Positions 1 to 64,000 of a stretch of DNA of 64,000 bases are shown here, piece after piece. The notes beneath the pieces were generated by a model, which was not told the origin of the DNA, searched no databases, and saw nothing but the letters and a program-made list of their open reading frames with translations. Numbering within the stretch: the first letter of the stretch is position 1; the number at the start of each line of letters is the position of its first letter. A program made the translations under genes and the position numbers. The DNA comes from Candidatus Collierbacteria bacterium RIFOXYD2_FULL_45_13 (GTDB lineage: Bacteria > Patescibacteriota > Microgenomatia > UBA1400 > MFAQ01), in NCBI GenBank assembly GCA_001774685.1, contig MFAS01000001.1, positions 351,557-415,556 of the forward strand. Direction: 5' to 3'.

Positions 1-27
1 GGGTCTCTGGGATCGTCTGATCCCTCC

Positions 28-252
28 ATGTCTCGTCTCGTGGGCAAAGTAGTTAGTTATGCCGTCATGACGTTTTTCATTCTAGCCGCCCTTTCTCAGT
101 TGGGCATTGCTACTTTTTTCATCAATACGGTTTTTGTAGGCTTTATCATGGCCATTGCCCTTGCTCTAGGACTCAGTCTGGGTCTTGGTGCCAAAGATAT
201 TACCAAGAAGGTTCTCGAGGATTGGTACAAAAAAATCGATAAACAAGGTTAA
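28..252 (+). CDS. small hydrophobic membrane protein (frame is open to the window start; may be 5'-truncated)
   Basis: ORF track; two predicted TM helices; no upstream stop in frame back to position 1. Confidence 0.3.
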   Translation: MSRLVGKVVSYAVMTFFILAALSQLGIATFFINTVFVGFIMAIALALGLSLGLGAKDITKKVLEDWYKKIDKQG

Positions 253-800
253 ATTTGATCAGTCCTGCTCTCAATTGCTTTAATTAGAAGACTAGCAGTT
301 CTCAGAGTTGCTCTTGGAAAATTTTTTTCCAAAGTCAAATACATATTTGCTCCCATGTTTCTGTATCTATCACTGTCATAATGGAGTGTCAGTTCTGTCT
401 GACCATCGTCAGTTATTCTAGCCTGCGAAGTCCAAGTTCCGTCAGGTCGTCTTTCGCCGATAATCCAAGAACTAACCCCCTCTCTTTCGACTACGATACT
501 TGATTTTTCTCCGGTAATTGAATCTTCCATCACATCTGTCACCATATCTCCAAGGTTGGTGATTTTTTCTCGAATCTTTGCCCAACTCAGTTGAAAGTCC
601 TCCATCGGTCCATTCTTTAAGTCTTTGCTCATATCAGCCACAATCAGGGCTCTCGCTTTTGCCTCATCAATTTTGGGCGGAAAAGACTTTAGGCGTTCTA
701 GCGCCCATTTTTTTGCAATTCGTAACGTTTCTTTTTGCTCTTCTAATTTACTTCTTCTTTCAACTATGGGAACAATATCGCTATCAAATCTTTTCTCCAT
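249..800 (-). CDS. hypothetical protein
   Basis: 183-aa ORF, no recognisable motif. Confidence 0.35.
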   Translation of the reverse strand: MEKRFDSDIVPIVERRSKLEEQKETLRIAKKWALERLKSFPPKIDEAKARALIVADMSKDLKNGPMEDFQLSWAKIREKITNLGDMVTDVMEDSITGEKSSIVVEREGVSSWIIGERRPDGTWTSQARITDDGQTELTLHYDSDRYRNMGANMYLTLEKNFPRATLRTASLLIKAIESRTDQI

Positions 801-878
801 GATAATCTATATTTTAGGGTATCGCACCAAAAAACCCAAGATAGATTGCTCGCACTTGGGCTCTTGGATCGAACCAAA

Positions 879-1019
879 TTACTTGGCGCCGATTTTAAAC
901 ATCTTGGTTCCACAAACGGGGCAAACAGCTTTGACGGCTGGTTTACCATTTTTCATGGTAACTCTCTCGAATTCGGTTACGTCTCTTTTGGCTCTGCATT
1001 TTACACAATAGATCTGCAT
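879..1019 (-). CDS. small zinc-ribbon protein (46 aa)
   Basis: My translation of the minus strand gives MQIYCVKCRAKRDV...CPVCGTKMFKIGAK* with CxxC...CxxC. It is below the ORF-track cutoff. Confidence 0.45.
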   Translation of the reverse strand: MQIYCVKCRAKRDVTEFERVTMKNGKPAVKAVCPVCGTKMFKIGAK

Positions 1020-1046
1020 TTACTTGGTTCACCCCCTTTCTTTTTG

Positions 1047-1289
1047 TTAGTGCCTGGACAAATAACTCCAAATAGCTAGCTCCAAGGCTAGGACAAGCAT
1101 AGTCAGGATCGCAGTCTTTGTCAAGTCTGCCTTGAAAAATCTTGCACCTTCTCTGTCGAGCTCAGTTTTAATTATCGGCTTATTTGTTGTCAGCCACTCG
1201 TCCTTAATGGCAAATCCTTCGGCCTGTTGTTTTCTTTCTTGAGATATGATTTTTTCTCGTTTCGTTTTTCTTTGTCTGCTCATGCTCAA
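1047..1289 (-). CDS. hypothetical small protein with C-terminal TM helix
   Basis: ORF track; basic N-terminus, hydrophobic C-terminus. Confidence 0.3.
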   Translation of the reverse strand: MSMSRQRKTKREKIISQERKQQAEGFAIKDEWLTTNKPIIKTELDREGARFFKADLTKTAILTMLVLALELAIWSYLSRH

Positions 1290-1322
1290 TATTATATCTT
1301 TATATAGTAAAATGAATCCACT

Positions 1323-1775
1323 ATGGTACCGGCCAGTTTATTTTATGCGATTTTTGCCATTTGGCTGTTTGTCCTTACTTTCCTTTTGATTCGGCTGGTG
1401 GTTCATTATAACCGTCTCACAGCCGATGTATCCAAAAAAGATCTTATTTCGTCACTCAATCATCTAATCGACAACTTAGACCGAAATACTGACGATATCA
1501 ATTCTCTTCAAGAGAAACTCTCCTCCGAAGTTAACGAAAACAAAAAACACCTACAGCGTTTGGGTTTTAGGCGCTACAATCCCTTCACCGATACCGGCGG
1601 AGACCAAAGCTTTTCGGCTGCCTTTCTTGATGATAATGGGGACGGTATTATGATAAGCTCTTTACATAGTCGGGAAAATACCCGGCTCTATGCTAAAAAA
1701 GTTGAGGGAGGCAAGGTTACCAGCCAGGCTCTCTCCAAAGAAGAACAAGAAGTTATCAACGAAGCCATAAAATAA
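1323..1775 (+). CDS. DUF4446-like protein (N-terminal TM, conserved NPF...GGDQSF...LDDNGDG core)
   Basis: Motif resemblance to the DUF4446 family, recalled from memory. Confidence 0.45.
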   Translation: MVPASLFYAIFAIWLFVLTFLLIRLVVHYNRLTADVSKKDLISSLNHLIDNLDRNTDDINSLQEKLSSEVNENKKHLQRLGFRRYNPFTDTGGDQSFSAAFLDDNGDGIMISSLHSRENTRLYAKKVEGGKVTSQALSKEEQEVINEAIK

Positions 1776-1784
1776 ACATAATTT

Positions 1785-2987
1785 ATGAAACTCAGCTCCA
1801 AAACTATAGTCTCGTTAGTCATTACCTTTTTTGTTTCTGCCGGCTTAGCCTACGCAGTAGTGCCTTCCAACGGTGGGGGACTCGTTTCTCCGCAAGCTGA
1901 AACTCCCACCGAGAAAAAATCAGCCGGTTTTGGCCAATTTGCGGATGAGCCAAAGACCGAGGCCTGTCCACTGAACGGGAAGCTTTATTCGAAATCCGAA
2001 AAAACCTTGTGGGAAGCCAGGCGCCCCATCTTAGCCATGATCGAAAATGATATTCACGCCCGCCCACAGTCCGGACTTGCCTCGGCTGACATAGTTTATG
2101 AAGCAGTCGCCGAAGGGGGTATTACCCGTTTTATGGGTGTCTTCTATTGTGGAGCTCAGGCTGATACCGCCAAAGTCGCTCCTGTCAGAAGTGCCCGTAT
2201 ATATTTTGTAAACATTGCGGCCGAGTACAATACTCCCATTTATATGCATGTTGGTGGCGGCAACTGTAGTGCGGATGCGGCTAGTGGTCAATGCACTTCG
2301 AACAAAAAAGCCTTCGCCCTGGAGGAGTTAGTCAAGCTTGGTTGGAGGAAGGCCGGGGGTAACGATTTCGATACTATCGGCGATATCGGTATTCCGGTCA
2401 TGAAAAGAGACTATCAGCGCCTAGGTGCCGGAGTTGAGATTGCTACCGAGCATACTTATGTCGGGTATCTCTCTCACGCCTGGAGAGAAGCCGAAAAGCG
2501 TGGTTATAACCACCTGACGCCAAGTGGCAAGACCTGGCTCTCCGGAGTTAAATTGTGGAAAACCGGCACTTCTGATATAGCGGGACAGCCAGCCCAAAAT
2601 ATCAAATACGATTTTTGGTCAAACTACAAAGACTTTACTGTAGACTGGAAATACGACCCAACAACCAAGGAGTATCTAAGAAACCAAGGATCAGTCTCCC
2701 ATCTCGATCTAGAAACAGGCAAGCAAATTACTGTCCCCAACATCCTCGTGCAGTTTGCCAAGGAAGAAGGCCCTCTTGATGAACACAAACACATGTTCTA
2801 CACCGTGATTGGTGAGGGAACGGGATTGTACTTCACTGGGGGACAGGCTGTTGAAATTAAATGGAAGAAATCCAAGCAGATGGAGAGAACCATTTTTACC
2901 GACAAATCAGGCAAGGAGATTACCTTCACTCCAGGTGCCATTTGGATAAGTATTTTACCCATTGGCAACAAAGTAGTTTACAATTAA
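1785..2987 (+). CDS. DUF3048 (YerB-like) secreted/lipoprotein
   Basis: Signal-anchor N-terminus; motif ENDIHARPQSGLASADIVYEAVAEGGITRF typical of DUF3048. Confidence 0.5.
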   Translation: MKLSSKTIVSLVITFFVSAGLAYAVVPSNGGGLVSPQAETPTEKKSAGFGQFADEPKTEACPLNGKLYSKSEKTLWEARRPILAMIENDIHARPQSGLASADIVYEAVAEGGITRFMGVFYCGAQADTAKVAPVRSARIYFVNIAAEYNTPIYMHVGGGNCSADAASGQCTSNKKAFALEELVKLGWRKAGGNDFDTIGDIGIPVMKRDYQRLGAGVEIATEHTYVGYLSHAWREAEKRGYNHLTPSGKTWLSGVKLWKTGTSDIAGQPAQNIKYDFWSNYKDFTVDWKYDPTTKEYLRNQGSVSHLDLETGKQITVPNILVQFAKEEGPLDEHKHMFYTVIGEGTGLYFTGGQAVEIKWKKSKQMERTIFTDKSGKEITFTPGAIWISILPIGNKVVYN

Positions 2988-3007
2988 GGTCTAGGCCTGC
3001 CCCAAAT

Positions 3008-3589
3008 ATGGCCAAATTATCTGATCTAATAATTTCCAAAGTAAGAGTCAAACTCTTAAAATTATTTCTTTCTCAGACGAAAGAAATGTTTTACGTCCGT
3101 GAACTTACTCGCCTAACCAAGGAGGAAATCAATGCGGTCAGAAGAGAGCTTGATCACCTTCAAAAAGCCGGTCTGCTTACGAGCGAAAAACGGGGGAACC
3201 GTCTTTATTATTCGGTCAAAACTGCTTACGCTCTATATCCCGAGCTCACCAATCTCGTTATCAAGTCTACAGGCTTCGGTCGTTTGGTGATAAAAAATCG
3301 CAGCAAACTCGGCTTTGTAAAGTTTGCGTTTGTTTCACAAAAACTTTCCCGCGGACTCAAGCGTGACCCAGACGAAGTTGATCTCATGATCATCGGCAAG
3401 GTCATTATGCCCCAGGTGTCTTTAATCGTTAAGCAAATCGAGAAAATGCTAAACACCGAATTAAATTATTCGTGTATGACCGAAGAAGAGTTCAATTACC
3501 GCAAGTCCCACAAAGACCCCTTTATCGTCAAAGTTCTTCTTCAGTCAAGAATTACCCTGATCGGGGATGAAATTCAATTACTCAGTTGA
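3008..3589 (+). CDS. winged-helix DNA-binding protein with C-terminal nucleotidyltransferase-like domain
   Basis: The ORF track starts at 2861 inside the upstream gene; Met50 at 3008 chosen. N-terminal wHTH-like segment; C-terminal DLMIIG motif. Confidence 0.4.
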   Translation: MAKLSDLIISKVRVKLLKLFLSQTKEMFYVRELTRLTKEEINAVRRELDHLQKAGLLTSEKRGNRLYYSVKTAYALYPELTNLVIKSTGFGRLVIKNRSKLGFVKFAFVSQKLSRGLKRDPDEVDLMIIGKVIMPQVSLIVKQIEKMLNTELNYSCMTEEEFNYRKSHKDPFIVKVLLQSRITLIGDEIQLLS

Positions 3590-3795
3590 TGCCCACTCAA
3601 AAGATTTTAAAAGTCGGAAACTCACTGGGGGTCACCCTGCCTTCCAGTTTGGTAAAAAGTTTATCGCTTAAGCCGGGGGATCAAGTGGAGGTACTTAACA
3701 ATCTAAATAACTCCCTTACCCTGAATTTTATAGACAGCCACCAGCTCAGCTTAGGTCTTTCATCGATAAAAAAAGCGGCAAAAAAACTTATATAA
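3586..3795 (+). CDS. AbrB/MazE/SpoVT-type swapped-hairpin DNA-binding protein
   Basis: KVGNSLGVTLPSSLVKSLSLKPGDQVEV motif; start overlaps the upstream stop (ATGA). Confidence 0.55.
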   Translation: MMPTQKILKVGNSLGVTLPSSLVKSLSLKPGDQVEVLNNLNNSLTLNFIDSHQLSLGLSSIKKAAKKLI

Positions 3796-3820
3796 TCAAA
3801 TCGTTCGAGTAAAATAATCT

Positions 3821-5161
3821 ATGACGTTTTCCAAACCACAAAAGATTTCTTTCGCCATTCTAATTCTGACTCTCATCTCACTTTACATAATCCTACCCAC
3901 CAAATTGGGAAACTTTTCTATGCCTCGAATAAACTTCAAGATTGGTAATCTAGACTTTTCAAAAGAAATTGAACTTAAGCAAGGCCTGGATATCAAGGGG
4001 GGTTTACAGGTAGTTCTAAATGCGGACATGAAAGACATCGCTGGTGGTGATCGAACCTCTGCCCTGGAGTCACTCAAAGAAGTCATCGGACGTCGCGTTG
4101 ACCTCTTCGGAGTCTCGGAGTCTGGTGTCAAAACTGCCATATCGGGAAACGATTATCGTCTAATCTTAGAGCTTCCTGGGGTGACGGACCCCGAGCAAGC
4201 TCTCACTTTGATTGGCCAGACAGCCAAAATGGTTTTTGCTCTTCCCATATACACTCCCGGGGCTACCGCTACCGACTCTGCTACACTGACCGGTTTTGAG
4301 CCGACAGACCTTACCGGTGCCGATCTTGCACGGGCTCAAGTTACTTTTGAGTCGGAAGATCGTAGTCCTGCCGTCTCCATTACCTTTAAGGACTCCGGTA
4401 AAAATAAATTTTCTCAACTCACCAAAGAAAACATCGGTAAACCGGTTGCCATCCTATTGGACGGGTATCCCATTACCATGCCTACTGTCCAAGCCGAAAT
4501 TGACAGTGGTAATGCTGTGATCACCGGAAAGTTTTCCACCGAAGAAGCTAAATCCCTTGCCATTCAGCTCAATGCGGGAGCTCTGCCGGTCCCGGTTTCT
4601 ATCCTTAGTCAGAAAAACATTCCGGCCACCCTCGGGGCTGACTCCATCAAGAAAAGTGTTACCGCCGGCGCCATCGGCCTCTTTATGGTTATCTTTTTTA
4701 TGGTTGCTTACTACGGCAGGATGGGTTTTATTGCCTCTATCGGTCTTGTTTTATACGGAATCTTTACCTTGACTCTTTACAAACTTATTCCGGTAGTTTT
4801 GAGTCTTCCTGGCATTGCCGGCTTTCTCCTTTCGGTTGGCATGGCGGTCGATAGCAACATTTTGGTTTTTGAAAGATACAAGGAAGAAATAAGGGCAGGG
4901 AGAGACTGGCGAGTAGCTCTGGAGCTGGCATTCGGCCGGGCCTGGGACTCCATCAAAGACGCGAACACGGCTACTATTATCACCGGATTAATTCTATTTA
5001 ATCCACTGGACTGGAGTTTTTTAAATACTTCCGGTTCTGTTAGAGGCTTTGCCTTAACCTTAATTCTTGGAATCTTTATTTCTCTTTTCACAGGCATCGT
5101 GGTCACCAGGAATCTACTCCGTCTTTTCTTCAAAGACAAACCACGAACCAACAACAAATAA
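3821..5161 (+). CDS. secD: protein translocase subunit SecD
   Basis: N-terminal TM, periplasmic domain, C-terminal 6-TM SecD/SecF core; followed by secF. Confidence 0.85.
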   Translation: MTFSKPQKISFAILILTLISLYIILPTKLGNFSMPRINFKIGNLDFSKEIELKQGLDIKGGLQVVLNADMKDIAGGDRTSALESLKEVIGRRVDLFGVSESGVKTAISGNDYRLILELPGVTDPEQALTLIGQTAKMVFALPIYTPGATATDSATLTGFEPTDLTGADLARAQVTFESEDRSPAVSITFKDSGKNKFSQLTKENIGKPVAILLDGYPITMPTVQAEIDSGNAVITGKFSTEEAKSLAIQLNAGALPVPVSILSQKNIPATLGADSIKKSVTAGAIGLFMVIFFMVAYYGRMGFIASIGLVLYGIFTLTLYKLIPVVLSLPGIAGFLLSVGMAVDSNILVFERYKEEIRAGRDWRVALELAFGRAWDSIKDANTATIITGLILFNPLDWSFLNTSGSVRGFALTLILGIFISLFTGIVVTRNLLRLFFKDKPRTNNK

Positions 5162-5188
5162 CTAATAACTACAAACTCTTAACCCAAT

Positions 5189-6046
5189 ATGAACTGGATG
5201 AAATACCTCTCGCTTTATTTCCTTATCTCCGCCATCGTCATCCTTCCTGGCATCTACTCCCTCGTGCGATTCGGGCTCAAACCGTCCATAGAGTTTACCG
5301 GTGGCTCCCGTTTTACTCTGGTACAGTCAAAATCAACTCCAGACACAATTCTTCAATCATTCAAAGAATACACACCCGTTCTCGAGAGCTCAGACAACAA
5401 CAGTTTAACTATAAAGTCAAAAGAAATATCCCAGGAATCGGTTCAAAAAATTCTTGAAACGCTCAAGCCGGACAGCCCGGAAATCAAACTTACTGATTTC
5501 GAAACCATCGGTCCCGCCCTCGGCAAAGAAACCATCAAAAAAACAGCCAACGCTTTGATCATCGCCTCTTTTCTCTTATTGGCCTACATTAGTCTGGCCT
5601 TCAAACAATTAAAGTACGGCATTTGTGCCGTCTTGGCCATGTTTCACGATACAGCCGTTCTATTGGGATCATTTTCTTTGCTCGGTTATTTCTGGGGGAT
5701 AGAGGTTGACCTCCTATTTGTTACCGCCATCTTAACGATTCTCTCTTTCTCTGTTCACGACACCATTGTCGTCTACGACCGGATAAGGGAATTAAGCCAT
5801 AAACACAAAAACACCGACTATGTTTCGTTGATCAATCAGGCTGTCACCGAAACCATGGCCAGATCTCTAAACAATTCATTGACTATTATTTTTATGCTCC
5901 TTGCCATGTTCCTTATTGGTGGTGAAACTACTAAATATTTTTCCCTGGCTCTTCTCATCGGTACCATTACCGGAACTTACTCCTCAACCTTTACCGCCGC
6001 TCCGCTTCTCATCTTCTGGGAAAAGCATTTTTCCAAGAATAAATGA
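5189..6046 (+). CDS. secF: protein translocase subunit SecF
   Basis: FTGGSRFTL motif and SecF TM core; adjacent to secD. Confidence 0.85.
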   Translation: MNWMKYLSLYFLISAIVILPGIYSLVRFGLKPSIEFTGGSRFTLVQSKSTPDTILQSFKEYTPVLESSDNNSLTIKSKEISQESVQKILETLKPDSPEIKLTDFETIGPALGKETIKKTANALIIASFLLLAYISLAFKQLKYGICAVLAMFHDTAVLLGSFSLLGYFWGIEVDLLFVTAILTILSFSVHDTIVVYDRIRELSHKHKNTDYVSLINQAVTETMARSLNNSLTIIFMLLAMFLIGGETTKYFSLALLIGTITGTYSSTFTAAPLLIFWEKHFSKNK

Positions 6047-6085
6047 TACAATTCCCGACAGTACTTTATCAAATTAGGAGGTCGA

Positions 6086-6328
6086 ATGCCCACAATTTAC
6101 TTTGAAATCATCGGTTGGGTCGGGACGATTGCCATCATGGTTGCTTATTGGTTAGTCTCCATCGGCAAAATCTCTCCGGTTTCCAAAACCTACCAGCTTC
6201 TTAACCTGTTCGGTGCCGGCTTTGTGATTATAAACGTAGTTTTTCATGGGGCTCTTCCCTCGGTTGCCCTCAACACCATCTGGTTCTTTATCGCCCTCTT
6301 TGGACTTTTCCAAAAGTCCAAAAAATGA
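6086..6328 (+). CDS. small membrane protein
   Basis: AGGAGG RBS 8 nt upstream; three TM helices. Confidence 0.4.
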   Translation: MPTIYFEIIGWVGTIAIMVAYWLVSIGKISPVSKTYQLLNLFGAGFVIINVVFHGALPSVALNTIWFFIALFGLFQKSKK

Positions 6329-6334
6329 GATCCT

Positions 6335-6360
6335 TCCCCCGTTCCATCGGGGGATTTTTA
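6335..6360 (+). terminator. rho-independent terminator hairpin (TCCCCCG-TTCCAT-CGGGGGA + U-tract)
   Basis: Seen directly in the sequence, between convergent genes. Confidence 0.45.
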
Positions 6361-6365
6361 TAATT

Positions 6366-7052
6366 CTATGTGGTTGCCAGATAATAAGGAGGTTCTGGGG
6401 CTTTGGCAGCAAAAGGTGAAACCATGCCCACCAAGTAAGGTAGTTCACGTCCTTTATCCCCGGGCAAATCACAGCCCAAACCACCAACCCAGATGTCAGG
6501 ATGGACCATAAAAGCCGTTACCAGGTTCGGGATACCGACAGGTCCCCCTCCAGTTTTAGAAACATAAGCAAAAGTATGGTAGTTGGGATAATCAAGTTTT
6601 TGGCTGATTTCTAAACTGACTTTGTCTATCATGGCATTTATCTCTGCCATCGCCGCCAGCACCGTTGCTTGAGAATCCACTACGCACTCCGTAAAGACTA
6701 CCGGTCTGGTTACCCCATCTGGAGACAGTATTCTGGTAATATCCGGTGGTGCGATGCAAACGGGAGACGGCAGTCGACTGGTATCTTCTCGGTAATAGGA
6801 CATTTGCATGGGGTTCAATCGTACCTTGAGATGGTCGGTTAGTTCGCGTCCAAGTCTCGTACCGCTCTTCAGAATTGGAATTACGGATACTTCGTGTGGG
6901 TTTGGGAAGGTTGTGGAAAAGATTCTTCTCAGCCTTTTCAGAGCCAGTCTGCATTCTTCCTCGGTAACTATTGTTATCGCTTCCTCAGGTGTTCTGGCCT
7001 TCTCGATTTTATTTGTTCCGGAACCATGTAATTCTTTTTCTGATATCGTCAT
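6366..7052 (-). CDS. hypoxanthine/guanine phosphoribosyltransferase-like protein with N-terminal extension
   Basis: PRPP-binding motif VVFTECVVDSQATVLA and C-terminal VGGLGCDL...RELPYL resembling the Hpt VGYGLDY..YRNLPYI motif. Confidence 0.55.
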   Translation of the reverse strand: MTISEKELHGSGTNKIEKARTPEEAITIVTEEECRLALKRLRRIFSTTFPNPHEVSVIPILKSGTRLGRELTDHLKVRLNPMQMSYYREDTSRLPSPVCIAPPDITRILSPDGVTRPVVFTECVVDSQATVLAAMAEINAMIDKVSLEISQKLDYPNYHTFAYVSKTGGGPVGIPNLVTAFMVHPDIWVGGLGCDLPGDKGRELPYLVGMVSPFAAKAPEPPYYLATT

Positions 7053-7060
7053 TCCTCATT

Positions 7061-8194
7061 CTACTCCAAGGGATCCAAGAACCCCAAAGCATCATAAATA
7101 GTCTTGCTTTTGGTATGGAGCATTAGCTCCAACGCCTTAGGGGTGTCGAGATCTTGGTTCATAATATCGACAAACTTTGTTTTTCCGGTAGCGCGAAGTT
7201 TGCCAACCAAACCCCTTAACCTTTTTTCTGCCATGGCCAATTCCTCCTCTCTGTACTCCCAATTTTCTCGATAATGATGAGACAAAAGTAAAAAGCGAAC
7301 TGCATTGGCAGAGTATTTTTCCAATAAACGGGAAACCATTACCAAATTGCCTTTTGACTTACTCACTTTTTCCCCTTCATAGAATACTTGTCCGGTGTGT
7401 ATCCAATACTTTGCAAACGGAATTTTTTCCGTTGAGCCTTCACTTTGAATTATTTCCGCTTCATGGTGAGGAAAAACCAAATCCTTTCCTCCTCCGTGAA
7501 TATCTATCTGTTTCCCCAGAGAGCCGATGCTCATAGCAGAACACTCAATATGCCACCCCGGCCTACCTTTTCCAAAAGGACTTTCAAATGATGGTATGTG
7601 TATTTGCTGGTGTGGCTCGGTCGCCCTCCACAGAGTAATGTCAAGCGGGTTTCTCTTGTTAGGGTTATTAACGTCCTCCTCGAAGTTCTTTGCCATTTTT
7701 AGCATCTGAGCTTCTGTTAGCCTGGAAAGCTTCCCATAGCCCTTTTTCTTTGTAATGTCCAAATAAACACTATTGTTGTGTGAATAGGCAATTCCTCTTT
7801 CTAAGAGTCGCTGGATCAAGGAAACCATTATCTCAATACTCTCGGACGCTTTCAGGTAATGTGTGGGTGCCGTCCAGTTTAGGTCTTGCATATCCCTCAA
7901 AAACTTTTCTGTCCAAAAAGTAGCCAGGTCAGACCAGGAAATGTTTTGTATTCGCGCCCTCTCCAGAATATCCCCGTCTCTATCATTAATATCCGTAATA
8001 TTTTGCGAATATATCACCTCATACCCACGAAGTTTAAGAAATCGGATTAATGCATCAAAGCTGATGTATGTAAATGCATGTCCCAGATGGGTTGTGTCAT
8101 ACGGAGTAATCCCACAGACATATATCGTGACCTTTTTAGGAATAATTGTTGAGAACACACCCATCTTTCGGGTGAGAGAGTTGTAAATATACAT
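7061..8194 (-). CDS. cysS: cysteinyl-tRNA synthetase (short form, truncated C-terminal domain)
   Basis: HIGH-region motif TPYDTTHLGHAFTYISFD and KMSKS motif VSKSKGN; start moved to MYIYNSLTRK (Met13 of the ORF). Confidence 0.8.
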   Translation of the reverse strand: MYIYNSLTRKMGVFSTIIPKKVTIYVCGITPYDTTHLGHAFTYISFDALIRFLKLRGYEVIYSQNITDINDRDGDILERARIQNISWSDLATFWTEKFLRDMQDLNWTAPTHYLKASESIEIMVSLIQRLLERGIAYSHNNSVYLDITKKKGYGKLSRLTEAQMLKMAKNFEEDVNNPNKRNPLDITLWRATEPHQQIHIPSFESPFGKGRPGWHIECSAMSIGSLGKQIDIHGGGKDLVFPHHEAEIIQSEGSTEKIPFAKYWIHTGQVFYEGEKVSKSKGNLVMVSRLLEKYSANAVRFLLLSHHYRENWEYREEELAMAEKRLRGLVGKLRATGKTKFVDIMNQDLDTPKALELMLHTKSKTIYDALGFLDPLE

Positions 8195-8315
8195 ACCAAA
8201 AACTAGTATATTACTTTCACCAAAAAACACTAAGTTGAGTCACGATCCACCTCACCACCTGGCTCGATTTTCGAACTCTTGGTCGCAAACGATAGAACTT
8301 AGAGTTTATCCAAAA

Positions 8316-8621
8316 CTATATTTTGCCAATAAATAGCAGAATCAAAGCCACTACAGTCATAGCTGCAAAGATAGCTACAGTCTTAACAAATAGATTGATT
8401 GCCTCTTTTTTCTTACCGTCAATAAATAGCAGAAGGGGTTGGTAGAAAAACATGAACGCCATTACTACCACGGACAGGGTAAGTACCGATAAAAATACAA
8501 TTGGAGCAAAAAAAGTATCAGGCTTATTCTTTAGAGGCTGAGTCGCGAACGTCAGGGTCGTAACGACGAATATTATGTAGGTTAATGCCCCAAAGGCATT
8601 AATAATAGGATTCTTAGACAT
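8316..8621 (-). CDS. hypothetical 3-TM membrane protein
   Basis: ORF track; hydropathy. Confidence 0.35.
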   Translation of the reverse strand: MSKNPIINAFGALTYIIFVVTTLTFATQPLKNKPDTFFAPIVFLSVLTLSVVVMAFMFFYQPLLLFIDGKKKEAINLFVKTVAIFAAMTVVALILLFIGKI

Positions 8622-8687
8622 AATGTTAAGTATACTAAATTGGCTCGCAAGATAGGTTTTTCGAAACCTTACCTCACCGGTTTATTG

Positions 8688-10181
8688 CTATCCGGTCTTT
8701 CCTAGTTCCGCAATTCTGGTCAATAAATACTCCCGGTTATTTTTTTTGGTATCCTCCAATACTTCTTCGAATAATTCTTTAAGAACTTTTCCGATAATTG
8801 GCCCGGGGGTTACGTTAAGTACTTTCATTACATCTAGTCCGTTCACTACCATATCATTTATTTCCATCGGTTCGAAGAGCTGTTCTCCGATCCGCTTTTG
8901 GAGTTCCATAAATCTCCAGCTGGTTGTTTTGGCACCACTGCCCTTACGGTCGGCAATGCGTAGCATCACCATGTCATTAATATTCTCTTTGCCCACCTTA
9001 CGGATCAGGCGTCGAATGGCACTGTCGGTCATATCCGGCTGGTAAGCAAACATGTGCCATCGAACCAATGTCTCGATTTTATCGATTTGTTTTCGGTTAA
9101 ATTTGAGTCTCTCCGTAATTTCTTTTATCATCCTCGCCCCGATTACTTCATGGCCGTAGAACGTCACCATTCCCTTTGTCGGCTGGGTATATCCACAACT
9201 GGCACAAGTAGTCATTTCCTCGGACAAATCCCGGTACATCTTGGCACATTTTCGGCACTTAAATCTCTGGCTTCTCGGCTTTCCTATATCATGTACAAAG
9301 GTAGCCAAGCGGATGATCGGGTCGGTTGATGGACACTCGGCCAGAGCCTCCAGCATATGATCCAAGACCGACAGTTTGTGGTGTCCACCCTGCACCACAC
9401 CACGACCCTCCATTACTTCCGGCATGAAGTGGTCCATCAGCCCCGTTGAAATGAGCAGTCTTACCCCATCTGCCGGATAGTTAGATCCAAGGATTTTCAG
9501 AAACTCTTCTCTGATTCTCTCCTTGCTGATTTTTTCCAGAAGTACCGATTTTTCACCAATCGCAGTCAACGTGTTTTCCTCAATCAAAAACCCCAGTCTG
9601 GCGGCAAACCTGATCGCCCTCATCATTCGCAGTGCATCTTCGTTAAAGCGGATACGAGGATCTCCTACGGCTCTTATCAAACCATTTTCAAAATCTCTCA
9701 GTCCATCCACCATATCCACCAGCTCATATTCTCCTTTTGAGTTTTTGGGTTTTTGAGTTTTTGTGTTTTTTATTCCAATTACTATCGCATTTATCGTAAA
9801 ATCCCTTCTGGTGACATCTTCATCCAAAGTTTTTCCCCAAGACACATTGTCTGGGCGCCGATAATCGGAATACTCTTTCTCAGATCGGTATGTCGTTACC
9901 TCGTAAAGTTCCTCAATGCCATTGATGGTTACATTAAAAGACACCGTCCCAAAATCATTGTTATAAAATGGGCTGTGCATCCTCAACACCTCCAAGCTCT
10001 GTTCGGGCGTTGCGTTAGTTGTGAGATCACAGTTTTCCGGAACCTTTCCCAAAATCAAATTTCTCACCCCACCACCTACTAAATAAATCTCGAACCCAGC
10101 CTTTTGGTATTCATCAAATGTATTCTTTAGTGGTTCTGGAATCAGTGAAACCTCATCTGGTAATAGCTGTCTGGTGTACAC
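8688..10181 (-). CDS. cca: CCA-adding tRNA nucleotidyltransferase with HD domain
   Basis: GGGVRNLILG...DLTT polymerase-beta head; HDIGKP HD motif; Cys4 insertion CRKC...CASC inside the HD domain. Confidence 0.8.
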   Translation of the reverse strand: MYTRQLLPDEVSLIPEPLKNTFDEYQKAGFEIYLVGGGVRNLILGKVPENCDLTTNATPEQSLEVLRMHSPFYNNDFGTVSFNVTINGIEELYEVTTYRSEKEYSDYRRPDNVSWGKTLDEDVTRRDFTINAIVIGIKNTKTQKPKNSKGEYELVDMVDGLRDFENGLIRAVGDPRIRFNEDALRMMRAIRFAARLGFLIEENTLTAIGEKSVLLEKISKERIREEFLKILGSNYPADGVRLLISTGLMDHFMPEVMEGRGVVQGGHHKLSVLDHMLEALAECPSTDPIIRLATFVHDIGKPRSQRFKCRKCAKMYRDLSEEMTTCASCGYTQPTKGMVTFYGHEVIGARMIKEITERLKFNRKQIDKIETLVRWHMFAYQPDMTDSAIRRLIRKVGKENINDMVMLRIADRKGSGAKTTSWRFMELQKRIGEQLFEPMEINDMVVNGLDVMKVLNVTPGPIIGKVLKELFEEVLEDTKKNNREYLLTRIAELGKTG

Positions 10182-10223
10182 GCTTAAATCTTATCACGCT
10201 GAATCATGTAGAATAGCCTCGTA

Positions 10224-11711
10224 GTGATTATATTAAAGGACATAATTTTCGAGTTGGAAAAAAACGGCAATTCGGTCGATAAGATCCGTCTTGCCGGAGT
10301 CTATAAATATGTTCGCAACGCTCACTCTGGTCAGGTAAGACAGACAGGGGATCCTCTCTTCACTCATCCAGTCACCGTCGCTTACTACTTGGCTTCTTGG
10401 GGTTTGGATCAAGTCACCGTTGAAGCAGGTTTACTCCATGAGGTCATCGAAACATCAAAAGTAACTCTCAAAGATGTGGAATGGGTTTTTGGTGAAGAGT
10501 GTGCCCGGTTGGTTGACGGTGTTGCCCGCGTCGGACAGGTTAAGCTCAGAGGCAGTCGAGACGAAGAGTTTTTGGAAAATCTGCGCAGAATGTTCGTCGC
10601 CATGGCCCAAGATATCCGGGTGGTCATTATTCGGTTAGCAGACCGACTACATAATATTTCTACCTTAGATGCGGTTCCCATCTCCAAACAAAAAAGAATC
10701 TCTCTCGAAACCTTAGAGGTCTACGCCCCCCTTGCGGACAGGTTGGGCATGGGTAAGTTAAAAGGGGACTTGGAAGACTCGGCCTTTCCTTATGTTTATC
10801 CGGAAGAATACAACTGGTTAGTTACCATCGCCAAACCGCACTTCAAATATTCCGAAGATAACATTCTGGAAACAATTAACCGCATTCGGCAACAATTGGC
10901 CAAGCATGGAATCAAAGCCCATACCGAATATCGTCTCAAACGTAAATACAGTTTGTTTCGCAAACTACTCAGGCCGGAAATCAATCGTGATATTAGCCGG
11001 ATCCACGACTTAATGGCCATCAGGATCATCACCGAAGACACCGCCTCATGTTACTCCACTCTTGGCATAATTCATCAATACTGGAAACCGGTTCCCTTCT
11101 TAGGTATTTCCGATTTCATTTCCCAGCCAAAACCAAACGGCTATCAATCTATCCATACCAAGGTTTTCGACAACCGGGGCAATATCGTAGAAGTACAGAT
11201 TCGTTCCGAAGAAATGCATTTGCAGGCCGAGTTTGGCGCCGCCGCTCACTTTGCCTATACCAGAGCCAAACATGAAGGTGCCTCGGATGAGAAACTTGAG
11301 AAGGGAACCGCCTTCACCATTTCGGAAAAAATGGCTTGGGTTAAACAGCTGGCCGGTTGGCAGCAACAGGTCGTTGGTGTCAAAGAGACTTTATCTGATT
11401 TTCATCTTGATGCGCTTTCTCACCACATTTATGTATTCTCTCCCAAGGGGGACGTCTACGATCTTCCCGAAGACGCAACTCCTGTCGACTATGCGTTTAA
11501 TGTGCATTCTAACCTGGGGTTTTATATCCAGTCGGCCAAGATAAACGATAAAATTGCCTCCGTCGATGCCAAGCTTAAGAGCGGAGACGTGGTGGAAATA
11601 ATCAAAACAAAGAAACCCAAATTACCGAACAGAAACTGGTTGCGGTTTGTCAAAACTCACAAGGCCAAGTTGGAAATTAAAAAAGCCCTCGAGAAGGGTA
11701 CTGGGGTATAA
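10224..11711 (+). CDS. rel: RelA/SpoT-family bifunctional (p)ppGpp synthetase/hydrolase, short form (HD + synthetase + TGS, no ACT)
   Basis: HD hydrolase domain (HSGQVRQTGDPLFTHP), RelA/SpoT synthetase core and a TGS domain at the C-terminus. Confidence 0.8.
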   Translation: MIILKDIIFELEKNGNSVDKIRLAGVYKYVRNAHSGQVRQTGDPLFTHPVTVAYYLASWGLDQVTVEAGLLHEVIETSKVTLKDVEWVFGEECARLVDGVARVGQVKLRGSRDEEFLENLRRMFVAMAQDIRVVIIRLADRLHNISTLDAVPISKQKRISLETLEVYAPLADRLGMGKLKGDLEDSAFPYVYPEEYNWLVTIAKPHFKYSEDNILETINRIRQQLAKHGIKAHTEYRLKRKYSLFRKLLRPEINRDISRIHDLMAIRIITEDTASCYSTLGIIHQYWKPVPFLGISDFISQPKPNGYQSIHTKVFDNRGNIVEVQIRSEEMHLQAEFGAAAHFAYTRAKHEGASDEKLEKGTAFTISEKMAWVKQLAGWQQQVVGVKETLSDFHLDALSHHIYVFSPKGDVYDLPEDATPVDYAFNVHSNLGFYIQSAKINDKIASVDAKLKSGDVVEIIKTKKPKLPNRNWLRFVKTHKAKLEIKKALEKGTGV

Positions 11712-11722
11712 AATGGACTAAC

Positions 11723-12628
11723 TTGATGAAAAAATACCCCAAACTCCCAAGATTACTTCTCGACGCTTTTTCTCTCCTGGGAATTTGTTTATTTTTTGTT
11801 CTTTCGCCGGTCATTGGCAAGGTACCGGGCTCTAGCCAACCGGCGGTCAAAGCTGCATATGTTACAGAGCCAAACCTGCCCGTCCAAACCGGCGTCAGTG
11901 CTCCGAACCTGACCGCCCAGGGAGTTTTTATCATGGATGTGGACACTGGCACAATCCTCTATGACAAGAACCCGCACTTGCCTCTAAAGCCGGCATCTCT
12001 GACAAAAATAATGACAGCCCTCATCGCCATGGATTATTTCCAAGATGACTCGGTTCTCAAAGTAGTCAACGGTCAATCATCGCTTGGAAATACAGCCGAC
12101 TTGATCAAGGGTGATGAATTGACCGCCTTAGATTTATTTTATGCCCTACTTGTTCCATCGGGAAACGATGCCGCGGTTACTCTGGCAGAGAACTACCCCG
12201 GCGGCTATCGGATCTTTTTGGAAAGAATGAATCAAAAAGTGGGGGAGCTTGGTCTCAAGAATACTCACTTTGTGAACGTCTCCGGTGTCGAAAGCCCGGA
12301 TCACTACACCACTGCCTACGACATCGCCATGATAGCGAGAAAGGCTCTCGCCAGGCAGCGTTTTGCCACCATCGTTTCTACAAAAAGCATTACCCTCCGG
12401 AGTCTAAAAGGACATCTCTATCCCCTTACTTCCACTAACGTACTTCTGGAACAACCCGGCATTCTCGGTGTCAAGACCGGATGGACCCCAGAGGCGGGAG
12501 AGTGTTTGGTAATACTGGCCGAGAGAGACAGTCACCCAATATTAATCAGTTTACTCAATAGTAAAGATCGTTTCGGTGAAGGGGAAAAACTGGTCAAATG
12601 GGCCTACTCCAACTTCACCTGGCAATAA
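11723..12628 (+). CDS. D-alanyl-D-alanine carboxypeptidase (peptidase S11, PBP5-like)
   Basis: SxxK (ASLTK), SGN (PSGND) and KTG (VKTGWT) motifs; signal anchor. Confidence 0.75.
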   Translation: MMKKYPKLPRLLLDAFSLLGICLFFVLSPVIGKVPGSSQPAVKAAYVTEPNLPVQTGVSAPNLTAQGVFIMDVDTGTILYDKNPHLPLKPASLTKIMTALIAMDYFQDDSVLKVVNGQSSLGNTADLIKGDELTALDLFYALLVPSGNDAAVTLAENYPGGYRIFLERMNQKVGELGLKNTHFVNVSGVESPDHYTTAYDIAMIARKALARQRFATIVSTKSITLRSLKGHLYPLTSTNVLLEQPGILGVKTGWTPEAGECLVILAERDSHPILISLLNSKDRFGEGEKLVKWAYSNFTWQ

Positions 12629-13714
12629 TCATTTCTTCTCTATCCACTCGTTCCTCACCGCCGACACGTAGGCCGTAAAACCTTGATCCCCTAGGAATAC
12701 AAAAATTGGCATAGCGTATTTTTGGTTCTCATTTGAGTCATAATATCCCAAGAAGACTCTTCGGATTTTGACTTCTCCGGATCTCGGACCAATAGGAGTG
12801 ACAAACCCACCTCCTCCCGAAAGTTCATCCCAAGCCTCCTCACCTGTCTTTACCGGGTATGTCGAATTCTTGGCGTAGTCAATGTTAGTGTATTCATAGT
12901 CCATATACACAACTTTCTCGCTTTGGATCTTCGACCCGCTTACCACTACACGTATTAAACCCTTGCTCGGATCTGTCCGGTAAAACGGGTAACTTGCTTT
13001 AATTTCTTTTGTTTTGCTGTTTGGATCAATCTCATCAATATTTTTCCTAAACAAGTCCAATTGAACAAAATCAGCATCGGACAGGGAGAGAGCGGAAACC
13101 AATTTAGCTGCGTCATTTTTCAAATACGTTACTTTTTCAACTCCGACAGCGTCGTCGTTCAGGAGCCCAATTCTTTTTATATAATTCTCTGTCTCCGTTA
13201 TCACTTGTTTGTCAGACTGAAAATTACCCATTGTAGCCAGTGCCGGGTTGTTTTGCCACTGGCGTGAGAGGACAAAGTGCCCGGAAATAATATTCATCTC
13301 CAGCTTCGAGCTAAGTTGGTCTTGATTGGTCCAAATATAATCCGTTTCTGTTGGCTGAAAGGGTTTAAAGAGAAACCCAAGAGCTGTAGCTGTGTCTACT
13401 GCCGTATCTGCATCAGCAAAGCCGCTTCTCTTGGTCGGAGCCCAATAGACTCTCATGCGGTCAGGGAAAGCAGGTATTACCCCGGTCGGTAGTTCCAAAG
13501 ACATCTTTGGTCTATCTTTACTCGCCGGGAAATTGAGCTCGGATAAAACTCCAAAGCTTGCCCCAGCCGGAGGCAGGGGAGGAGGGTTAAGTAGCTTGTA
13601 GTAGTCCAGAGCGGCCACCCCAATGTACCAAAGGATAGTGATTCCGACGAACCCAATAGCCCCCCACTTTATTGCCTTTCTTGCCACCACAGATGCTTCG
13701 GTTAGTGTAGCCAT
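12629..13714 (-). CDS. hypothetical membrane-anchored protein
   Basis: ORF track 12629..13813; start moved to Met34 to avoid overlap with the gltX start; N-terminal TM helices; proline-rich linker. Confidence 0.35.
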   Translation of the reverse strand: MATLTEASVVARKAIKWGAIGFVGITILWYIGVAALDYYKLLNPPPLPPAGASFGVLSELNFPASKDRPKMSLELPTGVIPAFPDRMRVYWAPTKRSGFADADTAVDTATALGFLFKPFQPTETDYIWTNQDQLSSKLEMNIISGHFVLSRQWQNNPALATMGNFQSDKQVITETENYIKRIGLLNDDAVGVEKVTYLKNDAAKLVSALSLSDADFVQLDLFRKNIDEIDPNSKTKEIKASYPFYRTDPSKGLIRVVVSGSKIQSEKVVYMDYEYTNIDYAKNSTYPVKTGEEAWDELSGGGGFVTPIGPRSGEVKIRRVFLGYYDSNENQKYAMPIFVFLGDQGFTAYVSAVRNEWIEKK

Positions 13715-13739
13715 AGTCTTAATAAAGTATACTATCCAT

Positions 13740-15161
13740 ATGGCCGATACGCACGTCAGAACTAGAAATGCCCCTTCACCCACCGGTGTCCCCCATGTAG
13801 GGAATACTCGCACAGCACTTTTTGATTACCTTTTAGCCAAAAAATATGGTGGAGAATTTATTTTGCGTATCGAAGATACCGACCAAGATCGCTTTGTTCC
13901 GGGTTCCATAGAAAAAATCTACCAAATTCACGATCTTCTTGGTCTGGTGCGTGACGAAGATCCTGTGGTGGGTGGGCCTTTTGGTCCATACATTCAATCT
14001 CAAAGGCTGGAGATTTATCAAAAATATGCCAGTCTTCTTGTCGGCATAGACGCCGCCTATCCCTGTTTTTGTTCTGAGGAAAGATTAAAGTCACTTCATG
14101 AAAAAGATCAGTTTGCCAAATACGATCGTTTTTGTCGAAAACTTACCAGTGAAGAAGCCCAAAGGAAAATTGCAGCAGGTGAACCGTACGTCTTACGAGT
14201 CAAACTTCCTGAAACCGGTTTCACTATTTGGCACGACCTTGTTCAGGGAAAACTTAGTCTACCCAATAATGAATGTGACGACAAGGTAATAATGAAAACG
14301 ATCGGCATACCTACCTATCACCTGGCTGTAGTCATCGATGACCACCTCATGAAGATCAGTCATGTGCTTCGTGGAGTCGAGTGGATGGCCTCCACCCCGG
14401 TACATTTATTTCTTTACGAAGCACTCGGCTGGCAACCTCCCACTTTTGCCCACGTTCCACTGCTTCTTGGACCGGATAAAAGCAAACTCTCCAAGCGTCA
14501 CGGAGCCAAATCTGTCCTCGAATATGCCGAAGATGGTTACCTTCCGGAAGCCATTAACAACTTCCTTTTTTATCTTGGCTTCTCTTACAAAGACAATTCT
14601 GAGATGCTTACCCTCGATAAAATGGTCGAAATATTTGATGAAAAGAAAATTCAAAGACAAAACGCTATCTTTGATATCCAGCGTTTAAATTACCTCAACA
14701 GCCAATGGATCAAAAAAATGCCCATAGAAGATTTATTCTTAAGATTAAACACTTACATCCCGGCTGATTGGAATGATGAGAAGGTCAAGCAAATCCTGGC
14801 TTTAGTCAAAGAAAGGATGTTTACTTTGAGGGACTTTGCCCCGGCGGCGGAATATTTCTTTACGGCTCCAGTAGTCAGTGTCCAGTCTGTCTTGGATCAG
14901 TCCGGCCATTCAGAAAAAGAAACTGTGTCTTGGTTTGAGACGGTCAAATCGGTTATCAAAGATATCTCGGACTTTAATTCGACAGTTCTCCATGATGAGT
15001 TGGCCAAAGCCCAGGCCATTTCCGGCTTCTCTCCCAAAGAAGCTTTTATGTCACTCCGTGTGGCCATCTCGGGCCGTTCTGTCACCCCGCCACTCTTTGA
15101 CTGCATGGTAATTTTAGGCAAAGACGAAACTCTCAAGAGATTGTCCGCCATTATTTCTTGA
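13740..15161 (+). CDS. gltX: glutamyl-tRNA synthetase
   Basis: HIGH-region motif PSPTGVPHVGN and KMSKS motif KLSKRHG; the ORF-track N-terminal extension is discarded (start at MADTHVRTRNAPSPTG). Confidence 0.85.
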   Translation: MADTHVRTRNAPSPTGVPHVGNTRTALFDYLLAKKYGGEFILRIEDTDQDRFVPGSIEKIYQIHDLLGLVRDEDPVVGGPFGPYIQSQRLEIYQKYASLLVGIDAAYPCFCSEERLKSLHEKDQFAKYDRFCRKLTSEEAQRKIAAGEPYVLRVKLPETGFTIWHDLVQGKLSLPNNECDDKVIMKTIGIPTYHLAVVIDDHLMKISHVLRGVEWMASTPVHLFLYEALGWQPPTFAHVPLLLGPDKSKLSKRHGAKSVLEYAEDGYLPEAINNFLFYLGFSYKDNSEMLTLDKMVEIFDEKKIQRQNAIFDIQRLNYLNSQWIKKMPIEDLFLRLNTYIPADWNDEKVKQILALVKERMFTLRDFAPAAEYFFTAPVVSVQSVLDQSGHSEKETVSWFETVKSVIKDISDFNSTVLHDELAKAQAISGFSPKEAFMSLRVAISGRSVTPPLFDCMVILGKDETLKRLSAIIS

Positions 15162-15165
15162 TCTT

Positions 15166-16050
15166 ATGGCCACTACCAACCTACTTAAGTCGATTGAAAA
15201 GCTCGAGAAAAGGTCGTCTACACTCAGGCGCAAACTTCTGCGCCATTCGGCATCCAAAAAATTTTTTACCAAATCAAGTTTAATCGCTCACCGTCTGCGC
15301 CAAAGATCCAGCCAGATTCTTGCCGGTGCCGGACTGATTGGAGCCATCCTTACCATGCCGGCTCCTCCAAACCTTTCTATCGCCGGGCAGCTACCCGACT
15401 CTACTCAGAACCAGCCAATTGAAAATAAGCTTACAGTCAGGCAAAAATTAATGACCGGTTTACAGGAGTTACTACCTCACCAGCCGACCAAGCTTACTCC
15501 AGAGTCGGCCGAAAAAGTTGAGAGGGTCATCTTTGAGAACACCGGTATTATCGCCAAAGCCGTTTTGGAAGATCAGTCACTCAATCACCAGCTAGGCTAT
15601 ATCGGTTTTGAACAGCATTTGTTTCGTTTTCCGGGTGATTCTTTAGCCCAGCACGATGAAATACAGGAGGCTGGTATAGCGCCGGGTCGAGGAGCTTTTG
15701 GCTACTTCGCCAAAGACTCAGGTAGCTTCACCACTCGCGAATACCAGAGAGAGAAATATTACTGTGTGGTCCAAACTTTATATCTCGAAAGTTGGAATCG
15801 CGACCACAAGTTTCTCAAGGACTGGTATGCTTTTCGGAAAATGATCGTCATCAATCCGGTGAACGGTTTAGCTGTTGTCTGTGACATTGGTGACGCCGGC
15901 CCGGCCGACTGGACGGGGAAACAGTTTGGTGGCTCTCCGGAAACTATGCAATACTTGGATTTAAACAAGGGTCCGCGGAAAGGTCTGGTACTCATGCTTT
16001 TTATAGACGATCCCGATAATAAAGTCCCTCTCGGCCCAATAGTCAATTAA
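15166..16050 (+). CDS. secreted/membrane-anchored protein with C-terminal RlpA-like double-psi beta-barrel domain (tentative)
   Basis: N-terminal TM helix; C-terminal MIVINPVNGLAVVCDIGDAGP...LDL resembles the RlpA DPBB motif. Confidence 0.35.
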   Translation: MATTNLLKSIEKLEKRSSTLRRKLLRHSASKKFFTKSSLIAHRLRQRSSQILAGAGLIGAILTMPAPPNLSIAGQLPDSTQNQPIENKLTVRQKLMTGLQELLPHQPTKLTPESAEKVERVIFENTGIIAKAVLEDQSLNHQLGYIGFEQHLFRFPGDSLAQHDEIQEAGIAPGRGAFGYFAKDSGSFTTREYQREKYYCVVQTLYLESWNRDHKFLKDWYAFRKMIVINPVNGLAVVCDIGDAGPADWTGKQFGGSPETMQYLDLNKGPRKGLVLMLFIDDPDNKVPLGPIVN

Positions 16051-16106
16051 AATATTAATTATTAGTCATCTGGGAACCGAAATCTGAAAACTGAGATCTA
16101 AAACAC

Positions 16107-16430
16107 ATGGCAATACTTTTTTACGACCATCTCGTCGCCAAGTCTGAAATCGAGCAACTGCTGGCCGAAATTGACGAAGCGGAAAACCAAAAAGGTAAGA
16201 CTGTACAGCTTATCGATGACATTATTTTCCAGGGTATAGTCGGTTTTATTTTGGAAAAACTGGAGCCGCACCATCATCATGTTTTTTTAACAATTGTTCA
16301 CGAAAGACCATATGACCCTGAGATTATTTCCTATTTAAAGTTGCATGCCGGTTCCGATATCGAAGAGAAGATTCGCAGTGAAGCCGACCAGTTGGTCAAA
16401 ATGATTCTTCGCGATCTTCAAGTGGAATAG
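16107..16430 (+). CDS. hypothetical acidic protein
   Basis: ORF track only. Confidence 0.3.
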   Translation: MAILFYDHLVAKSEIEQLLAEIDEAENQKGKTVQLIDDIIFQGIVGFILEKLEPHHHHVFLTIVHERPYDPEIISYLKLHAGSDIEEKIRSEADQLVKMILRDLQVE

Positions 16431-16475
16431 GACGCAATCTATACAAACAAGTTCATCAGTGCTACCCTAATAGTT

Positions 16476-17003
16476 ATGAAAGACGAAAAATGCCCCAAGT
16501 GTGGTTCCCCCCTCGGAGAAATAGTGGAGACACCTTCAGGAAAAAGACTTCAGCGATGTTCCACCGGTAGTTGGAACAAAGAGACGAAAAAGTCCGAAGG
16601 CTGTGACTACGTTAAGTGGCTGGAGGTCGAACCCCAGACCCTAGACGAAAAATGCCCCAAGTGTGACTCTCCTTTGATACTTCAAGTCACCCGTTTTGGT
16701 AAAAAGATGAAAAAGTGTAGTACCAACGTTTGGAACAAAGAAACCAAAACCTCGGAAGGTTGTGATTATGTCGAGTGGATCAACGGTACCACCGAAAAGC
16801 TGGACGAAAAATGCCCACAGTGTGGCGAACCCTTGGTTCTCTTTACCACTACCGCCGGCAAGCGTCTTAAAAAGTGCTCTACTTCCGGCTGGGATCGGGA
16901 AGCCAAGAAAGCCACCGGTTGTGACTACGTACAGTGGCTCAAGGGTAACTTCAACGCTCCCGCCAACGGGGAAGAGTTCCTTCCACCTGAGGATATCTTC
17001 TAA
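16476..17003 (+). CDS. protein made of three tandem topoisomerase-type C4 zinc ribbons
   Basis: Three ~49-aa repeats of KCPxCxxPL...GK..xxCST..W...K.SEGCDYV.W (147-nt DNA period). Confidence 0.55.
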   Translation: MKDEKCPKCGSPLGEIVETPSGKRLQRCSTGSWNKETKKSEGCDYVKWLEVEPQTLDEKCPKCDSPLILQVTRFGKKMKKCSTNVWNKETKTSEGCDYVEWINGTTEKLDEKCPQCGEPLVLFTTTAGKRLKKCSTSGWDREAKKATGCDYVQWLKGNFNAPANGEEFLPPEDIF

Positions 17004-17068
17004 GTCCACCACCACTCCAACCTTATTCTTGGCATGACAAAAGAAATAATTGGTGCAACAATGAAGTA

Positions 17069-17482
17069 GTGCAGAAAAGATCAGACACTTCCATTGACCG
17101 ACTCTCCCAACGGGTGACCCATTATATTGGTACTACTACCTCTATCCTGATTCATACTCTTCTTTTTGCCGGCATTTTCTCCCTGCGTTTCTTTGGTTCT
17201 TCCACCGAAGAAATACTCTTGATTCTTACCACGGCGGTCTCCCTGGAAGCTATTTATCTGGCCATTTTTATCCAGATGACTGTCAATCGTACCACCGAGA
17301 GCCTGGCTGGTGTCGAGCGTGATATTGACGACATTCAGGAGGACATCGATGACATTCAGGAAGACGTCAGTGAGGACACCACCGACGAGGTGGACATGGT
17401 CTCCGTTCTCAAAGACATGGAGTTGAGGCTGCGGGAGCTCCAAAAGGACATCTCCACCCTCCAGAAACAAAGCAAAAGTTGA
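17069..17482 (+). CDS. DUF1003-like membrane protein with acidic coiled-coil tail
   Basis: Two TM helices followed by a QMTVNRTTESL motif; internal 21-nt tandem duplication (DIDDIQE x2). Confidence 0.4.
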   Translation: MQKRSDTSIDRLSQRVTHYIGTTTSILIHTLLFAGIFSLRFFGSSTEEILLILTTAVSLEAIYLAIFIQMTVNRTTESLAGVERDIDDIQEDIDDIQEDVSEDTTDEVDMVSVLKDMELRLRELQKDISTLQKQSKS

Positions 17483-17557
17483 CTTGCTTGTGCCTATAGG
17501 ATAGAATCTCCCTATTCTAGGTTCCTTAATAAATGAGCCTGTTTCAGGAGGTTTTTC

Positions 17558-18448
17558 ATGAAATTCCCCAAGATTCTGCTTATTCCTATCTTGTTGTTGA
17601 TCTTGTTGGTCGGCTGCGGCCCTCGTCCGGAAACAGGTGAAATTGGCTTCAAGGTTCCGACTGTTTCAGACAAGGGCTTCGCCACTTTCCACGATCCGGC
17701 GGAGGTTGGACAGCTTTCCATCTCGGTCTCGCTTTACTCTAGCTTCGAGATGGACAAGGAAGCTCGTATCTATGTCGACAATACCGGCCCCTACTCTTGT
17801 TGGCTGTCGGCAGGCATTACCAGCCCCTGCAACAACGTCCCTCTCTCCCAGCCTGGAGTTCATACTCTTCGAGCCGAAGTTGACAAGATGAACGGTGAGG
17901 TCGTTTCAACCGAAATCTCGGTCGAGTGGGTACCTTACAGCCCGATTGAAAGCTTCGCTCTCAATCTTGCTGGTAGAATGGGTATCCAGAGCCCTCAGCT
18001 AGGCTTCAACGTCATTGTCTTTATTTTTGCATCGCTTCTCGTTGTCCTTTTTCTCGCCCTCAAATCCAGCAAGGAAGGTGCAGTGGTTTTTTCCGTTCTG
18101 GTGTTGCTGGGTATCGTCTTCTTTGCACCTCCAGATATATCAGCACTGATTGTTGAGGGTCTTTACGGGGTGGCTGGGGGAATTATCTTCATCTACCTGA
18201 TCAAAGCCTTCTTCGACCGTATGCGACATCTCACTTTCATGCATGTCCCCGGAAAGTTCACCGGTGCCTATGCAGGTGCTGGTGGCGAAGAGGGAGCGAG
18301 TGTTGTGCGGGAATTGGGAAATGCTGGACAAAGAACTATCAGCGCCTCTGAAGACCAAACATATCTGCCTGGTTATGACGAGTCGGAATATCTACCTGGT
18401 GATGTTATAACACCACTAAGACTACCACCTGGTCGTCGCAGACGGTAG
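17558..18448 (+). CDS. lipoprotein with C-terminal membrane domain
   Basis: GGAGG RBS; lipobox LLVGCGP; several TM helices; RRRR tail. Confidence 0.5.
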   Translation: MKFPKILLIPILLLILLVGCGPRPETGEIGFKVPTVSDKGFATFHDPAEVGQLSISVSLYSSFEMDKEARIYVDNTGPYSCWLSAGITSPCNNVPLSQPGVHTLRAEVDKMNGEVVSTEISVEWVPYSPIESFALNLAGRMGIQSPQLGFNVIVFIFASLLVVLFLALKSSKEGAVVFSVLVLLGIVFFAPPDISALIVEGLYGVAGGIIFIYLIKAFFDRMRHLTFMHVPGKFTGAYAGAGGEEGASVVRELGNAGQRTISASEDQTYLPGYDESEYLPGDVITPLRLPPGRRRR

Positions 18449-18468
18449 AGTCACTCTATGCCGCTTCA

Positions 18469-18495
18469 CCCCTCATCTTTATGGTGAGGGTTTTT
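18469..18495. terminator. bidirectional terminator hairpin (CCCTCA...TGAGGG + TTTTT)
   Basis: Hairpin with a T-tract between convergent genes. Confidence 0.4.
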
Positions 18496-18496
18496 C

Positions 18497-20149
18497 TTAC
18501 CAATTTTCCCTCAAATGATCCATCGCAAACTTCAAGTCTCCCCTCACTTTTTTTCTGGGATTGAAGATTCCTTGAGGGTCAAAAATATTTTTGACCTGCT
18601 CAAATAACTTCACCATCTCTTCTCCAAACATCTGGCTTAAATAAGGTGTTCGGATCAGTCCATCATTATGTTCTCCGGTAATGGATCCTCCGTTTTCCGT
18701 AATTACTTTGTAGACTCTCTCCGCAATTTCGGGGATAGCGGTTCTCACTACTGGGTTTTTGATATCCACAATCGGGATAATATGAAAGTTTCCCTCACCC
18801 ACATGTCCGGCAACGGTAAAGATAAACTCCGGGTGTTCTGCCAAGATACTGGTTACTTTCGGCAGTACATCCTGAACTTTCTGCGGGTCAATCACAAAAT
18901 CATCAATAAAAGGAGCTGTGTGCTTGTCTCTGATTTTATTCCTTAGCAAATTAAAACTTTCTCGTCTAACCAGCCAGTACTTCTTTGCCTGGTCGCCCAC
19001 CGCCACTTGGGTTTTTAGGTTTAGTGGTTTCAAACTCATCAGCAACTCGTCGACTTTGGTTTTCAATTCCTCTTGAGTTTCTCCGGCAAAATCAATCTGC
19101 AAAATCAGTTTGGGTAGGCGCCCCAAAGCCATCATGACAAATGCCGGCAAGAAGGCCAGTCCTGCTTGGATCATTCCTGATATCCCTAGTTGTTTAGCGA
19201 ACTCAGGAAAATATCTCAACGCCAGTTTTAGGGTATTATCATCATAAGATTCAAAACTCTCCGGCCCCAAAGGTAAAATTTTTCTGATGATTTCTCCCAG
19301 GTGATCCATGCTTGGTAAGAATATCACTACCATTCGGTGATTTTTTTGCACCGGCACCAAGCCAATTTCGGCCGAAAGCATCAGTCCCAAAGTACCCTGT
19401 GCTCCCACCCAAAGTTTGGTCAGGTCAAATATCCCTGATTCGATATCCCAAACGTCCCACAGGTTATACCCGGCAGAGTTTTTGTGAACCGTGGGTTTTG
19501 CTTTGTGAATCAACTCCTGATTATCCAGTATCAATTTATATACTTTCCGGTAAGTTTCTCCCTCAAAGTCTTTCTGGTTCGTTTTTGTCTCCAGTTCGTT
19601 TTTGTTCAGAGGTCTTACCTCATAGGTATTTCCGTCTGAGAGCACCACTTTAATTTTCCGTACATATTCCTGAGTCTTGCCATACTTCAATGATTTCTCA
19701 CCACCGGAATTATTATTCACAATTCCTCCCATGGCACAGATCGATTTGGATGCCGGATAGGAAGGGAAGAGTAGTCCCCGTTTCAGAGTTTCGATCTCAA
19801 AGTCGCGGTAAAACACTCCCGGCTCGGTGACGGCTGACTCTTCTTGAACTGTCGGAAGATGGTTAAAGTATCTAGAAAACTCCACGATAATCGAGTCATT
19901 TAGTGGTCCGCCGGACATATCGGTTCCGGCCGCCCGTCCGGTGAGAGATAGGGCAGGGTATCTCTGTTTATTTCTGGCTACGATTTTCACCAACCTTTCG
20001 ACATCCTTTTGGTCTTTAGGAAAAACTACCACCTCGGGCTTCACTTCAAAAAGGCTGGCATCATGGCTATATTCTTTCAGTGTTTCCTCACCATGTTCCA
20101 CTTCTCCATCTATCCGGCTCTTGATCTCTTCAAGTAGCTCTGTTTTCAT
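18497..20149 (-). CDS. FAD-linked oxidase (GlcD/D-lactate dehydrogenase family)
   Basis: PCMH-type FAD-binding domain (LSLTGRAAGTDMSGG); C-terminal GHVGEGNFH motif. Confidence 0.75.
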   Translation of the reverse strand: MKTELLEEIKSRIDGEVEHGEETLKEYSHDASLFEVKPEVVVFPKDQKDVERLVKIVARNKQRYPALSLTGRAAGTDMSGGPLNDSIIVEFSRYFNHLPTVQEESAVTEPGVFYRDFEIETLKRGLLFPSYPASKSICAMGGIVNNNSGGEKSLKYGKTQEYVRKIKVVLSDGNTYEVRPLNKNELETKTNQKDFEGETYRKVYKLILDNQELIHKAKPTVHKNSAGYNLWDVWDIESGIFDLTKLWVGAQGTLGLMLSAEIGLVPVQKNHRMVVIFLPSMDHLGEIIRKILPLGPESFESYDDNTLKLALRYFPEFAKQLGISGMIQAGLAFLPAFVMMALGRLPKLILQIDFAGETQEELKTKVDELLMSLKPLNLKTQVAVGDQAKKYWLVRRESFNLLRNKIRDKHTAPFIDDFVIDPQKVQDVLPKVTSILAEHPEFIFTVAGHVGEGNFHIIPIVDIKNPVVRTAIPEIAERVYKVITENGGSITGEHNDGLIRTPYLSQMFGEEMVKLFEQVKNIFDPQGIFNPRKKVRGDLKFAMDHLRENW

Positions 20150-21136
20150 TTACTTTCGGGAGATAACTTTCTTGACCGCCTCCTTGATAGCATTCTTACC
20201 CATACCATACTTTTCGATGATGTCTTTCGGGCTTCCTGATTCGGCAAAGGTATTTTGTAGTCCAACAAACTCCATCGGAGCCGGTCTCTTTAGTGCCAGC
20301 AGTTCAGCGATGGCCCCTCCTAGTCCACCCATCACCTGATGATCTTCCACACTGACGGCGCAACCTGTCTTTTCAATGAGGTCAAGCACTCCTTCCGAGT
20401 CCAGTGGTTTAATAAAGGCGACATTGGCCACCAACACATTTATTCCTTCGCTTTCCAGTTCTTTTCCGGCCAGCATAGCGTAATAAAGCATGTGTCCTGT
20501 GCCAAAGATGGTGCACTGAGGGTTTTCTGTTACCCAGAAAGTTTGAATTTTTTTATCAAATGGAGTTTCTTCAGTGGTCATGACTACCGATTTATCCCGG
20601 CTAAATCGAAGATACACCGGTCCGTCAATCGTGGCAGACATGATGGTCGCTCTTTTACTCTCATGGCTGTCACAAGGGACAATCACTTCTATATCCGGCC
20701 AGCACCGTGTAATGGCGATATCTTCGGTTGCTTGATGTGTTGCTCCATCAGGTCCGGTCATAATTCCGCTATGATGCCCGGCTATTTTTACGTTGGAGTG
20801 ATTGTAAATAATTGTAGTTCGAATCGTTTCCCAGTTTTTTCCCGGAGAAAAAGTCGCGTAGGAGGACATAAAGGGAATTTTTTTACTGACACCTAGGCCG
20901 GCCGCCATCGCCGCCATGTTTTGCTCGGCCACTCCGCACTCAAAAAATCTCTCCGGAAATTTCTTGGAAAACTCTTCTGTTCTGGTGGACTCATTGAGAT
21001 CAGCCGTCAAAACAACCACCGCCGGGTTAGTTTCCCCCAAATATACCAGTCCGGTTCCAAAGCCGTCTCTGGTGGCTTTCATCTCGGCCGCCTCCTCGAA
21101 CATTGTTGGATTTAGTTTTAGGGCTGGGTTAAGCAT
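20150..21136 (-). CDS. transketolase, C-terminal (pyrimidine-binding) subunit
   Basis: Pyr-binding and C-terminal domains; adjacent to the N-terminal subunit. Confidence 0.8.
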   Translation of the reverse strand: MLNPALKLNPTMFEEAAEMKATRDGFGTGLVYLGETNPAVVVLTADLNESTRTEEFSKKFPERFFECGVAEQNMAAMAAGLGVSKKIPFMSSYATFSPGKNWETIRTTIIYNHSNVKIAGHHSGIMTGPDGATHQATEDIAITRCWPDIEVIVPCDSHESKRATIMSATIDGPVYLRFSRDKSVVMTTEETPFDKKIQTFWVTENPQCTIFGTGHMLYYAMLAGKELESEGINVLVANVAFIKPLDSEGVLDLIEKTGCAVSVEDHQVMGGLGGAIAELLALKRPAPMEFVGLQNTFAESGSPKDIIEKYGMGKNAIKEAVKKVISRK

Positions 21137-21141
21137 TTTCT

Positions 21142-22050
21142 TTATTGATGTTCACTTTCTATTTTTCCTTGTAACGTCCTTAGGTCTGCCAGTGCGGTTT
21201 TTGCCTGATCACCTTTTGCCGGCGAGCCGGCTACCTCACCGACATCCGGTGGCGCTCCGTGCCAGAGATAGTTATTTTCCATGAAGCTTACGCCTTTTCC
21301 CGGTATGGTGTGAGCGATAATCACCGTTGGTTTGTTAAAAATCGCCTTTGCTTCACGGACTGCATCTACAAAAGTTCGGATATTATTCCCATCTACCTCC
21401 AAGACGTGCCACCCAAACGCTTCATATTTTTCCCGTAATGGCTCAAGAGGCATTATGTCCTCGGTAAAGCCATCGATCTGGATATTATTTCGGTCTATGA
21501 TCACCGTCATGTTATTTATTTTATTTTTCCCTGCAAACATGATTGCTTCCCAGGTGTTTCCTTCTTGGTGTTCGCCATCGGAAGTAATACAATAGATATA
21601 GTGATCTTTGTTGTCCAGTTTAGCGGCCAGAGCATAGCCAATCGCTTGCGAGATACCCTCACCCAATGGTCCGGACGTCGTTTCTACACCATCCAAGGCT
21701 GTCCGGTGCGGGTGCCCCTGCAGTCTGGAGTTCAATTTTCTTAATGTCTTCAGTTCTTCAATTGGGAAGTATCCGGCCATCGCCATCACCACGTAGCGAA
21801 TGGGACAGATATGCCCGTTGCTAAGAATCAGCCTGTCTCTATCCGGCTTGTGGGGGTCCTTGGGGTCATGGTTCAAGATATGGAAGTAAAGCGCTACAAA
21901 AATATCCGCCATCCCAAGTGGTCCGGCGCTATGCCCCGACTTGGCTTCCAGCAGTGTTTCTATGACGAGCTCCCTGGCTTTGACAGCCTTTTCCTGCAGA
22001 TCTAAAAGTTTTTCTTGCGTCAGATCGACGTCTAGGTTATCGACAATCAT
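21142..22050 (-). CDS. transketolase, N-terminal (TPP-binding) subunit
   Basis: SGHSAGPLGMADI and GDGE-type TPP-binding motifs. Confidence 0.8.
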   Translation of the reverse strand: MIVDNLDVDLTQEKLLDLQEKAVKARELVIETLLEAKSGHSAGPLGMADIFVALYFHILNHDPKDPHKPDRDRLILSNGHICPIRYVVMAMAGYFPIEELKTLRKLNSRLQGHPHRTALDGVETTSGPLGEGISQAIGYALAAKLDNKDHYIYCITSDGEHQEGNTWEAIMFAGKNKINNMTVIIDRNNIQIDGFTEDIMPLEPLREKYEAFGWHVLEVDGNNIRTFVDAVREAKAIFNKPTVIIAHTIPGKGVSFMENNYLWHGAPPDVGEVAGSPAKGDQAKTALADLRTLQGKIESEHQ

Positions 22051-23318
22051 ATTTTTAATATCATAATCAGGTCCGTTACATTTGACCCTAATTTATCTGT
22101 TAAGATTCCGTCGTCAACTTGCTCAAAAAAACTCGAACTGTCATCATTTTTTAGAAACTCTTGGGGATCTATGTTTTGCTTCTTGGCCTTTTCCCAAGTA
22201 TGTTTGTCCGCAATAGCTCCTCCGAAATGATAATAGTCGATTCCGTCAGAATCAAACGATACTATCAGTGTATCATCCTCTATCGGCAAACTAGCCAGGA
22301 CTAGCGCTTGGTTTCTACCCCCCTTGCCGCTTCCTACCACTTTTATGGTGGTTTCTCCTCCGGCCAGTAGTATTTTGCCGGGCGGTGTCTGTACCATCAG
22401 TTTCTTACCCATTTTCCTGGCATCTCCTTGGATTCTGTCGGAAAAAATAAAACTCTTCAAGCCCAGACTTCTAGCTTCTTTATTCATTGCTTCCAGGGCG
22501 GTCATGTTGCTGAGCAGGATAATTGTGTCGACATTTTCAAAGTACTCTGCCTCTTTGGGTAACTCCGTCAATGACGCTTCGGGTATATCAGATCGGCTTA
22601 TTTCATATTTGTCTAAGATACTGAGGGCCTTTTTGATTGTCGAACTGTCTCGAACTGTAGGCCCGGAAGCGATCACCGACAAATCATTTCCGGGTACATC
22701 TGAGAATATCAAGTTTACTATCCTCGCCGGGAAGAGATGTTTGGCCAAGCCGCCACCTTTAACCTTGGACAGATGTCTGCGGACCACATTGATTTCGGAG
22801 ATAGTCGCTCCGGAGTTGATTAGTTTGGCGGATACTTCCCGCAGCTTTCCCATTGGTAGAGAATGGGGGGCTTCAAACAAAGCCGATCCTCCACCGCAAA
22901 CTACCACCAGCACCAAGTCCTTTTTCGTCATACCCACGGTTTCTTCCAGCACCTTTTCCGTAAAAGCTACGTTCTCTTCAGATGGTAGAGGATGGGTGCC
23001 AAGTGTAAAGAAAGTCCTCTTGAATTTTTTTGATACCGTGTCAATCACCCAGCCTTTGGTAAGTGAGACTCCAAGTTGGCTCTCGATGGAGCTCGAGACT
23101 TCGGCCGAACCCTTGCCAAATCCGATCAAAAATACTCTTTCAAATTTTGACAGCTTAATTCTTTTATTAGCTACTCTCAACACGCCATCTTCCAGATGGA
23201 TTTTCTCGTGGAGCACTTTCTCCGGTTGGATTGCCTCCAGCCCTGCCTCTAGGATTCTTAAGGCAGTCTTTCTCCTCTCGGACGTAGCTATGGTTGAATA
23301 ATTCTTAATGAGATTCAT
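22047..23318 (-). CDS. glycerate 2-kinase (MOFRL family)
   Basis: DUF4147 N-terminus plus MOFRL C-terminus pattern; ~420 aa. Confidence 0.6.
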   Translation of the reverse strand: MNLIKNYSTIATSERRKTALRILEAGLEAIQPEKVLHEKIHLEDGVLRVANKRIKLSKFERVFLIGFGKGSAEVSSSIESQLGVSLTKGWVIDTVSKKFKRTFFTLGTHPLPSEENVAFTEKVLEETVGMTKKDLVLVVVCGGGSALFEAPHSLPMGKLREVSAKLINSGATISEINVVRRHLSKVKGGGLAKHLFPARIVNLIFSDVPGNDLSVIASGPTVRDSSTIKKALSILDKYEISRSDIPEASLTELPKEAEYFENVDTIILLSNMTALEAMNKEARSLGLKSFIFSDRIQGDARKMGKKLMVQTPPGKILLAGGETTIKVVGSGKGGRNQALVLASLPIEDDTLIVSFDSDGIDYYHFGGAIADKHTWEKAKKQNIDPQEFLKNDDSSSFFEQVDDGILTDKLGSNVTDLIMILKI

Positions 23319-23815
23319 TTTCCAAAAAACAAATCATTAACCAACTGGGTCAGAGGGTCCACTCCTGGTCCAAAAGCCATTATCCCTCCCAAAGCTCCGG
23401 TAATTGTCAGTAATATCAAGCCGGTCAAGGCCAGCAGAACGAGCGTCCTTGGTCGAAAAATATTTTTGTTCAGTTCAGAAATATATCCCCACCAGTCAGA
23501 CCTTTTTGTCATTGAGTAAATATCTTTATCAATCCATGTTATTAAATACGATAATGCTATCAGACCATAAACTATGGCGGTAGTCTGTGCAAATGTGGAA
23601 TGCACTCGTACTATGCGCTCCGGAAACGAGTCGGCTATCAGCTTTCCAAACAAAATGGTGGGGATCGTTGCCAGAAATCCGATCACCAGCATTATGGCCT
23701 TAACATAGAACCAATAGCTTAGGCTCAACACTCTTTTAGATCTTACAAACTCGCCCAAACTATACAAGGTCAAGAGAGCAATCGGAAAATGAACGAGTAT
23801 TGGATGAAGGTTCAC
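23315..23815 (-). CDS. DUF2231-like membrane protein
   Basis: LHPILVHFPIALL N-terminal motif; 4 TM helices. Confidence 0.45.
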   Translation of the reverse strand: MNLHPILVHFPIALLTLYSLGEFVRSKRVLSLSYWFYVKAIMLVIGFLATIPTILFGKLIADSFPERIVRVHSTFAQTTAIVYGLIALSYLITWIDKDIYSMTKRSDWWGYISELNKNIFRPRTLVLLALTGLILLTITGALGGIMAFGPGVDPLTQLVNDLFFGK

Positions 23816-23861
23816 ATTTCCAGTTTATCATCATTTCCAGGTCGGCTTTCCGTACCCGTTC

Positions 23862-24410
23862 TCACTCCACTACCTGGTCAAGCTGTGACTTTACGAAATT
23901 GTCGTAGTACTTGATGACCACCGGGATGGTTCTTGTGTCTAGTAGCTGTTTGAGACTTTCGTATTCGTGATTCTCTAAAGCTTTTCTTACCTCGGTGGCG
24001 GATCTTATCCTTGGATCACCGTACCGGCTGGCCGCGATCTTTGTCATAAACTTCGTCGCCAGTACGGCCAGATCTTCATTGCTACCTCCATAGAAGACAA
24101 ACCGCACTGCCATGTTGTTTTCCAACTTTTTTATTTCCGCCAACCACTGATCATTCGTGCTACCGTCAAAATAAACCAGCTTGGGGTTTATGTCCGGCAA
24201 GGGGACAATCCTCATCGCCGGGTAAATCTGTTTAATGATCTCTCGTCTCTGTTCGTAAGAAAAGGGAGTTCTCTGGTTACATGAGTTCGATGAGCCTATT
24301 ATTATCATGCAGTTTTCCAAACCTCTTTCTGTGATCATCAAATCTACCTGAGCCTGATGACCTTTATGAAACGGGGAAAATCTACCTAGTAATACAGCTA
24401 CCTCTTTCAT
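23862..24410 (-). CDS. nicotinamide-nucleotide adenylyltransferase, archaeal NadM-type cytidylyltransferase fold
   Basis: GRFSPFHKGH motif near the N-terminus; ~180 aa. Confidence 0.55.
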   Translation of the reverse strand: MKEVAVLLGRFSPFHKGHQAQVDLMITERGLENCMIIIGSSNSCNQRTPFSYEQRREIIKQIYPAMRIVPLPDINPKLVYFDGSTNDQWLAEIKKLENNMAVRFVFYGGSNEDLAVLATKFMTKIAASRYGDPRIRSATEVRKALENHEYESLKQLLDTRTIPVVIKYYDNFVKSQLDQVVE

Positions 24411-24451
24411 TTATTGTTGCTTACCTTCTTGATAGTGTATAGCATACACGA

Positions 24452-25039
24452 TTAGATCATCCAACGCAAGACCTCTTGGTATACCTCCTCAATCTCTTTG
24501 TTGGCATTCACCGACCGTAGTTCCCAGTCCGGTTGCTCCTGAATAACGGATATCCTGTCGTGGAGTTGAAAGTGAAACTTGGATAGACGGCCAAAAACTC
24601 CCGAGAGAGTGTCGTCTGGTCTTTTTCTGGCATTCTTCCCGAACACTAGTCGCAAGTAACTTGTCCAGTAGGGGATTTGTAAATGTATCACCGTCAATGG
24701 CAGCTTCAAGTTAGCTTGGTCCAGAACCGATCTAAAGGCTCTGGTTTCTTGTAGGGTTCGCATTCCTCCGTCCAATATTAGACCTTCTGTTACATCATCC
24801 TGGCAAAAGCGCTGAACCAGGATTTTCAAGAGTGACTCTCCGGACAGATATCCTTTCGCCGCGAACATCGTTCTGCATTCTTCCCCCAGTGGCCCGGTAT
24901 CATTTTTGGCCAAGTCTCGAATAATGTCTCCCGTGGTGATTCTCGGTAGCCTTGATTGCTTTGAGAGCATGGTTGCCATCGTTGTCTTGTCGGATCCTTC
25001 GGGTCCGATAAATACTACAATTCTGCTCTTCAGATCCAT
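24452..25039 (-). CDS. adenylate-kinase-like nucleoside monophosphate kinase
   Basis: P-loop GPEGSDKTT; ILDGGMRT (ILDGFPRT-like) motif. Confidence 0.5.
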   Translation of the reverse strand: MDLKSRIVVFIGPEGSDKTTMATMLSKQSRLPRITTGDIIRDLAKNDTGPLGEECRTMFAAKGYLSGESLLKILVQRFCQDDVTEGLILDGGMRTLQETRAFRSVLDQANLKLPLTVIHLQIPYWTSYLRLVFGKNARKRPDDTLSGVFGRLSKFHFQLHDRISVIQEQPDWELRSVNANKEIEEVYQEVLRWMI

Positions 25040-25077
25040 AGAAAAATCCTAAGTCCCAAATGAGCAAAACACAACCC

Positions 25078-25350
25078 TCAAAACAATTTTCCGGCCACTA
25101 GCTTTTCTTTTTTCTCTTTTGTCCAAGTTCTCAGTTCTCTTTCCCTCCTCATCGCCTCGCCTCTGGTCGGTTGTTCCTCTGAATAAACAAGCTTTGCACT
25201 TTCAAAACATCGAATATACTTGGCTGACTTACTCGTCTTGCCCTCATGCTCCCTCAGTCTTCGTTCCAGATTGTTCGTCTGCCCGACATATAAGGTATTT
25301 GCTGAAGTTCTCAGCATATAGACAAAAAAAGACCTATTTGTACTACTCAT
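25078..25350 (-). CDS. GIY-YIG nuclease-domain protein (UPF0213-like)
   Basis: FFVYMLR...LYVGQTNNLERRLREH GIY-YIG motif. Confidence 0.65.
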   Translation of the reverse strand: MSSTNRSFFVYMLRTSANTLYVGQTNNLERRLREHEGKTSKSAKYIRCFESAKLVYSEEQPTRGEAMRRERELRTWTKEKKEKLVAGKLF

Positions 25351-27397
25351 ACCTTAGTGCATTCAAAGCCGATATTTTGGTAGCTCGTCTAGCCGGATAA
25401 ATACCGGTCACCATGCCTACAATGAAAGAGAGTAAGATGATGACCAAGACAAAGGTAATGGGTAAAAAGGAGATGTTTATATACCCTACTCCCTTAAATA
25501 TTGCGAAAGTAGAAAGGAGTAGCCCAAGAACTTTACCCGCCATATAGCCAAGGAATATTCCTAAGACGCCTCCAAAAAATCCCATCATCATCGATTCAGT
25601 CAGAAATAGTTCTTGAACCTCAGTCGACTTCATCCCCATTGCTTTCATTAGTCCGACCTCTCGTGTTCTTTCCAAAAGAGATACTGTCAGCGTGTTAAAC
25701 ATTCCCAAAGAGGCAACTGCTAGTGCCACCATACCTAGAATCCCAAGCACCACCCTTACCGTCCCAAATAAGCTAGTAATTTGTGACACTGTGTCGGCTA
25801 CACTCCTAGTAGAGTATCCAAGTCCTTCTATCTGGCGTCTTACTTTATCTAAAGCACTTTGGTCTTTCACCACCACCTTCACTTGAGAGTAATTTGTTAT
25901 CCCCAAAGTTCTAAGGTCTACAAAAGGTACGTAAAAGACCGGCGATTTTTCGTCGGGAACTACTCCCACGATCTTAAATTCTGCCGGAGAGGACTCCACT
26001 TTTTCTTTTGGATCGTCTAGGAGATCTCCGACTACCACAAACGAGACTGTAAACACTTTCCCCACCGCTTCTGATTCTTTGAGCCCCAGGACTTTAAGCA
26101 TCGATCTATTCACGACTGCTTGTTTAAGCGCACTTGCTCCTAGATCAATCTTTTTAACTTCAGCGGTACTGATCACTCCCGCCTCACTCGCAATCTCTAC
26201 CCAGCCAAGAGCTCCGTTTACTCCGGTTGCACTTGTAGTAGTGTCGGTTGTTAGAGCCAGGACACTTCCCTCTTTGATACCTATACTGGTCACTATTGTG
26301 TCCGCTAAAGGAGCAAAATAGCCAGTTCTTATTTCTTGTAGACCGCTTGCATCACGAGACACCAAGTATCCACCATCAGTACAGTCAGGTTGCTCTACGA
26401 CACTACACTTCTCTTTTTTCCATAGAGGCAGGCTAGCCTTTACCCATTTGCCCAAAGTTGCTCCATTTTCGTCCACTCCAGCTTCACCTCGATTGTCTTC
26501 CGAGGCATACTGCGACCCCCAAACTTCTTCCCCAGATGGACTACCCTCAACTCTTTTAGAGTATCCGATGATGTTACTAGTTTTATCCGGTTTTTCCCGA
26601 ATCCTGATCCATACGCCCTCTGGCAAAGAATAATTAACGTCTTGAATCTCCATACCATAGTAAGCAAAGTCTCGATCTGTAGATACTCCTGCCACCTGAC
26701 CTTCGGCCTCTTGCAACTTAGCTACCAGTTCATTGCTCTCAAATATTTTGCCTTCCACTGGTTTTATGGCCGACTGTGTTAAGTACTCAGTTGTCACCCC
26801 ATAAACTGCCATATCAGAAATCGAGTTTTGATAATTCACTCTTCCGACCACAGCAATGAGGGGCAAAACGGAAGTTACACTCGCCACACCTGAAAAATCA
26901 GCTAATGTCTTGTCGTTTATTTTAGCAATACTTCCCGTCTGGGAAGTTACATCTGTCTGCTTCATTTCATCTAGCCTAGCCACTCGGGATACTACCATGT
27001 GTTCTAGTCCATATCCCACCGACACCAAGAACACTATCGCCCCGATTCCGATAGCCATCCCTCCAACGGTGATCATGGTTCTAGTTTTTTTGGCCTTCAT
27101 ATTTTGGAAGGCTAGTTCTATCAGAGCGACTCTTGAGATGCTGGTAAAGTCCCTCCGGTCAAAGAAAGCCAGTGTTTTTATCTGTTGTTCGTAAAAGGGC
27201 TTCATTAAGCTGTCCTTTAGTTGTTTTGGGAACCAGCGAAGTCTTATAATGGCCGTCACACTTACCCCTAGGACATAAAACAGGAGTAAGGCTACAAAGT
27301 TGAGCCGTGAAAGCACCTCCAAGCCAAGCCACTTAATCTTCGGCCTTAAAGTCCTAAAGTCCAAAATAATTGAGATTTTTGATAATAGATTATTCAT
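25343..27397 (-). CDS. ABC transporter permease, FtsX/MacB-like with large extracytoplasmic domain
   Basis: Conserved N-terminus (ISRVALIELAFQNMKAKKTRTMITVGG), then a large extracytoplasmic domain, then a C-terminal FtsX 3-TM bundle. The true start may be Met65 at 27205. Confidence 0.7.
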   Translation of the reverse strand: MNNLLSKISIILDFRTLRPKIKWLGLEVLSRLNFVALLLFYVLGVSVTAIIRLRWFPKQLKDSLMKPFYEQQIKTLAFFDRRDFTSISRVALIELAFQNMKAKKTRTMITVGGMAIGIGAIVFLVSVGYGLEHMVVSRVARLDEMKQTDVTSQTGSIAKINDKTLADFSGVASVTSVLPLIAVVGRVNYQNSISDMAVYGVTTEYLTQSAIKPVEGKIFESNELVAKLQEAEGQVAGVSTDRDFAYYGMEIQDVNYSLPEGVWIRIREKPDKTSNIIGYSKRVEGSPSGEEVWGSQYASEDNRGEAGVDENGATLGKWVKASLPLWKKEKCSVVEQPDCTDGGYLVSRDASGLQEIRTGYFAPLADTIVTSIGIKEGSVLALTTDTTTSATGVNGALGWVEIASEAGVISTAEVKKIDLGASALKQAVVNRSMLKVLGLKESEAVGKVFTVSFVVVGDLLDDPKEKVESSPAEFKIVGVVPDEKSPVFYVPFVDLRTLGITNYSQVKVVVKDQSALDKVRRQIEGLGYSTRSVADTVSQITSLFGTVRVVLGILGMVALAVASLGMFNTLTVSLLERTREVGLMKAMGMKSTEVQELFLTESMMMGFFGGVLGIFLGYMAGKVLGLLLSTFAIFKGVGYINISFLPITFVLVIILLSFIVGMVTGIYPARRATKISALNALRYE

Positions 27398-27411
27398 TAA
27401 ATTGCTTTGTA

Positions 27412-28167
27412 TTAGGCCGTTTCGTAGCCACGTTTGTTTTTCATGTCCCGTGTGAGACGGTCCTTATTTTTTTCATCGTAAATATCGACTATTTGTCCGT
27501 CGAAAATACTGATGGCTGTTTTAGCGAACTTAAGATACTCCAAGTCGTGAGTCACCATAATTATCGTCTTGTTTTGTTTGGTATTCAATTCTTGCAGGAG
27601 CTTCATGAGGGACTGTCCGGAAACAAAATCCAAGTTGCCCGTCGGCTCGTCTGCAATGATTACCTCAGGATCAGTGACCATGGCTCTGATGAGAGCAATT
27701 CTCTGCTGCTGTCCTCCAGACAGTTCGGATGGCATATAGTGAGCCCACTCGAGCATCTCTATTGTTTGAAGTAGTTCGGTCGCTTTCGACAAACCTTCAT
27801 CTCGTGTTTTTCCGAGCAAGAGCTGGGGAAAAACCAGGTTATCAATCACAGATAAAGCTTTTATCCAGTTTGGCTGTTGGTAAACCATGCCAATGTGGAT
27901 TTTTCGAAACTGACTCCGGTCATCCTCAGTTGGCAGGTTGTAAAGATTTTCTCCAAAAAAGGTGACCGATCCTGTATTGGGACCCTCAAGACCTAGAAGT
28001 GCGTGTAATAACGTGGATTTGCCACATCCAGAGGGTCCAAAAATAATCACAAAGTCCCCGGACTTGACTTCAAAAGAAATATTTTTTAGTACCGGGATGT
28101 CCACCCCTCCCACAAAATATGCTTTAGAGACGTTATCAACTCTAATTATGTTATTTTTAGTATCCAT
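27412..28167 (-). CDS. ABC transporter ATP-binding protein (MacB/LolD-like)
   Basis: Walker A GPSGCGKST; signature LSGGQQQR; Walker B. Confidence 0.85.
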   Translation of the reverse strand: MDTKNNIIRVDNVSKAYFVGGVDIPVLKNISFEVKSGDFVIIFGPSGCGKSTLLHALLGLEGPNTGSVTFFGENLYNLPTEDDRSQFRKIHIGMVYQQPNWIKALSVIDNLVFPQLLLGKTRDEGLSKATELLQTIEMLEWAHYMPSELSGGQQQRIALIRAMVTDPEVIIADEPTGNLDFVSGQSLMKLLQELNTKQNKTIIMVTHDLEYLKFAKTAISIFDGQIVDIYDEKNKDRLTRDMKNKRGYETA

Positions 28168-28200
28168 GTCTATTGCCCCTAGTTTGTCATTTCATTATAG

Positions 28201-31200
28201 CTACATCCCTCCCAAGAAGCCAAAGGCTTCTCTAAGATTGGTAACTACCAGATTAAAAGCATTTTCTGTTGCCTTTGGAGTGATGGTCACTGTATCAATT
28301 GAGTTGCCTAGATTTCCCACCTTGTCTCTAGAGAGGGATCTTAGGTGGTAGACCTTAGATGGTGTCAGTGAAGAAATGATTACTAAGTGATTAAGTGTTA
28401 GGTTTGCATCCTCTTGAGTCTTCTGGGCATAGTTTGCTCCCGTTCCTTCACCAAACTCCACTTGAGAGGTAGCTGGTTCGTCCGTATTCCACGAGACTAG
28501 TAGTTGAGCTGTCGATTCTTGTTGGGTAGATGAAGAACTAGTCTGGACATTGGTACCCTCTACCCGAAGGTCACTCACTTGTGGTGGTCGAGTGTCTGTG
28601 GCTGTGGTTACCCTTTGAGTGTCAGAAGTTGCTTCGTTTCCGGCCTTGTCTCTCCCTTTTACTACCAAGACGTAGTCAGTTTGAGGCAGAAGACTACGGA
28701 TGATCATTCGATGTTCTCCCTTAGTCAGAGCCACATTCACTTCGTCACGAATCTCGGCAGGTCGACCACTGGGGTAGAAAGAGACTACCGAGGATACCTC
28801 AGTATTGGTTGTCCAAGTAATTAACAAGGTTGACTGGGCTGTATTGGCCACTTGCTGGATACGCACACTGGATATCTTGGGGCGGGGGAGGGTTTCAAAC
28901 GAGTAGACATTGCCTTCATACTCATTTCCATCTGAGTCAAAAGTATTAATCTTGTAGTAGTACTTGGTGCCGTCATTTAGATCGCTCAGCAAAACGTTAT
29001 ACGTCGACTCCCCAGTTCCTGTACTTGTGGTAGTCGTTCCGCCAAACGCAGTGCTAATGCCATAATAAATTTTTGCACTTGAAGCGGCAGTTGAAGTGAA
29101 TTGAATTATGGCTGACGATAAGCTAATTGAGGTGGCTTTGGCTTCCTTTATGTTTGGCGCTGCCGCAGTCGTAAAGCTCTTCTCCTCACTCGTCCCGGTA
29201 TTACCATCTTCATCAGTCCATTTTGCCTTGTAATAGTAGGTCGTCCCGGCTTTTAGGTTGGTGAGGTTCACAGTGTGACTAGAAACCTGAGATGAGTTAG
29301 ACACTTCGTCAGAGCCGTAAGATCCGCTCGTTGTCCCATACTGTATCTTCGAGTCAGACGATCGGCTAGTTCCCCAGGTAATGGTCGCTTTCTTGGTGGT
29401 GATGGAAGATGCAGAGGGTTGGGTATCTAGCGAAGGCGCGCTCGTCCACTTACCGGTTGGAGTGATCGAGACAGCATTGGTACCGGATGACAAAGCATCA
29501 GCCCCGTCTTGGGTATATACCTTGTAATAATAGATGGAACTTGTCGGTGTGCTGTCTACGTATGATAGTCCGGTTGTTGTTCCTACTTGAGTAAAAGTAG
29601 AGTTGTCTGTCGATCTTTTGACTAAGTAGGTTAAGTTTCCTGCTCCTTGGTATGTTGGAGCCGTCCAGGTAAGAGTTACATTCCACTGCTCCGATGCCTT
29701 AATTGAAGAGTCAGAAGCCACTACGTTTCCCACATTGTCAGGATCAGTGGAGTTTAAAGTGAAGACCCCCTTGATACAGTTACTCGAAGAGTAGTTTGGG
29801 GTAGTCGCATCATCTATGGCTACTACATATAGAGTGTTGGCGCCTTTGTTTACGTTTGGTAACGCCGCTGTCGCTACGGTTCTGACTAAGTCGTTGTCAA
29901 TATATGTTGAGCTGTTTCCTTGTAGCGTTGTTAGTGATGTTGGAGGTGAAGTGTTAATCATGTAGTAATAACTACCTACCGTATTTGATCCGGACGGACT
30001 CGCTGTCGGCCAAGAGAGGGCAAAGGAATTAGTATCCGAAGATGATGGCGTTACGGTGACGGAATCGGTAGCATCGCACGAAGATGTAAAGGATGGTGCT
30101 GCTCCACCGTATGAGAGAGATGCTGTTCTGTAAGTCGACGCAGAGGATAGATTTCCTGCGTTGTCTACAGTTCTAAAGTAGATAATGTTGGATCCATTCA
30201 CAATCGCACCTTCGTCTCTGGATGCTACTAGATAGTACGCCGAAGCTGTAGCTGGGATATAGTCTAGTCCAAGCGCTGAGTCTACAGTCGTTCCATGCCA
30301 CGTCCCACTACTGGAATTAATCTGATACTGCCATCCAAGGACTTGCGAAGCTGAGTCAGTCGCCACTCCCACCCCGGTCGTGGGCCAGCCAAAGAACATA
30401 TCAGTTACATTTGACAAGTTTCCGGAAGGGGCAGTAATGTACGTCACATTGGTTGGAGCTGTATCATCGTATTTAAAAGAAACCAGGTCTTGGTAATTTC
30501 CAGACGTTCCCGTGTAGACGTTTCCGGCCGAATCCACCGCTTTAATCGAAAAATAGTATTGTTTGTTAGAAGTGAGAGTCAGGCCGGCGACAGAAGCTAG
30601 GTTTAGTGAAGTACCCGTAGCAATATATCCACAAGTGGCGTTGTTAGTTACGCCGTCATCAATTCCGTTTAGTTTGCCCGCCGAAGTCTCTGGATCCAGA
30701 CTACTACTTACCCCAATTGTAGCTTCATCCAAAGAGACACAATACCCAGCCAGACCAATACCTCCAGCGTTGTCCGACCCAGCAGTCCAGGTAATAGTGG
30801 GTTCATTTTTAGACCAAGCTCCACTAGTTACTCCGGTAATGGCGACAGCTGTTGCATTTACATCTGGCTTTACTTGGTCAGAAGCCGTGAAAGGAATCGA
30901 GATGTCATAAAACTCGGGTGATAGGGCTCCTTGAATAGCCAAAGTAACCTGGTACTGCAAATATCGATGTTGGTCTGTCACACAGCCACTAGCGGATAGG
31001 TCGGTAGAGGTAGCAATACCGGAACAAGATCCCCAAGCCGTTGCTCCGGACATGTCAGAGTTACTACTCGTCCTTACTTTTACCGTCACTCCCGAAGCCG
31101 AGGCGGTATATGTCAGCGTCCCCCAATCCGCTGCAAATCCAGCGTCAAAAACAGTAGACGTTAAGGATCCCGAAGCCGTATAGGATGTTTCTTCTGTTGA

Positions 31201-32397
31201 CGGGGATCCCACCGTTGGGGCGGAGACTGTGTATTGTCTGGCTAGAATCCAGTCTATGGCTATATCTTCGATATCGGTCGCTCCTGCCGCAGACCCAGTG
31301 AAAAAACCAAGTGAGATAAAATAATTTCCAGTCCAAGCTCCGGAATAGGAGTTTGTAATCGCTCGGTCTTTATAAAAAATCTCCTGAGAACCAGTTACTG
31401 CCATTCCAATTATCTGTGAAGTTCCCACACTGGTTGTAAACTGGGAGCTACCGCTATTAATGTTATAGCTGGCAGAGCTACCATCGGCACCGTATGACAA
31501 GATAGTTGTACTTCCTGGATTGGTAATTAACATGGCTAATTTATCACTTCCGCTATTACCCCCGGAGATAGTTTGATCACCGGAAATCGCCAACCCGGAA
31601 TAAGATCCCGTTACAGTGTTCCATTTCACTTTAGCCTCGACTATTGTGTTAGGCTGCGTTCCAGCCGCGGCATTCGAATATACTGCACCGGTACTCACGG
31701 TTATTTCACTTGAGGTAACCACCTGTGTTCCGGTCGTTGTCCAAGTGCTAGTGTTAAAGCTATCAAAAGTATCAAAAAAGGTGAATGTATTGGTGCCACT
31801 ACTGCCGGCCGCTGCACCTGAGCTTCCATAGTACATATAGATAGTACTGCTTCCTGAGGCGACACTGCTGACTTTTACCCATACAGTTGTTGATGTTGAG
31901 TTACATCCTGTTTCAACCCAATAAGGTAATGCAGTTCCACTGGAGCTAGCAAAGCGCAAATCCTGACAGCTACTTTGAAGTTTGCCAGCAGAGATCAACG
32001 TTTGGGTGTTTACTATTACGGGGATCTGATAGTTGGTTAGTGTTGAGCCAGAGTTAGAAATAGATATATTTTGGCGGTATAACCATTCTGCATAGCTTGC
32101 AGACCATCCTGATGTGGCAACCAAGCTGATCCGTCCCGCACTAGCTGTTGCCTCTGTGCCACTCAAAGCCGACCAAGTCGTCACTGTTCCAGTAGCGAGA
32201 GACGGACTGTCTCCTCCCACCCAACTAGTTTGAGTCCAGGGAGACGTGGCCGCAAAGATCGAAACAATGCCTCGAAGAGTAAAGTACGATCCCGTCGCAA
32301 AACCAATGGAAACCAGTACCAAAGTAATCAGGTTAAACTGAATCCTATTAAAATGAAAATGTGGTTCTAAAAAATACGCCCTTATCTTAGATGTCAT
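28201..32397 (-). CDS. giant N-terminally anchored cell-surface protein (DUF2341/LamG-like region, S/T-rich, >=4 C-terminal FN3-like repeats)
   Basis: 1398 aa; N-terminal TM helix; LRFASSSGTALPYWVE DUF2341-like segment; repeats with TxYYYK...D..GN; no LPXTG. Confidence 0.7.
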   Translation of the reverse strand: MTSKIRAYFLEPHFHFNRIQFNLITLVLVSIGFATGSYFTLRGIVSIFAATSPWTQTSWVGGDSPSLATGTVTTWSALSGTEATASAGRISLVATSGWSASYAEWLYRQNISISNSGSTLTNYQIPVIVNTQTLISAGKLQSSCQDLRFASSSGTALPYWVETGCNSTSTTVWVKVSSVASGSSTIYMYYGSSGAAAGSSGTNTFTFFDTFDSFNTSTWTTTGTQVVTSSEITVSTGAVYSNAAAGTQPNTIVEAKVKWNTVTGSYSGLAISGDQTISGGNSGSDKLAMLITNPGSTTILSYGADGSSASYNINSGSSQFTTSVGTSQIIGMAVTGSQEIFYKDRAITNSYSGAWTGNYFISLGFFTGSAAGATDIEDIAIDWILARQYTVSAPTVGSPSTEETSYTASGSLTSTVFDAGFAADWGTLTYTASASGVTVKVRTSSNSDMSGATAWGSCSGIATSTDLSASGCVTDQHRYLQYQVTLAIQGALSPEFYDISIPFTASDQVKPDVNATAVAITGVTSGAWSKNEPTITWTAGSDNAGGIGLAGYCVSLDEATIGVSSSLDPETSAGKLNGIDDGVTNNATCGYIATGTSLNLASVAGLTLTSNKQYYFSIKAVDSAGNVYTGTSGNYQDLVSFKYDDTAPTNVTYITAPSGNLSNVTDMFFGWPTTGVGVATDSASQVLGWQYQINSSSGTWHGTTVDSALGLDYIPATASAYYLVASRDEGAIVNGSNIIYFRTVDNAGNLSSASTYRTASLSYGGAAPSFTSSCDATDSVTVTPSSSDTNSFALSWPTASPSGSNTVGSYYYMINTSPPTSLTTLQGNSSTYIDNDLVRTVATAALPNVNKGANTLYVVAIDDATTPNYSSSNCIKGVFTLNSTDPDNVGNVVASDSSIKASEQWNVTLTWTAPTYQGAGNLTYLVKRSTDNSTFTQVGTTTGLSYVDSTPTSSIYYYKVYTQDGADALSSGTNAVSITPTGKWTSAPSLDTQPSASSITTKKATITWGTSRSSDSKIQYGTTSGSYGSDEVSNSSQVSSHTVNLTNLKAGTTYYYKAKWTDEDGNTGTSEEKSFTTAAAPNIKEAKATSISLSSAIIQFTSTAASSAKIYYGISTAFGGTTTTSTGTGESTYNVLLSDLNDGTKYYYKINTFDSDGNEYEGNVYSFETLPRPKISSVRIQQVANTAQSTLLITWTTNTEVSSVVSFYPSGRPAEIRDEVNVALTKGEHRMIIRSLLPQTDYVLVVKGRDKAGNEATSDTQRVTTATDTRPPQVSDLRVEGTNVQTSSSSTQQESTAQLLVSWNTDEPATSQVEFGEGTGANYAQKTQEDANLTLNHLVIISSLTPSKVYHLRSLSRDKVGNLGNSIDTVTITPKATENAFNLVVTNLREAFGFLGGM

Positions 32398-32493
32398 ACG
32401 TCAATATATGCCCATATAATCCTGGCATTGCAACTTTCATTATGACTTATTTTCATCGGTTTATCACTCCCGAGATATGTTATTCCAGGCCCA

Positions 32494-33171
32494 TTACTCA
32501 AACAGCTTGAGCACCACCTCGGTAAAAAAAGATTCCACGATAAACCTCTTTGTTTTCAAGTCCGCCTTGCCAGGTATTTCTGGCAGCAAATATTCATCCG
32601 CAATGTGTCGATTCAGCACCCAAGCCGAAATGGTGCCGTCGTCCAGGCTACTTTGTTGGAAATCAAGTTTGTGGTACCCCTCGCTAAATACATATCCCAA
32701 ACTTTCATCTTCGGGATCATCAACTCCATTGAGCAAACCTACCCCGTGCCGTTTCAGCAACTGATTGTGTATTAGTACCCGTTCGTTGGTCGCTTTTCTA
32801 TACGCCACATCATAAAGATAGTAGTCCGGTCCACTCGGATCTTCATGAAACGATATAAACAAATCAAACTTATTCCCCATCATCACCTCAATATTGGCCC
32901 TCACTTCTGGGTCATTCGAGTCAGAAAAAAACTTTCTGTTCATATCATGATTAAGGTAATTATTCCTAGTACCCCGTTTCACGGCCGAAGGGGACACCTC
33001 GGGCACAAATATAAAATCAGGTAACTCCTTACTGTATTTCTGGAGAGCCATTGTTACATATTCAGTCACCTCCGACTCATCCCCGTGAGTACCGGAATGT
33101 ATTAATAGTTTTGGGCTATCACCTGAGACGAAAAAATGAAAATCCGAATATTTGGTGGCGATTTTTCGCAT
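32494..33171 (-). CDS. M14-like zinc carboxypeptidase / AstE-AspA family protein
   Basis: HSGTHGDE motif; ~225 aa. Confidence 0.5.
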   Translation of the reverse strand: MRKIATKYSDFHFFVSGDSPKLLIHSGTHGDESEVTEYVTMALQKYSKELPDFIFVPEVSPSAVKRGTRNNYLNHDMNRKFFSDSNDPEVRANIEVMMGNKFDLFISFHEDPSGPDYYLYDVAYRKATNERVLIHNQLLKRHGVGLLNGVDDPEDESLGYVFSEGYHKLDFQQSSLDDGTISAWVLNRHIADEYLLPEIPGKADLKTKRFIVESFFTEVVLKLFE

Positions 33172-33229
33172 TCTGCTATTTTACCAGCCACAAAAAAACC
33201 AGCCGGTTATCGGCTGGTTGTTTCGTTTC

Positions 33230-33673
33230 TTATCGGGCTCCCAAAATATAGGACTCCATCTGCATAGCCAAAAGTTCTTGATTCTTCCAAAGCATGTGGA
33301 ATATGTCCCTGAGCGAAACAATTCCCACCAGTTTGCCTTCGTCCAGTACCGGCATATGTCTGGACTTCTTCGTTTTCATCAGTTGCATACAGTCCATAAT
33401 GTCGCTGAAAGGCGTTACGTAAGCTGGCTCCGAGACCATAAACTTGGCCACGGTCACGGTTCTCGGATCAATCCCCTCAGCCGTTACCTTGTAGGTTATA
33501 TCTCGTTCCGAAATTATTCCCACTAGCCGCCCTTCTTCCAGTACCGGCAAAGCGCCAATTTGTTTGTCCCGTAACAGTCGTGCTGCTTCAACAATTAATG
33601 TTCCCGGGCTTACTGTGTGGACCTTGTCACCTTCAGAGTGTGCACTCTTTAACAATTGAGATACTCTTGACAT
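33230..33673 (-). CDS. CBS-domain pair protein
   Basis: Two CBS motifs; AGAGGAG RBS 7 nt upstream of MSRVSQ (Met14 of the track ORF). Confidence 0.7.
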   Translation of the reverse strand: MSRVSQLLKSAHSEGDKVHTVSPGTLIVEAARLLRDKQIGALPVLEEGRLVGIISERDITYKVTAEGIDPRTVTVAKFMVSEPAYVTPFSDIMDCMQLMKTKKSRHMPVLDEGKLVGIVSLRDIFHMLWKNQELLAMQMESYILGAR

Positions 33674-33771
33674 AGGATTCTCCTCTTTGGGTTTGGAAAC
33701 GTGCAAGATCAATATTCTAACTCATTGTGCTACATTTGTCTTCTTGATAAGGAAGTTGGATAATAATACTT

Positions 33772-34437
33772 ATGAAAAAACTACTGATCGGTTTAGTTGT
33801 TCTGGTCATTTTAGTAATTGCCGGTTTGAGTTATCTCGGGTTTATGCCTTTTCTTTCTGGTTATCTTGCCAAGCAGGTTGACCTGGGTATCAAAGCCGAT
33901 CCCGCCTTTGTCACTGCTTTCGAGTCCAAATACGGCACTCCCAACGGAACGGGCAAGGTCAGCCTAGATGTCACCCTATCCAGCGCTGAGGTTACTTCCA
34001 TCTTCGCTGTCTGGGAGGAAAGAGACAAACACTTTCCTCTCCATAACGTACAAATCAGGTTTAATCCAGATGGCACCGGTGAAGCTTCCGGTTTTCTTAA
34101 GGTGTCTACAGCTATTTCCTTGGCCAAAAATCTCGGCTACTCCGACTCCGACATCGAACAGGGCAAACAGTACGTTCAGTATGTTGCGGGAGATCTACCC
34201 TTTTACGTCAAAGGCACTGGGGGAATGACCAATAACACCCTCTCCATAAATCCTTCTACTTTCCAGATCGGCAGAGTGACTGTCCCGGAATCCATTACCA
34301 AGCCGGTCGCCGTCGCGGTTGGCGACATGATCGAACGCCGCATCAGTCAAATAGGAGGAGCCAACATCCAAGAAGCCAGTTTCAAATCGGGCTCTTTCCG
34401 TCTCGTTGGTTCAGTCCCCGAGACCATTAAATACTAA
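33772..34437 (+). CDS. hypothetical membrane-anchored protein
   Basis: N-terminal TM helix. Confidence 0.35.
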   Translation: MKKLLIGLVVLVILVIAGLSYLGFMPFLSGYLAKQVDLGIKADPAFVTAFESKYGTPNGTGKVSLDVTLSSAEVTSIFAVWEERDKHFPLHNVQIRFNPDGTGEASGFLKVSTAISLAKNLGYSDSDIEQGKQYVQYVAGDLPFYVKGTGGMTNNTLSINPSTFQIGRVTVPESITKPVAVAVGDMIERRISQIGGANIQEASFKSGSFRLVGSVPETIKY

Positions 34438-34515
34438 AAAAAGACCGTTCTCGGTCAGCGAACCACCATTAGGTGGTAACTTTTTTGACTGCGTTCAACC
34501 AGTCTCTGATTCTGT

Positions 34516-34731
34516 TTACATTATGCGTATTGAAGTAATCCATTCGGCGGTCTCTACGACGGAATACCTCATACCTTCGAACTCAAACTCGCCGCGGCAT
34601 ACATCTAAAATTAGCGATGTCTTTCTTGGATCCCAAACAACAGTTTCATTCACCATTGCATTGAGTACAGACTCGAGTTTGGAAAACGGTAAGTTCGTCG
34701 CAATCGATTTGTGATCATTGGGAACGGCCAC
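34516..34731 (-). CDS. hypothetical protein
   Basis: ORF track only. Confidence 0.2.
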   Translation of the reverse strand: MAVPNDHKSIATNLPFSKLESVLNAMVNETVVWDPRKTSLILDVCRGEFEFEGMRYSVVETAEWITSIRIM

Positions 34732-34791
34732 GATAATCTCCTTTGTTAAAGAATGAGAAAAGATACCAGCTTTCTATAATTTCGTCAACAG

Positions 34792-35136
34792 CTAGCTAAT
34801 CTTAATTTTCTTTACCATGCCGGTATTAGCTAAGCTATCAAAAACCGGACCAATAGCTTTCTCTGGTTCACTGCTACCCATATCAGCCCAAAAAGAAAAG
34901 GTGGTATCTTTTTTGGTCCAAGACGTTTCGCCAATTTCCCAACTGTGCATAAATCCACCGTATCCTTTCTCGACACCGATATTCGCCCAAGTTGACACTA
35001 TTTCCTGAATCGTAATTTTATCCGTGGAAGATAGTGGATTTTGAAAAAAAACCGTATAGGTTAAATCTGACCAGTCCGAGTTTGGGGAAAACTCAACTTT
35101 AAATGGCCACTCTTCCTCTCCCTGCCTTTCCGTCAT
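34792..35136 (-). CDS. hypothetical protein
   Basis: ORF track only. Confidence 0.3.
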   Translation of the reverse strand: MTERQGEEEWPFKVEFSPNSDWSDLTYTVFFQNPLSSTDKITIQEIVSTWANIGVEKGYGGFMHSWEIGETSWTKKDTTFSFWADMGSSEPEKAIGPVFDSLANTGMVKKIKIS

Positions 35137-35246
35137 ATCAGCAATCTTACACCCAAAACTACTGGTAATGTACGGAGCAGGAAGCTGTTCAGGCAGGTTT
35201 CACCAAGTCCCCGAACTGTAAATAAGGTCCTCACTACGCTTCCTTA

Positions 35247-36023
35247 CTAGCTAAACTGCTTCCACTTTTTATCCGTCCTCGTTCTATGTATCTTCACCAG
35301 TTTTCTTTGTTCCCTTTGCCATTTAGCGAAAGATCCACGACAGTGTACGTCATTTGTATAAGTGTTTATCCATCGTACCGCTGACCATTCACCAACAGAT
35401 CTGCATTTGGTATATTTGTAAACCACAAAGTCACGATACTTATTCATTTCTCCGTCAGGCACCAGAGGAGTTGGCCTTTTGACAATTTTCAGGAGGCATG
35501 TGTTCACAATGGGGGTAGGGTAAAAGTCGGTTCTTTCGAAAACGTGGCCGACTGTGATATCAAACCAGGGATAAAACAATATTGAGAGCATACTCTGCTT
35601 TTTCGGATTAATCACGAATTTTTGAGCAGCCTCTTTCTGGACAATCAGAACACAGGTCTCTGGTGGATTATCCGAAAATAATAGCTTCTTCACAATCTCT
35701 CCCGTAATAGCAAACGGTATGTTTGAAAAGACCTTGTATGGTTCTTTGGGAAGGTCAAAGTCCAAAAAGTCTCCACAGACAATCCCCAAAGCTTTATGGT
35801 TCTCCAACCGTCTAGACATTTGGACAGCCAGCGCTTTGTCTATTTCAATAGCTATCACTTTCCTGGAAATAGATAGTAAAGCTTCTGCAATATTGCCGTT
35901 TCCGGCCCCAATATCCAAAACTGTATCTTTGCACGAAATACCCGAGGCCCTAATGAGCCGAGTTATCAGCCCCTCGTCCCTAAGAAAGTTCTGCGATAGT
36001 AGTTTCCGCCTTGTTTTGAACAT
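35247..36023 (-). CDS. rRNA adenine N6-dimethyltransferase, Erm/KsgA family (Erm-like signature)
   Basis: LSQNFL, LDIGAGNGNI (SAM binding) and FSNIPFAITGEIVKKLLFSD (close to Erm GNIPYNISTDIIRKIVF) motifs. Confidence 0.65.
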   Translation of the reverse strand: MFKTRRKLLSQNFLRDEGLITRLIRASGISCKDTVLDIGAGNGNIAEALLSISRKVIAIEIDKALAVQMSRRLENHKALGIVCGDFLDFDLPKEPYKVFSNIPFAITGEIVKKLLFSDNPPETCVLIVQKEAAQKFVINPKKQSMLSILFYPWFDITVGHVFERTDFYPTPIVNTCLLKIVKRPTPLVPDGEMNKYRDFVVYKYTKCRSVGEWSAVRWINTYTNDVHCRGSFAKWQREQRKLVKIHRTRTDKKWKQFS

Positions 36024-36095
36024 GGCGGAGGATGATGCAAGTAATCATAATAGCCTCATTATAACAGGATTTACCATCCTGTCAACTGCTATAGG

Positions 36096-37604
36096 TTAGA
36101 TTGGGTTTGGCAAAACTCCCTGCTCGGGTTTCATGGAATGGTCTACCGAAATCAGTTTATTCCCTCCACTTTTCTTCACCATACCGGTCATGGGGAACGT
36201 CACATAAAAAGTAGTTCCCTTCCCTTCCTCGGACTCAAACCTGATACTTCCACCGGAGTTTTTTACAACTTCGTGAATAATATAAAGCCCTAATCCTGAT
36301 CCACCGGGATCAATACTTTTTACATTGTCGGAGCGGAACAGCTTTCCAAAAATTTTGTCTTGGTCTTTTTGCGGTATGCCCACGCCTGTATCCGAAACAA
36401 TAATGTTTAACAAGCCGTTTTCTCTTTTTATCGCAATGGTTACATCACCACCAATGGGAGTGTATTTTACGGCATTTGTCAGCAGGTTCTGAAATATTAT
36501 TTCCAGAAGATCGGGGTCTCCGGGAAACGAAATTGCGTTGGGGTCATATTCTTCTTTTAAGGTTAGATGTTTGCTTTCAATTTGTAAGCTTAGAGTTTCC
36601 AGATTTAGTTTAGCAATTTCAACGGGATTTACCATTTTTGGTTCTATCGTAAAAGTTCCCATTTCCAGGCTGGACACGTTGAGAAGTGAATTTACTAAAG
36701 CCGACATTCTTTTACTGGCAAGATTGATTTCCTGTGCAAATTGTCCTCTTTTTTCCACCGATGCCAAGTATTTTACCGATTGCAGCAGCTCGGAGTACCA
36801 GTTTATTGCCGTCAGAGGTGTCCTCATCTGATGAGATGCCAAGGAAACAAACTCGGTTTTTGTTTTATCGATATCATGTTCTCTAGTGGCATCGTAGATA
36901 GCAAACACGCAGCCATAAGCTGACCCTCCAATGCCGGGAATTGGGGAAGCGGAGCCTGCCACCGGCGTTTTCGTGCCGTTTTTGTTTACCAGCAAAGTTT
37001 GTTTTTCCAGTCTTATTACTCTATTTTCGGCAATCACCTTAGAGGCAAATTCAGAGTAGATTGCTCCGTCGCTTTCTCTTACCAATTTCAAGATCTCATC
37101 GTACTGGACTCCTATCGCTTCAATGGCGGAAACCCCACTTAATTTTTCCGCAATCTTATTGAACAGATTTATCTTCCCCCCTTTGTCACAAACAATCACG
37201 GCCTCATCCACCGAAGAGAGAATGGCATCATTGAAAGACTTACCGGAGGCCAATTTATACTCGATATTTTTTAAATCCGTAATATCGTGACCGTAGATTC
37301 TCAGTCTGTCCGGGCTGATGAATTTTATATCTTGTAGATACCATCGACCGTTGATCTGCATTTCCCTTCTTTCCACTCTTTTATCGGTATCGTTTAGCTC
37401 CCTAAAGTACTTCTCGGACTCATTTACATAAGGGTGGCTCATCTTCAGATCGCCAATTTCAGGGAAAAGTGCCGCAGCCACAGGGTTAACATAGGTAATA
37501 CCGGCACCCTTTTCCATTTCCAGTATCGGGCTAGTGTCTTGGTCCGGGAACGAAGCCAGCCATTTTACTTTGATCTCAGCTTTAGTCAAACTCAGATTCC
37601 ACAA
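36096..37604 (-). CDS. cytoplasmic PAS-domain sensor histidine kinase
   Basis: HisKA H-box ASHQMRTPLTAI and HATPase_c G-boxes. The ORF track uses a TTG start abutting the sortase start; the true start may be the Met at 37517. Confidence 0.75.
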   Translation of the reverse strand: MWNLSLTKAEIKVKWLASFPDQDTSPILEMEKGAGITYVNPVAAALFPEIGDLKMSHPYVNESEKYFRELNDTDKRVERREMQINGRWYLQDIKFISPDRLRIYGHDITDLKNIEYKLASGKSFNDAILSSVDEAVIVCDKGGKINLFNKIAEKLSGVSAIEAIGVQYDEILKLVRESDGAIYSEFASKVIAENRVIRLEKQTLLVNKNGTKTPVAGSASPIPGIGGSAYGCVFAIYDATREHDIDKTKTEFVSLASHQMRTPLTAINWYSELLQSVKYLASVEKRGQFAQEINLASKRMSALVNSLLNVSSLEMGTFTIEPKMVNPVEIAKLNLETLSLQIESKHLTLKEEYDPNAISFPGDPDLLEIIFQNLLTNAVKYTPIGGDVTIAIKRENGLLNIIVSDTGVGIPQKDQDKIFGKLFRSDNVKSIDPGGSGLGLYIIHEVVKNSGGSIRFESEEGKGTTFYVTFPMTGMVKKSGGNKLISVDHSMKPEQGVLPNPI

Positions 37605-38207
37605 ATGAAACCAAAATTTTCTCTATTATTTTTCTTTTGCTTGGCGTTTTCTCCTATTATTCTTTTATCTCTTGGTTTGTTTGGTGGCCGAATATATATT
37701 AGTGAGAACACGAAACAGATCAAGTTGACCAACACTGTTATGGGGGTAAGTACTCCGGAGAGGTTCGGAGGTGTTCCTGTCCGTCTCATAATACCCAGTA
37801 TCCGTGTAAACACTTCTATCCAAAGTGTCTGGCTTGATCAAGAGGGGACTGTGGGAGTTCCGGATAGTCCCCTGGAAGTTGGCTGGCTAGATCTGGAGAT
37901 ACTTTCGGGCAGTATCGGTAGTGCTGTTATTTCCGGTCATCTAAACCAGGAAAACGGCGAGCCCGGAGTTTTTGCCGAGCTGAATAAATTAAAGGTGGGC
38001 GAGACAATATTTTTACAAAAGGTAAGCGGTGATGAAGTAGCCTTCAAGGTCAGTGAAATCCATACTTATGACTCTGATTACACCGAGGACGTCTTTGGAG
38101 TACATGAGGGAGGGAGACTCTCTCTAGTTACGTGCAATGGTGTCTGGGACAAAAAAGCCAAAAGTTACGACAAAAGACTGGTCGTTACGGCTCTACGCAT
38201 TCCGTAG
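37605..38207 (+). CDS. sortase-family transpeptidase
   Basis: N-terminal TM helix; catalytic His (ISGHL) and LVTC Cys motif; the track ORF (37434) trimmed to the in-frame ATG. Confidence 0.6.
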   Translation: MKPKFSLLFFFCLAFSPIILLSLGLFGGRIYISENTKQIKLTNTVMGVSTPERFGGVPVRLIIPSIRVNTSIQSVWLDQEGTVGVPDSPLEVGWLDLEILSGSIGSAVISGHLNQENGEPGVFAELNKLKVGETIFLQKVSGDEVAFKVSEIHTYDSDYTEDVFGVHEGGRLSLVTCNGVWDKKAKSYDKRLVVTALRIP

Positions 38208-38224
38208 ATTAGATCAACGAGGAA

Positions 38225-38443
38225 CTATTTTGTCTGGTTGATATTTACATCAATCTCACTAGGTATGTTTATCTGAGGAGTACCCACCTGCATATTTCTG
38301 AACGCCGGCAGTCCATATACCCACAGTAGATATCCAAGAACCAGCAAGATGACTAGTCCGACCATCATTCCCATACCTCCTCCCGAATCACTGGAGGGAT
38401 TATTAATAATCGTCGTTGTTTTTTCGCTACTTTTTTTAGCCAT
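38225..38443 (-). CDS. small membrane protein
   Basis: One TM helix; G/M-rich. Confidence 0.3.
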   Translation of the reverse strand: MAKKSSEKTTTIINNPSSDSGGGMGMMVGLVILLVLGYLLWVYGLPAFRNMQVGTPQINIPSEIDVNINQTK

Positions 38444-38449
38444 ATTGGT

Positions 38450-38587
38450 TTAACTTAATAATCGGACCACAAATACTATCACCGCCACCACCAGCAACAG
38501 ATGAATCAGTCCTCCACCCAACCTCAACGAAAACCCACCCAACCAAGAGATAATCAGGATCAAAATAATAATATCCAAAATACTCAT
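38450..38587 (-). CDS. lmo0937-family small membrane protein (45 aa)
   Basis: My minus-strand translation gives MSILDIIILILIISWLGGFSLRLGGGLIHLLLVVAVIVFVVRLLS*, which matches the GGGLIHLLLV motif of this family. Confidence 0.5.
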   Translation of the reverse strand: MSILDIIILILIISWLGGFSLRLGGGLIHLLLVVAVIVFVVRLLS

Positions 38588-38723
38588 AAATCCATTCCTT
38601 TCATATTATTAATTTGTAAACAAACTTACAATTTAAGTATAGCAAAAAATATTATTCCATATACCCCGTGTGAGACACCATACCCCTTCGAATCTTTATA
38701 GTAGATTATTTCCAAATTAGTTA

Positions 38724-39149
38724 TTGATATATACTTTATATCAAGAGATTATGAACAACTCCTACACTTGGTACTCAACACTTATCAAACCTGCCTGGTC
38801 GCCTCCAGGTTGGCTTTTTGGTCCGGTGTGGACTTGTCTTTATATTTTGATCGCTATTTCTTTTGGGAAAGTGTTCTTGATGGGTTGGAAAAAAGAAATT
38901 GCTTTTATTGTTGTTCTACCTTTTATCCTCAATCTTGTTTTTAACCTTGCCTTTACTCCCTTGCAGTTTGGATTAAAGAATAATTTGTTTGCCGCTATCG
39001 ACATTCTTCTTGTCTTGGTCACTCTGGTCTGGTCCCTGGTTGCCATATATCCTCATGCCAAGTGGGTTACCTATATCCAAACTCCATACCTGCTGTGGGT
39101 ATCATTCGCCACAATTTTGCAGTTAACCATTACCTATTTAAATAAATAA
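38724..39149 (+). CDS. tspO: TspO/MBR tryptophan-rich sensory protein
   Basis: PPGWLFGPVWTCLY motif; 5 TM helices; the start may be the ATG at 38751. Confidence 0.7.
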   Translation: MIYTLYQEIMNNSYTWYSTLIKPAWSPPGWLFGPVWTCLYILIAISFGKVFLMGWKKEIAFIVVLPFILNLVFNLAFTPLQFGLKNNLFAAIDILLVLVTLVWSLVAIYPHAKWVTYIQTPYLLWVSFATILQLTITYLNK

Positions 39150-39150
39150 G

Positions 39151-39550
39151 GTGTTCGTCAAGCTCTATCTTATTGCCCTTCCTGTATTTTTGGCAATCGA
39201 TATGATTTGGCTGACTTTAGTTGCCAAGAATTTTTATGCCAAGCAGATCGGATTTTTAATGACAAAGAATCCAAATCTCTTGGCCGCCCTGATTTTTTTA
39301 TCTTATTTTTATTGCCGGATTGATCTTTTTTGTAATCACTCCTGCACTTGATAAAAAGATATGGACTCAAGCACTTCTGGCTGGGGCATTTTTCGGTCTC
39401 GTGACTTACGCCACATATGATCTCACAAATTTGGCCACTGTCAAAGACTGGCCGCTTCTGGTTACCATCATCGACCTTCTCTGGGGTATGACTCTCTCCG
39501 CCACCGTTTCCGCCATCACCTACTTTATCGCCACCAAAATTGGCATCTGA
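39151..39550 (+). pseudogene. DUF2177-family membrane protein interrupted by a +1 frameshift in a T7 homopolymer (~39300-39312)
   Basis: Two adjacent ORFs (39151..39351 and 39320..39550) each match half of DUF2177. Removing one T from the run restores LIFYLIFIAGLIFFVITPAL. Confidence 0.5.
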
Positions 39551-39584
39551 CCTTTTATCCAAAAACGGGCAGGGAATCCTTTTC

Positions 39585-39976
39585 TGTTGTCTGTTATAAC
39601 GAAATTCGAACTTATTTTCGGGACCATTACTAATCTATTGGCTCACCGATCAACACTTCATGTCTCGCGGTTCGCCACCGCCAGCCCTGCCGGTCCGCCT
39701 TTGGCGGAGGCGGAAACCCTTGCGCGCGATTAATAATGTATCCCGACTGCGGTCGGGATAATTGCTCTTTCGAGCAAGCGCCAGCTATCACTGTCGCATC
39801 TTTATGTTCGCCACAACTTCACATCCAGTGATTGTGGCGAAACTGTTCTCAATATATGGCTCGAATTTCAAACTCGCCATAAAATATCAGCTAGTTAGGA
39901 AAAGATTTTACTATCTGATATTCCAGAATTGAGACAGCATTTGGCCTTCAGGCCAAAGTGCCTGCTCCGCAGGCAC
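39585..39976 (+). repeat. repeat family copy 1 (~392 nt, non-coding, several hairpins)
   Basis: Near-identical to 45747..46204 and partly to 50857..50959 (inverted); no ORF. Confidence 0.6.
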
Positions 39977-40027
39977 AATAACTATTTCTGGTTGCTATGA
40001 TACACAGAAAGACATAAAATACAAACA

Positions 40028-40555
40028 ATGGAACAAATAATTTTAGCGAGACACTGTCAGACAGATCTATTAGCCTCTGGTGATAGTAGTACAAGAAGAA
40101 ACGATTCTCCTTTATCAGAGTTGGGATTGAAGCAAGCAGCTCAAGTCAGTAAGTTTGTAAACAAATTCGAATATGATGCAGTTTTTTCAAGTTTGTTTAT
40201 TCGAACGATAAAAACAGCAGAAATAATAAACGAGAACAAAAAACCTCAATTCGCCAATATTAATTTGAGTGAGTATTTTGCCGGTGACGACGGAAAAGGA
40301 AGAGAATCAACAACTATGGGAATAGCTAGAACGATGTCTTTTATTTACCCCATGTTTGATCTATACAAATCAATTGTAATTGTCGGTCACAACGCCATAA
40401 ACTCCACAATTCTTAGGTCTTTTCTTAATATGGAATTTGAGGAGGCTGAAGGCTATTTCAAATCAGTCGGTCAAGTACTGGTACTTAGACGAGATTGGCA
40501 AAAAGGAGATAAGGTTTGGCACATAGAGGACAAATTTACCCCTGACCAAGAATAA
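40028..40555 (+). CDS. histidine phosphatase (phosphoglycerate-mutase-like) family protein
   Basis: N-terminal LARHCQT (RHG) catalytic motif. Confidence 0.55.
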   Translation: MEQIILARHCQTDLLASGDSSTRRNDSPLSELGLKQAAQVSKFVNKFEYDAVFSSLFIRTIKTAEIINENKKPQFANINLSEYFAGDDGKGRESTTMGIARTMSFIYPMFDLYKSIVIVGHNAINSTILRSFLNMEFEEAEGYFKSVGQVLVLRRDWQKGDKVWHIEDKFTPDQE

Positions 40556-40556
40556 T

Positions 40557-41663
40557 TTATTTAATTGTTGAGTTTAATAGAGAGATCACCTCTTTGGCGT
40601 GAGTCTCTATAGAGAATTTATCTCTTCGCTTCTCTGATTCCAGTTCATATATTCTTCTTATCTTAGGGTCGAGTAATTTATCTATGGCCTCCGCAAATAA
40701 TTTTGTATCACCAGTTAGAGTAATAATTCCACCACTTCCTATGTATTCTGGCACCGAAGCTTCATTAAGCCCCAAACAAGCCTTGCCTTCATAAATAAAG
40801 TTTGGAATTGTTCCAGAACCCTGAAATATTTCATCTCCATCTGGTTGTCTATACGGGAATATTCCAAATGCGCTATATGAAGAAAGATATTTATATTCTT
40901 TTGAATTTAAGTATTTATCTACTACATAAATTTCAGCCTTTCCAATTATTTTTTTATCAAAGCCTAACTTTTTATACCAACCTCTTCCCGCAATAACCAA
41001 TCTCATCTTTTTATTTACATAAGTTAGTGAATTTACTAGGAATTCATGATCTTTGTAATTAGCAGGGAATCCAGGCAAATACACTGTTGGTACGCTTTCA
41101 GAATGGTTAAATGTATTTTTGAATTCTCGGATTTCGCTTTCTGATAATATTTCATGAGAATGGGTTTCGGGAAGAAAAGAAACCACCCCCGATAAAGAAT
41201 TACCGGATTGTTTTTCCATATACTTTCTAGCAAATGTTCCAAAAAATAAGTAGGACTTGAAAAATTCACATACTGCCTTTTCCACTTCTTTCTGAGTTTT
41301 ATCATCTTTGAGATATTGAGAAAATAAGTTCCTGCTTAGAAAATGGGTAAAATATATTGGATTATTTATTTTCTTTCCGATATTTGATAACACAACAGGT
41401 AGGTACTGTTCAATATCATTCTTTCCATAATGAAAAATAACTGAGTCATATTTATCAAAATCAATTCTTGAGGCGATTTTAGAAACGATCTCTTTGACTC
41501 TATCTGATGAAAGCCACTCCCTCTTTGCTACATCAAAAGCCGACTCTTCTTTTGTCGATCCATCAATATCAACTAAAATATTATGTTCGCGCAGTATCTC
41601 AGATAGTCTATTTACATAAACATCAATGCCACCGCTCGATGGGGAAATCATTAATATTTTCAT
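40557..41663 (-). CDS. putative glycosyltransferase (GT-B, GT4-like)
   Basis: KILMISPSSGG N-terminus; C-terminal EASVPEYIGSGGIITL motif; position inside a GT cluster. Confidence 0.4.
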   Translation of the reverse strand: MKILMISPSSGGIDVYVNRLSEILREHNILVDIDGSTKEESAFDVAKREWLSSDRVKEIVSKIASRIDFDKYDSVIFHYGKNDIEQYLPVVLSNIGKKINNPIYFTHFLSRNLFSQYLKDDKTQKEVEKAVCEFFKSYLFFGTFARKYMEKQSGNSLSGVVSFLPETHSHEILSESEIREFKNTFNHSESVPTVYLPGFPANYKDHEFLVNSLTYVNKKMRLVIAGRGWYKKLGFDKKIIGKAEIYVVDKYLNSKEYKYLSSYSAFGIFPYRQPDGDEIFQGSGTIPNFIYEGKACLGLNEASVPEYIGSGGIITLTGDTKLFAEAIDKLLDPKIRRIYELESEKRRDKFSIETHAKEVISLLNSTIK

Positions 41664-42739
41664 TTTAGAAGTTCTTCATATACCTTTAAGCTTTCATCAA
41701 TCATATGCTCCCTATGAAATTCCGCATTGAGCCTATCATAATTCACTTTATATTTAGACAATTCCTTTATTTTCCTTAGGATGTTTTCAACATTACTTGG
41801 GTCTACATACTCAATCGCTTCATTTGGTTGAAACTCTTTATATACCTGACAATCTTCGTTTACTAACGCAGGCAAGCCAAGTGCTAGTGCTTCAGCTAAT
41901 GCTAATCCAAAACCCTCGACTCTAGAGGTTGACAAAAAGACATCGCAGTTCTTCCAGATATTAACTTGATCTTGTCTCGCTAGGTTGTTAAGGATTACGA
42001 CATTTTCTTTTTTTAGATCATCTCGCAATACCTCTTCAATTGAATTTCCAATATTCAGAATCCAATTTATATCATTTGGAGATTCAGCAATTAGTACCTT
42101 TAATAGGTCAAAGCCCTTCATTAGGGTAGTTTTTCCACACCAAAAAACATTGATTTTGTCTCGAGCAATACATTCAGGTATGCGTACTGATTCTGGAATA
42201 ATTAAAGTATTCGTATCAATGCTGTTGTGGATTACACGGACGTCCTTGAGGCCGTATTTTTTCATAATATCTTTTTTGGCAAACTCACTAACGGCTAAAA
42301 CCATATCGGCATTTAGACACAGTTCTTTTTCCAGTTGAGCCAAATTATCCAAGTCGATCCCGAAAAGGGTTGTGGCGCTCGGATCAGATCTCACCACCAC
42401 CCTTGCGAACCTACTTTGGCGTTTTGAGTAGTCTAGTAGTTCAAATTTCCAGTTAGAGCACTCTACAATGTCAGGTTTGAACTTCTCAACCACCTCCGAA
42501 ACCATTTCTGAATACAAAATAGGGTCTTTGGTAGTTGGAAGGGTAACTATGTTGATCCCAGGCATGGAAAACTCCCTCTGGGTAATACAGCTTACTCTCC
42601 ACCCGCTACTCGTCAAACCAGCCATAATAGCCTTGAAAAGCACGCAAACTCCTCCTCGGTCAATGTCCCCAATGTCCTTGTGTACGAAGCAAATTGATTT
42701 CATATGGTTTAGTAGTATAATTATATAGGATGAAAACAA
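41660..42739 (-). CDS. glycosyltransferase family 4
   Basis: EGFGLALAEALALGLPAL motif. Confidence 0.75.
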   Translation of the reverse strand: MFSSYIIILLNHMKSICFVHKDIGDIDRGGVCVLFKAIMAGLTSSGWRVSCITQREFSMPGINIVTLPTTKDPILYSEMVSEVVEKFKPDIVECSNWKFELLDYSKRQSRFARVVVRSDPSATTLFGIDLDNLAQLEKELCLNADMVLAVSEFAKKDIMKKYGLKDVRVIHNSIDTNTLIIPESVRIPECIARDKINVFWCGKTTLMKGFDLLKVLIAESPNDINWILNIGNSIEEVLRDDLKKENVVILNNLARQDQVNIWKNCDVFLSTSRVEGFGLALAEALALGLPALVNEDCQVYKEFQPNEAIEYVDPSNVENILRKIKELSKYKVNYDRLNAEFHREHMIDESLKVYEELLK

Positions 42740-43779
42740 AGCTGTCCATGCCTGAATTCACGTTTCTTCTTATCAGTAGAAACGCCTCAAATACTATTCT
42801 AAAGACTATCCAGTCAATTAGAAAGCTGTCTCGTGGCAAGAATATCGAAATTATACTGGTGGATGATCATTCGGAGGATGCCACTGTTTCTATGGCCAAA
42901 CCACTCTGCGACAAGGTTTTGGTAAACAAAGCTAGAATGGGGATTGGCTTTTCTAGGCAAAAAGGGTTAGCCTTGGCATCAGCCAATAGAGTGTTTATCA
43001 TCGATTCCGACATTGAAATAACATCAATAAATTTTAAGAAACTGGATCAGTTATTTTCTGAAGGCATTGTGGCTATTTCAGGTAGTTATAATTCCAACGA
43101 CAATCAGTCAAACTGGAATAAAGCTCTTGATCTGAGAAGAAAATATATTTATTTCAAGGATAAGAGGGTGTCCATAGCGGACAAGAGCCGATATGTAACT
43201 TTTTCAGGAGGATTTTGTGTCATTGATATAGAGAAGATTGGTGGAATAAAATATTTTGGAAAGAAAGACACTTCGGCAGAAGATGTTTTATTTCAGCTAA
43301 AGCTATTACATCGTGGCCTAAAGACTGCTTATTCACCGGCATTGGTGGGTATTCACCACCACCATCGAAACACCAGAAGTTTTTTCCAAAAAGTTATGGC
43401 CGATTCCGTCGCCTATCCATGGTTGATGTCCTTATGTCTAAAAAATAAAATAAGTATGCCAGTTTTGGAACAAGCCTTCAATTTTCCAATTTTTCTGATC
43501 ACCTCATTTTTTATACCTAATCTTCAAATAAAATTACTATTGCTAATACTAGAGTTTTTCCCACAGATATACATATTATTCACAGAAAGATTCAGTCCTA
43601 ATTCCATAAGATTGCTTATTTATGCCATTGCTCAATCTTTAATAAAGGTATTAGCCTGCGCTAAAGATTTAATTTTTGGTAAATATAGTTCGTCAGACAG
43701 GATTCTATATATAAAAAATCTATTAACCTCTGATTTTATTTCAAAAACTAACTGGTTTAAGCAGACATTTATCCAATAA
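42730..43779 (+). CDS. glycosyltransferase family 2 with C-terminal TM region
   Basis: FLLISRNASNTILKTIQS...ILVDDHSED GT2 motifs. Confidence 0.7.
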   Translation: MKTKLSMPEFTFLLISRNASNTILKTIQSIRKLSRGKNIEIILVDDHSEDATVSMAKPLCDKVLVNKARMGIGFSRQKGLALASANRVFIIDSDIEITSINFKKLDQLFSEGIVAISGSYNSNDNQSNWNKALDLRRKYIYFKDKRVSIADKSRYVTFSGGFCVIDIEKIGGIKYFGKKDTSAEDVLFQLKLLHRGLKTAYSPALVGIHHHHRNTRSFFQKVMADSVAYPWLMSLCLKNKISMPVLEQAFNFPIFLITSFFIPNLQIKLLLLILEFFPQIYILFTERFSPNSIRLLIYAIAQSLIKVLACAKDLIFGKYSSSDRILYIKNLLTSDFISKTNWFKQTFIQ

Positions 43780-43785
43780 AAAAAT

Positions 43786-44913
43786 ATGGAATTTGAAGTA
43801 AACAAGGAAATAAACCAGTGTAACCCGTACGAAAGATCTGTGGGCGGGTCATTGTTTCGAATCTATGCCACCGAAGCGCAGATTAAATACGTAGACAGAG
43901 TCTTAGAAGGTTCGATAGATGAGTTCAGGGACAGTACCCAAGAGGCTATTGAAGTCGTTTGTACAGACAACACTGAGCTTTCAGAAGATATATTAAGCAA
44001 ATCATCTCTACAAGAAAACTCATCAGCTCTAATCGCCGGAGAGATTGAAGGTGGTAAATTTGTCAGTCTAAAAGGTGTATTCATGGATATTCTAATGTCA
44101 AAAACCGACAATACCCCGTTAACTCATATTTCAATAAGCCAAAATCCTGAATACGGAGCAATTACCTTTATTAAGTCGTATTTGTTAAATAAATATGTAA
44201 ACCAGCAGGAGGCTCTGGTGTTTCACGCAGGGTCGATGACATCATTAGACAATTCATCAAGCTTCGTAATATCTGCCTTAAGTCATCACATTAACAACGG
44301 TGATAACTCAGGAAAAACAACCGCCATATTAGCAAGTTGTGCTAGAGAAAACGCCAACTTCGCATATTCGTCAAACGATGAAGTTATTTTATCTATTTTA
44401 GATAACGCCACTGAGGTTAAAGCGCTTCCGTTTCCAAGTCAGATCACGATAAGGGGAAAATCATTAGAAACGTTAAAGACTGATGGAGTAAATTTCAATC
44501 TCGAAGATTGGAATGGTGTTGATAGTATTACTGGTCAATCTGTAAGTGTGGTCACTCCAAGAGGGGTGATTGAAGCGGGATATCAGGTCTTACCCGTGAA
44601 TCCATCCAGATTAGATTGGTGCTTCATAGAAATTGACCCAAACTTGGCTGATTATTCTTGTGTAGAAGCAGATCCGCAAGCATCAAGACAGCTTTTTTGG
44701 GGTGCAGTTTCAAAAAGAAGAATGAATCAAGCCTTAAACCCATTGTTTTTAGGAGAAACAAGTAACACCCAAGCTTATGATCCAATTACATGTCAGCCAA
44801 AGGTGGATGAAATATTCAATCGTTTGGTCTTATCCGGTACAAAATTTTACATTCTTCGAGGAGGAGCAGACAGGGATAAATTAAACGCAATCTTTACTAA
44901 GTTAAAGCGATAA
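43786..44913 (+). CDS. hypothetical protein with P-loop-like GDNSGKTT (HPr-kinase-C-like?)
   Basis: FHAGSMTS...GDNSGKTTAILA; no firm family. Confidence 0.3.
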   Translation: MEFEVNKEINQCNPYERSVGGSLFRIYATEAQIKYVDRVLEGSIDEFRDSTQEAIEVVCTDNTELSEDILSKSSLQENSSALIAGEIEGGKFVSLKGVFMDILMSKTDNTPLTHISISQNPEYGAITFIKSYLLNKYVNQQEALVFHAGSMTSLDNSSSFVISALSHHINNGDNSGKTTAILASCARENANFAYSSNDEVILSILDNATEVKALPFPSQITIRGKSLETLKTDGVNFNLEDWNGVDSITGQSVSVVTPRGVIEAGYQVLPVNPSRLDWCFIEIDPNLADYSCVEADPQASRQLFWGAVSKRRMNQALNPLFLGETSNTQAYDPITCQPKVDEIFNRLVLSGTKFYILRGGADRDKLNAIFTKLKR

Positions 44914-44916
44914 AAG

Positions 44917-45708
44917 ATGAAATACAAAGCTTTATTGCTCGATATTGATGGCGTCTTGCTTAACAAGGAGGATGATACGGATCAGAAAACTTGGGAAGCA
45001 ATAAATGATCTCATCGCCCGTGGTATTCAGGTATCCTTTGTAACTTCGCGCCCATACGGACTAGCGTCACATCTTGTCAAAAAGATATCTGACCACGGTA
45101 TCCATGTATTTGAAAATGGAAACTTTATTTATGAACCAAAAGACAAAAAGGTTCATAAAGCTGAGTACTTAGAAACACAGCTCTCCGGAGAAGTTATTCA
45201 GATGGTAAAACCTCATGAAGGAAATATAAAAATAGGGTACTCGTTGGGAGACAAGTTTATGGTTAATGAAAACTACTTCGATAATTTGAAGTCATATATG
45301 CCGGTAAACGACTACTCAAAAATAGATGAATATTGTGAATATAACTACGTTTCAATTTGGCTCAAAGATATTCCAAGTTATTTCGGCAAAAAAATTATTG
45401 AGATTGTAAAAAACAATGCCCGTATTAATATCTATCATCAAAACGAACTTCTTGATTCGGTATTTATCCACCCAGAATCAGGCAATAAATTGGAGGGGGT
45501 AAAAGAGTTATCAAAATTAACGGGAAGATCTCTAGAGTCCTCGGTCTTTATCGGAAATGATTCGGATGATATCTGCTTGGCTCGTGAGGTCGGACTTTCG
45601 GCGACTCCAGCAAATGGCATTGATGAACTCAAGAAAGTTTCAGTTATTGTCTCAAGCTATGAGTATTCACTTTCAATAAGCGATATCATACAAAAAGTGT
45701 GGGGATAA
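44917..45708 (+). CDS. HAD-superfamily hydrolase, subfamily IIB (Cof-like sugar phosphatase)
   Basis: LLDIDGVLL (DxD) motif I; GNDSDD motif IV. Confidence 0.7.
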   Translation: MKYKALLLDIDGVLLNKEDDTDQKTWEAINDLIARGIQVSFVTSRPYGLASHLVKKISDHGIHVFENGNFIYEPKDKKVHKAEYLETQLSGEVIQMVKPHEGNIKIGYSLGDKFMVNENYFDNLKSYMPVNDYSKIDEYCEYNYVSIWLKDIPSYFGKKIIEIVKNNARINIYHQNELLDSVFIHPESGNKLEGVKELSKLTGRSLESSVFIGNDSDDICLAREVGLSATPANGIDELKKVSVIVSSYEYSLSISDIIQKVWG

Positions 45709-45746
45709 ACTATCCGCGCGGGCGACATATCCGACTGATGCCGGAA

Positions 45747-46204
45747 AATCTCAATCTGTTGTCTGTTATAACGAAATTCGAACTTATTTTCGGGACCATT
45801 ACTAATCTATTGGCTCACCGATCAACACTTCGTGTCTCGCGGTTCGCCACCGCCTGCCCTGCCGGTCCGCCTTTGGCGGAGGCGGAACCACTTGCGCGCG
45901 ATTAATAATGTATCCCGACCTCATCATCATTGCGAGGTTCGGTGCTCCGAGCCGTGGCAATCTCACACCATTCTGATTCGGTCGTGATGGTTGCTCTTGC
46001 GAGCAAGCGCCAGCGTTCGCTGTCGCATCTTTATGTTCGTCCCAACTTCGCATTCAGCGATTGGGACGAAACAGTCTCAATATATGCTCAAATTAGCAAT
46101 TTCGCCATAAAATATCAGCTAGTTAGGAGAATATTTTACTAGCTGATATTTAGGACTTGAGACAGCATTTGGCCTGTCGGCCAAAGTGCCTGCTTCGCAG
46201 GCAC
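45747..46204 (+). repeat. repeat family copy 2 (~458 nt; ~60-nt insertion relative to copy 1)
   Basis: Alignment to copy 1 by eye, with compensatory substitutions in two stems. Confidence 0.6.
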
Positions 46205-46220
46205 AAAATATTTTGAGTAA

Positions 46221-46250
46221 TTGACAGTAATGTATACGTTGTCATACAAT
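46221..46250 (+). promoter_or_regulatory. sigma70-like promoter TTGACA-N18-TACAAT overlapping direct ATGTATAC repeats (probable RHH operator); near-leaderless start at 46259
   Basis: ttgacagtaatgtatacgttgtcatacaatgtatacatATG. Confidence 0.4.
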
Positions 46251-46258
46251 GTATACAT

Positions 46259-46657
46259 ATGACAACCAACAAAGTTCTCAACGCCAGAGTTTCAGACAAG
46301 CTATACGAAAAAATATCTGATAAAGCTAAGAAAAATAGAACTACTGTTTCTAACTTAATCAGAAACTTAGTCGAAGATGCATTGGAGATCCACGAAGATT
46401 TTCATGAAGCCGTAGACAAGAAAATCAGGAAATATCTTTCAGAAACTGAAAAACAAGACATTTTGGGATACCAGGAGATGGTACTTGTTAAAGATACTGA
46501 ATGCGACAACTGTGGTATGTTACTCAAAGTATCAGAAACAGCATATTTTGCCTTTTTCGAAGACAGGGATGTTAAGGCTATTCTCTGTGCCACCTGTAAA
46601 AACGAAAGTTTACAACCGGAGAAAACAAAAGCGCATGAGAATACTTCAAATAAGTAA
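46259..46657 (+). CDS. ribbon-helix-helix (CopG/Arc-like) DNA-binding protein with C-terminal CxxC...CxxC zinc ribbon
   Basis: N-terminal VSDKLYEKISDKAKKNRTTVSNLIRNLVEDAL RHH pattern. Confidence 0.45.
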   Translation: MTTNKVLNARVSDKLYEKISDKAKKNRTTVSNLIRNLVEDALEIHEDFHEAVDKKIRKYLSETEKQDILGYQEMVLVKDTECDNCGMLLKVSETAYFAFFEDRDVKAILCATCKNESLQPEKTKAHENTSNK

Positions 46658-48008
46658 GGAGTTACTTGCCCTAAGTATCCAAACTAAGCCTTGGGATAAA
46701 GATGGGTTTGCCTCTAAAACAAATGCTATCTTGATTCGAAAGTCCCTAGAGAGATTGGGTTCTGTATTTGTGAAGTTGGGGCAGATGTTGGCATTGCGGC
46801 CAGATTTTATCCCTGTCATTTTTTGCAATGAGCTATACAAACTACTAGATCAAGTTCCCCCTTTCGAGTCAAAACTTGCACTAGACATCCTTCGACATGA
46901 GCTCGGAAATAATAAATTCTCAAAACTTCTAGAACTCAATCCCAATCCTGTTGCCTCAGCTTCCTTTGCACAAGTTCATAAAGCAAAATTGGCTAATGGT
47001 GATGTTGTGGCTGTCAAAATTCAAAGACCAAATGTTGAACTGGTGATTCACGGAGATTTAGCAATTATGAGGTTCATGTCAAAATTATTTGATTTTTGGT
47101 TCCACCCAGCAAATAAGTTAATAAACATCGTGGAAGAGTTTGAAGCCTGGACAAAAGATGAGCTTGATTATTCACTAGAGGCCAGCAATATAGAAAAGTT
47201 TAATGACACTGCCGAGCTTGTGGGAGATGGTATTCGTGGTCCAAATGTATACAGGGAACTAAGTACATCTAAGGTGATAACAATGGAATTCATTGATGGT
47301 TACAGCTTAACCAAAATAATTACCCTTTTGCAAGAAGGAAATAAGAAACAAGTTCGAGAGCTTGGTTTTGATGGTAAAGATATTGTCGATAAATTAATCA
47401 AAAATATGTTGGAAATGTCCCATGTTCATGGTTTCTTCCATGCGGACCCTCACCCAGCCAATATTATTTTCACCCTAGAAAAAGAACTGGTATTAATTGA
47501 TTTTGGCATAGTGGGCAATCTTTCAAGAAAAGAAAGAACCCTAATGCTAAGGTACTTCCGAACACTAATGGCAGGCAATGCTAAGGATTCGTTTGATTCG
47601 TTACTTGAACTTTGTGGTAATAAACAACCAGAAAATTTAGACCAAGTCAAAGAACGATATTCTACTTTGATTGATAAGTTTGCGGCAACATTCAGTTCAA
47701 AAACTTACTTGGAGCAACAAATAAAGTCTGGCCCCATTCTAGCCGAAACACTTAGTCTTATGCAAGGTAATGGTATGAAAGTTCCAGTTAGCATTGTCAG
47801 ATACTTCAAGGCATTCGAAACAGTCGAGGGTCTGATTTTTGCACTTTACCCAAAACTACAAATCCAAGATATGCTCAAAGAATTTAGGCGGGTATCAATA
47901 ATAAATATCGTCGATTCCATCCCCACAAAATTTGATTCGGTAAACATTGATTCCTTAATGCTCAAGATTATCGATTCTGTGGAAAAAAGTTTGTTACTTG
48001 ACGACTAG
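46635..48008 (+). CDS. ABC1/UbiB-family atypical protein kinase
   Basis: FVKLGQMLALRPDFIP motif; kinase catalytic motifs. The track ORF (46485) is trimmed to Met51, which overlaps the upstream gene by 23 nt. Confidence 0.7.
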   Translation: MRILQISKELLALSIQTKPWDKDGFASKTNAILIRKSLERLGSVFVKLGQMLALRPDFIPVIFCNELYKLLDQVPPFESKLALDILRHELGNNKFSKLLELNPNPVASASFAQVHKAKLANGDVVAVKIQRPNVELVIHGDLAIMRFMSKLFDFWFHPANKLINIVEEFEAWTKDELDYSLEASNIEKFNDTAELVGDGIRGPNVYRELSTSKVITMEFIDGYSLTKIITLLQEGNKKQVRELGFDGKDIVDKLIKNMLEMSHVHGFFHADPHPANIIFTLEKELVLIDFGIVGNLSRKERTLMLRYFRTLMAGNAKDSFDSLLELCGNKQPENLDQVKERYSTLIDKFAATFSSKTYLEQQIKSGPILAETLSLMQGNGMKVPVSIVRYFKAFETVEGLIFALYPKLQIQDMLKEFRRVSIINIVDSIPTKFDSVNIDSLMLKIIDSVEKSLLLDD

Positions 48009-48047
48009 GAAGACTAGCGGAACAACGTTAAGGGTTACAATAAAAGT

Positions 48048-48344
48048 ATGAGCAAAGCATTTCGACTACTTTTTATTACAATACTAATATTTTCAGCATA
48101 TCATCTGATCCGTGATTTACTCACAAATTTTGGAATTCATAACTATATTGTAGATTTTGCACATCGTCCTCACTTGTGGTGTGGAAAATTTTATCCTTGG
48201 GTTTGTCATTGGATTACAGTTCCTCCTGAGATTTTTACGTTAATAGTGTCAATAATCGTATTAAAGCGAAACAGGGTAGGAGTACTTGGGTTTTTAGTTT
48301 TATTACAAGTACCACTGTGGTTATTATTAGTCTTGTTACCTTAG
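48048..48344 (+). CDS. small 3-TM membrane protein
   Basis: ORF track; hydropathy. Confidence 0.3.
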   Translation: MSKAFRLLFITILIFSAYHLIRDLLTNFGIHNYIVDFAHRPHLWCGKFYPWVCHWITVPPEIFTLIVSIIVLKRNRVGVLGFLVLLQVPLWLLLVLLP

Positions 48345-48350
48345 CAAATA

Positions 48351-48917
48351 ATGTTTCGCTCACTTTTCCAAAAAATTGTAAGACAAAGATCTGAAGTTGT
48401 TATTAGTCGCATCTTTCCATTTCTCAAAGACTCAAAAAAGATTTTAGATATTGGTTCTGGGACGGGTGATGTAGCATTTCTGCTAGGGGAACATGGAAAA
48501 GACGTAACGCCTGTTGATGTTAGCGATTTTCATGGTCCTAGACTTGTAAAAACCACGATCTACGACGGACGAAAACTACCATTTCCGAATAACTCATTTG
48601 ATACTGCCATGCTGCTTATGGTTATGCACCACACCCCTAACCCAGAAATTGTCTTTGATGAAGCATCGAGGGTAGCCAAAGAATTAGTAATTATTGAAAC
48701 TTCATACACGACTCCGATAAACAGATGGTTTACTATAGTCTCTGATGCTCTAGGAAATCTTCGCCTTGAAGCCTTTTGGTCATCATATAAATCTGATTCT
48801 GAGTGGAAGGAACTTTTTGCAAAAAAGAAATTCGAAATAGTTAAAACTCAAAAATATAACGACAGAAATTTTGGTCTCCCATTTCTACACATCGCCTATT
48901 ATTTACGACGAAAATAG
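48351..48917 (+). CDS. class I SAM-dependent methyltransferase
   Basis: ILDIGSGTGDV motif I. Confidence 0.65.
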   Translation: MFRSLFQKIVRQRSEVVISRIFPFLKDSKKILDIGSGTGDVAFLLGEHGKDVTPVDVSDFHGPRLVKTTIYDGRKLPFPNNSFDTAMLLMVMHHTPNPEIVFDEASRVAKELVIIETSYTTPINRWFTIVSDALGNLRLEAFWSSYKSDSEWKELFAKKKFEIVKTQKYNDRNFGLPFLHIAYYLRRK

Positions 48918-49555
48918 TTTTTAACCCACTTCCTCCCAAACTTAATCCATCCAAAATATATTGTGCCAGACGCATAAGCAAAAATCCAACTGATAGCAGT
49001 GAATGATACAGCATCGGTAACTTTAAGAGATATTAGGTACCAAATTATCGTGGCGGGTATCATGCCCAAAGTCGATACCATAAAATATTGAGAGAATTTG
49101 AGATTAGTCAGTCCAAAAGCATAAGAAATTACATCGTGAAATTCCTTCATAAATAATCGAAATACAAAGAGAGTTTGTAATCCATAGTCTTTTGTCAGTC
49201 CGTCTAGCTTTTCTAAGGCGTCCAAACCAGCCACTTTTTCTACTACCTTTCTACCCCAAATCCTTCCTATCCAAAAGTTTGTTATCGAGGCAATCACGGC
49301 AGCGATAAAGGCATAGACCACAGACATTTGTCCGTATAGATAAAATCCAGCGAACAGAAACGGTGAACCACTTAAGGGGGCAGCCACATTTGTTATCCAT
49401 AAGCAGAAAATAAGTAGCACAACACCCCACGGTCCAGCACTTGCCATAGTTGTTCTTATTGTCGTTTCCGGTATCATCGTGCCAATCAAAATCATGATTA
49501 AAAAAGTGAGAACGATCAGAAATATGGGCAAATAGTTTCTTTTGTGAATCTTCAT
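48899..49555 (-). CDS. DedA/TVP38-family membrane protein
   Basis: PLSGSPFLFAGFYLYG motif; multi-TM. Confidence 0.65.
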   Translation of the reverse strand: MKIHKRNYLPIFLIVLTFLIMILIGTMIPETTIRTTMASAGPWGVVLLIFCLWITNVAAPLSGSPFLFAGFYLYGQMSVVYAFIAAVIASITNFWIGRIWGRKVVEKVAGLDALEKLDGLTKDYGLQTLFVFRLFMKEFHDVISYAFGLTNLKFSQYFMVSTLGMIPATIIWYLISLKVTDAVSFTAISWIFAYASGTIYFGWIKFGRKWVKNYFRRK

Positions 49556-49617
49556 GCGATTGGTAAATTATACCCCGCCGATTCTAACTGTTTTGATCAT
49601 TCTCGATCCGTCAATCA

Positions 49618-49642
49618 GCCAAAGTGCCTGCTTCGCAAGCAC
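49618..49642. repeat. solo copy of the repeat-family terminal hairpin (GCCAAAGTGCCTGC-TTCG-CAAGCAC)
   Basis: Matches the 3' end of repeat copies 1 and 2. Confidence 0.4.
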
Positions 49643-49651
49643 GCCTAAATC

Positions 49652-50689
49652 TTATTTGATTGGAGTAAGAGGTAATTGACTGGAAATATATGAAGCAATT
49701 ACTTGCTGGGCAATGGGTTCTACTCTTCGGCCAACCCACGATGCTGCTTTTCCTATATTTCCAAGTAATAACTTAATTTTTTCAATATCATGCGGTTTCT
49801 TGATTTCATCTTGTAACGCACCAAGATTTTTCATTATTTCTTCTTTATTCTCTGGATTTTTCTCGTCAATTTCCTTACGAATACTATCAAAACTTGTGTC
49901 AATATCAGCATTTATGTTTACTGGACTATTGTTTCCAGTAGTTATGTTGATATTGTGTCCATATCTTACTTTTTTAATCATTTCCTTTTTATCATTGCTT
50001 TTAAGACTAATTCCTGTGAGAAATTGTACTCCCTCTGGTTTTATCTTGATACTAATATATGATCCTGTTGAGTCTCTCAATATTTCAATAAAATTATTAA
50101 ACTCTAGAATTTCTAAATTTGAATCTATAGTATTTTTATCAAAGGGAAAGATAGATCTCATAAGGTCAATATGTAAATTCGTGGAATAACTATCTTTTCT
50201 GTGCATATATAGCGGTTCCAATATCGCCTTTGCCATAAGTTCATCGGTCATATGGTCGCCGAACATTTTGATCTGAAATGTTTTTTCCATCGAATCATGG
50301 ACTTTGATATTGTGAATTCTAGAATCTTGCTGACGTCCATCCTCGAGGTCTCGAATAAACCTAAATATGAAACTTTCACTTTGACTTGTAAGGACATCTT
50401 TATCAAATGGAAGGTAGTGTAGTAAGTTCACTAATGCTTCTTCAAGAAATGGTTCTTGGGGAAACTTTTTACTTTTTGGGTCTGCCCACAAATAATCTAA
50501 GAGCATAGACTGTTGGAAGCATATCTTCCCAACAAGCTCCTTATCATTTTCATCATATATTCTAAAAGCGGCAATCCATACTAAAAAATTTCCGTTTACC
50601 TGATTGTTTCTTCCCGTGAGATTTACTGCGTGCGCCGTGTATATGCCACTCCCATTCCTAAATTTTATTTTTTTGAATTCGTCATCCAT
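49652..50689 (-). CDS. hypothetical protein (345 aa), island cargo next to the recombinase
   Basis: AT-rich ORF; no recognisable family. Confidence 0.4.
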   Translation of the reverse strand: MDDEFKKIKFRNGSGIYTAHAVNLTGRNNQVNGNFLVWIAAFRIYDENDKELVGKICFQQSMLLDYLWADPKSKKFPQEPFLEEALVNLLHYLPFDKDVLTSQSESFIFRFIRDLEDGRQQDSRIHNIKVHDSMEKTFQIKMFGDHMTDELMAKAILEPLYMHRKDSYSTNLHIDLMRSIFPFDKNTIDSNLEILEFNNFIEILRDSTGSYISIKIKPEGVQFLTGISLKSNDKKEMIKKVRYGHNINITTGNNSPVNINADIDTSFDSIRKEIDEKNPENKEEIMKNLGALQDEIKKPHDIEKIKLLLGNIGKAASWVGRRVEPIAQQVIASYISSQLPLTPIK

Positions 50690-50856
50690 AATTTACAGCA
50701 ATTCTATATCTTTCAGTATCATAAGTATATGCGTTGTTGATATTTTCAATATAATTTAGTTAATAAAAATCCCGAGCTCGAACACTATAGGAAAAAACCA
50801 ATTTTTGCGTTTTCTGTCATGGCTACTGCGGTAGCCATCGTTCGAACCGATGTTAC

Positions 50857-50959
50857 GGCAGGCGGTGGCGAACCGCGAGACACGAAAGTGTTGAGCGGTG
50901 AGCCAATAGATTAGTAATGGTCCCGAAAATAAGTTCGAATTTCGTTATAACAGACAACA
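50857..50959 (-). repeat. repeat family copy 3 (partial, inverted; first ~100 nt of the core)
   Basis: Reverse complement aligns to the 5' part of copies 1 and 2, then diverges into a unique hairpin ATGGCTAC-TGCG-GTAGCCAT (50824-50843). Confidence 0.5.
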
Positions 50960-50989
50960 CTTCGGGATAAATCGGGAGAGTCGGGGTAA

Positions 50990-51022
50990 GTCGCCCGCGC
51001 GCCCGCCCACGCGCGGAGCGAC
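50990..51022. repeat. 33-bp GC-rich palindromic hairpin, left inverted repeat flanking the recombinase gene
   Basis: GTCGCCCGCGCGCCCGCCCACGCGCGGAGCGAC; the reverse complement recurs at 52563-52596 with 1 mismatch. Confidence 0.55.
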
Positions 51023-51130
51023 GCTCAGTTCTTTAATAATCTGTATCTTTCAAAAAGCGACAGAAAACGCAAAAATAAATTCGGTAAAACTTCTGCGGAA
51101 GTTTTGGGTCTTTTATGGTTAAATGAATGT

Positions 51131-52726
51131 ATGACCAAGTACATTGCGTACTGTCGGAAATCAACAGACGAGAAAGATCGACAAGTTTTGTCGATCGAAG
51201 CCCAGATTGCCGAGCTAAAAGAATTCGCCAAGAGGGAGAAGCTTCACATTGTCGAAATTTTAGTTGAAAGTAAAACCGCCAAAGAGCCGGGGAGGCTTGT
51301 CTTTCAACAAATGATAAAGCTTCTCCAGTCCGGCCAAGCCAACGCCATTCTTTCATGGCACCCAGATAGACTAGCCAGAAATAGTGTCGACGGAGGTCAG
51401 ATAATATATCTCGTCGACACAGGTGTAATTACAGATTTGAAGTTTCCCTCGTTCTGGTTTGAGAACACCCCTCAAGGCAAGTTTATGCTAAACATTGCCT
51501 TTGGCCAGTCTAAATACTATGTCGATAACCTCTCTGAGAATGTTAAGCGCGGTAATCGCCAAAAATTAAGGAATGGCGTTTGGCCGAACAAAGCTCCTCT
51601 TGGCTACAAAAATATTGTCGAGAACAAATCAATTGACATCGATCCGGAAGAAGCCAAAGTCGTCAGAAAAGCTTTTGAAATGTTTGCTGATGAAAAATAC
51701 TCTTTCATTCACATTGCTCGCTTCATGGCACAAGGGGGAATAACAAGCGCCCTCGGGAAGCCTTTGAAGATTGACCAAATCAAAAGTATGCTCCAGAAAA
51801 AATTCTACATCGGCACGATGGAATTTAATGGCGAAGAGTTCAAGGCTTCCCATCCAACTTTCATCAGCAAACAACTTTTTGAAAGAGTCCAAAGTAACAT
51901 TCAAAAGTTTTCTAGACCAAGGGAAACCAGTCACGACTTTGCTTTTTCCGGTTTGATGCGGTGTGGGGAGTGCGGCGCTACCATCACGGCTGAGCAACAC
52001 ATCAAGCACTACAAAAGAACCAATCGCACAGTCAAATATATTTACTATCGCTGTACAAAGAAAATAAAGGCCTGTTCTCAGCCGTATCTGGAAGAAAACA
52101 ATCTCTTTGATCAACTGAAGAGTGAGATTGGCCCCTCCGCCCTCCCCAAATCTTGGCAACGTGAGTGGAAAACTCGATTGGCACAGGATAAAGTCCTAGC
52201 GGATGAGTCCAAAGAAAAAGTTCTCGCCCTGCTTCATACCCAAACCGAAAGTTTTGATACCAAACTAAATACTCTTCTCGATGGATATCTGGACGGCACA
52301 GTTGACTCCGACATCTACAAAACCAAAAAGAGTCAGCTGTTCCAAGAAAAGCTCAAACTTGAGAGCCAGATATCCAAAACAGAAGAAGAAGGTTGTAGTT
52401 GGCTCGAACCTTTTTCTAAGTTTGTAAATAGCGCCATACTGGCGCAAAAAATCGCGCGCAAGGGTTCCGTGGACTCAGAACTGCGGTTCTTCGTCCAAAA
52501 CATCGGTTCGAACTTCTTTTTGAAAGATAAACAGATTATGGTGGAATGGGAAAAGCCCTTCGCATCGCTCCGCGCGTGGGCGGGCGCGCGGGCGACTACC
52601 CCGAAAACGGGCGGGGAATCCCAGAGTGTTGCCGGACTAGGATTCGAACCTAGAATATTCGCCTCCAGAGGGCGACGTCCTACCATTAGACGACTCGGCA
52701 ATACGAGCTCTATTTTACCTCATTAG
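51131..52726 (+). CDS. large serine recombinase (integrase/resolvase type)
   Basis: N-terminal catalytic YCRKSTDEKDRQVLSIEAQ motif, recombinase domain, Cys4 zinc-ribbon CGECG...YRCTKK, coiled-coil region. The ORF has no stop until 52726, so the C-terminus runs through the right IR and antisense tRNA-Gln and the true end is uncertain. Confidence 0.75.
   Translation: MTKYIAYCRKSTDEKDRQVLSIEAQIAELKEFAKREKLHIVEILVESKTAKEPGRLVFQQMIKLLQSGQANAILSWHPDRLARNSVDGGQIIYLVDTGVITDLKFPSFWFENTPQGKFMLNIAFGQSKYYVDNLSENVKRGNRQKLRNGVWPNKAPLGYKNIVENKSIDIDPEEAKVVRKAFEMFADEKYSFIHIARFMAQGGITSALGKPLKIDQIKSMLQKKFYIGTMEFNGEEFKASHPTFISKQLFERVQSNIQKFSRPRETSHDFAFSGLMRCGECGATITAEQHIKHYKRTNRTVKYIYYRCTKKIKACSQPYLEENNLFDQLKSEIGPSALPKSWQREWKTRLAQDKVLADESKEKVLALLHTQTESFDTKLNTLLDGYLDGTVDSDIYKTKKSQLFQEKLKLESQISKTEEEGCSWLEPFSKFVNSAILAQKIARKGSVDSELRFFVQNIGSNFFLKDKQIMVEWEKPFASLRAWAGARATTPKTGGESQSVAGLGFEPRIFASRGRRPTIRRLGNTSSILPH
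52563..52596. repeat. 33-bp GC-rich palindromic hairpin, right inverted repeat
   Basis: Reverse complement of the 50990-51022 sequence (1 mismatch). Confidence 0.55.
52629..52700 (-). tRNA. tRNA-Gln (anticodon CUG)
   Basis: Cloverleaf folded by hand. Acceptor arm 6/7 bp with a U1:A72 pair. D-loop AAUGGUA. Anticodon stem UCGCC/GGCGA with loop CUCUGGA. T-arm CUAGG-UUCGAAU-CCUAG. CCA is not encoded. Confidence 0.7.
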
Positions 52727-52732
52727 ACATAA

Positions 52733-52758
52733 CAAAAGGCCGGATTACTCCGGCCAGA
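52733..52758 (-). terminator. terminator hairpin GGCCGGA-GTAAT-TCCGGCC + TTTTGTT for the minus-strand gene ending at 52762
   Basis: Seen directly in the sequence. Confidence 0.4.
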
Positions 52759-52761
52759 AAA

Positions 52762-53244
52762 CTACCAATCTGGAAAAATTGACTTCCAGCCCCCTTCAGC
52801 CAACTGCTTTCTGATTTTTTCCACCTCTTCCATGACGCCTACGCTATAGACTTCCTCAAAGAGTACCATCATGTCGTCAGGCAGGAAGTCCACGGGCAAT
52901 ACCAAGTTTCCGCAGGAAAAACCCTCAATACTGCTCATGTCTACGCAGAGTAGGGCGATCCATCTCAGTCGTTCCACAGGATCAATTGGCAATAGAATAC
53001 AGCCACTTTCGTAGACAGTTCTAAAGATGTCCATCAGCTTGTGATCTTGCCACCAGAAATGTCCTTGGTCTTGTGCCTCAATCTGAGATAGCCGATCGAC
53101 CACCTCTTCCCTTAGTTTTTCGACCTCCAGCGCCTCCGCCAAGATCTCCGCATTCTGTTTCCCCGGCATTATTGGCGAGAACAAAGAGTTTACCGCAGAC
53201 TCCATTTGGGCCTCCAGCTTGTCGTGTAGAGTGAATGTGCTCAC
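52762..53244 (-). CDS. hypothetical protein
   Basis: ORF track only. Confidence 0.35.
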   Translation of the reverse strand: MSTFTLHDKLEAQMESAVNSLFSPIMPGKQNAEILAEALEVEKLREEVVDRLSQIEAQDQGHFWWQDHKLMDIFRTVYESGCILLPIDPVERLRWIALLCVDMSSIEGFSCGNLVLPVDFLPDDMMVLFEEVYSVGVMEEVEKIRKQLAEGGWKSIFPDW

Positions 53245-53254
53245 CTATTTTACT

Positions 53255-53437
53255 CTATTTACCTGTCTGGACTTGGTCACCTCCTTCCTCGTTTGAGGCT
53301 TCCAGGGCTGCAACCATCTCTATCATTTCTTGTGTCACAAACTCTCCCGCATCGTGTCCCCAAAACTCAATCTCCTGTAAACTAGTTGAATCTTTGACCA
53401 AGCCGGACATTTGAAAAGTTATTTTCTCAACCATCAA
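53255..53437 (-). CDS. hypothetical small acidic protein
   Basis: ORF track only. Confidence 0.25.
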   Translation of the reverse strand: MMVEKITFQMSGLVKDSTSLQEIEFWGHDAGEFVTQEMIEMVAALEASNEEGGDQVQTGK

Positions 53438-53474
53438 ATCTCACCCCCTTCCGGCAAAAATCGTCAAAAAAAAG

Positions 53475-53503
53475 AGGCCCTTCGGCCTTTTTGACGACGT
53501 CAC
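53475..53503. terminator. bidirectional rho-independent terminator (A-tract, GGCC-CTTC-GGCC, T-tract)
   Basis: Downstream of the minus-strand gene 53604..54482. Confidence 0.5.
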
Positions 53504-53603
53504 TTTTTGTATCCTGGTATTTCTTCATTCCCAGAAATCCAGTCTAGTGGAAATCTGCTCACCTGTCAAATCGTTCGTTTGGCTTGCCGGCAAGAGGAAA
53601 ATC

Positions 53604-54482
53604 TTATTTTCTGGCTACAACAATACCGGTTGACCTAAAACTTTCCAGCTCCGCTTCGGAGAATCCAAAGTCACTTTCCCATTTTTCTTTCAGATAGGGG
53701 ATGGTGGAGGATCTTTGGAACAACACTTGCATGCCCAAAAGTTTAAAGATCTGATCGTATTGTTCAAAAGAAACCGGCACATAATTTTCCCCACCTTCTC
53801 TTTCCCAATTATCGGCGTACATGTACTTCAGTAGGAAGTGGTTCAGCTGTTTGATCGTCTTTGTGGGTCCAAAGATTGTTTCAAAATCCGTCAGAAGGTG
53901 CGTGACCTCCTCCTTGGCTATTACCTTATTTTTTGTCTCCTCTACCCACAGTTCGGATTTATCGGCGTAGTCATACAAGATCATGTCCCGCAGAATCAGG
54001 ACACCGCCTTTGTTTAGTGTTTCGTGGGCATCGGAAAGGGCTTTGACAATTGTCGAGATTCCTTCTCCATAACTAAAAAATTCGTGAAGAACAGAACAGA
54101 AGAGAACCACATCAAACCTTTCCGGATTACTCAGCCTCTCTCGCAAATAGCCGTGCTCAAAACTTACATTTTTTCTCTCCCCGATTCTTCCTCGGGCGAT
54201 GTTAATGAAATCCTCGTTCAAATCAATCCCCACAAAACTCATTTCCGGATACATGTCCGCCAGTGCCAAAGTGATGGTTCCGTCTGCACAGCCCACGTCC
54301 AAGAGAGTACTGGCCGCCTGTGGTATGTACTTGGCGATTTTTAGCTTCTCCTGCAGGGGTTTACTCATTCTTTCCAAGTAACGTTGTGGGTTCACTATAT
54401 CTTCCATGGGTTCATTATATTCCATAAGATAGTGTTGACAAGACACTAAAGAGGGTGTATAACATACACTATGACCATACAA
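53604..54482 (-). CDS. class I SAM-dependent methyltransferase
   Basis: LDVGCADGTITL motif I. The start is probably an internal Met (~54425), because the track start overlaps the pnuC start. Confidence 0.6.
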   Translation of the reverse strand: MYGHSVCYTPSLVSCQHYLMEYNEPMEDIVNPQRYLERMSKPLQEKLKIAKYIPQAASTLLDVGCADGTITLALADMYPEMSFVGIDLNEDFINIARGRIGERKNVSFEHGYLRERLSNPERFDVVLFCSVLHEFFSYGEGISTIVKALSDAHETLNKGGVLILRDMILYDYADKSELWVEETKNKVIAKEEVTHLLTDFETIFGPTKTIKQLNHFLLKYMYADNWEREGGENYVPVSFEQYDQIFKLLGMQVLFQRSSTIPYLKEKWESDFGFSEAELESFRSTGIVVARK

Positions 54483-55142
54483 AACTTCTTTGGGGTGGAT
54501 ACCATCTTCTTTACCCTTCTCAACTACCCCATGAGCTATATCGAGTTCTTTGGCACCATTTTTACGGGCTGGTCCGTATACCTTTCCGCCAAGAACAAGG
54601 TTATTTCCTGGCCAGTTGGGCTGGTTGGGGTCGTTCTATACGGTTTCTTGTTTTACCAAATCCAGCTTTATTCCGACCTTTTCGAGCAGCTCTACTACCT
54701 TCTCACGGGCTTCTGGGGTTGGTGGGTCTGGACTCACCCGGCGGCCAAAGAAAGAGATACCAACAGCGAGCTGGTCATTAGCCGGACCAGTCGAAACTTC
54801 AACCTGATCGGGTTAGCCTCCATCGTCATTCTTACCTTTTCTTTGAGCAGTTTTATGTCCAACATTCACTTGATTTTCCCGGTACTGTTTCCCGTTGCCG
54901 CTTCATTTCCCTTTATGGATGCCTTCACCACCGCAGCCAGTTTTGTCGCCAACGTCTATCTGGTCAAAAGAAAAATTGAGAACTGGTATCTGTGGATTAT
55001 TGTCGATATCATCGGTGTCTTTCTCTACTATCAAAAAGGAGTCATATTCCTCGCTCTGTTGTACGTCTTCTTCTTGATAAACGCCTTCAAGGGAGTTTAC
55101 GACTGGTCAAAAACTCTCAAAGGATATGCCAAAAAAGTTTAG
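54471..55142 (+). CDS. pnuC: nicotinamide riboside transporter PnuC
   Basis: 7-TM PnuC pattern; LTGFWGWWVW motif; 17-nt overlap with the downstream nadR-like gene. Confidence 0.7.
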   Translation: MTIQNFFGVDTIFFTLLNYPMSYIEFFGTIFTGWSVYLSAKNKVISWPVGLVGVVLYGFLFYQIQLYSDLFEQLYYLLTGFWGWWVWTHPAAKERDTNSELVISRTSRNFNLIGLASIVILTFSLSSFMSNIHLIFPVLFPVAASFPFMDAFTTAASFVANVYLVKRKIENWYLWIIVDIIGVFLYYQKGVIFLALLYVFFLINAFKGVYDWSKTLKGYAKKV

Positions 55143-56142
55143 TACGGGTCTCGTTATCGGTAAGTTTTATCCTTTTCACCAAGGCCATCAATTTTTAATC
55201 AAGACTGCCCTCAAGAACTCCGCTTCGGTAACCGTCATTGTCTGTCAAACCGATCGGTATCTCATTCCTGCCGATATTAGAGCCTGGTGGATCAGAGAGA
55301 CTTTTCCCAAGGTGGAAGTGCGTATCTTGAATCATGACGCCTCTCTGGACTCGGACTCTACCGATGTCTCCAAGGCCTGGGCCGATCTTACAGTCAAGTT
55401 TTTGGGCTATGCCCCAGACGCCGTTTTTACTTCCGAGATCTACGGTGCATCTTATGCCAAGTTCATGGGTAGTCACCATGTCATGGTGGATTTGAAAAGA
55501 CAGATTTTTCCTATAAGTGCTACCAAAATTAGATCGGCTGTGGATAAATACTGGAAATATTTACCGAGCGCCACCCAAGAATACTTCACACAAAAGATTG
55601 TGGTACTTGGTGCCGAGTCCACCGGTACTACCACCCTAGCCCAAGATCTCGCTCGTTACTATCATACTGTTTGGGTCCCGGAGTATGGCCGATTCTATTA
55701 TGAAGGTAAAATGTTTTCTCAAAACGCTTCTGACTGGAAAACTGATGAGTTCGTTCATATTGCTACCAACCAAAACCACCTTGAAGACGCTTTAATAAAA
55801 AAAGCCAATAGACTTCTAATCTGTGACACAGATGCTTTCGCCACCACCCTTTGGCACGAGCGTTATGTCGGCAAAGAGAGTCGGAAGCTGGAAAGAATTG
55901 TTAAGCGGCAGAAGCCTCTTCTATACATTCTCACGGACATCGACATTCCCTTTGTTCAGGATGGTACCCGGGACGGCGAACATATTAGACAAAATATGCA
56001 CCATAGATTTATCGAGGAGTTAAGTAGACGCAAACTAAATTACATAGTCGTCAGTGGAGACAAAGAAAAGAGACTGGCTGAATCGGTTAAGAAAATCGAC
56101 GAGTTAATTGCACTTCGAAATGTGCTATATTCGTCACCATGA
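55126..56142 (+). CDS. nadR: NadR-type bifunctional NMN adenylyltransferase / ribosylnicotinamide kinase (no HTH domain)
   Basis: GKFYPFHQGH nucleotidyltransferase motif; P-loop LGAESTGTTTL kinase domain. Confidence 0.7.
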   Translation: MPKKFSTGLVIGKFYPFHQGHQFLIKTALKNSASVTVIVCQTDRYLIPADIRAWWIRETFPKVEVRILNHDASLDSDSTDVSKAWADLTVKFLGYAPDAVFTSEIYGASYAKFMGSHHVMVDLKRQIFPISATKIRSAVDKYWKYLPSATQEYFTQKIVVLGAESTGTTTLAQDLARYYHTVWVPEYGRFYYEGKMFSQNASDWKTDEFVHIATNQNHLEDALIKKANRLLICDTDAFATTLWHERYVGKESRKLERIVKRQKPLLYILTDIDIPFVQDGTRDGEHIRQNMHHRFIEELSRRKLNYIVVSGDKEKRLAESVKKIDELIALRNVLYSSP

Positions 56143-56744
56143 GGTTAACCGAAAAAGAAGCGAACACAAGAGACCAATACAACAAAAACGCATCTGAGTG
56201 GCTCAAGTATTCAGGAGGAGAAAAAAGACCTTGTTTCTGGTCAGCCGAAATGAAGGATTTTGTCTCGTATCTATCTGGAAGTACCGTTCTTGATCTCGGT
56301 GCCGGACCGGCAACCGATAGTAGTTACTTGAGAGAATTCGGGCTGGATGTCATCTCAACTGATTATTCAAGAAGTATGTTAGGCATTGCTCATTCCCTGG
56401 ACCCAAAACTAAATCTGGTCGAATCAAACACCTACCTCTCACCGTTTAAGAACAACTCTTTTGACGGGGTTTGGTTTTGTGCTTCGTTACTACATTTAGA
56501 AAATCCGAATCTTGCCATGTTAGAAGTTAAACGTCTTCTCAAAGAAAAAGGAATCTGTTTTGTTTCGGTCAAGCAAGGTACGGGAGACAAGGTAGATCCC
56601 AAAACGGGTTACTACTTCAAATATTTTCTTGACGAAGAACTACAGCACTTGTTCGGCCTCACTGGTTTTGACATATTAAAATCACAGTCAAGGGAAGGAA
56701 CTGTCGGCCATCCCTGGCTTACTTATCAGCTAATTAAGCCTTAA
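56139..56744 (+). CDS. class I SAM-dependent methyltransferase
   Basis: VLDLGAGPATD motif I. Confidence 0.6.
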   Translation: MRLTEKEANTRDQYNKNASEWLKYSGGEKRPCFWSAEMKDFVSYLSGSTVLDLGAGPATDSSYLREFGLDVISTDYSRSMLGIAHSLDPKLNLVESNTYLSPFKNNSFDGVWFCASLLHLENPNLAMLEVKRLLKEKGICFVSVKQGTGDKVDPKTGYYFKYFLDEELQHLFGLTGFDILKSQSREGTVGHPWLTYQLIKP

Positions 56745-56748
56745 GGTC

Positions 56749-57504
56749 TTACTTTTTTACAGCCAATATTGCCATAAACATCGGGAACTCCTCACGCGCA
56801 CGGTTTTCCATCTTGGCTGCTTTTCCCTCGCTTTTTTTCTCTGATGTCCACTCCTCAATTTTTTTGATGAGGAAACCGTTACCAAAAAGGTAGTTGGAAT
56901 AATCTTCAACCGGGTGGTGGAAAGACCAAGTCACTGGGGAGTTCTCTTCTCCGGGATGGGTATTTATAGGTATCTCTAAAGGGGACATGTATCGATTAAT
57001 TCTCCTGTATTGCATTTTGTTTGCTTTGTCTTCTTCCCAACTGCTCTGTCTGGGGATTCTGAAACAGGGATGATTCAACACTATGACCAATTCACCGCTC
57101 TTCTCCATTACCTCACTCAAATGCTGTATTGTTTTTTCCGGCTCTTTAATGTTTTGAAGTGCCAGAATGATCGCCGCCTTGTTAAAAGTTTCCTTCAGCC
57201 CAAAACTCTTGGTGGCGTCGGTTACCAAATATCTATGTGACTTGTTATTATCCAGACTCTTTGCTTCATCAATCAGCTTCTTTGACGCGTCCAGCCCTAC
57301 ATACTTTACCGACTCCGGCAACCTTCGGGAGAGCACTCCTTGACCACAAGCGACATCAATCAATCTGTCTCCAGGCTTCACCTCCAAGAGTTTAAGTGTT
57401 TGGGGAATAATCAGTGATTGGTGATAGAAATGTCCTTTCTCGCCTACAATCGATCCATACCATTTACTTACTTTTTCCCACGATGTATTTTTGTCATCCC
57501 TCAT
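56749..57504 (-). CDS. class I SAM-dependent methyltransferase
   Basis: RLIDVACGQGVLS motif I. Confidence 0.6.
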   Translation of the reverse strand: MRDDKNTSWEKVSKWYGSIVGEKGHFYHQSLIIPQTLKLLEVKPGDRLIDVACGQGVLSRRLPESVKYVGLDASKKLIDEAKSLDNNKSHRYLVTDATKSFGLKETFNKAAIILALQNIKEPEKTIQHLSEVMEKSGELVIVLNHPCFRIPRQSSWEEDKANKMQYRRINRYMSPLEIPINTHPGEENSPVTWSFHHPVEDYSNYLFGNGFLIKKIEEWTSEKKSEGKAAKMENRAREEFPMFMAILAVKK

Positions 57505-57560
57505 TTAGCTATTTTCTCACACTTCTGATAAACTAAGTTTAACCCAAACAAAAACCGAAC

Positions 57561-58718
57561 ATGACCAAATCAGTCGAACCATTGGCTTCCCGCATTCGTC
57601 CTTCTAACTTGGAAGAGTTCATCGGCCAGGATCACCTTACGGGGGAGGGGAAACCCCTTCGTCTGGCTATCAAAAACAAATTGATTTTTTCTTTCATATT
57701 GTGGGGATCTCCCGGCACCGGAAAAACCACTATCGCCAGAATCTACGCGGACGCCATCGATGCTGATTTCCACGAGTTGTCAGCCGTCTCAGCCGGCAAA
57801 GACGATATTCGTCAAATCGCCGGAGAGAAAAATAAAGCTACCAAACCCATCGTCATTTTTTTGGACGAAATACATCGTTTCAACAAAGCTCAGCAGGATT
57901 TTCTTCTGCCCTTTGTTGAGTCGGGCAAGATTACTCTCATTGGGGCTACTACCGAAAATCCCAGTTTCGAAATTATTCCCCCGCTACTTTCCCGGTGCCG
58001 GGTTTTCGTTCTCAAGGAACATTCTCCGGAGGATATTGCTCAGATCATCGACCGTGCCACCAAGGCTCTAAAAACCAAGATGGACAATGATGTAAGGGAG
58101 TGGCTCTCGGAGTTTGCCAACGGGGACGCCCGTCAGGCCATAGGGCTAATCGAGTCCACCTTCAATCTTTACAAGGCCCTCACCATAGACAACTTTAAAA
58201 ACGCTATTCAAAATAAATTCTTAAGGTTTGACAAAAAAGGGGAGGAGCACTACAACGTCATTTCCGCCTTTATCAAATCCATGAGAGCCGGCAATCAGGA
58301 CGCCGCCATCTATTATCTGGCTCGTCTGGTAGATAGTGGCGAGGACCCTTTGTTTATCGCCCGCCGCATGGTTATCTTCGCCAGTGAAGATATTGGGGTT
58401 GCCCAGCCCACGGCACTGGTTGTCGCCAACGCCGTATTTCAGGCCTGTCAACAAATTGGTTATCCGGAATGCGCCATCAATTTGGCACACGGAGTCACGT
58501 ATCTGGCCGGCTGTACCAAAAACCGTTCGGCTTATGATGCTCTTCGGGCTGCCCAGGCTGACGTCACTCAACACGGAAATCTACCCATTCCTCTGAATCT
58601 TCGCAATGCCCCGACCAAGTTAATGAAGGGACTCGGTTACGGTTCCGGATACGAAATGTACTCCCAAGAAGATCTCCTTCCCATGAAGCTCAAAGGCAAA
58701 AAATATTTGAATAAATAG
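57561..58718 (+). CDS. rarA: replication-associated recombination protein A (RarA/MgsA AAA+ ATPase), short form
   Basis: Walker [10 protein letters not shown]; RarA-specific C-terminal helical domains. Confidence 0.8.
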
Positions 58719-58745
58719 AAAAAAATGGTCTTCAATACCATATAA

Positions 58746-59213
58746 TTGTTCTTAACCATGAGGTCCAAAATCTACCTATATATACTCATCGGGCTGGGAG
58801 CCTTTTTCTTTCTTGTCTATTTCAATTATTTTAAAGCACAGTTGGCAATCAAAAACACACGACCCTCTCCGTTATTGATCGAACTGGTATCCTACCCGGA
58901 GTCTCTGCCTTACGGCAAAGAAGGAACTTTTTTGTGGCATGTCCAGTCAAGTCCTGATCTGTTTACTTCATTTTCCACCATATACTGGAGTTACCAAGCC
59001 AGTCCAAGCGCTCTGACGAAGCTTGACTCTCCACAGGCAGCAGCCTACCCTTTTTCTCTTCTGGACTACTCTGCCGGCAGATATAAGCTTCCCAACGATT
59101 TTAGTCTCGGCATCAAGTTTAATAAACCCGGAACAATTTTTTTTCGTGCGTACGCCAAGGTGGGCAACGAACACCTATGGTCCGAAGAAAAAAGCCTGGA
59201 GGTAATCAAATAG
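58746..59213 (+). CDS. hypothetical membrane-anchored protein
   Basis: N-terminal TM helix. Confidence 0.35.
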   Translation: MFLTMRSKIYLYILIGLGAFFFLVYFNYFKAQLAIKNTRPSPLLIELVSYPESLPYGKEGTFLWHVQSSPDLFTSFSTIYWSYQASPSALTKLDSPQAAAYPFSLLDYSAGRYKLPNDFSLGIKFNKPGTIFFRAYAKVGNEHLWSEEKSLEVIK

Positions 59214-59358
59214 TATGCCATCAAAACAAAAATTTTCGCTATCATTTTTTCTTATTATCACCGGTCTTACCATACTGGCAACCATTCTTTTGGGCCTCAG
59301 ATTCCTCGTTTTTTAACCGGTTAGCAATTTATCTCTTCATCTGCTAAAATCTTTAACT

Positions 59359-61719
59359 ATGGCAGAAAACGAACTCAAAAAAGACTTACCTCAGACAAGT
59401 CTCGTCCCCTTTATCGGACTTAGGGAAGGTGTTATTTTCCCGGACACAGAAGCCGTCCTTACTTTTGGCAGACCGGCTTCCATTTCCGGTATTAGTGAGG
59501 CCTACGCCAACGATCAGGAGGTCTGCTTTGCTTCACAGATAGATCCTAAAGCCAATGCAGAAAGTCTGACTGACTACTACACTATCGGAACTGTCTGTAA
59601 AATCACCAAGACCTTACCGGTAAATGACGAGCTGCACGCCATCGTCAAGGGGCTCCAAAAGGTCCACATCTCTCAGCTGGAAACACGCGACGGTCGTATG
59701 TGGTCGGTAGTCGAAGACATCGAAGAAATCACAGAAACCTCGCCGGAAATGATTGCCTTAGGCAATCGGGCAGTAGCGGAAATTAAGAAAGCTCAGGATC
59801 TGGGAAAGGCCAATATCGACCCAAGTATCTTGACGAAAATAATGAGCAGTGCCGATCCCGCTCTTATTGCCAATCAGATTTCTGCGGTTCTTGATGTCAA
59901 AAACGATGAAAAGCAGAGACTTTTGGAAGAGAACTCTACCGAAGACAGGCTCAATTTCATCTGTAAACGGCTCAACGAGGAAATAAAGATACTGGAGCTG
60001 GAGAAGAAAATCGAAAACAAAACTCAAAAAAGGTTTGACGAAAGCATGAAAGAGGCGGTTCTTCGTGAAAGGATGAGAGCCATTCAAAAAGAACTGGGGG
60101 AAGGCGGCGAAGAAGAGGAGATTGGAGAATTGAAGGGAAAACTGAAAAAAGCTAAACTTCCCAAAGAGATATATGCCAAAGTGAACAAAGAGCTGGAGCG
60201 TCTGGCCAAGCTGTCCATCCACAATCCGGAAACTTCATATCTCAGAACATGGATCGAGACAATTCTGGAACTACCTTGGGGTGAATACACCAAAAGCAGT
60301 TACTCGCTTGCCAAAGCGGAGAAAATCCTCAATCAGGATCACTATGGACTGGAAAAAGTCAAAGAAAGAATTCTGGAATATATCGCTGTCCTAAAGCTAA
60401 AGTCGGAACAGGTAAAAAATTCCAAAAAACACTCCGCCGTCCCACCAACCATACTCTGTTTTGTCGGGCCTCCGGGCGTTGGAAAAACATCTGTCGGCAG
60501 ATCCATTTCCAAAGCCATTGGCCGCAAGTTTGTCAAAATGTCTTTGGGAGGTGTTAAAGACGAAGCCGAAATACGCGGCCATCGTCGCACATATGTTGGT
60601 GCAATGCCCGGAAGGATTATTCAATCCATTAAGGACAGTGGTTCAAACAATCCGGTGTTTATGTTGGATGAAATAGACAAGATCGGTGCCGACTTTCGTG
60701 GAGACCCCAGCTCGGCCCTTCTTGAAGCTCTGGATCCCGAGCAGAACTTTGCTTTCCAAGATCACTACCTGGATATTCCCTATGATCTATCCCAAGTTCT
60801 TTTTATTACAACAGCAAACGTTCTGGATACCATTCCACCCGCACTTCGGGACCGATTGGAGGTTATAGAATTCTCCGGTTACACCGAAGAAGAAAAATTC
60901 CATATTGCCAAAAAATATTTACTCAAGAAACAAGCAGAGGTAAACGCTTTGGAACCCAAAGACGTCGATCTAAGTTCTCCCATGCTTCGTTATATAGTTC
61001 GCTACTACACGCGTGAAGCCGGTGTCCGAAATTTGGAAAGACAAGTAGCCTCAATCATGCGCAAAGCCGCCAAGGTCAAAGCTTCCGGCAAAGATCTTCC
61101 CATCATTGTTACCAAAGAGTTGATCCATAAATATCTTGGTCCCATTATGTTCAGTCACACTTTGGCCGAAGATACAGATCAAATCGGTCTGGTAACCGGT
61201 CTGGCTTACACCAAAGTCGGGGGAGATATTCTTTTTATCGAAGTCGCTCTCATGCCGGGACAGGGCAAGGTTACTCTCACCGGGCAGCTTGGTGATGTCA
61301 TGAAAGAGTCGGCCAAAGCGGCCTACTCCTATGTCCGCTCTCACTGCCACGAACTGGGCATAAAAGAACAGATAATTTCCAAATCGGACATTCACATTCA
61401 CGTACCGGAAGGTGCCGTTCCCAAAGACGGACCTAGCGCTGGTTTAGCGATCACCACCGCCATCATTTCTGCTTTCACAAAAAAGCCGGTTCCGAAAGAT
61501 CTGGCTATGACAGGGGAGGTTACTCTACGGGGTCGGGCTCTGGAGATCGGCGGAGTTCGCGAAAAAGTAGTCGCCGCCCACCGTGCAGGCATTAAACAGG
61601 TTATTCTTCCCAAGGAAAACGAAAAGAACATGGTCGATCTACCAGAAAAAGTGAAAAAGGATCTTAAGTTCTACTTTGCCAAGAGTATGGACGACGTGGT
61701 CAAAATCGTTTTTGGGTAG
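59359..61719 (+). CDS. lon: ATP-dependent Lon protease
   Basis: LON N-domain, AAA+ GPPGVGKTS, protease domain with PKDGPSAG catalytic Ser. Confidence 0.9.
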   Translation: MAENELKKDLPQTSLVPFIGLREGVIFPDTEAVLTFGRPASISGISEAYANDQEVCFASQIDPKANAESLTDYYTIGTVCKITKTLPVNDELHAIVKGLQKVHISQLETRDGRMWSVVEDIEEITETSPEMIALGNRAVAEIKKAQDLGKANIDPSILTKIMSSADPALIANQISAVLDVKNDEKQRLLEENSTEDRLNFICKRLNEEIKILELEKKIENKTQKRFDESMKEAVLRERMRAIQKELGEGGEEEEIGELKGKLKKAKLPKEIYAKVNKELERLAKLSIHNPETSYLRTWIETILELPWGEYTKSSYSLAKAEKILNQDHYGLEKVKERILEYIAVLKLKSEQVKNSKKHSAVPPTILCFVGPPGVGKTSVGRSISKAIGRKFVKMSLGGVKDEAEIRGHRRTYVGAMPGRIIQSIKDSGSNNPVFMLDEIDKIGADFRGDPSSALLEALDPEQNFAFQDHYLDIPYDLSQVLFITTANVLDTIPPALRDRLEVIEFSGYTEEEKFHIAKKYLLKKQAEVNALEPKDVDLSSPMLRYIVRYYTREAGVRNLERQVASIMRKAAKVKASGKDLPIIVTKELIHKYLGPIMFSHTLAEDTDQIGLVTGLAYTKVGGDILFIEVALMPGQGKVTLTGQLGDVMKESAKAAYSYVRSHCHELGIKEQIISKSDIHIHVPEGAVPKDGPSAGLAITTAIISAFTKKPVPKDLAMTGEVTLRGRALEIGGVREKVVAAHRAGIKQVILPKENEKNMVDLPEKVKKDLKFYFAKSMDDVVKIVFG

Positions 61720-61755
61720 ATGAATTGCTTCATATCACTTATGATTTAAGGTGAG

Positions 61756-62457
61756 ATGGTTAAACACAAAACTATCGGCGTTCTCGGGGGTTCAGGTCCC
61801 ATTGCAGGAGCCAATGTCTACATCCGGATGCTACGACACGCCCAATTAAAGTATCATGCCGTTCAAGACACTGACTATCCACCCACGATTCTGTATAGTC
61901 TGCCTCTGGAAGGTTTCACAGAAAAGGGTAGTGTTGATAATCACTTGTTAAGGGTTCAATTCAGACATGGCTTGTCGGTTCTTCAGAACTCGGGCAGCGA
62001 TATCATTATCATCGCTTGTAACACCTTACACACTTTGCTTCCGGAGTTCAAAGACGAAATCTCAATTCCTATTCTGGACATGATTTCCCTTACGGTAGAC
62101 AGTGTTGTCGACTCACACGTCCGGACCGTCGGTGTACTCGCATCCGAGGAGAGCCATAGAAAACAGTTATATGGTCAACTCTTGAGTACTAAAGACATTG
62201 AGGTTCTCGAAGTCGATGACATGGCTCAGATTGATCTAAACAACATTATTCTTCATGTCATGGGGGGCACTTATTCGGTATTAGATAACCAGGTTCTCAT
62301 GAAAGTAATCAATTCACTAGTGGCCAGAGGCGCCGAAAGTGTCATAATTGGATGTACCGAATTATCAATTGTGGCTGAGCATATTAAACCATCCATCAAG
62401 CTACATGACAGTGCCGATATTCTTGCCGTTGCCGTGGTAGATTATGCAATGAAATAA
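61756..62457 (+). CDS. aspartate/glutamate racemase family protein
   Basis: IGVLGGSGP..., IIIACNTLH and IGCTEL motifs. Confidence 0.7.
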   Translation: MVKHKTIGVLGGSGPIAGANVYIRMLRHAQLKYHAVQDTDYPPTILYSLPLEGFTEKGSVDNHLLRVQFRHGLSVLQNSGSDIIIIACNTLHTLLPEFKDEISIPILDMISLTVDSVVDSHVRTVGVLASEESHRKQLYGQLLSTKDIEVLEVDDMAQIDLNNIILHVMGGTYSVLDNQVLMKVINSLVARGAESVIIGCTELSIVAEHIKPSIKLHDSADILAVAVVDYAMK

Positions 62458-62473
62458 TTATTAAATAATAAAT

Positions 62474-63439
62474 ATGAAGATATACAATCTCCAAACGGAC
62501 AAAGACCTTGTCCCGGAACTTAAAGAAGTCCTTGAACATTTGCGCCAGCAAAGAAACTTTGACGAGAGTTATTACCTGAAAAAGAAGTTGGGCTTATTGA
62601 ATGACTATATGCGCGAATTTAGTCTAAAATCCTGTGTCGTCGCGGTCAGTGGTGGAATTGACTCGGCCGTAACTTTGGGGATTGTCCATTCGGCTTCAAA
62701 AGAACCCAATTCGCCGATTAAGAAGATAGTGCCCGTCTTCCTGCCGGTTTTCTCGAAAGAGTCAGCTTCAAATCAGGAGTCCACAGTCGACCGTGGTCTG
62801 GATTTGGTCAATCACTTTGGATTAACTCCAGCTAAGGTAGATCTTACCGAATGTCATGCCGTGATGAAAAAAACCGTGGACTCCGCCATGCGGTTTACCG
62901 GAGCCGGTTGGGCCTCTGGCCAGCTCGTTTCCTATATGAGGACTCCCGCTCTTTATTACATCACCAGCCTTTTGTCGGAGATGAGCATGCCAGGGATATT
63001 GTGTGGTACTACCAACAGAGATGAGGGTGCATACATCGGTTATTTTGGTAAAGCCTCCGACGGTCTTGTAGATGTTCAAATTATCTCCGATATTCATAAA
63101 AGCGAAGTTTATCGGATGGCGAAAGTGCTTGACTTGCCCAAAAGCGTCATCGACGCTATTCCCTCAGGTGATATGTACGATGCACGACCAGACGAGGAAG
63201 TGTTTGGTGCGACGTATGATTTTGTTGAGCTATACATGCTTTATCTTTCTTTAAACTCTCCCGAAACCAAGAGCCATCTTCGTAGGGGCTGGAGCCAAGC
63301 AGCCATTGATCAATTTGAGCTTCTAAGCTCCAGACTAGAATCAATGCACTCGTATAACAAACATAAGTATCTGGGAAAAAATCCATCCGTTCACTTTGAT
63401 ATTTATGAAAGGTTCGTTCCTGGTGGTTGGATGGACTAA
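62474..63439 (+). CDS. nadE: NH3-dependent NAD+ synthetase
   Basis: PP-loop VAVSGGIDSAV; ~320 aa. Confidence 0.8.
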   Translation: MKIYNLQTDKDLVPELKEVLEHLRQQRNFDESYYLKKKLGLLNDYMREFSLKSCVVAVSGGIDSAVTLGIVHSASKEPNSPIKKIVPVFLPVFSKESASNQESTVDRGLDLVNHFGLTPAKVDLTECHAVMKKTVDSAMRFTGAGWASGQLVSYMRTPALYYITSLLSEMSMPGILCGTTNRDEGAYIGYFGKASDGLVDVQIISDIHKSEVYRMAKVLDLPKSVIDAIPSGDMYDARPDEEVFGATYDFVELYMLYLSLNSPETKSHLRRGWSQAAIDQFELLSSRLESMHSYNKHKYLGKNPSVHFDIYERFVPGGWMD

Positions 63440-63442
63440 ATT

Positions 63443-64000
63443 ATGAAAGATCTTTGGAGTGATTTTGGAGTAAGACCTGGTGTGACCGTCGAGGAACTCG
63501 ATAGATCATATGTTCTTCGCCGGTCAAAGGCAAAAGGTAAACACAAAGATCTCCGTTTGGCCTGGAAAATTCTTAGAGATCCCTATGCCGCCGCCGCCTA
63601 CGGCAATTACAAACAAATCCGTTCCGTCATTGAGGCCGGTTTTTTTGATGACGAGGTTGAGCCGGAAAATTACAAACCTGAAAGAAATGACCTAAACTGG
63701 CTGACCACTCCCTTTCAGAAAATCATTAACAATATCCACGATCTCGATTCGGATACAATTGACCATTTTCAAAAGATACCACCTGTAGTTTTACTATCCA
63801 CCGGAGCTTTTTCACCCATCCACCAAGGGCATCTCATGATGATGGAAAATGCCAAAAAGGAACTGGAGAACAGAGGGAGAACTGTCCTGGGAGGATACAT
63901 TTCTCCCTCTCACGACAAATATGTGTTTGGAAAATACAAAGATGTTCTCTTTCTTGACACATCGCATAGGCTGAGGTTATGTGAGAAAGCCGTTGCTCAT
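63443..64000 (+). CDS. partial (3' end off-window) protein: J-domain-like N-terminus fused to an NMNAT/NadD-type nucleotidyltransferase
   Basis: Not in the ORF track because it has no stop. My translation gives MKDLWSDFGVRPG...VLLSTGAFSPIHQGHLMMMENAKKEL, which carries the (H/T)xGH nucleotidyltransferase motif. Confidence 0.45.
   Translation, partial: MKDLWSDFGVRPGVTVEELDRSYVLRRSKAKGKHKDLRLAWKILRDPYAAAAYGNYKQIRSVIEAGFFDDEVEPENYKPERNDLNWLTTPFQKIINNIHDLDSDTIDHFQKIPPVVLLSTGAFSPIHQGHLMMMENAKKELENRGRTVLGGYISPSHDKYVFGKYKDVLFLDTSHRLRLCEKAVAH

Follow-up and report, generated by a model that had tools for sequence, protein, structure and literature searches.

Four junctions in the window (the whole analyzed stretch of 64,000 nucleotides), three of them upstream of copies of a repeat and one next to a tRNA-Gln gene, are very probably attachment-site joints of genomic islands of 2.5–10 kb that were inserted by a large serine recombinase (LSR) at the 3′ end of the tRNA. 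The repeat has a length of ~400 nt and occurs three times in the window, with two long copies and a third one that consists of the first ~102 nt in inverted orientation. In the original prediction, the repeats and the sequences preceding them were regarded as products of serial insertions that had duplicated the 3′ flank of tRNA-Gln. Successive insertions beside tRNA-Gln were supported here, whereas the interpretation of the preceding module as a duplicated tRNA flank was not. As a type of genome change, serial insertion is ordinary.

The tRNA-Gln Gene and the Large Serine Recombinase Gene

The following features were identified at the tRNA end of the region:

52628–52700, − strand: tRNA-Gln(CUG), the putative integration target (ARAGORN; Rfam tRNA model, 56 bits)
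51131–52726, + strand: LSR open reading frame (ORF) of 531 codons (ORF listing; Pfam)
52516–52631, + strand: recombinase-proximal arm X (inverted repeat; junction alignments)
~52564–52597, + strand: GC hairpin of arm X
52598–52626, + strand: spacer of arm X, allele A
52627–52631, + strand: core TGTTG of arm X

The tRNA-Gln(CUG) gene is the only tRNA gene found in the window by ARAGORN and Rfam. The LSR reading frame contains no stop codon before the tRNA, and its final 32 codons are antisense tRNA sequence. Three Pfam domains were identified in the product, namely Resolvase (4e-20), Recombinase (2e-16) and Zn_ribbon_recom (1.5e-9), and this three-domain architecture predicts a large serine recombinase of the integrase type. 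No close relative with a solved structure was found, the structural matches being limited to the catalytic domain (E = 1e-7). Homologues with 47–97% identity are widespread in Patescibacteria and also occur in a few other phyla.

Arm X comprises the last ~65 coding nucleotides of the LSR gene and the sequence from there to the crossover. The GC hairpin within this arm encodes the conserved C-terminus of the recombinase (PFASLRAWAGARA and variants). In all 30 of 30 translated homologues (47–94% identity), the protein similarity spans the hairpin and the reading frame enters the antisense tRNA, with read-through tails such as GFEPR, GIEPP and DSNQ that represent the translated T-arm. This shows that the hairpin belongs to the 3′ end of the recombinase coding sequence and not to a flank of the tRNA.

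Register and Spacers of the Junctions

For the comparison of the four junctions (copies 1, 2 and 3 and the tRNA side), ungapped alignments anchored at TGTTG were used. Besides the tRNA side and the inverted copy 3, which is described below, the following features were considered:

39555–39584, + strand: spacer remnant of allele A, with hairpin and recombinase gene putatively deleted (20/30 identical to the tRNA side, 25/30 to locus L026)
39585–39976, folded strand −: structured element copy 1 (repeat families, 26-copy alignment, covariation, loop motifs)
45714–45756, + strand: island-to-island joint, with a collapsed GC hairpin (45714–45726) and a spacer of allele C (45727–45756)
45757–46204, − strand: structured element copy 2, with its core at 45757–45761
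49615–49642, − strand: isolated fragment, the last 28 nt (+ coordinates) of another element copy (repeat search, 93%; BLAST)

All strings that had been quoted for the junctions were found at their places in the window, and the common register of GC hairpin, 30-nt spacer and TGTTG proved to be real, exceeding both shuffled and background controls. The distance from GCGAC at the hairpin end to TGTTG is exactly 30 nt at copy 2, at copy 3 (in its own orientation) and at the tRNA, and the 3′ half of the hairpin is alike in 12–13 of 13 positions among these three junctions (12/13 for the hairpin 3′ part of the joint at 45714–45756). At copy 2, the hairpin is internally collapsed (TCCGCGCG+GGCGAC) and is not merely a 3′ half, while at copy 1 the spacer is retained and nothing else of the module.

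The spacers of the six junction pairs are identical in 12, 13, 14, 15, 15 and 20 of 30 positions. The background identity, determined from the 30 nt preceding the other ~120 TGTTG sites of the window, was 7.5–8.0 of 30 (sd ~3.3). Shuffling resulted in P values from <2e-5 for copy 1 and the tRNA side (20/30) up to 0.05 for copy 1 and copy 3, and a repeat search of the window independently recovered the match between copy 1 and the tRNA flank (19/21). In many further genomes, too, the hairpin-spacer module stands before the repeat or before a tRNA-Gln gene.

Each spacer has a relative in another genome that is closer than those in the window. For copy 1 it was found in the upstream inverted unit of L026 (25/30), for copy 2 in the inverted unit of L022, where the full hairpin is present (26/30), for copy 3 in L114 (26/30) and for the tRNA side in L031 (27/30). 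With 25–27 identical positions to other genomes compared to 12–20 within the window, the four spacers are alleles of different elements and not the successive stages of decay that had been proposed. The islands of the window thus came from different lineages, and dating the copies by their divergence would be misleading.

Crossover Core and Attachment-Site Half-Sites

The core TGTTG is common to the island and the last bases of tRNA-Gln. It covers tRNA positions 71–73 and the next two bases (CA), so that the tRNA stays intact. The homology between the junctions stops exactly after TGTTG(Y)C. In UBA2277, the sequences preceding the tRNA and preceding the inverted repeat fragment are identical over ~85 nt up to TGTTG and then split into TGTTG-CC-GGACTAGG on the tRNA side and TGTTG-TC-TGTTATAACG in the inverted fragment. 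A sister LSR lineage (~60% identity) was found at tRNA-Glu, where the shared core is GTGA and the element starts with GTGA-GG-TGTTATAACG. Since the core differs at tRNA-Glu, the core of 4–5 nt follows the target tRNA and the crossover lies within it.

The T-loop box TCGAAC of the tRNA (52644–52649, + strand) is located 12 nt after the core, and the same hexamer at the start of copy 1 (39606–39611, + strand) 16 nt after the core. The offset of 12 nt on the tRNA side was found in 38 of 46 family loci. In the element, the start of the matched box is at 15–16 in 29 of 31 cases, which places TCGAAC itself at 16–17. The box is thus shifted outwards on the element side by 4 bp in the window and by 4–5 bp across the family. 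In the sites of serine integrases, the motif bound by DBD2 (zinc-ribbon) is 4–5 bp farther from the center in attP than in attB (PMC12191101). The observed offsets match this rule, which identifies the repeat start as a putative half-site of the attP type (P′) and the T-loop of the tRNA as one of the attB type (B′).

By eye, no TCGAAC box was seen in arm X or in the native flank B, nor did the half-sites of a site look like imperfect inverted repeats, and attP would be asymmetric. A palindromic attP with the cassette at its center was considered and rejected, since the core is not a palindrome and occurs at the two ends as reverse complements. Among the relatives compared, no empty attB of this LSR lineage, i.e., a native flank joined directly to tRNA-Gln, was found; a search with the left-flank protein yielded two relatives, both of which are occupied by islands. 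Likewise, no junction of an excised circle with a complete LSR gene was found in the loci compared, the joints that were seen having cut LSR genes.

Islands Stacked Against tRNA-Gln

The far end of the island region contains the following features:

38660–39554, no strand: probable oldest accreted segment (end of synteny; spacer remnant at its end)
38724–39149: TspO-like gene in the probable oldest segment
39151–39550: membrane-protein gene in the probable oldest segment, split between two reading frames

According to the proposed mechanism, the LSR would insert islands exactly where a tRNA gene, in this case tRNA-Gln(CUG), has its 3′ end, and the product of integration would be ordered as native flank / core–P′–element … cargo … LSR–X–core / tRNA. 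P′ would be the other attP arm of the island, continuing into a strand-specific folded element of 370–540 nt.

The arrangement in the window can be read in this way. The youngest island (45757–52627) would be the one that retains the LSR. It is complete, comprising element copy 2, cargo (a ribbon-helix-helix protein, an ABC1 kinase and several further genes), the inverted unit and the LSR gene. The preceding island (39585–45756) starts with the core of copy 1 (TGTTG at 39585–39589, + coordinates) followed by P′, and carries element copy 1 and six cargo genes, encoding a histidine phosphatase, two glycosyltransferases of the GT1/GT4 type, a GT2 glycosyltransferase, an unknown protein and a HAD hydrolase. 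At its end (45714–45756), it would have been left with the collapsed hairpin and the spacer only. The oldest island (~38660–39584) would have been left with the spacer only. The window would thus contain at least two and probably three islands against the tRNA (~38660–52627).

Successive insertions, as originally proposed, are supported by several observations. The GC content drops from ~45% to 35–40% between 40 and 51 kb. Chromosomal synteny with the loci L121 and L122 ends at ~38650–38660, from where both carry island material, and the break at ~38660 was seen in three genomes. On the basis of this break and the spacer remnant, the segment 38660–39584 is probably what remains of a still older island. 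An integrase gene beside an intact tRNA, a core at the far end, a foreign composition and a break of synteny are found together, as expected for a tRNA-targeting island. Tandem units of core and repeat start begin at 39585 and 45757. They have different spacer alleles and show a progressive loss of the recombinase arm, which is the pattern of a tandem array.

The junctions before copies 1 and 2 would then be X–core–P′ joints between neighboring islands, and they presumably formed when islands accreted and LSR genes were subsequently deleted. Canonical LSRs recombine attP with attB only. X–core–P′ joints within the chromosome therefore need an extra step, which may have been the integration of a multimer or homologous recombination between related islands.

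The repeat core was found in Candidatus Collierbacteria and related Microgenomates assemblies with several copies per genome, all comparison sequences being metagenome-assembled genomes, in which repeats are prone to mis-assembly. A direct copy of P′ is present 2.5–10.6 kb upstream of the tRNA junction in 32 of the 39 family loci with sufficient upstream sequence; it is at least 70 nt long in most loci and mostly 100% identical to the inverted copy. At the far ends of islands in relatives, an unrelated native flank, often with a bidirectional terminator, is joined directly to core and element (L001/L020, L006/L021, L010, L106, L109 and L113). Native sequence beside a convergent tRNA would be expected to contain such a terminator. 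In the joints of L113, L110 and L016, a truncated but genuine 3′ end of an LSR gene is followed by spacer, core and full element; from their sequence, these appear to be leftovers between stacked islands after loss of the inner LSR gene. The block corresponding to ~50781–52754 of the window is conserved between genomes, while the cargo differs. The LSR gene is the sole gene conserved among the islands, which have no replication or transfer gene in common.

An Inverted Unit and Inverted Arms at the LSR Gene

The inverted copy 3 belongs to a composite unit (S2) upstream of the LSR gene, whose parts are given in the order of its own orientation:

50801–51076, − strand: inverted unit S2 (repeat search; conserved block in relatives)
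51059–51076: 18-nt arm
51044–51057: start of the recombinase 3′ arm (equivalent of 52516)
50989–51021: GC hairpin
50960–50989: spacer of allele B
50955–50959: core TGTTG
50857–50959: element nucleotides 1–102
50840–50854: 15 nt of recombinase coding sequence, AACATCGGTTCGAAC, identical to 52499–52513
50819–50838: hairpin
50801–50818: second 18-nt arm

The 15-nt piece encodes NIGSN and contains TCGAAC. In the LSR gene it directly precedes the arm, which makes S2 a circular permutation of an attP joint. The S2 block is conserved in the loci L020–L024 and L026, and the identical permutation with the same AAAACGCAAAAAT arms was found in a Shapirobacteria locus (L025), whose recombinase is 58% identical. 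A reading of copy 3 as the scar of an insertion does not fit with the conservation of this module upstream of nearly every recombinase of the family. It is instead a conserved, inverted and circularly permuted copy of the attP joint between cargo and LSR gene in nearly all members.

The LSR gene of the window is bracketed by a 51-nt inverted repeat (50984–51034 / 52552–52602), each arm of which forms a GC hairpin. Such a bracketing repeat was found in 55 of 57 assessable family members and exceeds 40 nt in 52 of them. The arms are typically 80–127 nt in length and mostly 97–100% identical, in several phyla. One arm extends from the ORF end up to the core, and the other is located 40–100 nt upstream of the start codon and continues outwards into core and P′. 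In all loci, the LSR cassette lies between an element fragment and a tRNA. A single site without an LSR gene was found (L039), where inverted P′ copies on either side enclose the two fused arms.

Neither the near-perfect identity of the inverted arms nor the permuted inverted unit is predicted by the island model. As a guess of low confidence, the inverted unit may serve LSR binding for autoregulation or inversion, and a third candidate is that it is a trace of how the elements form.

Alternative Explanations of the Junctions

A chance origin of the junction similarities in GC-rich, low-complexity sequence has a practically negligible probability. The weakest pair (copy 1 and copy 3, 12/30) taken alone would leave room for it with P = 0.05, but the register is identical, five of the six pairs are significant and the module recurs in dozens of loci in other genomes, which excludes chance as a source of the similarity. 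Another reading takes the repeats and modules for paralogous copies of the chromosomal 3′ flank of tRNA-Gln that were made with each insertion and decayed afterwards. The single register before every copy and the resemblance of the region to serial insertions agree with it; it is nevertheless very improbable, as the hairpin is LSR coding sequence, the native flanks that survive at the far island ends of relatives often bear a terminator and are unrelated to the module, and the spacers are closer to those of other genomes than to those of the window. The repeat is also not tRNA-like. As a candidate for a decayed tRNA, its start (the first 76 nt) was aligned to the antisense tRNA using MAFFT, and the score of this global alignment was no better than that of dinucleotide shuffles (z = 0.17). 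The two sequences share the core and the TCGAAC box only, and an Rfam search of copy 1 at E ≤ 10 gave no match to a tRNA model, the only hits being two chance snoRNA models at E ~7.

A mobile unit limited to the 1.7-kb cassette is unlikely. In this reading, an IS-like unit of the LSR gene and ~100-nt terminal inverted repeats would insert at T-loop-like TCGAAC sites, with the repeat start and the tRNA end as its targets and the repeats as multicopy sequence of the host or island to which the cassette is drawn. The recombinase gene is indeed bounded by terminal inverted repeats, as are the genes of IS elements and transposons; the arms surround 55 of 57 LSR genes across several phyla, TCGAAC is present in both outside flanks, and in L039 the arms are fused without an LSR gene between inverted P′ copies. 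A cassette of this kind would need a pre-insertion site with the inverted element directly against the tRNA end, however, and none was seen. Simple two-base exchange by serine recombinases requires a shared dinucleotide on one strand, but the end cores CAACA and TGTTG are reverse complements and share none. Moreover, the sequence to the left of the cassette is invariably this element, truncated after ~100 nt and adjoined by a conserved block, and never resembles an interrupted host gene, while the far-end joints of native flank with core and element fit the insertion of whole islands. Somewhat less unlikely, though still doubtful, is a DNA-inversion switch in which the LSR flips its own gene, the cargo between the P′ copies, or both, and for which the reused junctions would serve as switch sites. 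The geometry is like that of recombinase-containing invertible segments, with identical inner and different outer half-sites, and perfect inverted copies flank both the cargo (P′) and the LSR gene (X arms). At every locus examined, however, the 3′ end of the LSR gene faces the tRNA, although the opposite state could have been masked by how the loci were gathered and oriented. The junction sequences would not be altered by inversion, which explains neither the tandem direct copies 1 and 2 nor the far-end joints, and half-sites need ~25 nt only, not 100. The insertion of islands by the LSR at the tRNA end is the preferred reading of the four junctions.

Comparison With Known Systems

Tandem accretion of islands beside a tRNA-like gene has been described for the ssrA islands of Dehalococcoides (McMurdie et al., 2011, PMC3146451). 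These are similar to the islands described here in their serine-recombinase integrase of ~540 residues, the insertion at the 3′ end of a tRNA-like gene, the tandem order downstream of the target, a short repeat of the target end with adjacent conserved sequence, and the presence of some islands without integration genes. They differ in a 20-bp repeat of the ssrA end and an integration module of six genes, compared to a core of 4–5 nt and the LSR as the only conserved gene here. The LSR reading frame that runs into the tRNA, the inverted arms of ~100 nt and the folded element of 370–540 nt are features of the present islands only.

The tycheposons of Prochlorococcus likewise accrete in tandem at tRNA genes (Hackl et al., 10.1101/2020.12.28.424599). 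They are small cargo islands in which newcomers push older ones inward, with scattered degenerate remnants and partial sites, and a minority of them use large serine recombinases. In contrast to the islands described here, most have tyrosine integrases and partial tRNA copies of ~40 nt. The searched passages of that paper mention no inverted arms around the integrase gene and no conserved structured element.

With the integrases of phiC31, Bxb1, LI and SPbeta (SprA), the LSR shares the three-domain protein and a short crossover core. Phage-type serine integrases also have the same box in both partners, 4–5 bp farther out on the attP-type side (PMC12191101). Unlike in these systems, the target here is a tRNA end, the box is present on one arm per site only, and an intact inverted attP-like joint remains inside the integrated element.

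The Folded Element

A total of 26 distinct full-length copies of the element with lengths of 367–538 nt were aligned. They contain conserved single-stranded stretches and variable inserted hairpins; copy 2 has an extra hairpin of 57 nt compared to copy 1. In this alignment, 94.6% of the cells were paired, and covariation was found for 27 pairs with 129 cells changed on both sides. None of 500 shuffles reached these values, and slid controls gave at most 14 pairs and 27 cells. Compensatory changes beyond the controls characterize the element as a putative structured non-coding nucleic acid.

Apical loops of the form G..A closed by C-G were found in 95 of 105 cases on one strand and in 0 of 105 on the other. 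Read in the direction of the tRNA gene, which is opposite to that of copies 1 and 2, they form C(GNA)G triloops or C(GNRA/GNNA)G tetraloops, and GCGAAGC is present in the terminal hairpin of 17 of the 26 copies. This indicates a fold on the − strand of the window with its 3′ end at the core. UUCG tetraloops had been considered as a clue to the strand and were rejected, as the loops have 3 nt. The folding energies of the whole alignment (−200 and −213) and the overall G:U counts did not discriminate between the strands. The covarying helices contain 17 G:T and 19 A:C cells, with one doubtful extension omitted, and wobble pairs are not enriched. The element may be RNA or single-stranded DNA, and the pair statistics lean towards DNA. 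Loops of the GNRA type are also typical of RNA.

Rfam 15 gave no match at the gathering score for the repeat element across the window, and none was obtained at E ≤ 1 for the elements of L009, L104 and L109. No conserved promoter was seen adjoining copy 1 or the inverted unit, nor by eye at copy 2, and a promoter candidate inside P′ (TTCGAA-17-TACTAAT) was dropped after failing the scan criteria. A phage origin was considered and rejected, as the element motifs are absent from IMG/VR and two 17-mer matches were unrelated sequence. Literature searches for recombinase-associated RNA or such elements in the candidate phyla radiation (CPR) returned nothing specific.

Loops of the types GCGNAGC and GCGNNAGC are a DNA mini-hairpin motif at the priming sites of single-stranded phage and plasmid DNA (PMC13037366). 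The element has strand-specific hairpins with loops of these types, as found in single-strand initiation signals (ssi/sso). It resembles the complementary-strand origins of G4 and St-1 and ssiA of RSF1010 (PMC13037366) in its strand-specific cluster of hairpins with C(GNA)G and C(GNNA)G loops. These signals have a length of 40–300 nt and are located in replicons with known single-stranded stages, whereas the element described here is larger, is not accompanied by a conserved replication or transfer gene and could equally be an RNA with GNRA loops.

The LSR lineage may, as a tentative suggestion, represent an undescribed type of minimal integrative element in which the folded element is a working part. 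Four features would characterize this type: a reading frame ending in the target tRNA, near-perfect inverted arms of ~100 nt, a permuted inverted attP copy and a folded element at the crossover. In the literature searches, no description of these features was found. In such an element, the folded part could be a single-strand initiation signal by which an island acquired as single-stranded DNA is made double-stranded. It could instead be an RNA that takes the role of a protein directionality factor and controls expression or directionality of the recombinase.

The genomes of Patescibacteria (CPR) are tiny, and few mobile elements have been recognized in them. A recombinase-only island that stacks variable cargo at tRNA genes, here glycosyltransferases, a HAD phosphatase and an ABC1 kinase, would offer these bacteria a main way of acquiring genes. 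The family also supplies dozens of natural attP/attB pairs with a T-loop box and a short, target-dependent core, and this readable half-site logic is useful for understanding and choosing serine integrases. The inverted arms, the permuted attP copy and the folded element are unexplained by current models of serine integrases and directly testable.

A shorter version of the element, with the core-proximal half only, is present in Shapirobacteria.

Recombinase arms and the TCGAAC box

The conserved protein motif NIGSN of the large serine recombinase is encoded with TCGAAC in every case (window 52499-52513 and the homologues). This TCGAAC box is common to the NIGSN codons, the tRNA T-loop and P', the attP-type half-site at the start of the folded element. 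The NIGSN/TCGAAC segment is located just gene-inward of the inverted arm, and the break of the permuted unit (50801-51076, minus strand) was found 2 nt past it. At the family locus L039 (11330-11600), a palindrome of approximately 95 nt lies between two inverted P' copies, adjoining a recombinase gene that is cut short at residue 451. The palindrome looks like both recombinase arms fused without the gene.

Target tRNA genes and a possible further island boundary

In another Collierbacteria genome (L010:5438-5562), a tRNA-Gln(UUG) gene carries a half hairpin and the spacer at its 3′ end, and a full copy of the folded element is located 700 nt from this gene; no recombinase is present. This second tRNA-Gln isoacceptor is thus a target as well.

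Within island 2, the youngest island stacked against tRNA-Gln in the window, a 28-nt piece from the folded element's far end was found isolated between two minus-strand genes (49615-49642), which suggests a further, eroded island boundary.

Helix Hi and a small insertion in the folded element

The longest covarying hairpin of the folded element is helix Hi (window 39880-39925), whose apical loop, TTAGGAGAA.ATTTTA, is kept in all copies. Read on the plus strand, the loop resembles a Shine-Dalgarno sequence; the folded strand gives an anti-Shine-Dalgarno-like sequence (UUCUCCUAA).

An insertion of approximately 110 nt (TATAA..CATAACGAAGTTATGAGCGA..GACGAGCAAGCTCTTAT) was observed at three different positions inside folded-element copies:

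L104:7321-7858
L113:1818-2281
L017:~1040-1140

It resembles a tiny mobile insertion; the search of L104 gave no Rfam match for it.

Genes adjacent to the copies in the window

The membrane-protein gene ahead of copy 1 (39151-39550) is split into two reading frames, 39151-39351 and 39320-39550, which reflects a frameshift or, alternatively, a sequencing error. Next to copy 2, one promoter-like site was identified by eye:

46205-46258, strong promoter-like site TTGACA-17-TACAAT, directly upstream of the ribbon-helix-helix gene 46259-46657

This site overlaps an inverted repeat (GTTGTCATA..TATGACAAC), also identified by eye, and is probably the operator of the ribbon-helix-helix protein.

Taxonomic labels of the carrier assemblies

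Many assemblies with the Patescibacteria-specific element and recombinase are titled "uncultured Pseudomonadales", "Gammaproteobacteria" or similar (L003, L006, L007, L011, L013, L015, L101-L120 and others). These are probably mislabelled bins.

Follow-up and report, generated by a model that had tools for sequence, protein, structure and literature searches.

The repeat present in three copies in the 64,000-nucleotide stretch of Collierbacteria DNA analysed here (the window) is a real, uncatalogued structured non-coding element of about 0.4 kb (hereafter E), which belongs to Collierbacteria-like ultra-small bacteria and lies where exchangeable gene cassettes end, within an island that is linked to a recombinase and adjoins a tRNA gene. 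E most likely encodes a structured RNA, read from the minus strand of the window in copies 1 and 2, and we see about an even chance that it is a structured RNA gene of a mobile island that doubles as a recombination module.

The genomes of CPR bacteria (Patescibacteria) are tiny and poorly understood, and large structured RNA families are rarely new; E shows clear covariation and has no Rfam counterpart. It ties a structured non-coding module to a change seen in a natural population, where a glycosyltransferase cassette is present or absent between sister strains, and connects to a widespread family of serine recombinases whose genes overlap tRNA genes. If its RNA is expressed, E might offer a testable entry to the exchange of surface-modification and defence genes among CPR bacteria, in organisms that are without most classical mobile-element machinery.

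Copies of the element in the window

E occurs as two full-length copies and one partial copy inverted relative to them (Table 1). The three places named in the preliminary description were recovered with a 33-nt probe, which matches exactly at the sites of copies 1, 2 and 3 (0 matches in shuffled sequence), and all three copies have one sharp boundary in common, at TGTTGTCTGTTATAAC. The coordinates and identity of copy 1 come from sequence comparison, and its strand is that of the proposed RNA. Copies 1 and 2 are 98% identical over the first 165 nt and 84-85% identical over the remainder, while copy 3 consists of the 3' domain of E (its last ~110 nt), termed R.

Table 1. Features of the island and its surroundings, in window coordinates
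Feature	Position	Strand	Remarks
Decayed remnant of flank hairpin 1 (GGATTCCCTGCCCGTTTTTGG)	39551-39584	-	3' of copy 1; abuts the stop codon of a DUF2177 gene
E copy 1, full-length	39585-39978	- (proposed RNA sense; 3' end at 39585)	left edge of the low-GC island
Cassette 1	39979-45746		36.6% GC; missing from a co-occurring strain
Decayed flank remnant ending cassette 1	45700-45746		
E copy 2, full-length	45747-46206	-	divides cassette 1 from cassette 2
Cassette 2	46207-50801		36.2% GC
Solitary terminal hairpin of E	49610-49642	-	directly 3' of the stop codon of a minus-strand gene (49652-50689)
X module, joined to R	50802-50856	+	
E copy 3, partial (112 nt)	50857-50968	+ (RNA sense)	inverted relative to copies 1 and 2
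Flank F after R	50969-51075	+	hairpin 1, GC-rich hairpin GTCGCCCGCGCGCCCGCCCACGCGCGGAGCGAC, then GACAGAAAACGCAAAAA closing the module
Large serine recombinase (LSR) gene	51104-52726	+	540 aa (531 aa from the ATG at 51131)
tRNA-Gln 3' flank	52552-52627	-	hairpin 1 and GC-rich hairpin, then GGGCTTTT; right arm of the inverted repeat
tRNA-Gln (CUG)	52628-52700	-	ARAGORN and Rfam; right edge of the island; 3' end faces the LSR gene

Several hairpins had been described correctly, namely the stem swap of TTCGCCACAA/TTGTGGCGAA in one copy for TTCGTCCCAA/TTGGGACGAA in the other, the TTGCTC/GAGCAA stem with its differing loop (TTTC or TTGC), and the terminal GGCC-N4-GGCC and GTGCCTGC...GCAGGCAC hairpins, the latter with 8 bp and a 3-nt loop; an inner stem adds a third compensated pair between the copies (TCAC/GTGA vs TCGC/GCGA). 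The TATCCCGAC/GTCGGGATA stem had been taken to be limited to copy 1 and replaced in copy 2 by an insert of ~60 nt. It is in fact kept in copy 2 with one mismatch, and the insert lies inside the loop of the hairpin, copy 2 having a ~60-nt hairpin extension within the loop of the ATCCCGAC/GTCGGGAT stem; inserts of differing length are also present at the TATCCCGAC/GTCGGGATA loop site in relatives. The statement that no copy carries an ORF needs to be narrowed, as copy 2 has mechanical ORFs of 68-83 aa, none of them in common with copy 1. The template and variable repeats of a diversity-generating retroelement were also considered for the copies and rejected, with no copy within an ORF and no reverse transcriptase nearby.

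Conserved structure of the element family

Two independent pattern scans, confirmed by nhmmer and BLAST, yielded 16 distinct full-length relatives of 370-525 nt, mostly on Collierbacteria-type CPR contigs, a sample biased to conserved cores because the patterns were taken from E itself. The curated structure has 82 pairs, and 96.5% of cells are paired across the 16 distinct copies, compared with 32-44% in slid controls. Both sides have changed in 17 of the 82 pairs and the covariation score is 0.144 vs 0.078 in shuffles, values that 0 of 500 shuffles attain in either case; RNAalifold agrees on the structure, likewise with 17 pairs changed on both sides. Compensatory changes in independent sequences, the mark of a structured non-coding RNA in general, are therefore present in E, and the earlier argument for selection on structure gains support from hairpins kept through such changes in 16 distinct copies from other genomes. 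Folding of either strand of E is much more stable than that of shuffles (z = -8.1 and -8.7). The 5' ~280 nt comprise two terminal hairpins, a three-way junction and another four hairpins. Inserts are taken up at several tips, and inserts of varied length are confined to hairpin tips.

A comparison of the repeat with Rfam, which had been proposed as a check, matched no known family: at the gathering score the window and the 16 loci with E relatives gave only tRNAs, and at an E-value of <=10 nothing credible was found over copy 1. The Rfam 15 families tested include group I and II introns, RNase P, GOLLD, ROOL, HEARO and OLE. BLAST of copy 1 against phage and plasmid collections and a 28-mer scan for E in viral contigs gave no matches, and no description of E was found in the literature on CPR bacteria, serine recombinases, tRNA and non-coding RNA.

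Likeness to tRNA

The copies had been read on the minus strand as a tRNA without an anticodon arm, a reading that gains no support in that form: they are called neither by ARAGORN nor by the Rfam tRNA model (even at an E-value of <=10). The only ARAGORN call in the window is tRNA-Gln, and no tmRNA (a tRNA-like domain with a tag reading frame) was found in the E copies by ARAGORN or Rfam. The UAAUGGU segment, previously called D-loop-like, is not conserved in relatives, being replaced in L015, L027, L036 and L047, of which L015 and L047 carry UAGAAGUUUUG instead; the T-loop-like GUUCGAAU has no conserved flanking stem and reads GUCCGAAC or UUUCGAAC in relatives. A T-arm (5-bp stem and UUCRANY loop) accompanied by a D-loop is not conserved among the relatives of E. 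The idea that a group I intron interrupts a tRNA gene here was rejected, as Rfam gave no intron match and the 3' end has no complementary 5' strand.

The likeness to tRNA-Gln proved real within limits, being restricted to the T-loop-like GTTCGAAT, the last five bases and the flank, and a tRNA-derived origin is unsupported. Copies 1 and 2 point the same way as tRNA-Gln, and the minus-strand 3' ends of all three have GTTCGAAT, ...CAACA and the downstream flank in common; the repeats differ from tRNA-Gln in the intervening 11-15 nt and so are not copies of it. E can also take the place of the tRNA gene relative to the recombinase gene, as in L051, where an LSR, 90% identical, abuts E in place of a tRNA. 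With this position and the common 3' end and flank, E behaves as a pseudo-tRNA 3' end and so mimics an attachment site.

A low-GC island of gene cassettes

The island has a GC content of 34-41% from 40 to 51 kb vs 43-48% outside, and extends over 11 kb from copy 1 to the LSR gene overlapping tRNA-Gln. It had been guessed that the copies sit at island boundaries, and copies 1 and 2 do bound cargo cassettes within it. Cassette 1 carries genes for a histidine phosphatase, three glycosyltransferases, a 375-aa unknown protein and a HAD hydrolase, while cassette 2 encodes a ribbon-helix-helix (RHH) protein, an ABC1 kinase, a methyltransferase, a VTT-domain protein and two unknowns. The cassettes encode neither a replication nor a recombination protein, and each closes, on the side away from the recombinase, with one E copy oriented like the tRNA. 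A module of element end plus flank is common to tRNA-Gln and copies 3, 2 and 1, and is more decayed with distance.

In L058, from the same population as the window strain, a 6.2-kb cassette (cassette 1) is missing and a single hybrid E copy is found, with the left flank from copy 1, the body from copy 2 and the crossover within the first 73 nt; in the relative L045, the cassette is retained between two E copies. Cassette 2 was not seen in an inverted state in the same population, 24 of 24 contigs reading in the same orientation. The island thus has two features of tRNA-targeting islands, presence/absence polymorphism (the loss of cassette 1 with the hybrid repeat in L058) and a recombinase gene next to a tRNA gene at one end (the overlap of LSR and tRNA-Gln).

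We propose that E might serve as the recombination module of an island system around a tRNA-targeting LSR. The 3' ~110 nt of the E RNA (R) would end as a pseudo-tRNA 3' end, with the T-loop-like GTTCGAAT and ...CAACA, and beyond R comes the hairpin/terminator flank also seen at tRNA-Gln. The island between tRNA-Gln/LSR and copy 1 consists of two cargo cassettes, each ended by one E copy; newer insertions would push older ones outward, for which flank remnants decaying with distance from the LSR are the pattern expected, and recombination between E copies would remove or swap cassettes. The LSR, rather than homologous recombination, would act on E, although ordinary homologous recombination of the 98%-identical repeats could explain the loss in L058 without any site-specific event. 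Sites of ~50 bp, not 400-nt modules, are the norm for large serine recombinases, which act on double-stranded DNA.

The recombinase and its leader module

The LSR contains the domains of a large serine recombinase, Resolvase (PF00239), Recombinase (PF07508) and Zn_ribbon_recom (PF13408), and the ORFs in 36-56 kb have no Phage_integrase domain, so that the recombinase here is of the serine type only. At least 7796 relatives were found at an E-value of <=1e-20 among 8000 candidates scored, a number that caps the count; the few that are named bear the label Patescibacteria or Parcubacteria. Over its final ~90 codons the LSR gene is antisense to both the tRNA-Gln flank and the tRNA, and the 3' end of the LSR gene overlaps a tRNA gene in six genomes (window, L036 and L061-L064). 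The LSR gene also contains a 19-nt piece of E (AATCGCGCGCAAGGGTTCC, 52450-52468), which varies in step with the E class of each genome.

Copy 3 is R within a conserved leader module 5' of the LSR gene, which recurs in four other genomes: R lies 5' of LSR homologues with the same junction in L036, L043, L061 and, more weakly, L062. The junction of R and X is a fixed break at the tip of the CCGCC-GGCA-GGCGG hairpin in four genomes, with L062 as a weaker fifth. The X module comprises TTTTTGCGTTTTCTGTC (50802-50818), the hairpin GGCTAC-TGCG-GTAGCC (50821-50836) and the 15-nt motif GTTCGAACCGATGTT (50840-50854); the inverted partner of GTTCGAACCGATGTT lies at 52499-52513 and that of TTTTTGCGTTTTCTGTC at 51059-51075. 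The LSR genes concerned are bracketed by near-perfect inverted repeats of 80-103 nt. In the window, the GTCGCCCGCGCGCCCGCCCACGCGCGGAGCGAC hairpin in flank F (50984-51034) forms the left arm of the inverted repeat, and the 3' flank of tRNA-Gln has homologues following each of copies 3, 2 and 1. The leader has a copy of the flank of the target tRNA, and in other genomes this copy is complementary over 80-103 nt to the recombinase mRNA's own 3' end.

The permutation X|R...LSR...L'|motif would fit a circle of ~1.65 kb integrating at the palindrome AACATCGG-TTCGAA-CCGATGTT. This model is only a lead, because in L046 a full, intact E with that 3' junction precedes the LSR gene, and because the flanking 80-103-nt inverted repeats allow other histories, for example inversion or gene conversion. 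It would be a long shot that E and the shorter X-R leader represent a new class of mobile-element RNA, which might regulate recombinase expression or act as a partner in choosing or marking the attachment site. If so, cassette exchange by serine recombinases in CPR bacteria would have an RNA-dependent layer, with which the evidence is compatible.

Strand and promoter evidence

We infer that E is transcribed, and from the minus strand of the window in copies 1 and 2. This sense is favoured by G.U counts, GNRA loops and the terminator-bearing flank in common with tRNA-Gln: the minus-strand alignment has 43 G.U cells in 17 columns vs 12 A.C cells in 10 columns, one hairpin loop varies among GAAA, GCAA and GUAA, and the E 3' end is followed by a flank, including a GC-rich hairpin and a U-run, that is also seen after tRNA-Gln or tRNA-Glu. 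Counter to it, wobble pairs in the terminal hairpin of the relative L044 are possible on the plus strand only. Folding energy does not discriminate between the two strands (-92.3 vs -87.8 kcal/mol), no consistent sigma-70-type promoter (-10/-35) was found 5' of the proposed start of E or at its other end, and a consensus scan for promoter and terminator around E gave chance level. The flanks 3' of copies 1 and 2 are decayed, with no clear terminator there. A gene starts 20-120 nt past the plus-sense end of E in 12 of the 16 copies, so E could act in cis on its plus-sense side. E as a 5' leader of downstream genes was rejected, since a near-consensus promoter belonging to the RHH gene itself lies past copy 2 and ahead of the start codon.

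Alternative explanations

A structured RNA remains the best reading of E on the sequence evidence, and the leading alternative is that E acts as DNA only, serving cassette recombination as a sizeable attachment or accessory site akin to integron attC, with any RNA product irrelevant. Such a site might account for the nearly strand-symmetric structure, the empty promoter scan, the copies exactly at cassette ends, the fixed break between R and X, and the hybrid copy left behind after cassette loss. However, sites of ~50 bp in double-stranded DNA leave selection on at least eight hairpins over 400 nt unexplained, the GNRA loop variation and the G.U excess over A.C are strand-specific, conserved unpaired linkers such as CAUAAAGAU and the expansion of hairpin tips are typical of RNAs, and a terminator-type flank comes after the element. 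We hold this reading to be unlikely; if it is right, E would give a serine recombinase an attachment module of unusual size and structure. It is rather improbable that E is an ordinary housekeeping non-coding RNA gene serving as a passive integration hot spot, with the extra copies as by-products of integration. That reading draws on the position of E in the tRNA gene's place by the recombinase, the common flank and the core sequence, highly conserved among relatives, but what an integrating element duplicates is normally just the target portion 3' of the crossover, whereas the cassette has a complete, divergent copy whose 5' 230 nt are 85% identical with pairing kept. Several genomes, moreover, have two to three E copies at each locus, some copies are truncated, fused to other genes or interrupted by insertion elements with no apparent replacement, and the scans of relatives place E in a narrow genome group only.

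That E is a SINE of tRNA origin or a MITE, a non-autonomous mobile element that propagates itself, would agree with its multiple copies, sharp ends and T-loop-like motif, and is nonetheless very unlikely. The element lacks terminal inverted repeats (it reads TGTTGTCTG... at one end and ...GCAGGCAC at the other), there is no target-site duplication in the flanks of 20 copies, ARAGORN and Rfam do not recognise the tRNA likeness, the one retained flank is the common recombinase/tRNA flank and not that of random insertion sites, and no reverse transcriptase or transposase is consistently nearby. A match to the ends of an IS or MITE family, which the preliminary description had named as evidence against a structured RNA, was not seen: the E ends are not mutual inverted repeats, and the searches of plasmid and phage collections were empty. 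Least probable of all is a protein-independent replication origin of excised circles, with priming by a structured RNA on the pattern of ColE1-type plasmids. The cassettes do lack replication and recombination proteins, and each has one long, structured, conserved non-coding module; the idea is purely an analogy, however, in which a circular form was not observed and Rfam and plasmid searches gave no likeness to known RNA-primed origins.

Comparison with known systems

Integron attC sites are single hairpins of 60-140 nt that are recognised as single strands by a tyrosine recombinase. As in integrons, there is one structured site per cassette, variable in sequence and conserved in fold, and cassettes are arrayed by a recombinase gene. 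In contrast to attC, E is about four times larger and multi-branched, lacks the form of a 60-140-nt imperfect palindrome with core sites and IntI, and has no tyrosine integrase in 36-56 kb. Arrays of SCC-type cassettes, which are moved by the large serine recombinases CcrAB, occur at staphylococcal rlmH (orfX). The island resembles them in its serine-recombinase-linked tandem cassettes at the 3' end of one gene, in cassettes without recombinase adjoining a recombinase-bearing one, and in surface-polysaccharide-type genes among the cargo, but SCC boundaries are direct repeats of ~15-20 bp instead of 400-nt structured modules, and SCC elements target a gene that encodes a protein.

Large structured RNAs known from mobile elements include GOLLD and ROOL near prophage tRNA genes, the IS110 bridge RNA, and the guide RNAs of IscB and TnpB. 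E is similar to these in being an RNA-like module of several hundred nt with covariation, located on mobile DNA close to tRNA genes and a recombinase. Unlike them, it matches no Rfam family (the scans covered those curated in Rfam); bridge and guide RNAs differ further in that nothing indicates use of an RNA by the serine recombinase, and guide-like complementarity was not found in the E part 5' of the recombinase gene.

The tycheposon islands of Prochlorococcus use tRNA and tmRNA genes as integration targets and grow by tandem accretion, and large serine recombinases are the minority type among them (bioRxiv 10.1101/2020.12.28.424599), whereas the recombinase here is an LSR. The two systems are alike in that older remnants lie farther from the tRNA and subpopulations without an element coexist with carriers; repetition of the target's 3' end at element boundaries may be a further parallel, here in the T-loop heptamer, the last bases and the flank. 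They differ in the repeated unit, which here is a complete structured element of ~400 nt and not a partial tRNA, and in the long inverted repeats that bracket the recombinase gene in the island described here.

Structure and Distribution of the Repeat Family

The structured non-coding repeat of about 0.4 kb, here called E, represents a new non-coding family under structural constraint. Its occurrence in three copies, one inverted and partial, was borne out by a repeat finder, a three-way alignment that begins all copies at the common first base TGTTGTCTGTTATAAC..., and a 33-nt E probe that matches exactly three sites in the window and none in shuffled sequence. Identity between copies 1 and 2 is 98% across the initial 165 nt and 84–85% beyond, and both strands fold far beyond shuffles (z −8.1 and −8.7). 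The compensated stems in the preliminary description of these two copies are present as quoted, and an inner stem adds a third compensated pair; the ~60-nt insert of copy 2, which was said to replace the ATCCCGAC/GTCGGGAT hairpin, lies instead within the loop of that hairpin, the stem being kept. The proposed Rfam comparison was carried out, and no family matches E: only tRNA-Gln was returned over the window, no credible match over copy 1 at E-value ≤ 10, and only tRNAs over 16 loci with E relatives. Phage, plasmid and viral collections gave no match to E.

Relatives were collected by scanning a species-level genome collection with an 18-mer drawn from a conserved block shared by the two diverged halves and metagenomes with a 24-mer pattern, the window's own organism left out. 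Together with BLAST and nhmmer, these scans yielded 16 distinct full-length relatives of 370–525 nt, as well as partial copies, a sample tilted to conserved cores and close lineages since exact patterns from E itself were used. Several relatives lie on contigs titled Candidatus Collierbacteria and a few in MAGs labelled Saccharibacteria or Pseudomonadales, labels that are doubtful because the adjoining recombinase is of the Patescibacteria type. Four contigs carrying E and such a recombinase (L008, L015, L027 and L036) sit in MAGs labelled Gammaproteobacteria or Pseudomonadales, probably through mis-binning or mislabelling.

Two alignments of the relatives (A2 and A4) have invariant unpaired linkers, such as CAUAAAGAU read on the minus strand, hairpins that vary on both sides (AUAUCAGCUAG/CUAGCUGAUAU to AUACCCACUGA/UCAGUGGGUAU), and inserts of very different lengths at hairpin tips only. 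In the curated structure of 82 pairs and 13 helices, 96.5% of cells are paired, and pairing falls to 32–44% when partners are slid by 1–3 columns. Compensatory changes had been taken as a sign of structural selection, and the relatives agree, as pairing is kept in them and 17 of the 82 pairs have changed on both sides, in 57 cells in all, a count that inflates the number of independent events because many sequences are kin by descent. The covariation score is 0.144 versus 0.078 in shuffles, and 0 of 500 shuffles attain it.

RNAalifold totals are alike on the two strands (−92.3 and −87.8 kcal/mol), and energy therefore leaves the strand undecided. On the minus-strand reading of copies 1 and 2, there are 43 G.U cells in 17 columns versus 12 A.C cells in 10 columns; the UUGCUC/GAGCAA hairpin is capped by the GNRA loops GAAA, GCAA or GUAA, or in the remaining relatives by GNA triloops; and an 11-bp long-range helix has a G.U that on the plus strand would become a C.A mismatch. 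The G.U excess, the GNRA loops, this helix and the gene-like context favour the window minus strand as the RNA sense of copies 1 and 2, from which E would be transcribed as a ~0.4-kb RNA. The main rival explanation is that E is a DNA-only recombination module, which these strand-specific features make less likely.

Several smaller elements share or interrupt E. Its terminal hairpin pair (UUGGCC-N4-GGCCAA and GUGCCUGC-N3-GCAGGCAC) is also found solitary, sometimes directly after a stop codon, and may be a separate terminator-like module common to E. A small insert of ~95 nt (...GTAACGAAGTTAC...GATAACAGTACTGTTATC...GACGAGCAAGCTC), which looks like a miniature mobile element, interrupts or abuts several E copies at differing positions. 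In L032 (~460–545), L044 and L028, the last ~75 nt of E give way to the 5' end of a gene whose product contains ...RLYGVNTPE..., a staphylococcal-nuclease-like motif, and the junction, ...CCGCGAC followed by AGTCGAACTTCTTT, is similar to the 15-nt recombination motif region.

Coordinates of E and associated features (in the window unless a contig is named; LSR, large serine recombinase gene)
Feature	Coordinates	Remarks
E copy 1	39585–39978	found on + strand; sequence reading, repeat finder, three-way alignment
E copy 2	45747–46206	found on + strand; sequence reading, repeat finder, three-way alignment
E copy 3, inverted, partial	50857–50968	sequence reading, repeat finder, three-way alignment
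X-R module	50802–50968	island right edge
LSR	51104–52726 (+)	island right edge
tRNA-Gln	52628–52700, opposite strand	island right edge; overlapped by LSR ORF end
Cassette 1		histidine phosphatase, three glycosyltransferases, 375-aa unknown, HAD hydrolase
Cassette 2		ribbon-helix-helix protein, ABC1 kinase, methyltransferase, VTT protein, unknowns
Outer-arm inverted pair	window 50802–50818 / 51059–51075; L036 5998–6020 / 6259–6281; L063 7693–7713 / 7967–7987	
LSR inverted repeats	window 50984–51034 / 52552–52602; L036 6157–6236 / 7760–7839; L061 7825–7904 / 9422–9501; L062 7872–7960 / 9410–9498; L063 7852–7954 / 9399–9501; L064 7815–7917 / 9411–9513	
LSR/tRNA overlap	window 52628–52726; L036 7835–7889; L061 9498–9527; L062 9495–9557; L063 9496–9569; L064 9510–9584	
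Solitary terminal hairpin pair	window 49610–49642; L027 3965–4039; L031 3148–3192; L032 1487–1538; L053 7979–8048	
~95-nt insert in or near E	L027 ~4040–4130; L040 ~1046–1140; L042 ~2880–2975; L043 ~310–405	

Cassettes and the Low-GC Island

E is placed at cassette and island ends, the latter having been proposed for checking in the preliminary description: GC content is 34–41% at 40–51 kb versus 43–48% on either side, copy 1 forms the left edge of this island, and copy 2 divides cassettes 1 and 2. The tRNA-Gln gene, copy 2 and copy 1 share one orientation, and their flank decay grows with distance from the recombinase, the pattern expected of successive insertions at one site displacing older ones outward. 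Older insertions are likewise pushed outward in the tycheposon islands described in a paper.

One cassette has been lost through recombination between two E copies. On contig L058 (JGI Ga0103682_10000045), found among contigs with the gene for the 345-aa cassette 2 protein, the ribbon-helix-helix gene leads straight into DUF2177/TspO/sortase genes, and the single E has the left flank of copy 1 and, from position 74, the first base that tells the two apart, the body of copy 2. Near-identical strains thus differ in whether they have the 6.2-kb cassette 1, and the joint, a product of either the recombinase or homologous recombination, falls within the first 73 nt of E. Loss in L058 is likelier than gain in the window strain because in the more distant L045 (79–97% protein identity) two E copies enclose this cassette. 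Each cassette would keep a functional E of its own, the RNA or the site being of importance to the element.

The DUF2177 membrane-protein gene beside copy 1 is split into overlapping ORFs (39151–39351, Pfam positions 2–59; 39320–39550, positions 56–123) through a frameshift or else a sequencing error, and gene callers give the second half only in other assemblies. Just 5' of the ribbon-helix-helix gene, a near-consensus promoter, TTGACA-18-TACAAT (46221–46250), overlaps palindromes (TGTATACGTTGTCATACAATGTATACA, 46215–46260), which together are probably an autoregulated operator.

tRNA-Type Flanks and the Recombinase Leader Module

The 3' domain of E, a serine recombinase gene overlapping a tRNA gene, and tRNA-type flanks are recurrently linked. 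The 3' end ...AAGUUCGAAUUUCGUUAUAACAGACAACA is read on the minus strand in copies 1 and 2 and on the plus strand in copy 3, and the flank after copy 3 is homologous to that after tRNA-Gln, with a first hairpin and then a GC-rich hairpin GUCGCCCGCGCGCCCGCCCACGCGCGGAGCGA (in the tRNA-Gln flank, GGGCUUUU after the first hairpin and GC-rich hairpin). Copy 2 retains part of this flank and copy 1 the first hairpin only. In L036, the tRNA-Glu and partial-copy flanks are identical for ~95 nt (80 nt at 96% in the inverted-repeat comparison), beginning within the terminal tRNA bases (UCACCUUGCAG...). E occupies the site where a tRNA gene would be. The tRNA likeness ends with this 3' end and flank: across relatives, neither the 'D-loop-like' segment of the preliminary description nor the sequence around the T-loop-like heptamer is maintained, and ARAGORN called no tRNA or tmRNA in any E copy.

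Copy 3, which equals the 3' domain R, is not a decayed E, the same junction, GTTCGARCCGATGTT-(T)AC followed by GGCAGGCGG..., and the same upstream module X being found in L036 and L043. The junction recurs in L061 with one motif base altered; in L062 (57% LSR identity), the R match is weaker (E-value 2.5e-9) and the motif more diverged. The break corresponds to the tip of the CCGCC-GGCA-GGCGG hairpin, where full copies bear variable-length inserts. Every unit runs TTTTTGCG..., hairpin, motif, R, pseudo-tRNA end, flank, ...CGCAAAAA and LSR start, and the outer arms (TTTTTGCG.../...CGCAAAAA) pair over 13–23 nt with a conserved core and extensions that covary between genomes, enclosing a ~270-nt module 5' of LSR and being either an RNA closing helix or two sites for protein binding. 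In L046, a complete E stands in place of X-R directly upstream of LSR, and an LSR of 90% identity in L051 faces E in place of the tRNA. Between the E 3' end and flank of L051 lies an insertion sequence (695–1850) with ~25-nt terminal inverted repeats (ACCGTTGCA...GGTCACCTGATT), a frameshifted transposase-like ORF (714–1610, 1622–1828) and a possible flanking CACTCTG/CTCTG duplication.

The Recombinase Family

The LSR protein has at least 7796 relatives at E-value ≤ 1e-20 among 8000 candidates scored, and the few named ones are labelled Patescibacteria or Parcubacteria. In all four relatives examined with their surroundings (L061–L064, 53–74% identity), the ORF 3' end overlaps an opposite-strand tRNA gene (Gln, Glu, Pro and Glu), bringing this antisense overlap with a Gln, Glu or Pro gene to six genomes, window included; the protein tail is therefore set by which tRNA adjoins, and ORF lengths are 508–540 aa. 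Moreover, LSR is bracketed in these four by inverted repeats of 80–103 nt, 98–100% complementary and starting within the terminal tRNA bases. The L036 pair measures 80 nt at 96%, and the window pair, 51 nt only at 86%, looks older. One arm precedes the start codon and the other falls in the last ~75 codons, starting within the 3' end of the antisense tRNA gene; both would be carried on the recombinase mRNA.

A 19-nt piece of E lies inside the LSR ORF (52450–52468), with the inverted partner of the 15-nt motif ~30 nt past it, and agrees in class with the E of the genome that carries it (GGAACCCUUGCGCGCGAU for the window and L051; GGUAUCCGGUCGCGCGAC for L036, L038 and L046). The recombinase may act on E, and an attachment-site model is proposed from these sequences. 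The circular permutation is consistent with small-circle integration at the palindrome AACATCGG-TTCGAA-CCGATGTT, which is only a lead because L046 and the long inverted repeats permit other histories.

In the NCBI record of L054, gene calls at 3964–5586 (window 51104–52726) lack the recombinase, a 176-aa ORF on the opposite strand being the sole call; in further assemblies of this organism a recombinase of 531 or 540 aa is annotated there, and three assemblies break within the gene. The cargo directly upstream of the recombinase unit varies by genome and includes defence-type genes, such as an HTH protein and a reverse transcriptase (weak RVT_1 match) in L061 (6341–7634) and a complete type I restriction-modification system in L064 (870–7642).

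Follow-up and report, generated by a model that had tools for sequence, protein, structure and literature searches.

A probable array of integrative units placed by a large serine recombinase at the 3' end of a tRNA-Gln gene in a Collierbacteria genome

Results and discussion

The roughly 13 kb of DNA that abut the 3' terminus of the tRNA-Gln(CUG) gene of Candidatus Collierbacteria bacterium RIFOXYD2_FULL_45_13 (Patescibacteriota), a groundwater bacterium with a small genome, are probably a foreign gene island, an array of integrative units (39557-52631) placed there by a large serine recombinase (LSR). All coordinates refer to the window, the whole 64,000-nt stretch of DNA analysed (contig MFAS01000001.1 of GCA_001774685.1, positions 351,557-415,556, forward strand). 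A preliminary description of the window had reported the tRNA gene, the LSR gene, two low-GC cargo blocks and two direct repeats of 0.4 kb, and we located each of them as it had stated (Table 1). The 3' end of the tRNA gene does face the recombinase gene (ARAGORN, Rfam).

Table 1. Features of the island and their positions in the window
Feature	Position	Strand	Evidence or remark
A-left arm	39557-39584	+	P-type remnant, 28 nt, ATCCAAAAACGGGCAGGGAATCCTTTTC; begins 6 nt past DUF2177 stop codon
Repeat copy A	39583-39978	+	Direct repeat, 0.4 kb
Core TGTTG of site A	39585-39589	+	Putative attL-like, island left end; same 5 nt at B, C, T
Head of repeat A	39590-39747	+	H arm (putative attP P' half-site) and distal hairpin; 98 % to head B
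Tail of repeat A	39750-39978	.	Hairpin-rich non-coding module; ~8 stems and one long-range helix
Cargo block 1	39979-45713	.	GC 0.364; Pfam; composition; missing from contig L008
His_Phos_1	40028-40555	+	Block 1, Pfam
GT1-like, weak	40557-41663	-	Block 1, Pfam
GT4	41660-42739	-	Block 1, Pfam
GT2	42730-43779	+	Block 1, Pfam
Protein of 375 aa, function unknown	43786-44913	+	Block 1
HAD/Hydrolase_3	44917-45708	+	Block 1, Pfam
B-left arm	45714-45756	+	P remnant, 43 nt: 13 nt of GC hairpin (CCGCGCGGGCGAC) and 30-nt spacer; aligned to P arms of C, T
Repeat copy B	45755-46206	+	Direct repeat; site B core TGTTG 45757-45761, then head, tail
Cargo block 2	46207-50800	.	GC 0.362; Pfam; gene calls in other assemblies
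RHH	46259-46657	+	Block 2
ABC1 kinase	46635-48008	+	Block 2
Membrane protein, 98 aa	48048-48344	+	Block 2
Methyltransferase	48351-48917	+	Block 2
VTT/DedA	48899-49555	-	Block 2
Protein of 345 aa, function unknown	49652-50689	-	Block 2
M(+)	50801-50818	+	Outer arm of exact 18-nt inverted repeat around site C; two exact copies
Site C	50857-51034	-	Intact, inverted, attP-like: head H 50857-50954, core CAACA 50955-50959, P arm 50960-51034
Inverted repeats either side of LSR gene	50984-51034 and 52552-52602	inverted pair	
M(-)	51059-51076	-	Inner arm of inverted repeat around site C; within LSR 5' leader
LSR gene, 531 aa	51131-52726	+	Resolvase 4.3e-20, Recombinase 1.6e-16, Zn_ribbon_recom 1.5e-9 (Pfam)
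P arm at site T	52552-52626	+	Right inverted-repeat arm; GC hairpin 52564-52596, spacer 52597-52626
Patch unique to this window	52598-52650	+	22 differences vs all other assemblies
Core TGTTG of site T	52627-52631	+	Putative attR; overlaps tRNA gene 3' end
tRNA-Gln(CUG)	52628-52700	-	Putative integration target, B' half-site; ARAGORN; Rfam tRNA 56.2 bits

Foreign cargo and a mobile backbone

The GC content of both cargo blocks lies about 8 sd under that of the genome; 5-kb windows outside have a GC of 0.450 +/- 0.010 with a minimum of 0.418. Tetranucleotide distances are 0.31 for block 1 and 0.34 for block 2, compared to 0.14 +/- 0.027 outside. The GC and k-mer check proposed in the preliminary description thus returns a composition that is not uniform, with both blocks far from chance, and the low-GC blocks are compositionally foreign accessory cargo. 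The gene contents listed earlier are borne out by Pfam; the 'P-loop' label given to the 375-aa protein is unconfirmed, and this protein has no match in Pfam, NCBIfam or PADLOC.

Block 1 is a separable unit. It is missing from a metagenome contig (L008) in which the gap falls exactly between cores, the flank left of A running directly into repeat B and block 2, and the single repeat copy has B-type bases throughout its head. In every other assembly the tRNA is accompanied by block 2 and the LSR. The comparison suggested earlier turned up neither an empty tRNA-Gln site (attB) of this species nor the junction of an excised circle.

Over 50800-52719 the LSR module shares 92.8 % identity with that of locus L010 and 86 % with that of L011, whereas the flanking MgsA and Lon genes are 69-72 % identical to theirs. 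The cargo is wholly different in relatives: an AAA_13 ATPase in L010, pP_pnuc_1 and HNH in L011, an HTH protein and a reverse transcriptase in L012. These comparisons show that the island backbone is horizontally mobile and that the LSR module has passed between species.

Four sites of common anatomy

Sites A, B, C and T all consist of a left arm, the 5-nt core TGTTG and then a repeat head or, at T, the tRNA. This agrees with the earlier proposal that the repeats are att-like boundaries: A and B would correspond to attL-like junctions and T to attR, and C would be an intact attP in inverted orientation. Copies A and B are 98 % identical over their initial 165 nt and 84-85 % over the remainder, and B carries a 57-nt palindromic insertion within a hairpin loop (~45920-45978).

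The head had been called tRNA-like, a label that does not hold: ARAGORN and Rfam detect no tRNA or tRNA fragment in it, and all it shares with tRNA-Gln is the core and a T-loop-like motif (ATTCGAAC), which in head A is about 4 nt more distant from the core than is TCGAAC in the tRNA. We rejected a displaced tRNA fragment and read the head as a putative attP half-site with a T-loop mimic. The tail is 82-87 % identical in L010, L011, L014, L016, L018 and L022, shows compensatory changes at 17-19 pairs and has a single-stranded DNA fold z of -10.1. Matches to its covariance model occur only on the A side, in 8 of the 8 loci having a tail.

Left of both direct repeats are remnants of the recombinase-side arm P that had gone unnoticed, 28 nt at A, matching the P spacer of L010, L011 and L094 (CGAAAACGGGCGGGGAATCCCTTTC), and 43 nt at B, beginning 5 nt past the HAD gene stop codon. 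Such remnants are what successive integrations beside the tRNA would leave. Together with the att-type joints, the separable block 1 and the mobile backbone, they support the tandem accretion at the tRNA that the preliminary description had put forward.

Also missed were a third repeat-head copy in inverted orientation (50857-50959) just upstream of the LSR gene, 99 % complementary to head A across 74 nt, and the inverted repeats either side of that gene. This putative inverted attP and the inverted repeats are the most unusual features of the locus. Site C, which has a GC hairpin inside its inverted P arm (50990-51022) and a single-stranded DNA fold z of -7.7, is conserved across the LSR family. 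The arms show concerted evolution, those of C remaining identical to the ones at A and T; over 67 nt the C arm matches the T arm at 100 % in other assemblies. The patch unique to this window holds the P spacer and a tRNA 3' part typical of another lineage. M forms a third, covarying inverted repeat around C, with two exact copies compared to 0.1 expected by chance, an equivalent repeat (11 nt or longer) in 25 of 27 loci of the family, compared to 1.9 % of shuffles, and compensatory changes in L016 and L022. A real tRNA is attached to site C in L017, and C is therefore able to recombine.

A recombinase family at tRNA gene ends

The LSR has 7796 homologues, and we surveyed 80 homologous loci in Patescibacteria. 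A convergent tRNA, of 13 amino-acid identities in all, is found at the LSR 3' end in 57 of them; 21 of the remaining 23 end within 500 nt past the LSR gene. A serine recombinase at a tRNA had earlier been considered atypical. Within this family the tRNA 3' end is the usual place, and tRNA targeting appears to be a family-wide property and not an oddity of the tRNA-Gln locus. The LSR reading frame runs on through the P arm into the opposite-strand tRNA gene, and it is intact in all assemblies, that is in the 7 others.

In 54 of 61 loci the LSR gene is bracketed by inverted repeats of 44-158 nt, with 100 % identity between the arms in 36. In 46 of these 54 the right arm has its end 0-7 nt within the tRNA; among the other 8, 5 are cut by a contig start or need gapped alignment. 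About 30 of 38 loci have an A-like head copy in direct orientation, 0.7-7.5 kb upstream. The A/C/T layout recurs, and the inverted attP-like site between cargo and LSR appears to be kept in every family unit. The arms left of A are unrelated AT-rich trailers across the family, some retaining a native CCA end (e.g. TGGTGA in L042). The heads are the same for LSRs at different tRNAs (Arg in L025 and L029, Tyr in L027), so H travels with the element. Throughout the family the TCGAAC of H is about 4 nt further out from the core than that of the tRNA, an offset that reportedly corresponds to the attP-versus-attB half-site geometry of serine integrases.

Proposed mechanism and alternatives

We propose that the LSR would cross over within TGTTG, a short core formed by the final bases of the tRNA gene. 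In attP the core would be flanked by P, a stretch of 60-150 nt which also codes for the C-terminus of the LSR and includes the GC hairpin, and by H, the repeat head with its mimic of the tRNA T-loop. In attB it would lie between the native trailer and the tRNA acceptor and T arm. Integration would then give trailer-core-H at the distal end, as site A (attL), and P-core-tRNA beside the LSR, as site T (attR), leaving the tRNA intact.

The present complete unit would comprise head B, its tail, block 2, site C, the LSR and P. Head A, its tail, six genes and the 43-nt P remnant (block 1) would form a second, recombinase-less unit, with the further 28-nt P remnant to the left of A. The array may have arisen by repeated integration beside the tRNA, older units being displaced to the left and losing their recombinase, or by mobilisation of LSR-less units in trans. 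Older-to-left accretion, LSR-less insertion at attL and loss of block 1 by homologous recombination fit the data equally well, and plain homologous recombination between the 98 %-identical heads could account for that loss. To our knowledge, neither an attR-like site (P-core-tRNA) nor attL is a canonical target for integration by a serine integrase. The sequences themselves show how the sites are built, that block 1 is polymorphic, that the backbone has spread horizontally and that the family is associated with tRNA 3' ends; LSR catalysis of the joints, the order of events and the excision route are inferred from them. The standard model does not predict a retained inverted attP, which counts against this explanation; we nevertheless hold an LSR-placed array to be likely.

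It is conceivable, if rather unlikely, that the LSR module sits permanently at the tRNA while LSR-less units with a minimal attP are gained and lost in trans at the attL side, an arrangement that would be closer to an integron or an SCC array than to decayed whole elements. The P remnants are about the size of a half-site and adjoin gene stop codons, block 1 is gained or lost precisely between cores, the LSR adjoins the tRNA at every locus with cargo never in between, and relatives have orthologous LSRs at the same tRNA-Gln with different cargo. However, most family loci have a single direct head copy, so arrays are uncommon; attP x attL is no known serine-integrase reaction; and the LSR module has itself clearly moved between species. 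Moreover, the flank left of A in L011 consists of the M motif and 5 nt of P, like the deletion scar of a former LSR module.

We give little credence to a vertically inherited, static locus in which the repeats are a structured non-coding RNA or regulatory module, the absence of block 1 reflects ordinary deletion across the direct repeats and the LSR is domesticated or inactive. The strongly structured, covarying tail, the invariant orientation of LSR and tail and the failure to find an empty site would suit it, but the backbone is 86-93 % identical in hosts with ~70 % identical core genes and the cargo is foreign and wholly different among relatives. Near-identical heads at different tRNA species, native CCA-bearing trailers displaced to A sites and an LSR reading frame intact in all assemblies also argue against it.

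Inverted sites around the LSR gene, perfect in most genomes, inverted heads around the cargo, the concerted evolution of the arms and the C-tRNA joint of L017 would all be expected of a switch of the Hin/Gin or 2-micron FLP style, in which the LSR flips its own gene (C-T) or the cargo (A/B-C) and so switches expression. We consider such a switch very improbable: the LSR is flipped relative to the real tRNA in 0 of 57 loci, the tail is never found off the A side, and all assemblies of the population have one orientation. A prophage or phage-satellite remnant at the tRNA is scarcely credible: LSRs are common as phage integrases, but the cargo has no phage structural or replication genes, elements can be as small as ~2.6 kb with the LSR as their only ORF, and viral contigs gave 4 weak matches compared to more than 592 in genomes, which suggests that the family is not phage-borne.

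Relation to known systems

According to Mageeney et al. 2020 (PMC7192596), no serine integrase had previously been reported to use a t(m)RNA gene, and only 14 of 297 cases were seen in that survey. The LSR belongs to a large family with tRNA gene ends as its putative targets and a second, inverted docking site kept in reserve, and we found no description of this family in the papers searched. The proposed array resembles the tycheposons of Prochlorococcus (Hackl et al., bioRxiv 10.1101/2020.12.28.424599), small cargo elements beside specific tRNA genes of a streamlined genome, where newcomers displace older, degenerating units from the tRNA so that islands build up. Tycheposons, however, use tyrosine recombinases (474/501) and leave partial tRNA copies behind, whereas here an LSR is present and the overlap of repeat and tRNA is only a 2-9-nt core and the T-loop mimic. 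Islands and prophages of tyrosine integrases (Islander/TIGER) likewise have a tRNA anchor, an adjoining recombinase gene and a target gene restored by element-supplied sequence; they differ in enzyme family and in crossing over in the anticodon or T loop, not in the last bases (discriminator/CCA region).

In SCCmec and other SCC elements, too, the variable cargo placed by an LSR (Ccr) enters a conserved housekeeping gene at its 3' end and leaves it intact, and tandem composite arrays include recombinase-less units between repeated att sequences. CcrB is the best NCBIfam match of our LSR, albeit at 103.7 bits, far under the cutoff of 900 bits. No separate directionality factor is known to us for SCC, and here, likewise, we found neither a recombination directionality factor nor an ORF common to the minimal elements. 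The SCC target is rlmH and not a tRNA gene end, and SCC has a CcrA/B pair where the island has a single recombinase. We know of no SCC element with an internal inverted attP or with perfect inverted repeats around the recombinase gene, both of which are present here.

Phage serine integrases (phiC31, Bxb1, A118/LI integrase) share with the LSR its domain architecture and short att sites with a small common core. Their attP half-site motif lies ~4-5 bp further from the centre than the attB motif, as it does here. They use a single attP and protein-coding targets, whereas the island retains a second, inverted attP-like site and its attB would have one conserved half only, the tRNA. As in yeast 2-micron (FLP/FRT) and Hin/Gin, long and identical inverted repeats that hold the target site surround the recombinase gene. 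Unlike those systems, the island shows no orientation isomers in the 57 loci, its enzyme is a large serine integrase and its repeats end exactly at the integration junction.

The recombinase, the tRNA gene and the cargo

Serine integrases are regarded as targeting protein-coding genes, and tRNA-anchored islands are considered the domain of tyrosine integrases. The window holds a single tRNA gene, tRNA-Gln(CUG), called by both ARAGORN and Rfam. The open reading frame of a large serine recombinase (LSR) lies directly to its left in convergent orientation and runs into the tRNA gene. The protein carries the three domains that mark LSR elements, namely the resolvase catalytic domain (Resolvase PF00239, 4.3e-20), the recombinase domain (Recombinase PF07508, 1.6e-16) and the zinc ribbon (Zn_ribbon_recom PF13408, 1.5e-9), and a search of the PDB with the LSR matched the catalytic domain only. 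The domain search returned the serine type as sole recombinase, with no tyrosine recombinase.

The preliminary description had proposed an island formed by site-specific integration at the tRNA with the repeats acting as att-type boundaries, and this is supported by the anatomy of the sites and by the pattern across the family. The cargo blocks, noted there as AT-rich, are clearly foreign in composition: block 1 has a GC content of 0.364 and block 2 of 0.362, compared to 0.450 +/- 0.010 outside the island (mean of 5-kb windows), and the tetranucleotide distance is 0.31 and 0.34 respectively, compared to 0.14 +/- 0.027 outside. Our gene content between the repeats agrees with the earlier listing (glycosyltransferases and phosphatases in block 1; a regulator, an ABC1 kinase, a methyltransferase and a DedA protein in block 2), except that the block 1 protein labelled "P-loop" belongs to no detectable family. 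A PADLOC search of the cargo was negative for defence systems; the reading of the ABC1 kinase as PD-T4-6 was rejected, as the match runs through the generic kinase fold alone. Just left of site A, a DUF2177 membrane-protein gene (39150-39550, forward strand) is frameshifted in a poly-T run at about 39291-39297, and other assemblies likewise call just a 66-aa piece.

Features of the locus in the window, and cargo beside the LSR genes of three related contigs
Feature	Position	Strand or orientation	Description
Repeat A	39583-39978	direct	copy of the 0.4-kb repeat
Tail of A	39750-39978		hairpin-rich part of the repeat
Block 1	39979-45713		cargo
Repeat B	45755-46206	direct	copy of the 0.4-kb repeat with a 57-nt insertion
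Tail of B	45979-46206		hairpin-rich part of the repeat
Block 2	46207-50800		cargo
M pair	50801-50818 and 51059-51076	inverted	exact repeat of 18 nt enclosing site C
Third head copy	50857-50959	inverted	99% complementary to A over 74 nt
LSR-flanking repeats	50984-51034 and 52552-52602	inverted	either side of the LSR gene
LSR	51131-52726	+	531 aa
tRNA-Gln(CUG)	52628-52700	-	
Site A			left arm ...AAAACGGGCAGGGAATCCTTTTC; core TGTTG; right arm head
Site B			left arm CCGCGCGGGCGAC-ATATCCGACTGATGCCGGAAAATCTCAATC; core TGTTG; right arm head
Site C		inverted	left arm GC hairpin-TTACCCCGACTCTCCCGATTTATCCCGAAG; core TGTTG; right arm head
Site T			left arm GC hairpin-spacer; core TGTTG; right arm tRNA-Gln 3' part
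L010 cargo	7425-9608 (AAA_13 part)		AAA_13 ATPase and peptidase
L011 cargo	7254-8652 (pP_pnuc_1/HNH part)		pP_pnuc_1, HNH nuclease, C39 peptidase
L012 cargo	8341-9634		HTH protein and reverse transcriptase

Anatomy of the att sites

The 0.4-kb repeat consists of a head (H) and a hairpin-rich tail. Copies A and B are 98% identical over the first 165 nt and 84-85% identical over the remainder. The two direct copies had been correctly recognized before; the earlier account had overlooked the inverted third copy of the head and the inverted repeats flanking the LSR gene, both of which came from the repeat search. Site C is an intact junction of the recombinase-side arm (P), the core and H, placed in inverted orientation just upstream of the LSR gene, while site T joins P and the core to the tRNA. 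The left flanks of A (28 nt) and B (43 nt) are short remnants of P, each abutting the stop codon of the gene before it.

The head had been described as tRNA-like, a view that our searches do not bear out. Neither ARAGORN nor Rfam, the latter even at E<=10, found a tRNA or tRNA fragment in the head, and global alignments of heads to their cognate tRNAs score no better than shuffles (z ~0), which rules out a tRNA or pseudo-tRNA. Head and tRNA have in common just the 5-nt core and the ATTCGAAC motif. The 0.4-kb repeat of the window has no Rfam match at the gathering threshold and gives chance-level snoRNA matches at E up to 10. The head is a half-site mimic and not a tRNA fragment.

The distance from the junction to the start of the T-loop hexamer TCGAAC is 12 nt in the tRNA arm and 16 nt in the head; a shift of ~5 bp in the zinc-ribbon-domain motif reportedly separates attP from attB half-sites of serine integrases. 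Across the family loci the P arm has a conserved GGAAAT-like motif 10-15 nt from the junction, and the attB trailer arm is unconserved. On this half-site geometry A is predicted to be attL, T to be attR and C to be attP. In the window A reads X-TGTTG-H and T reads P-TGTTG-tRNA, and this arrangement recurs in 27 aligned family loci. The present complete unit would comprise head B, the tail, block 2, site C, the LSR gene and P, and block 1 would be a second unit lacking a recombinase, with another P remnant to the left of A.

One population variant (L007:6640-6940, equivalent to window 45757-45860) has GC-rich mini-insertions of 20 and 19 nt within head B, the first of which is a perfect hairpin, CCTGCCTGCCGGCAGGCAGG.

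A family of elements at the ends of tRNA genes

Homologues of the LSR number 7796 at E<1e-20, and the element family has more than 592 loci in species-representative genomes. A scan using one genome per species yielded 80 loci at 42-97% aa identity, almost all of them in Patescibacteria. The LSR gene meets a convergent tRNA gene at its 3' end in 57 of these 80 loci, and 13 amino-acid identities are represented (Gln, Glu, Lys, Leu, Trp, Arg, Tyr, Pro, Val, Gly, Ser, Ile and Ala); 21 of the remaining 23 loci end <500 nt past the LSR gene. Inverted repeats of 44-158 nt surround the LSR gene in 54 of 61 loci and are 100% identical in 36. In 46 of the 54 their right arm extends 0-7 nt into the tRNA, and five of the other eight are accounted for by a left arm cut by the contig start or by a gapped alignment. 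A direct, A-like head copy is present 0.7-7.5 kb upstream in about 30 of 38 loci, resulting in the layout of A, inverted C and T.

Across the family, unrelated AT-rich trailers make up the left flank of the A sites. In some of these the tRNA gene's native discriminator-CCA end is still present, as TGGTGA in L042, one of the compared loci, and at T the native CCA end is replaced by element sequence. Such a displaced CCA end is the signature of insertion at the very end of a tRNA gene. LSRs at Arg and Tyr tRNAs have essentially the same head, which shows the head to be part of the element. These comparisons argue that the locus is a serine-integrase element of a large family that targets the 3' ends of tRNA genes.

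We reject an IS-like minimal transposon with a palindromic attP, since the head travels with the element and there is a separate attL with a native trailer. Composite SCCmec arrays, built by the Ccr serine recombinases, are similar, and CcrB is the best NCBIfam match of the LSR; the match is far below threshold (103.7 bits vs a cutoff of 900), and the target is a tRNA, not rlmH, so we reject an SCCmec-type cassette. Island growth in Prochlorococcus through tycheposons is similar too, but uses tyrosine recombinases (Hackl et al., bioRxiv 10.1101/2020.12.28.424599). A tycheposon or other tyrosine-integrase tRNA island does not fit a locus with a serine recombinase only and no displaced partial tRNA copy at the far end. 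A prophage is contradicted by the minimal elements, some of which have no ORF besides the LSR, and by the near absence of the family from viral contigs (4 weak matches, compared to more than 592 loci in genomes). An integron is dismissed, as there is no tyrosine recombinase and the repeats are 0.4 kb long with an LSR half-site.

The locus belongs to a very large family whose members would systematically target the terminal bases of a range of tRNA genes in Patescibacteria. Mageeney et al. 2020 (PMC7192596) state that no serine integrase had been reported to use a t(m)RNA gene, and in the searchable literature we found no published description of this family. The family would provide a panel of natural serine integrases whose attB sites are set by tRNAs, differ from one another and can be predicted, a resource of interest to genome engineering. 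The minimal elements share no conserved ORF that could be a recombination directionality factor. This absence may be real, by analogy with the Ccr recombinases, for which no directionality factor is known.

At one family locus (L017:9802-11588), the LSR gene has a real tRNA-Glu gene on either side (UUC and CUC); the two are convergent, and each is joined to a P arm. The arrangement has the look of a recombination between the internal attP and a second tRNA, and the joining of site C to a real tRNA-Glu indicates that C is able to recombine.

Same backbone, different cargo

In two related contigs, L010 and L011, an LSR orthologue (95% and 89% aa identity respectively) is found at the same tRNA-Gln beside the same MgsA/Lon neighbourhood, and in a third, L012 (74% aa identity), the LSR occupies another genomic position, at tRNA-Gln(UUG). 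Left of the LSR gene, each carries entirely different cargo. Their cargo has a defence-like look. The module made of the non-coding region and the LSR gene (window 50800-52719) is 92.8% identical to L010 and 86% identical to L011, compared to only 69-72% for the core genes that adjoin it. An identity so much higher in the module than in the core genes shows that the backbone moves between species with exchangeable cargo. This horizontal spread is independent of the host chromosome, as is also seen from the identical heads at Arg and Tyr tRNAs. The elements would be a concrete vehicle for gene flux (cargo of glycan, membrane and defence-like kinds) in ultra-small genomes, whose mobile elements are little known.

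Variants in the population

Exact-protein look-ups recovered many assemblies of the same organism, among them GCA_001774675.1 (contig MFAP01000001, 1.09 Mb) and several aquifer metagenomes. These were found with neighbouring proteins as queries; the LSR of the window has no exact protein match because of a patch at the 3' end of its gene that is present only in the window. In one metagenome contig (L008, JGI 3300009031) the flank to the left of A runs straight into repeat B and block 2, without block 1 and one repeat copy, and the junction falls inside the head, in its first 77 nt. This makes block 1 a separable unit. Its loss may have occurred by site-specific or by homologous recombination, as the data are compatible with either. 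All other same-organism assemblies have block 2 and the LSR gene beside the tRNA. Contig breaks at the repeats were not counted as evidence of rearrangement, since assemblies break in any case at inverted repeats that exceed the assembly k-mer in length.

A metagenome scan for the tRNA with a left flank other than P found no empty tRNA-Gln site of the same species. The scan gave two contigs, one from another LSR-bearing strain and one from a distant relative with an unoccupied tRNA-Gln (L095:6435-6513), where a protein-coding gene starts about 25 nt from the tRNA 3' end. This tRNA-Gln could be used as a model of the empty attB.

Compared to seven assemblies from the same population, the window has 22 differences, all located at 52598-52650, and the LSR gene is identical elsewhere. 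The 55-nt patch carries the P spacer and part of the acceptor and T-arm at the 3' side of the tRNA in the versions of the L010/L011 lineage. It introduces an A6.C67 mismatch in the acceptor stem of tRNA-Gln and brings the identity of the inverted repeat between C and T down to 86%. The patch extends across the core, which excludes a single serine-recombinase crossover as its origin; two origins are left, namely homologous exchange of a short stretch with a related element and a chimeric consensus.

The retained inverted attP

After a conservative attP x attB reaction the integrated element should no longer contain an attP, and the retained site C is thus unexpected under the standard model. 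Every family member keeps this inverted attP between the cargo and the LSR gene. The 30 nt of P beside the core are the same at C and T in 27 of 27 loci, compared to an average identity of 35% between loci and 50-60% even between elements with identical heads. H is 99.6% identical between A and C. An exact repeat like M, of at least 11 nt (median 17), is found in 25 of the 27 loci with a sequence that differs by lineage, while 1.9% of shuffles reach a repeat of 11 nt. H, P and M form three nested inverted-repeat pairs, complementary within an element and divergent between lineages. With attL, cargo, inverted attP, LSR and attR in this order and three inverted-repeat pairs evolving in concert, the architecture deviates from the standard model.

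Inverted sites around a recombinase gene could be read as an inversion switch of the Hin/Gin or FLP kind. The LSR gene is flipped in 0 of 57 loci, the tail is on the A side in 8 of 8 tail-bearing loci, and the same-population assemblies all have one orientation, which leads us to reject a switch.

Compensatory changes among eight relatives (RNAalifold) are seen in the M stem, the small hairpin adjoining it, the distal head hairpin and the GC hairpin. The tail folds into about eight hairpins and a long-range helix with 17-19 covarying pairs (seven sequences), and is 82-87% identical even where the LSRs are just 58-59% identical; its loops accept lineage-specific insertions. Compared to shuffles, the single-strand fold has a z of -7.7 for the site C region and -10.1 for the tail. 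A shorter covariance model of the tail, R1, had no matches outside the close subfamily, so the tail is not family-wide.

The constancy of a second, inverted attP with concertedly evolving arms may indicate an unknown control or transfer step. Site C could possibly be an operator that gene conversion keeps identical, a splint pairing with the two ends of the element in a single-stranded intermediate of transfer, or a part of a structured RNA leader. Considering the nested H, P and M pairs together with the tail, it is conceivable, though in our judgement quite unlikely, that the element acts via a single-stranded intermediate. In an uptake version, single-stranded DNA may enter through the competence machinery on which Patescibacteria depend, with the C splint rebuilding a duplex attP and the tail serving as single-strand origin. 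In an RNA version, a structured leader carrying a copy of attP may control or assist the recombinase. If true, neither version would match the known mode of action of any serine integrase.

Other repeats

Palindromic inserts of 45-80 nt in the tail loops, of the form CATTGCGAGG...GCAATCT, are found at window 45920-45978, at about 1170-1215 of L011, and in three other compared loci (L014, L016 and L022). They look like small REP/MITE-like elements. Two further repeats of the window lie within coding regions. At 33295-33549, a 60-nt segment recurs 195 nt further on with 72% identity, which probably reflects a tandem domain duplication. At 16479-16937, three tandem units of 159-162 nt are 63-80% identical, each with a Cys-x2-Cys motif (KCPKCG).
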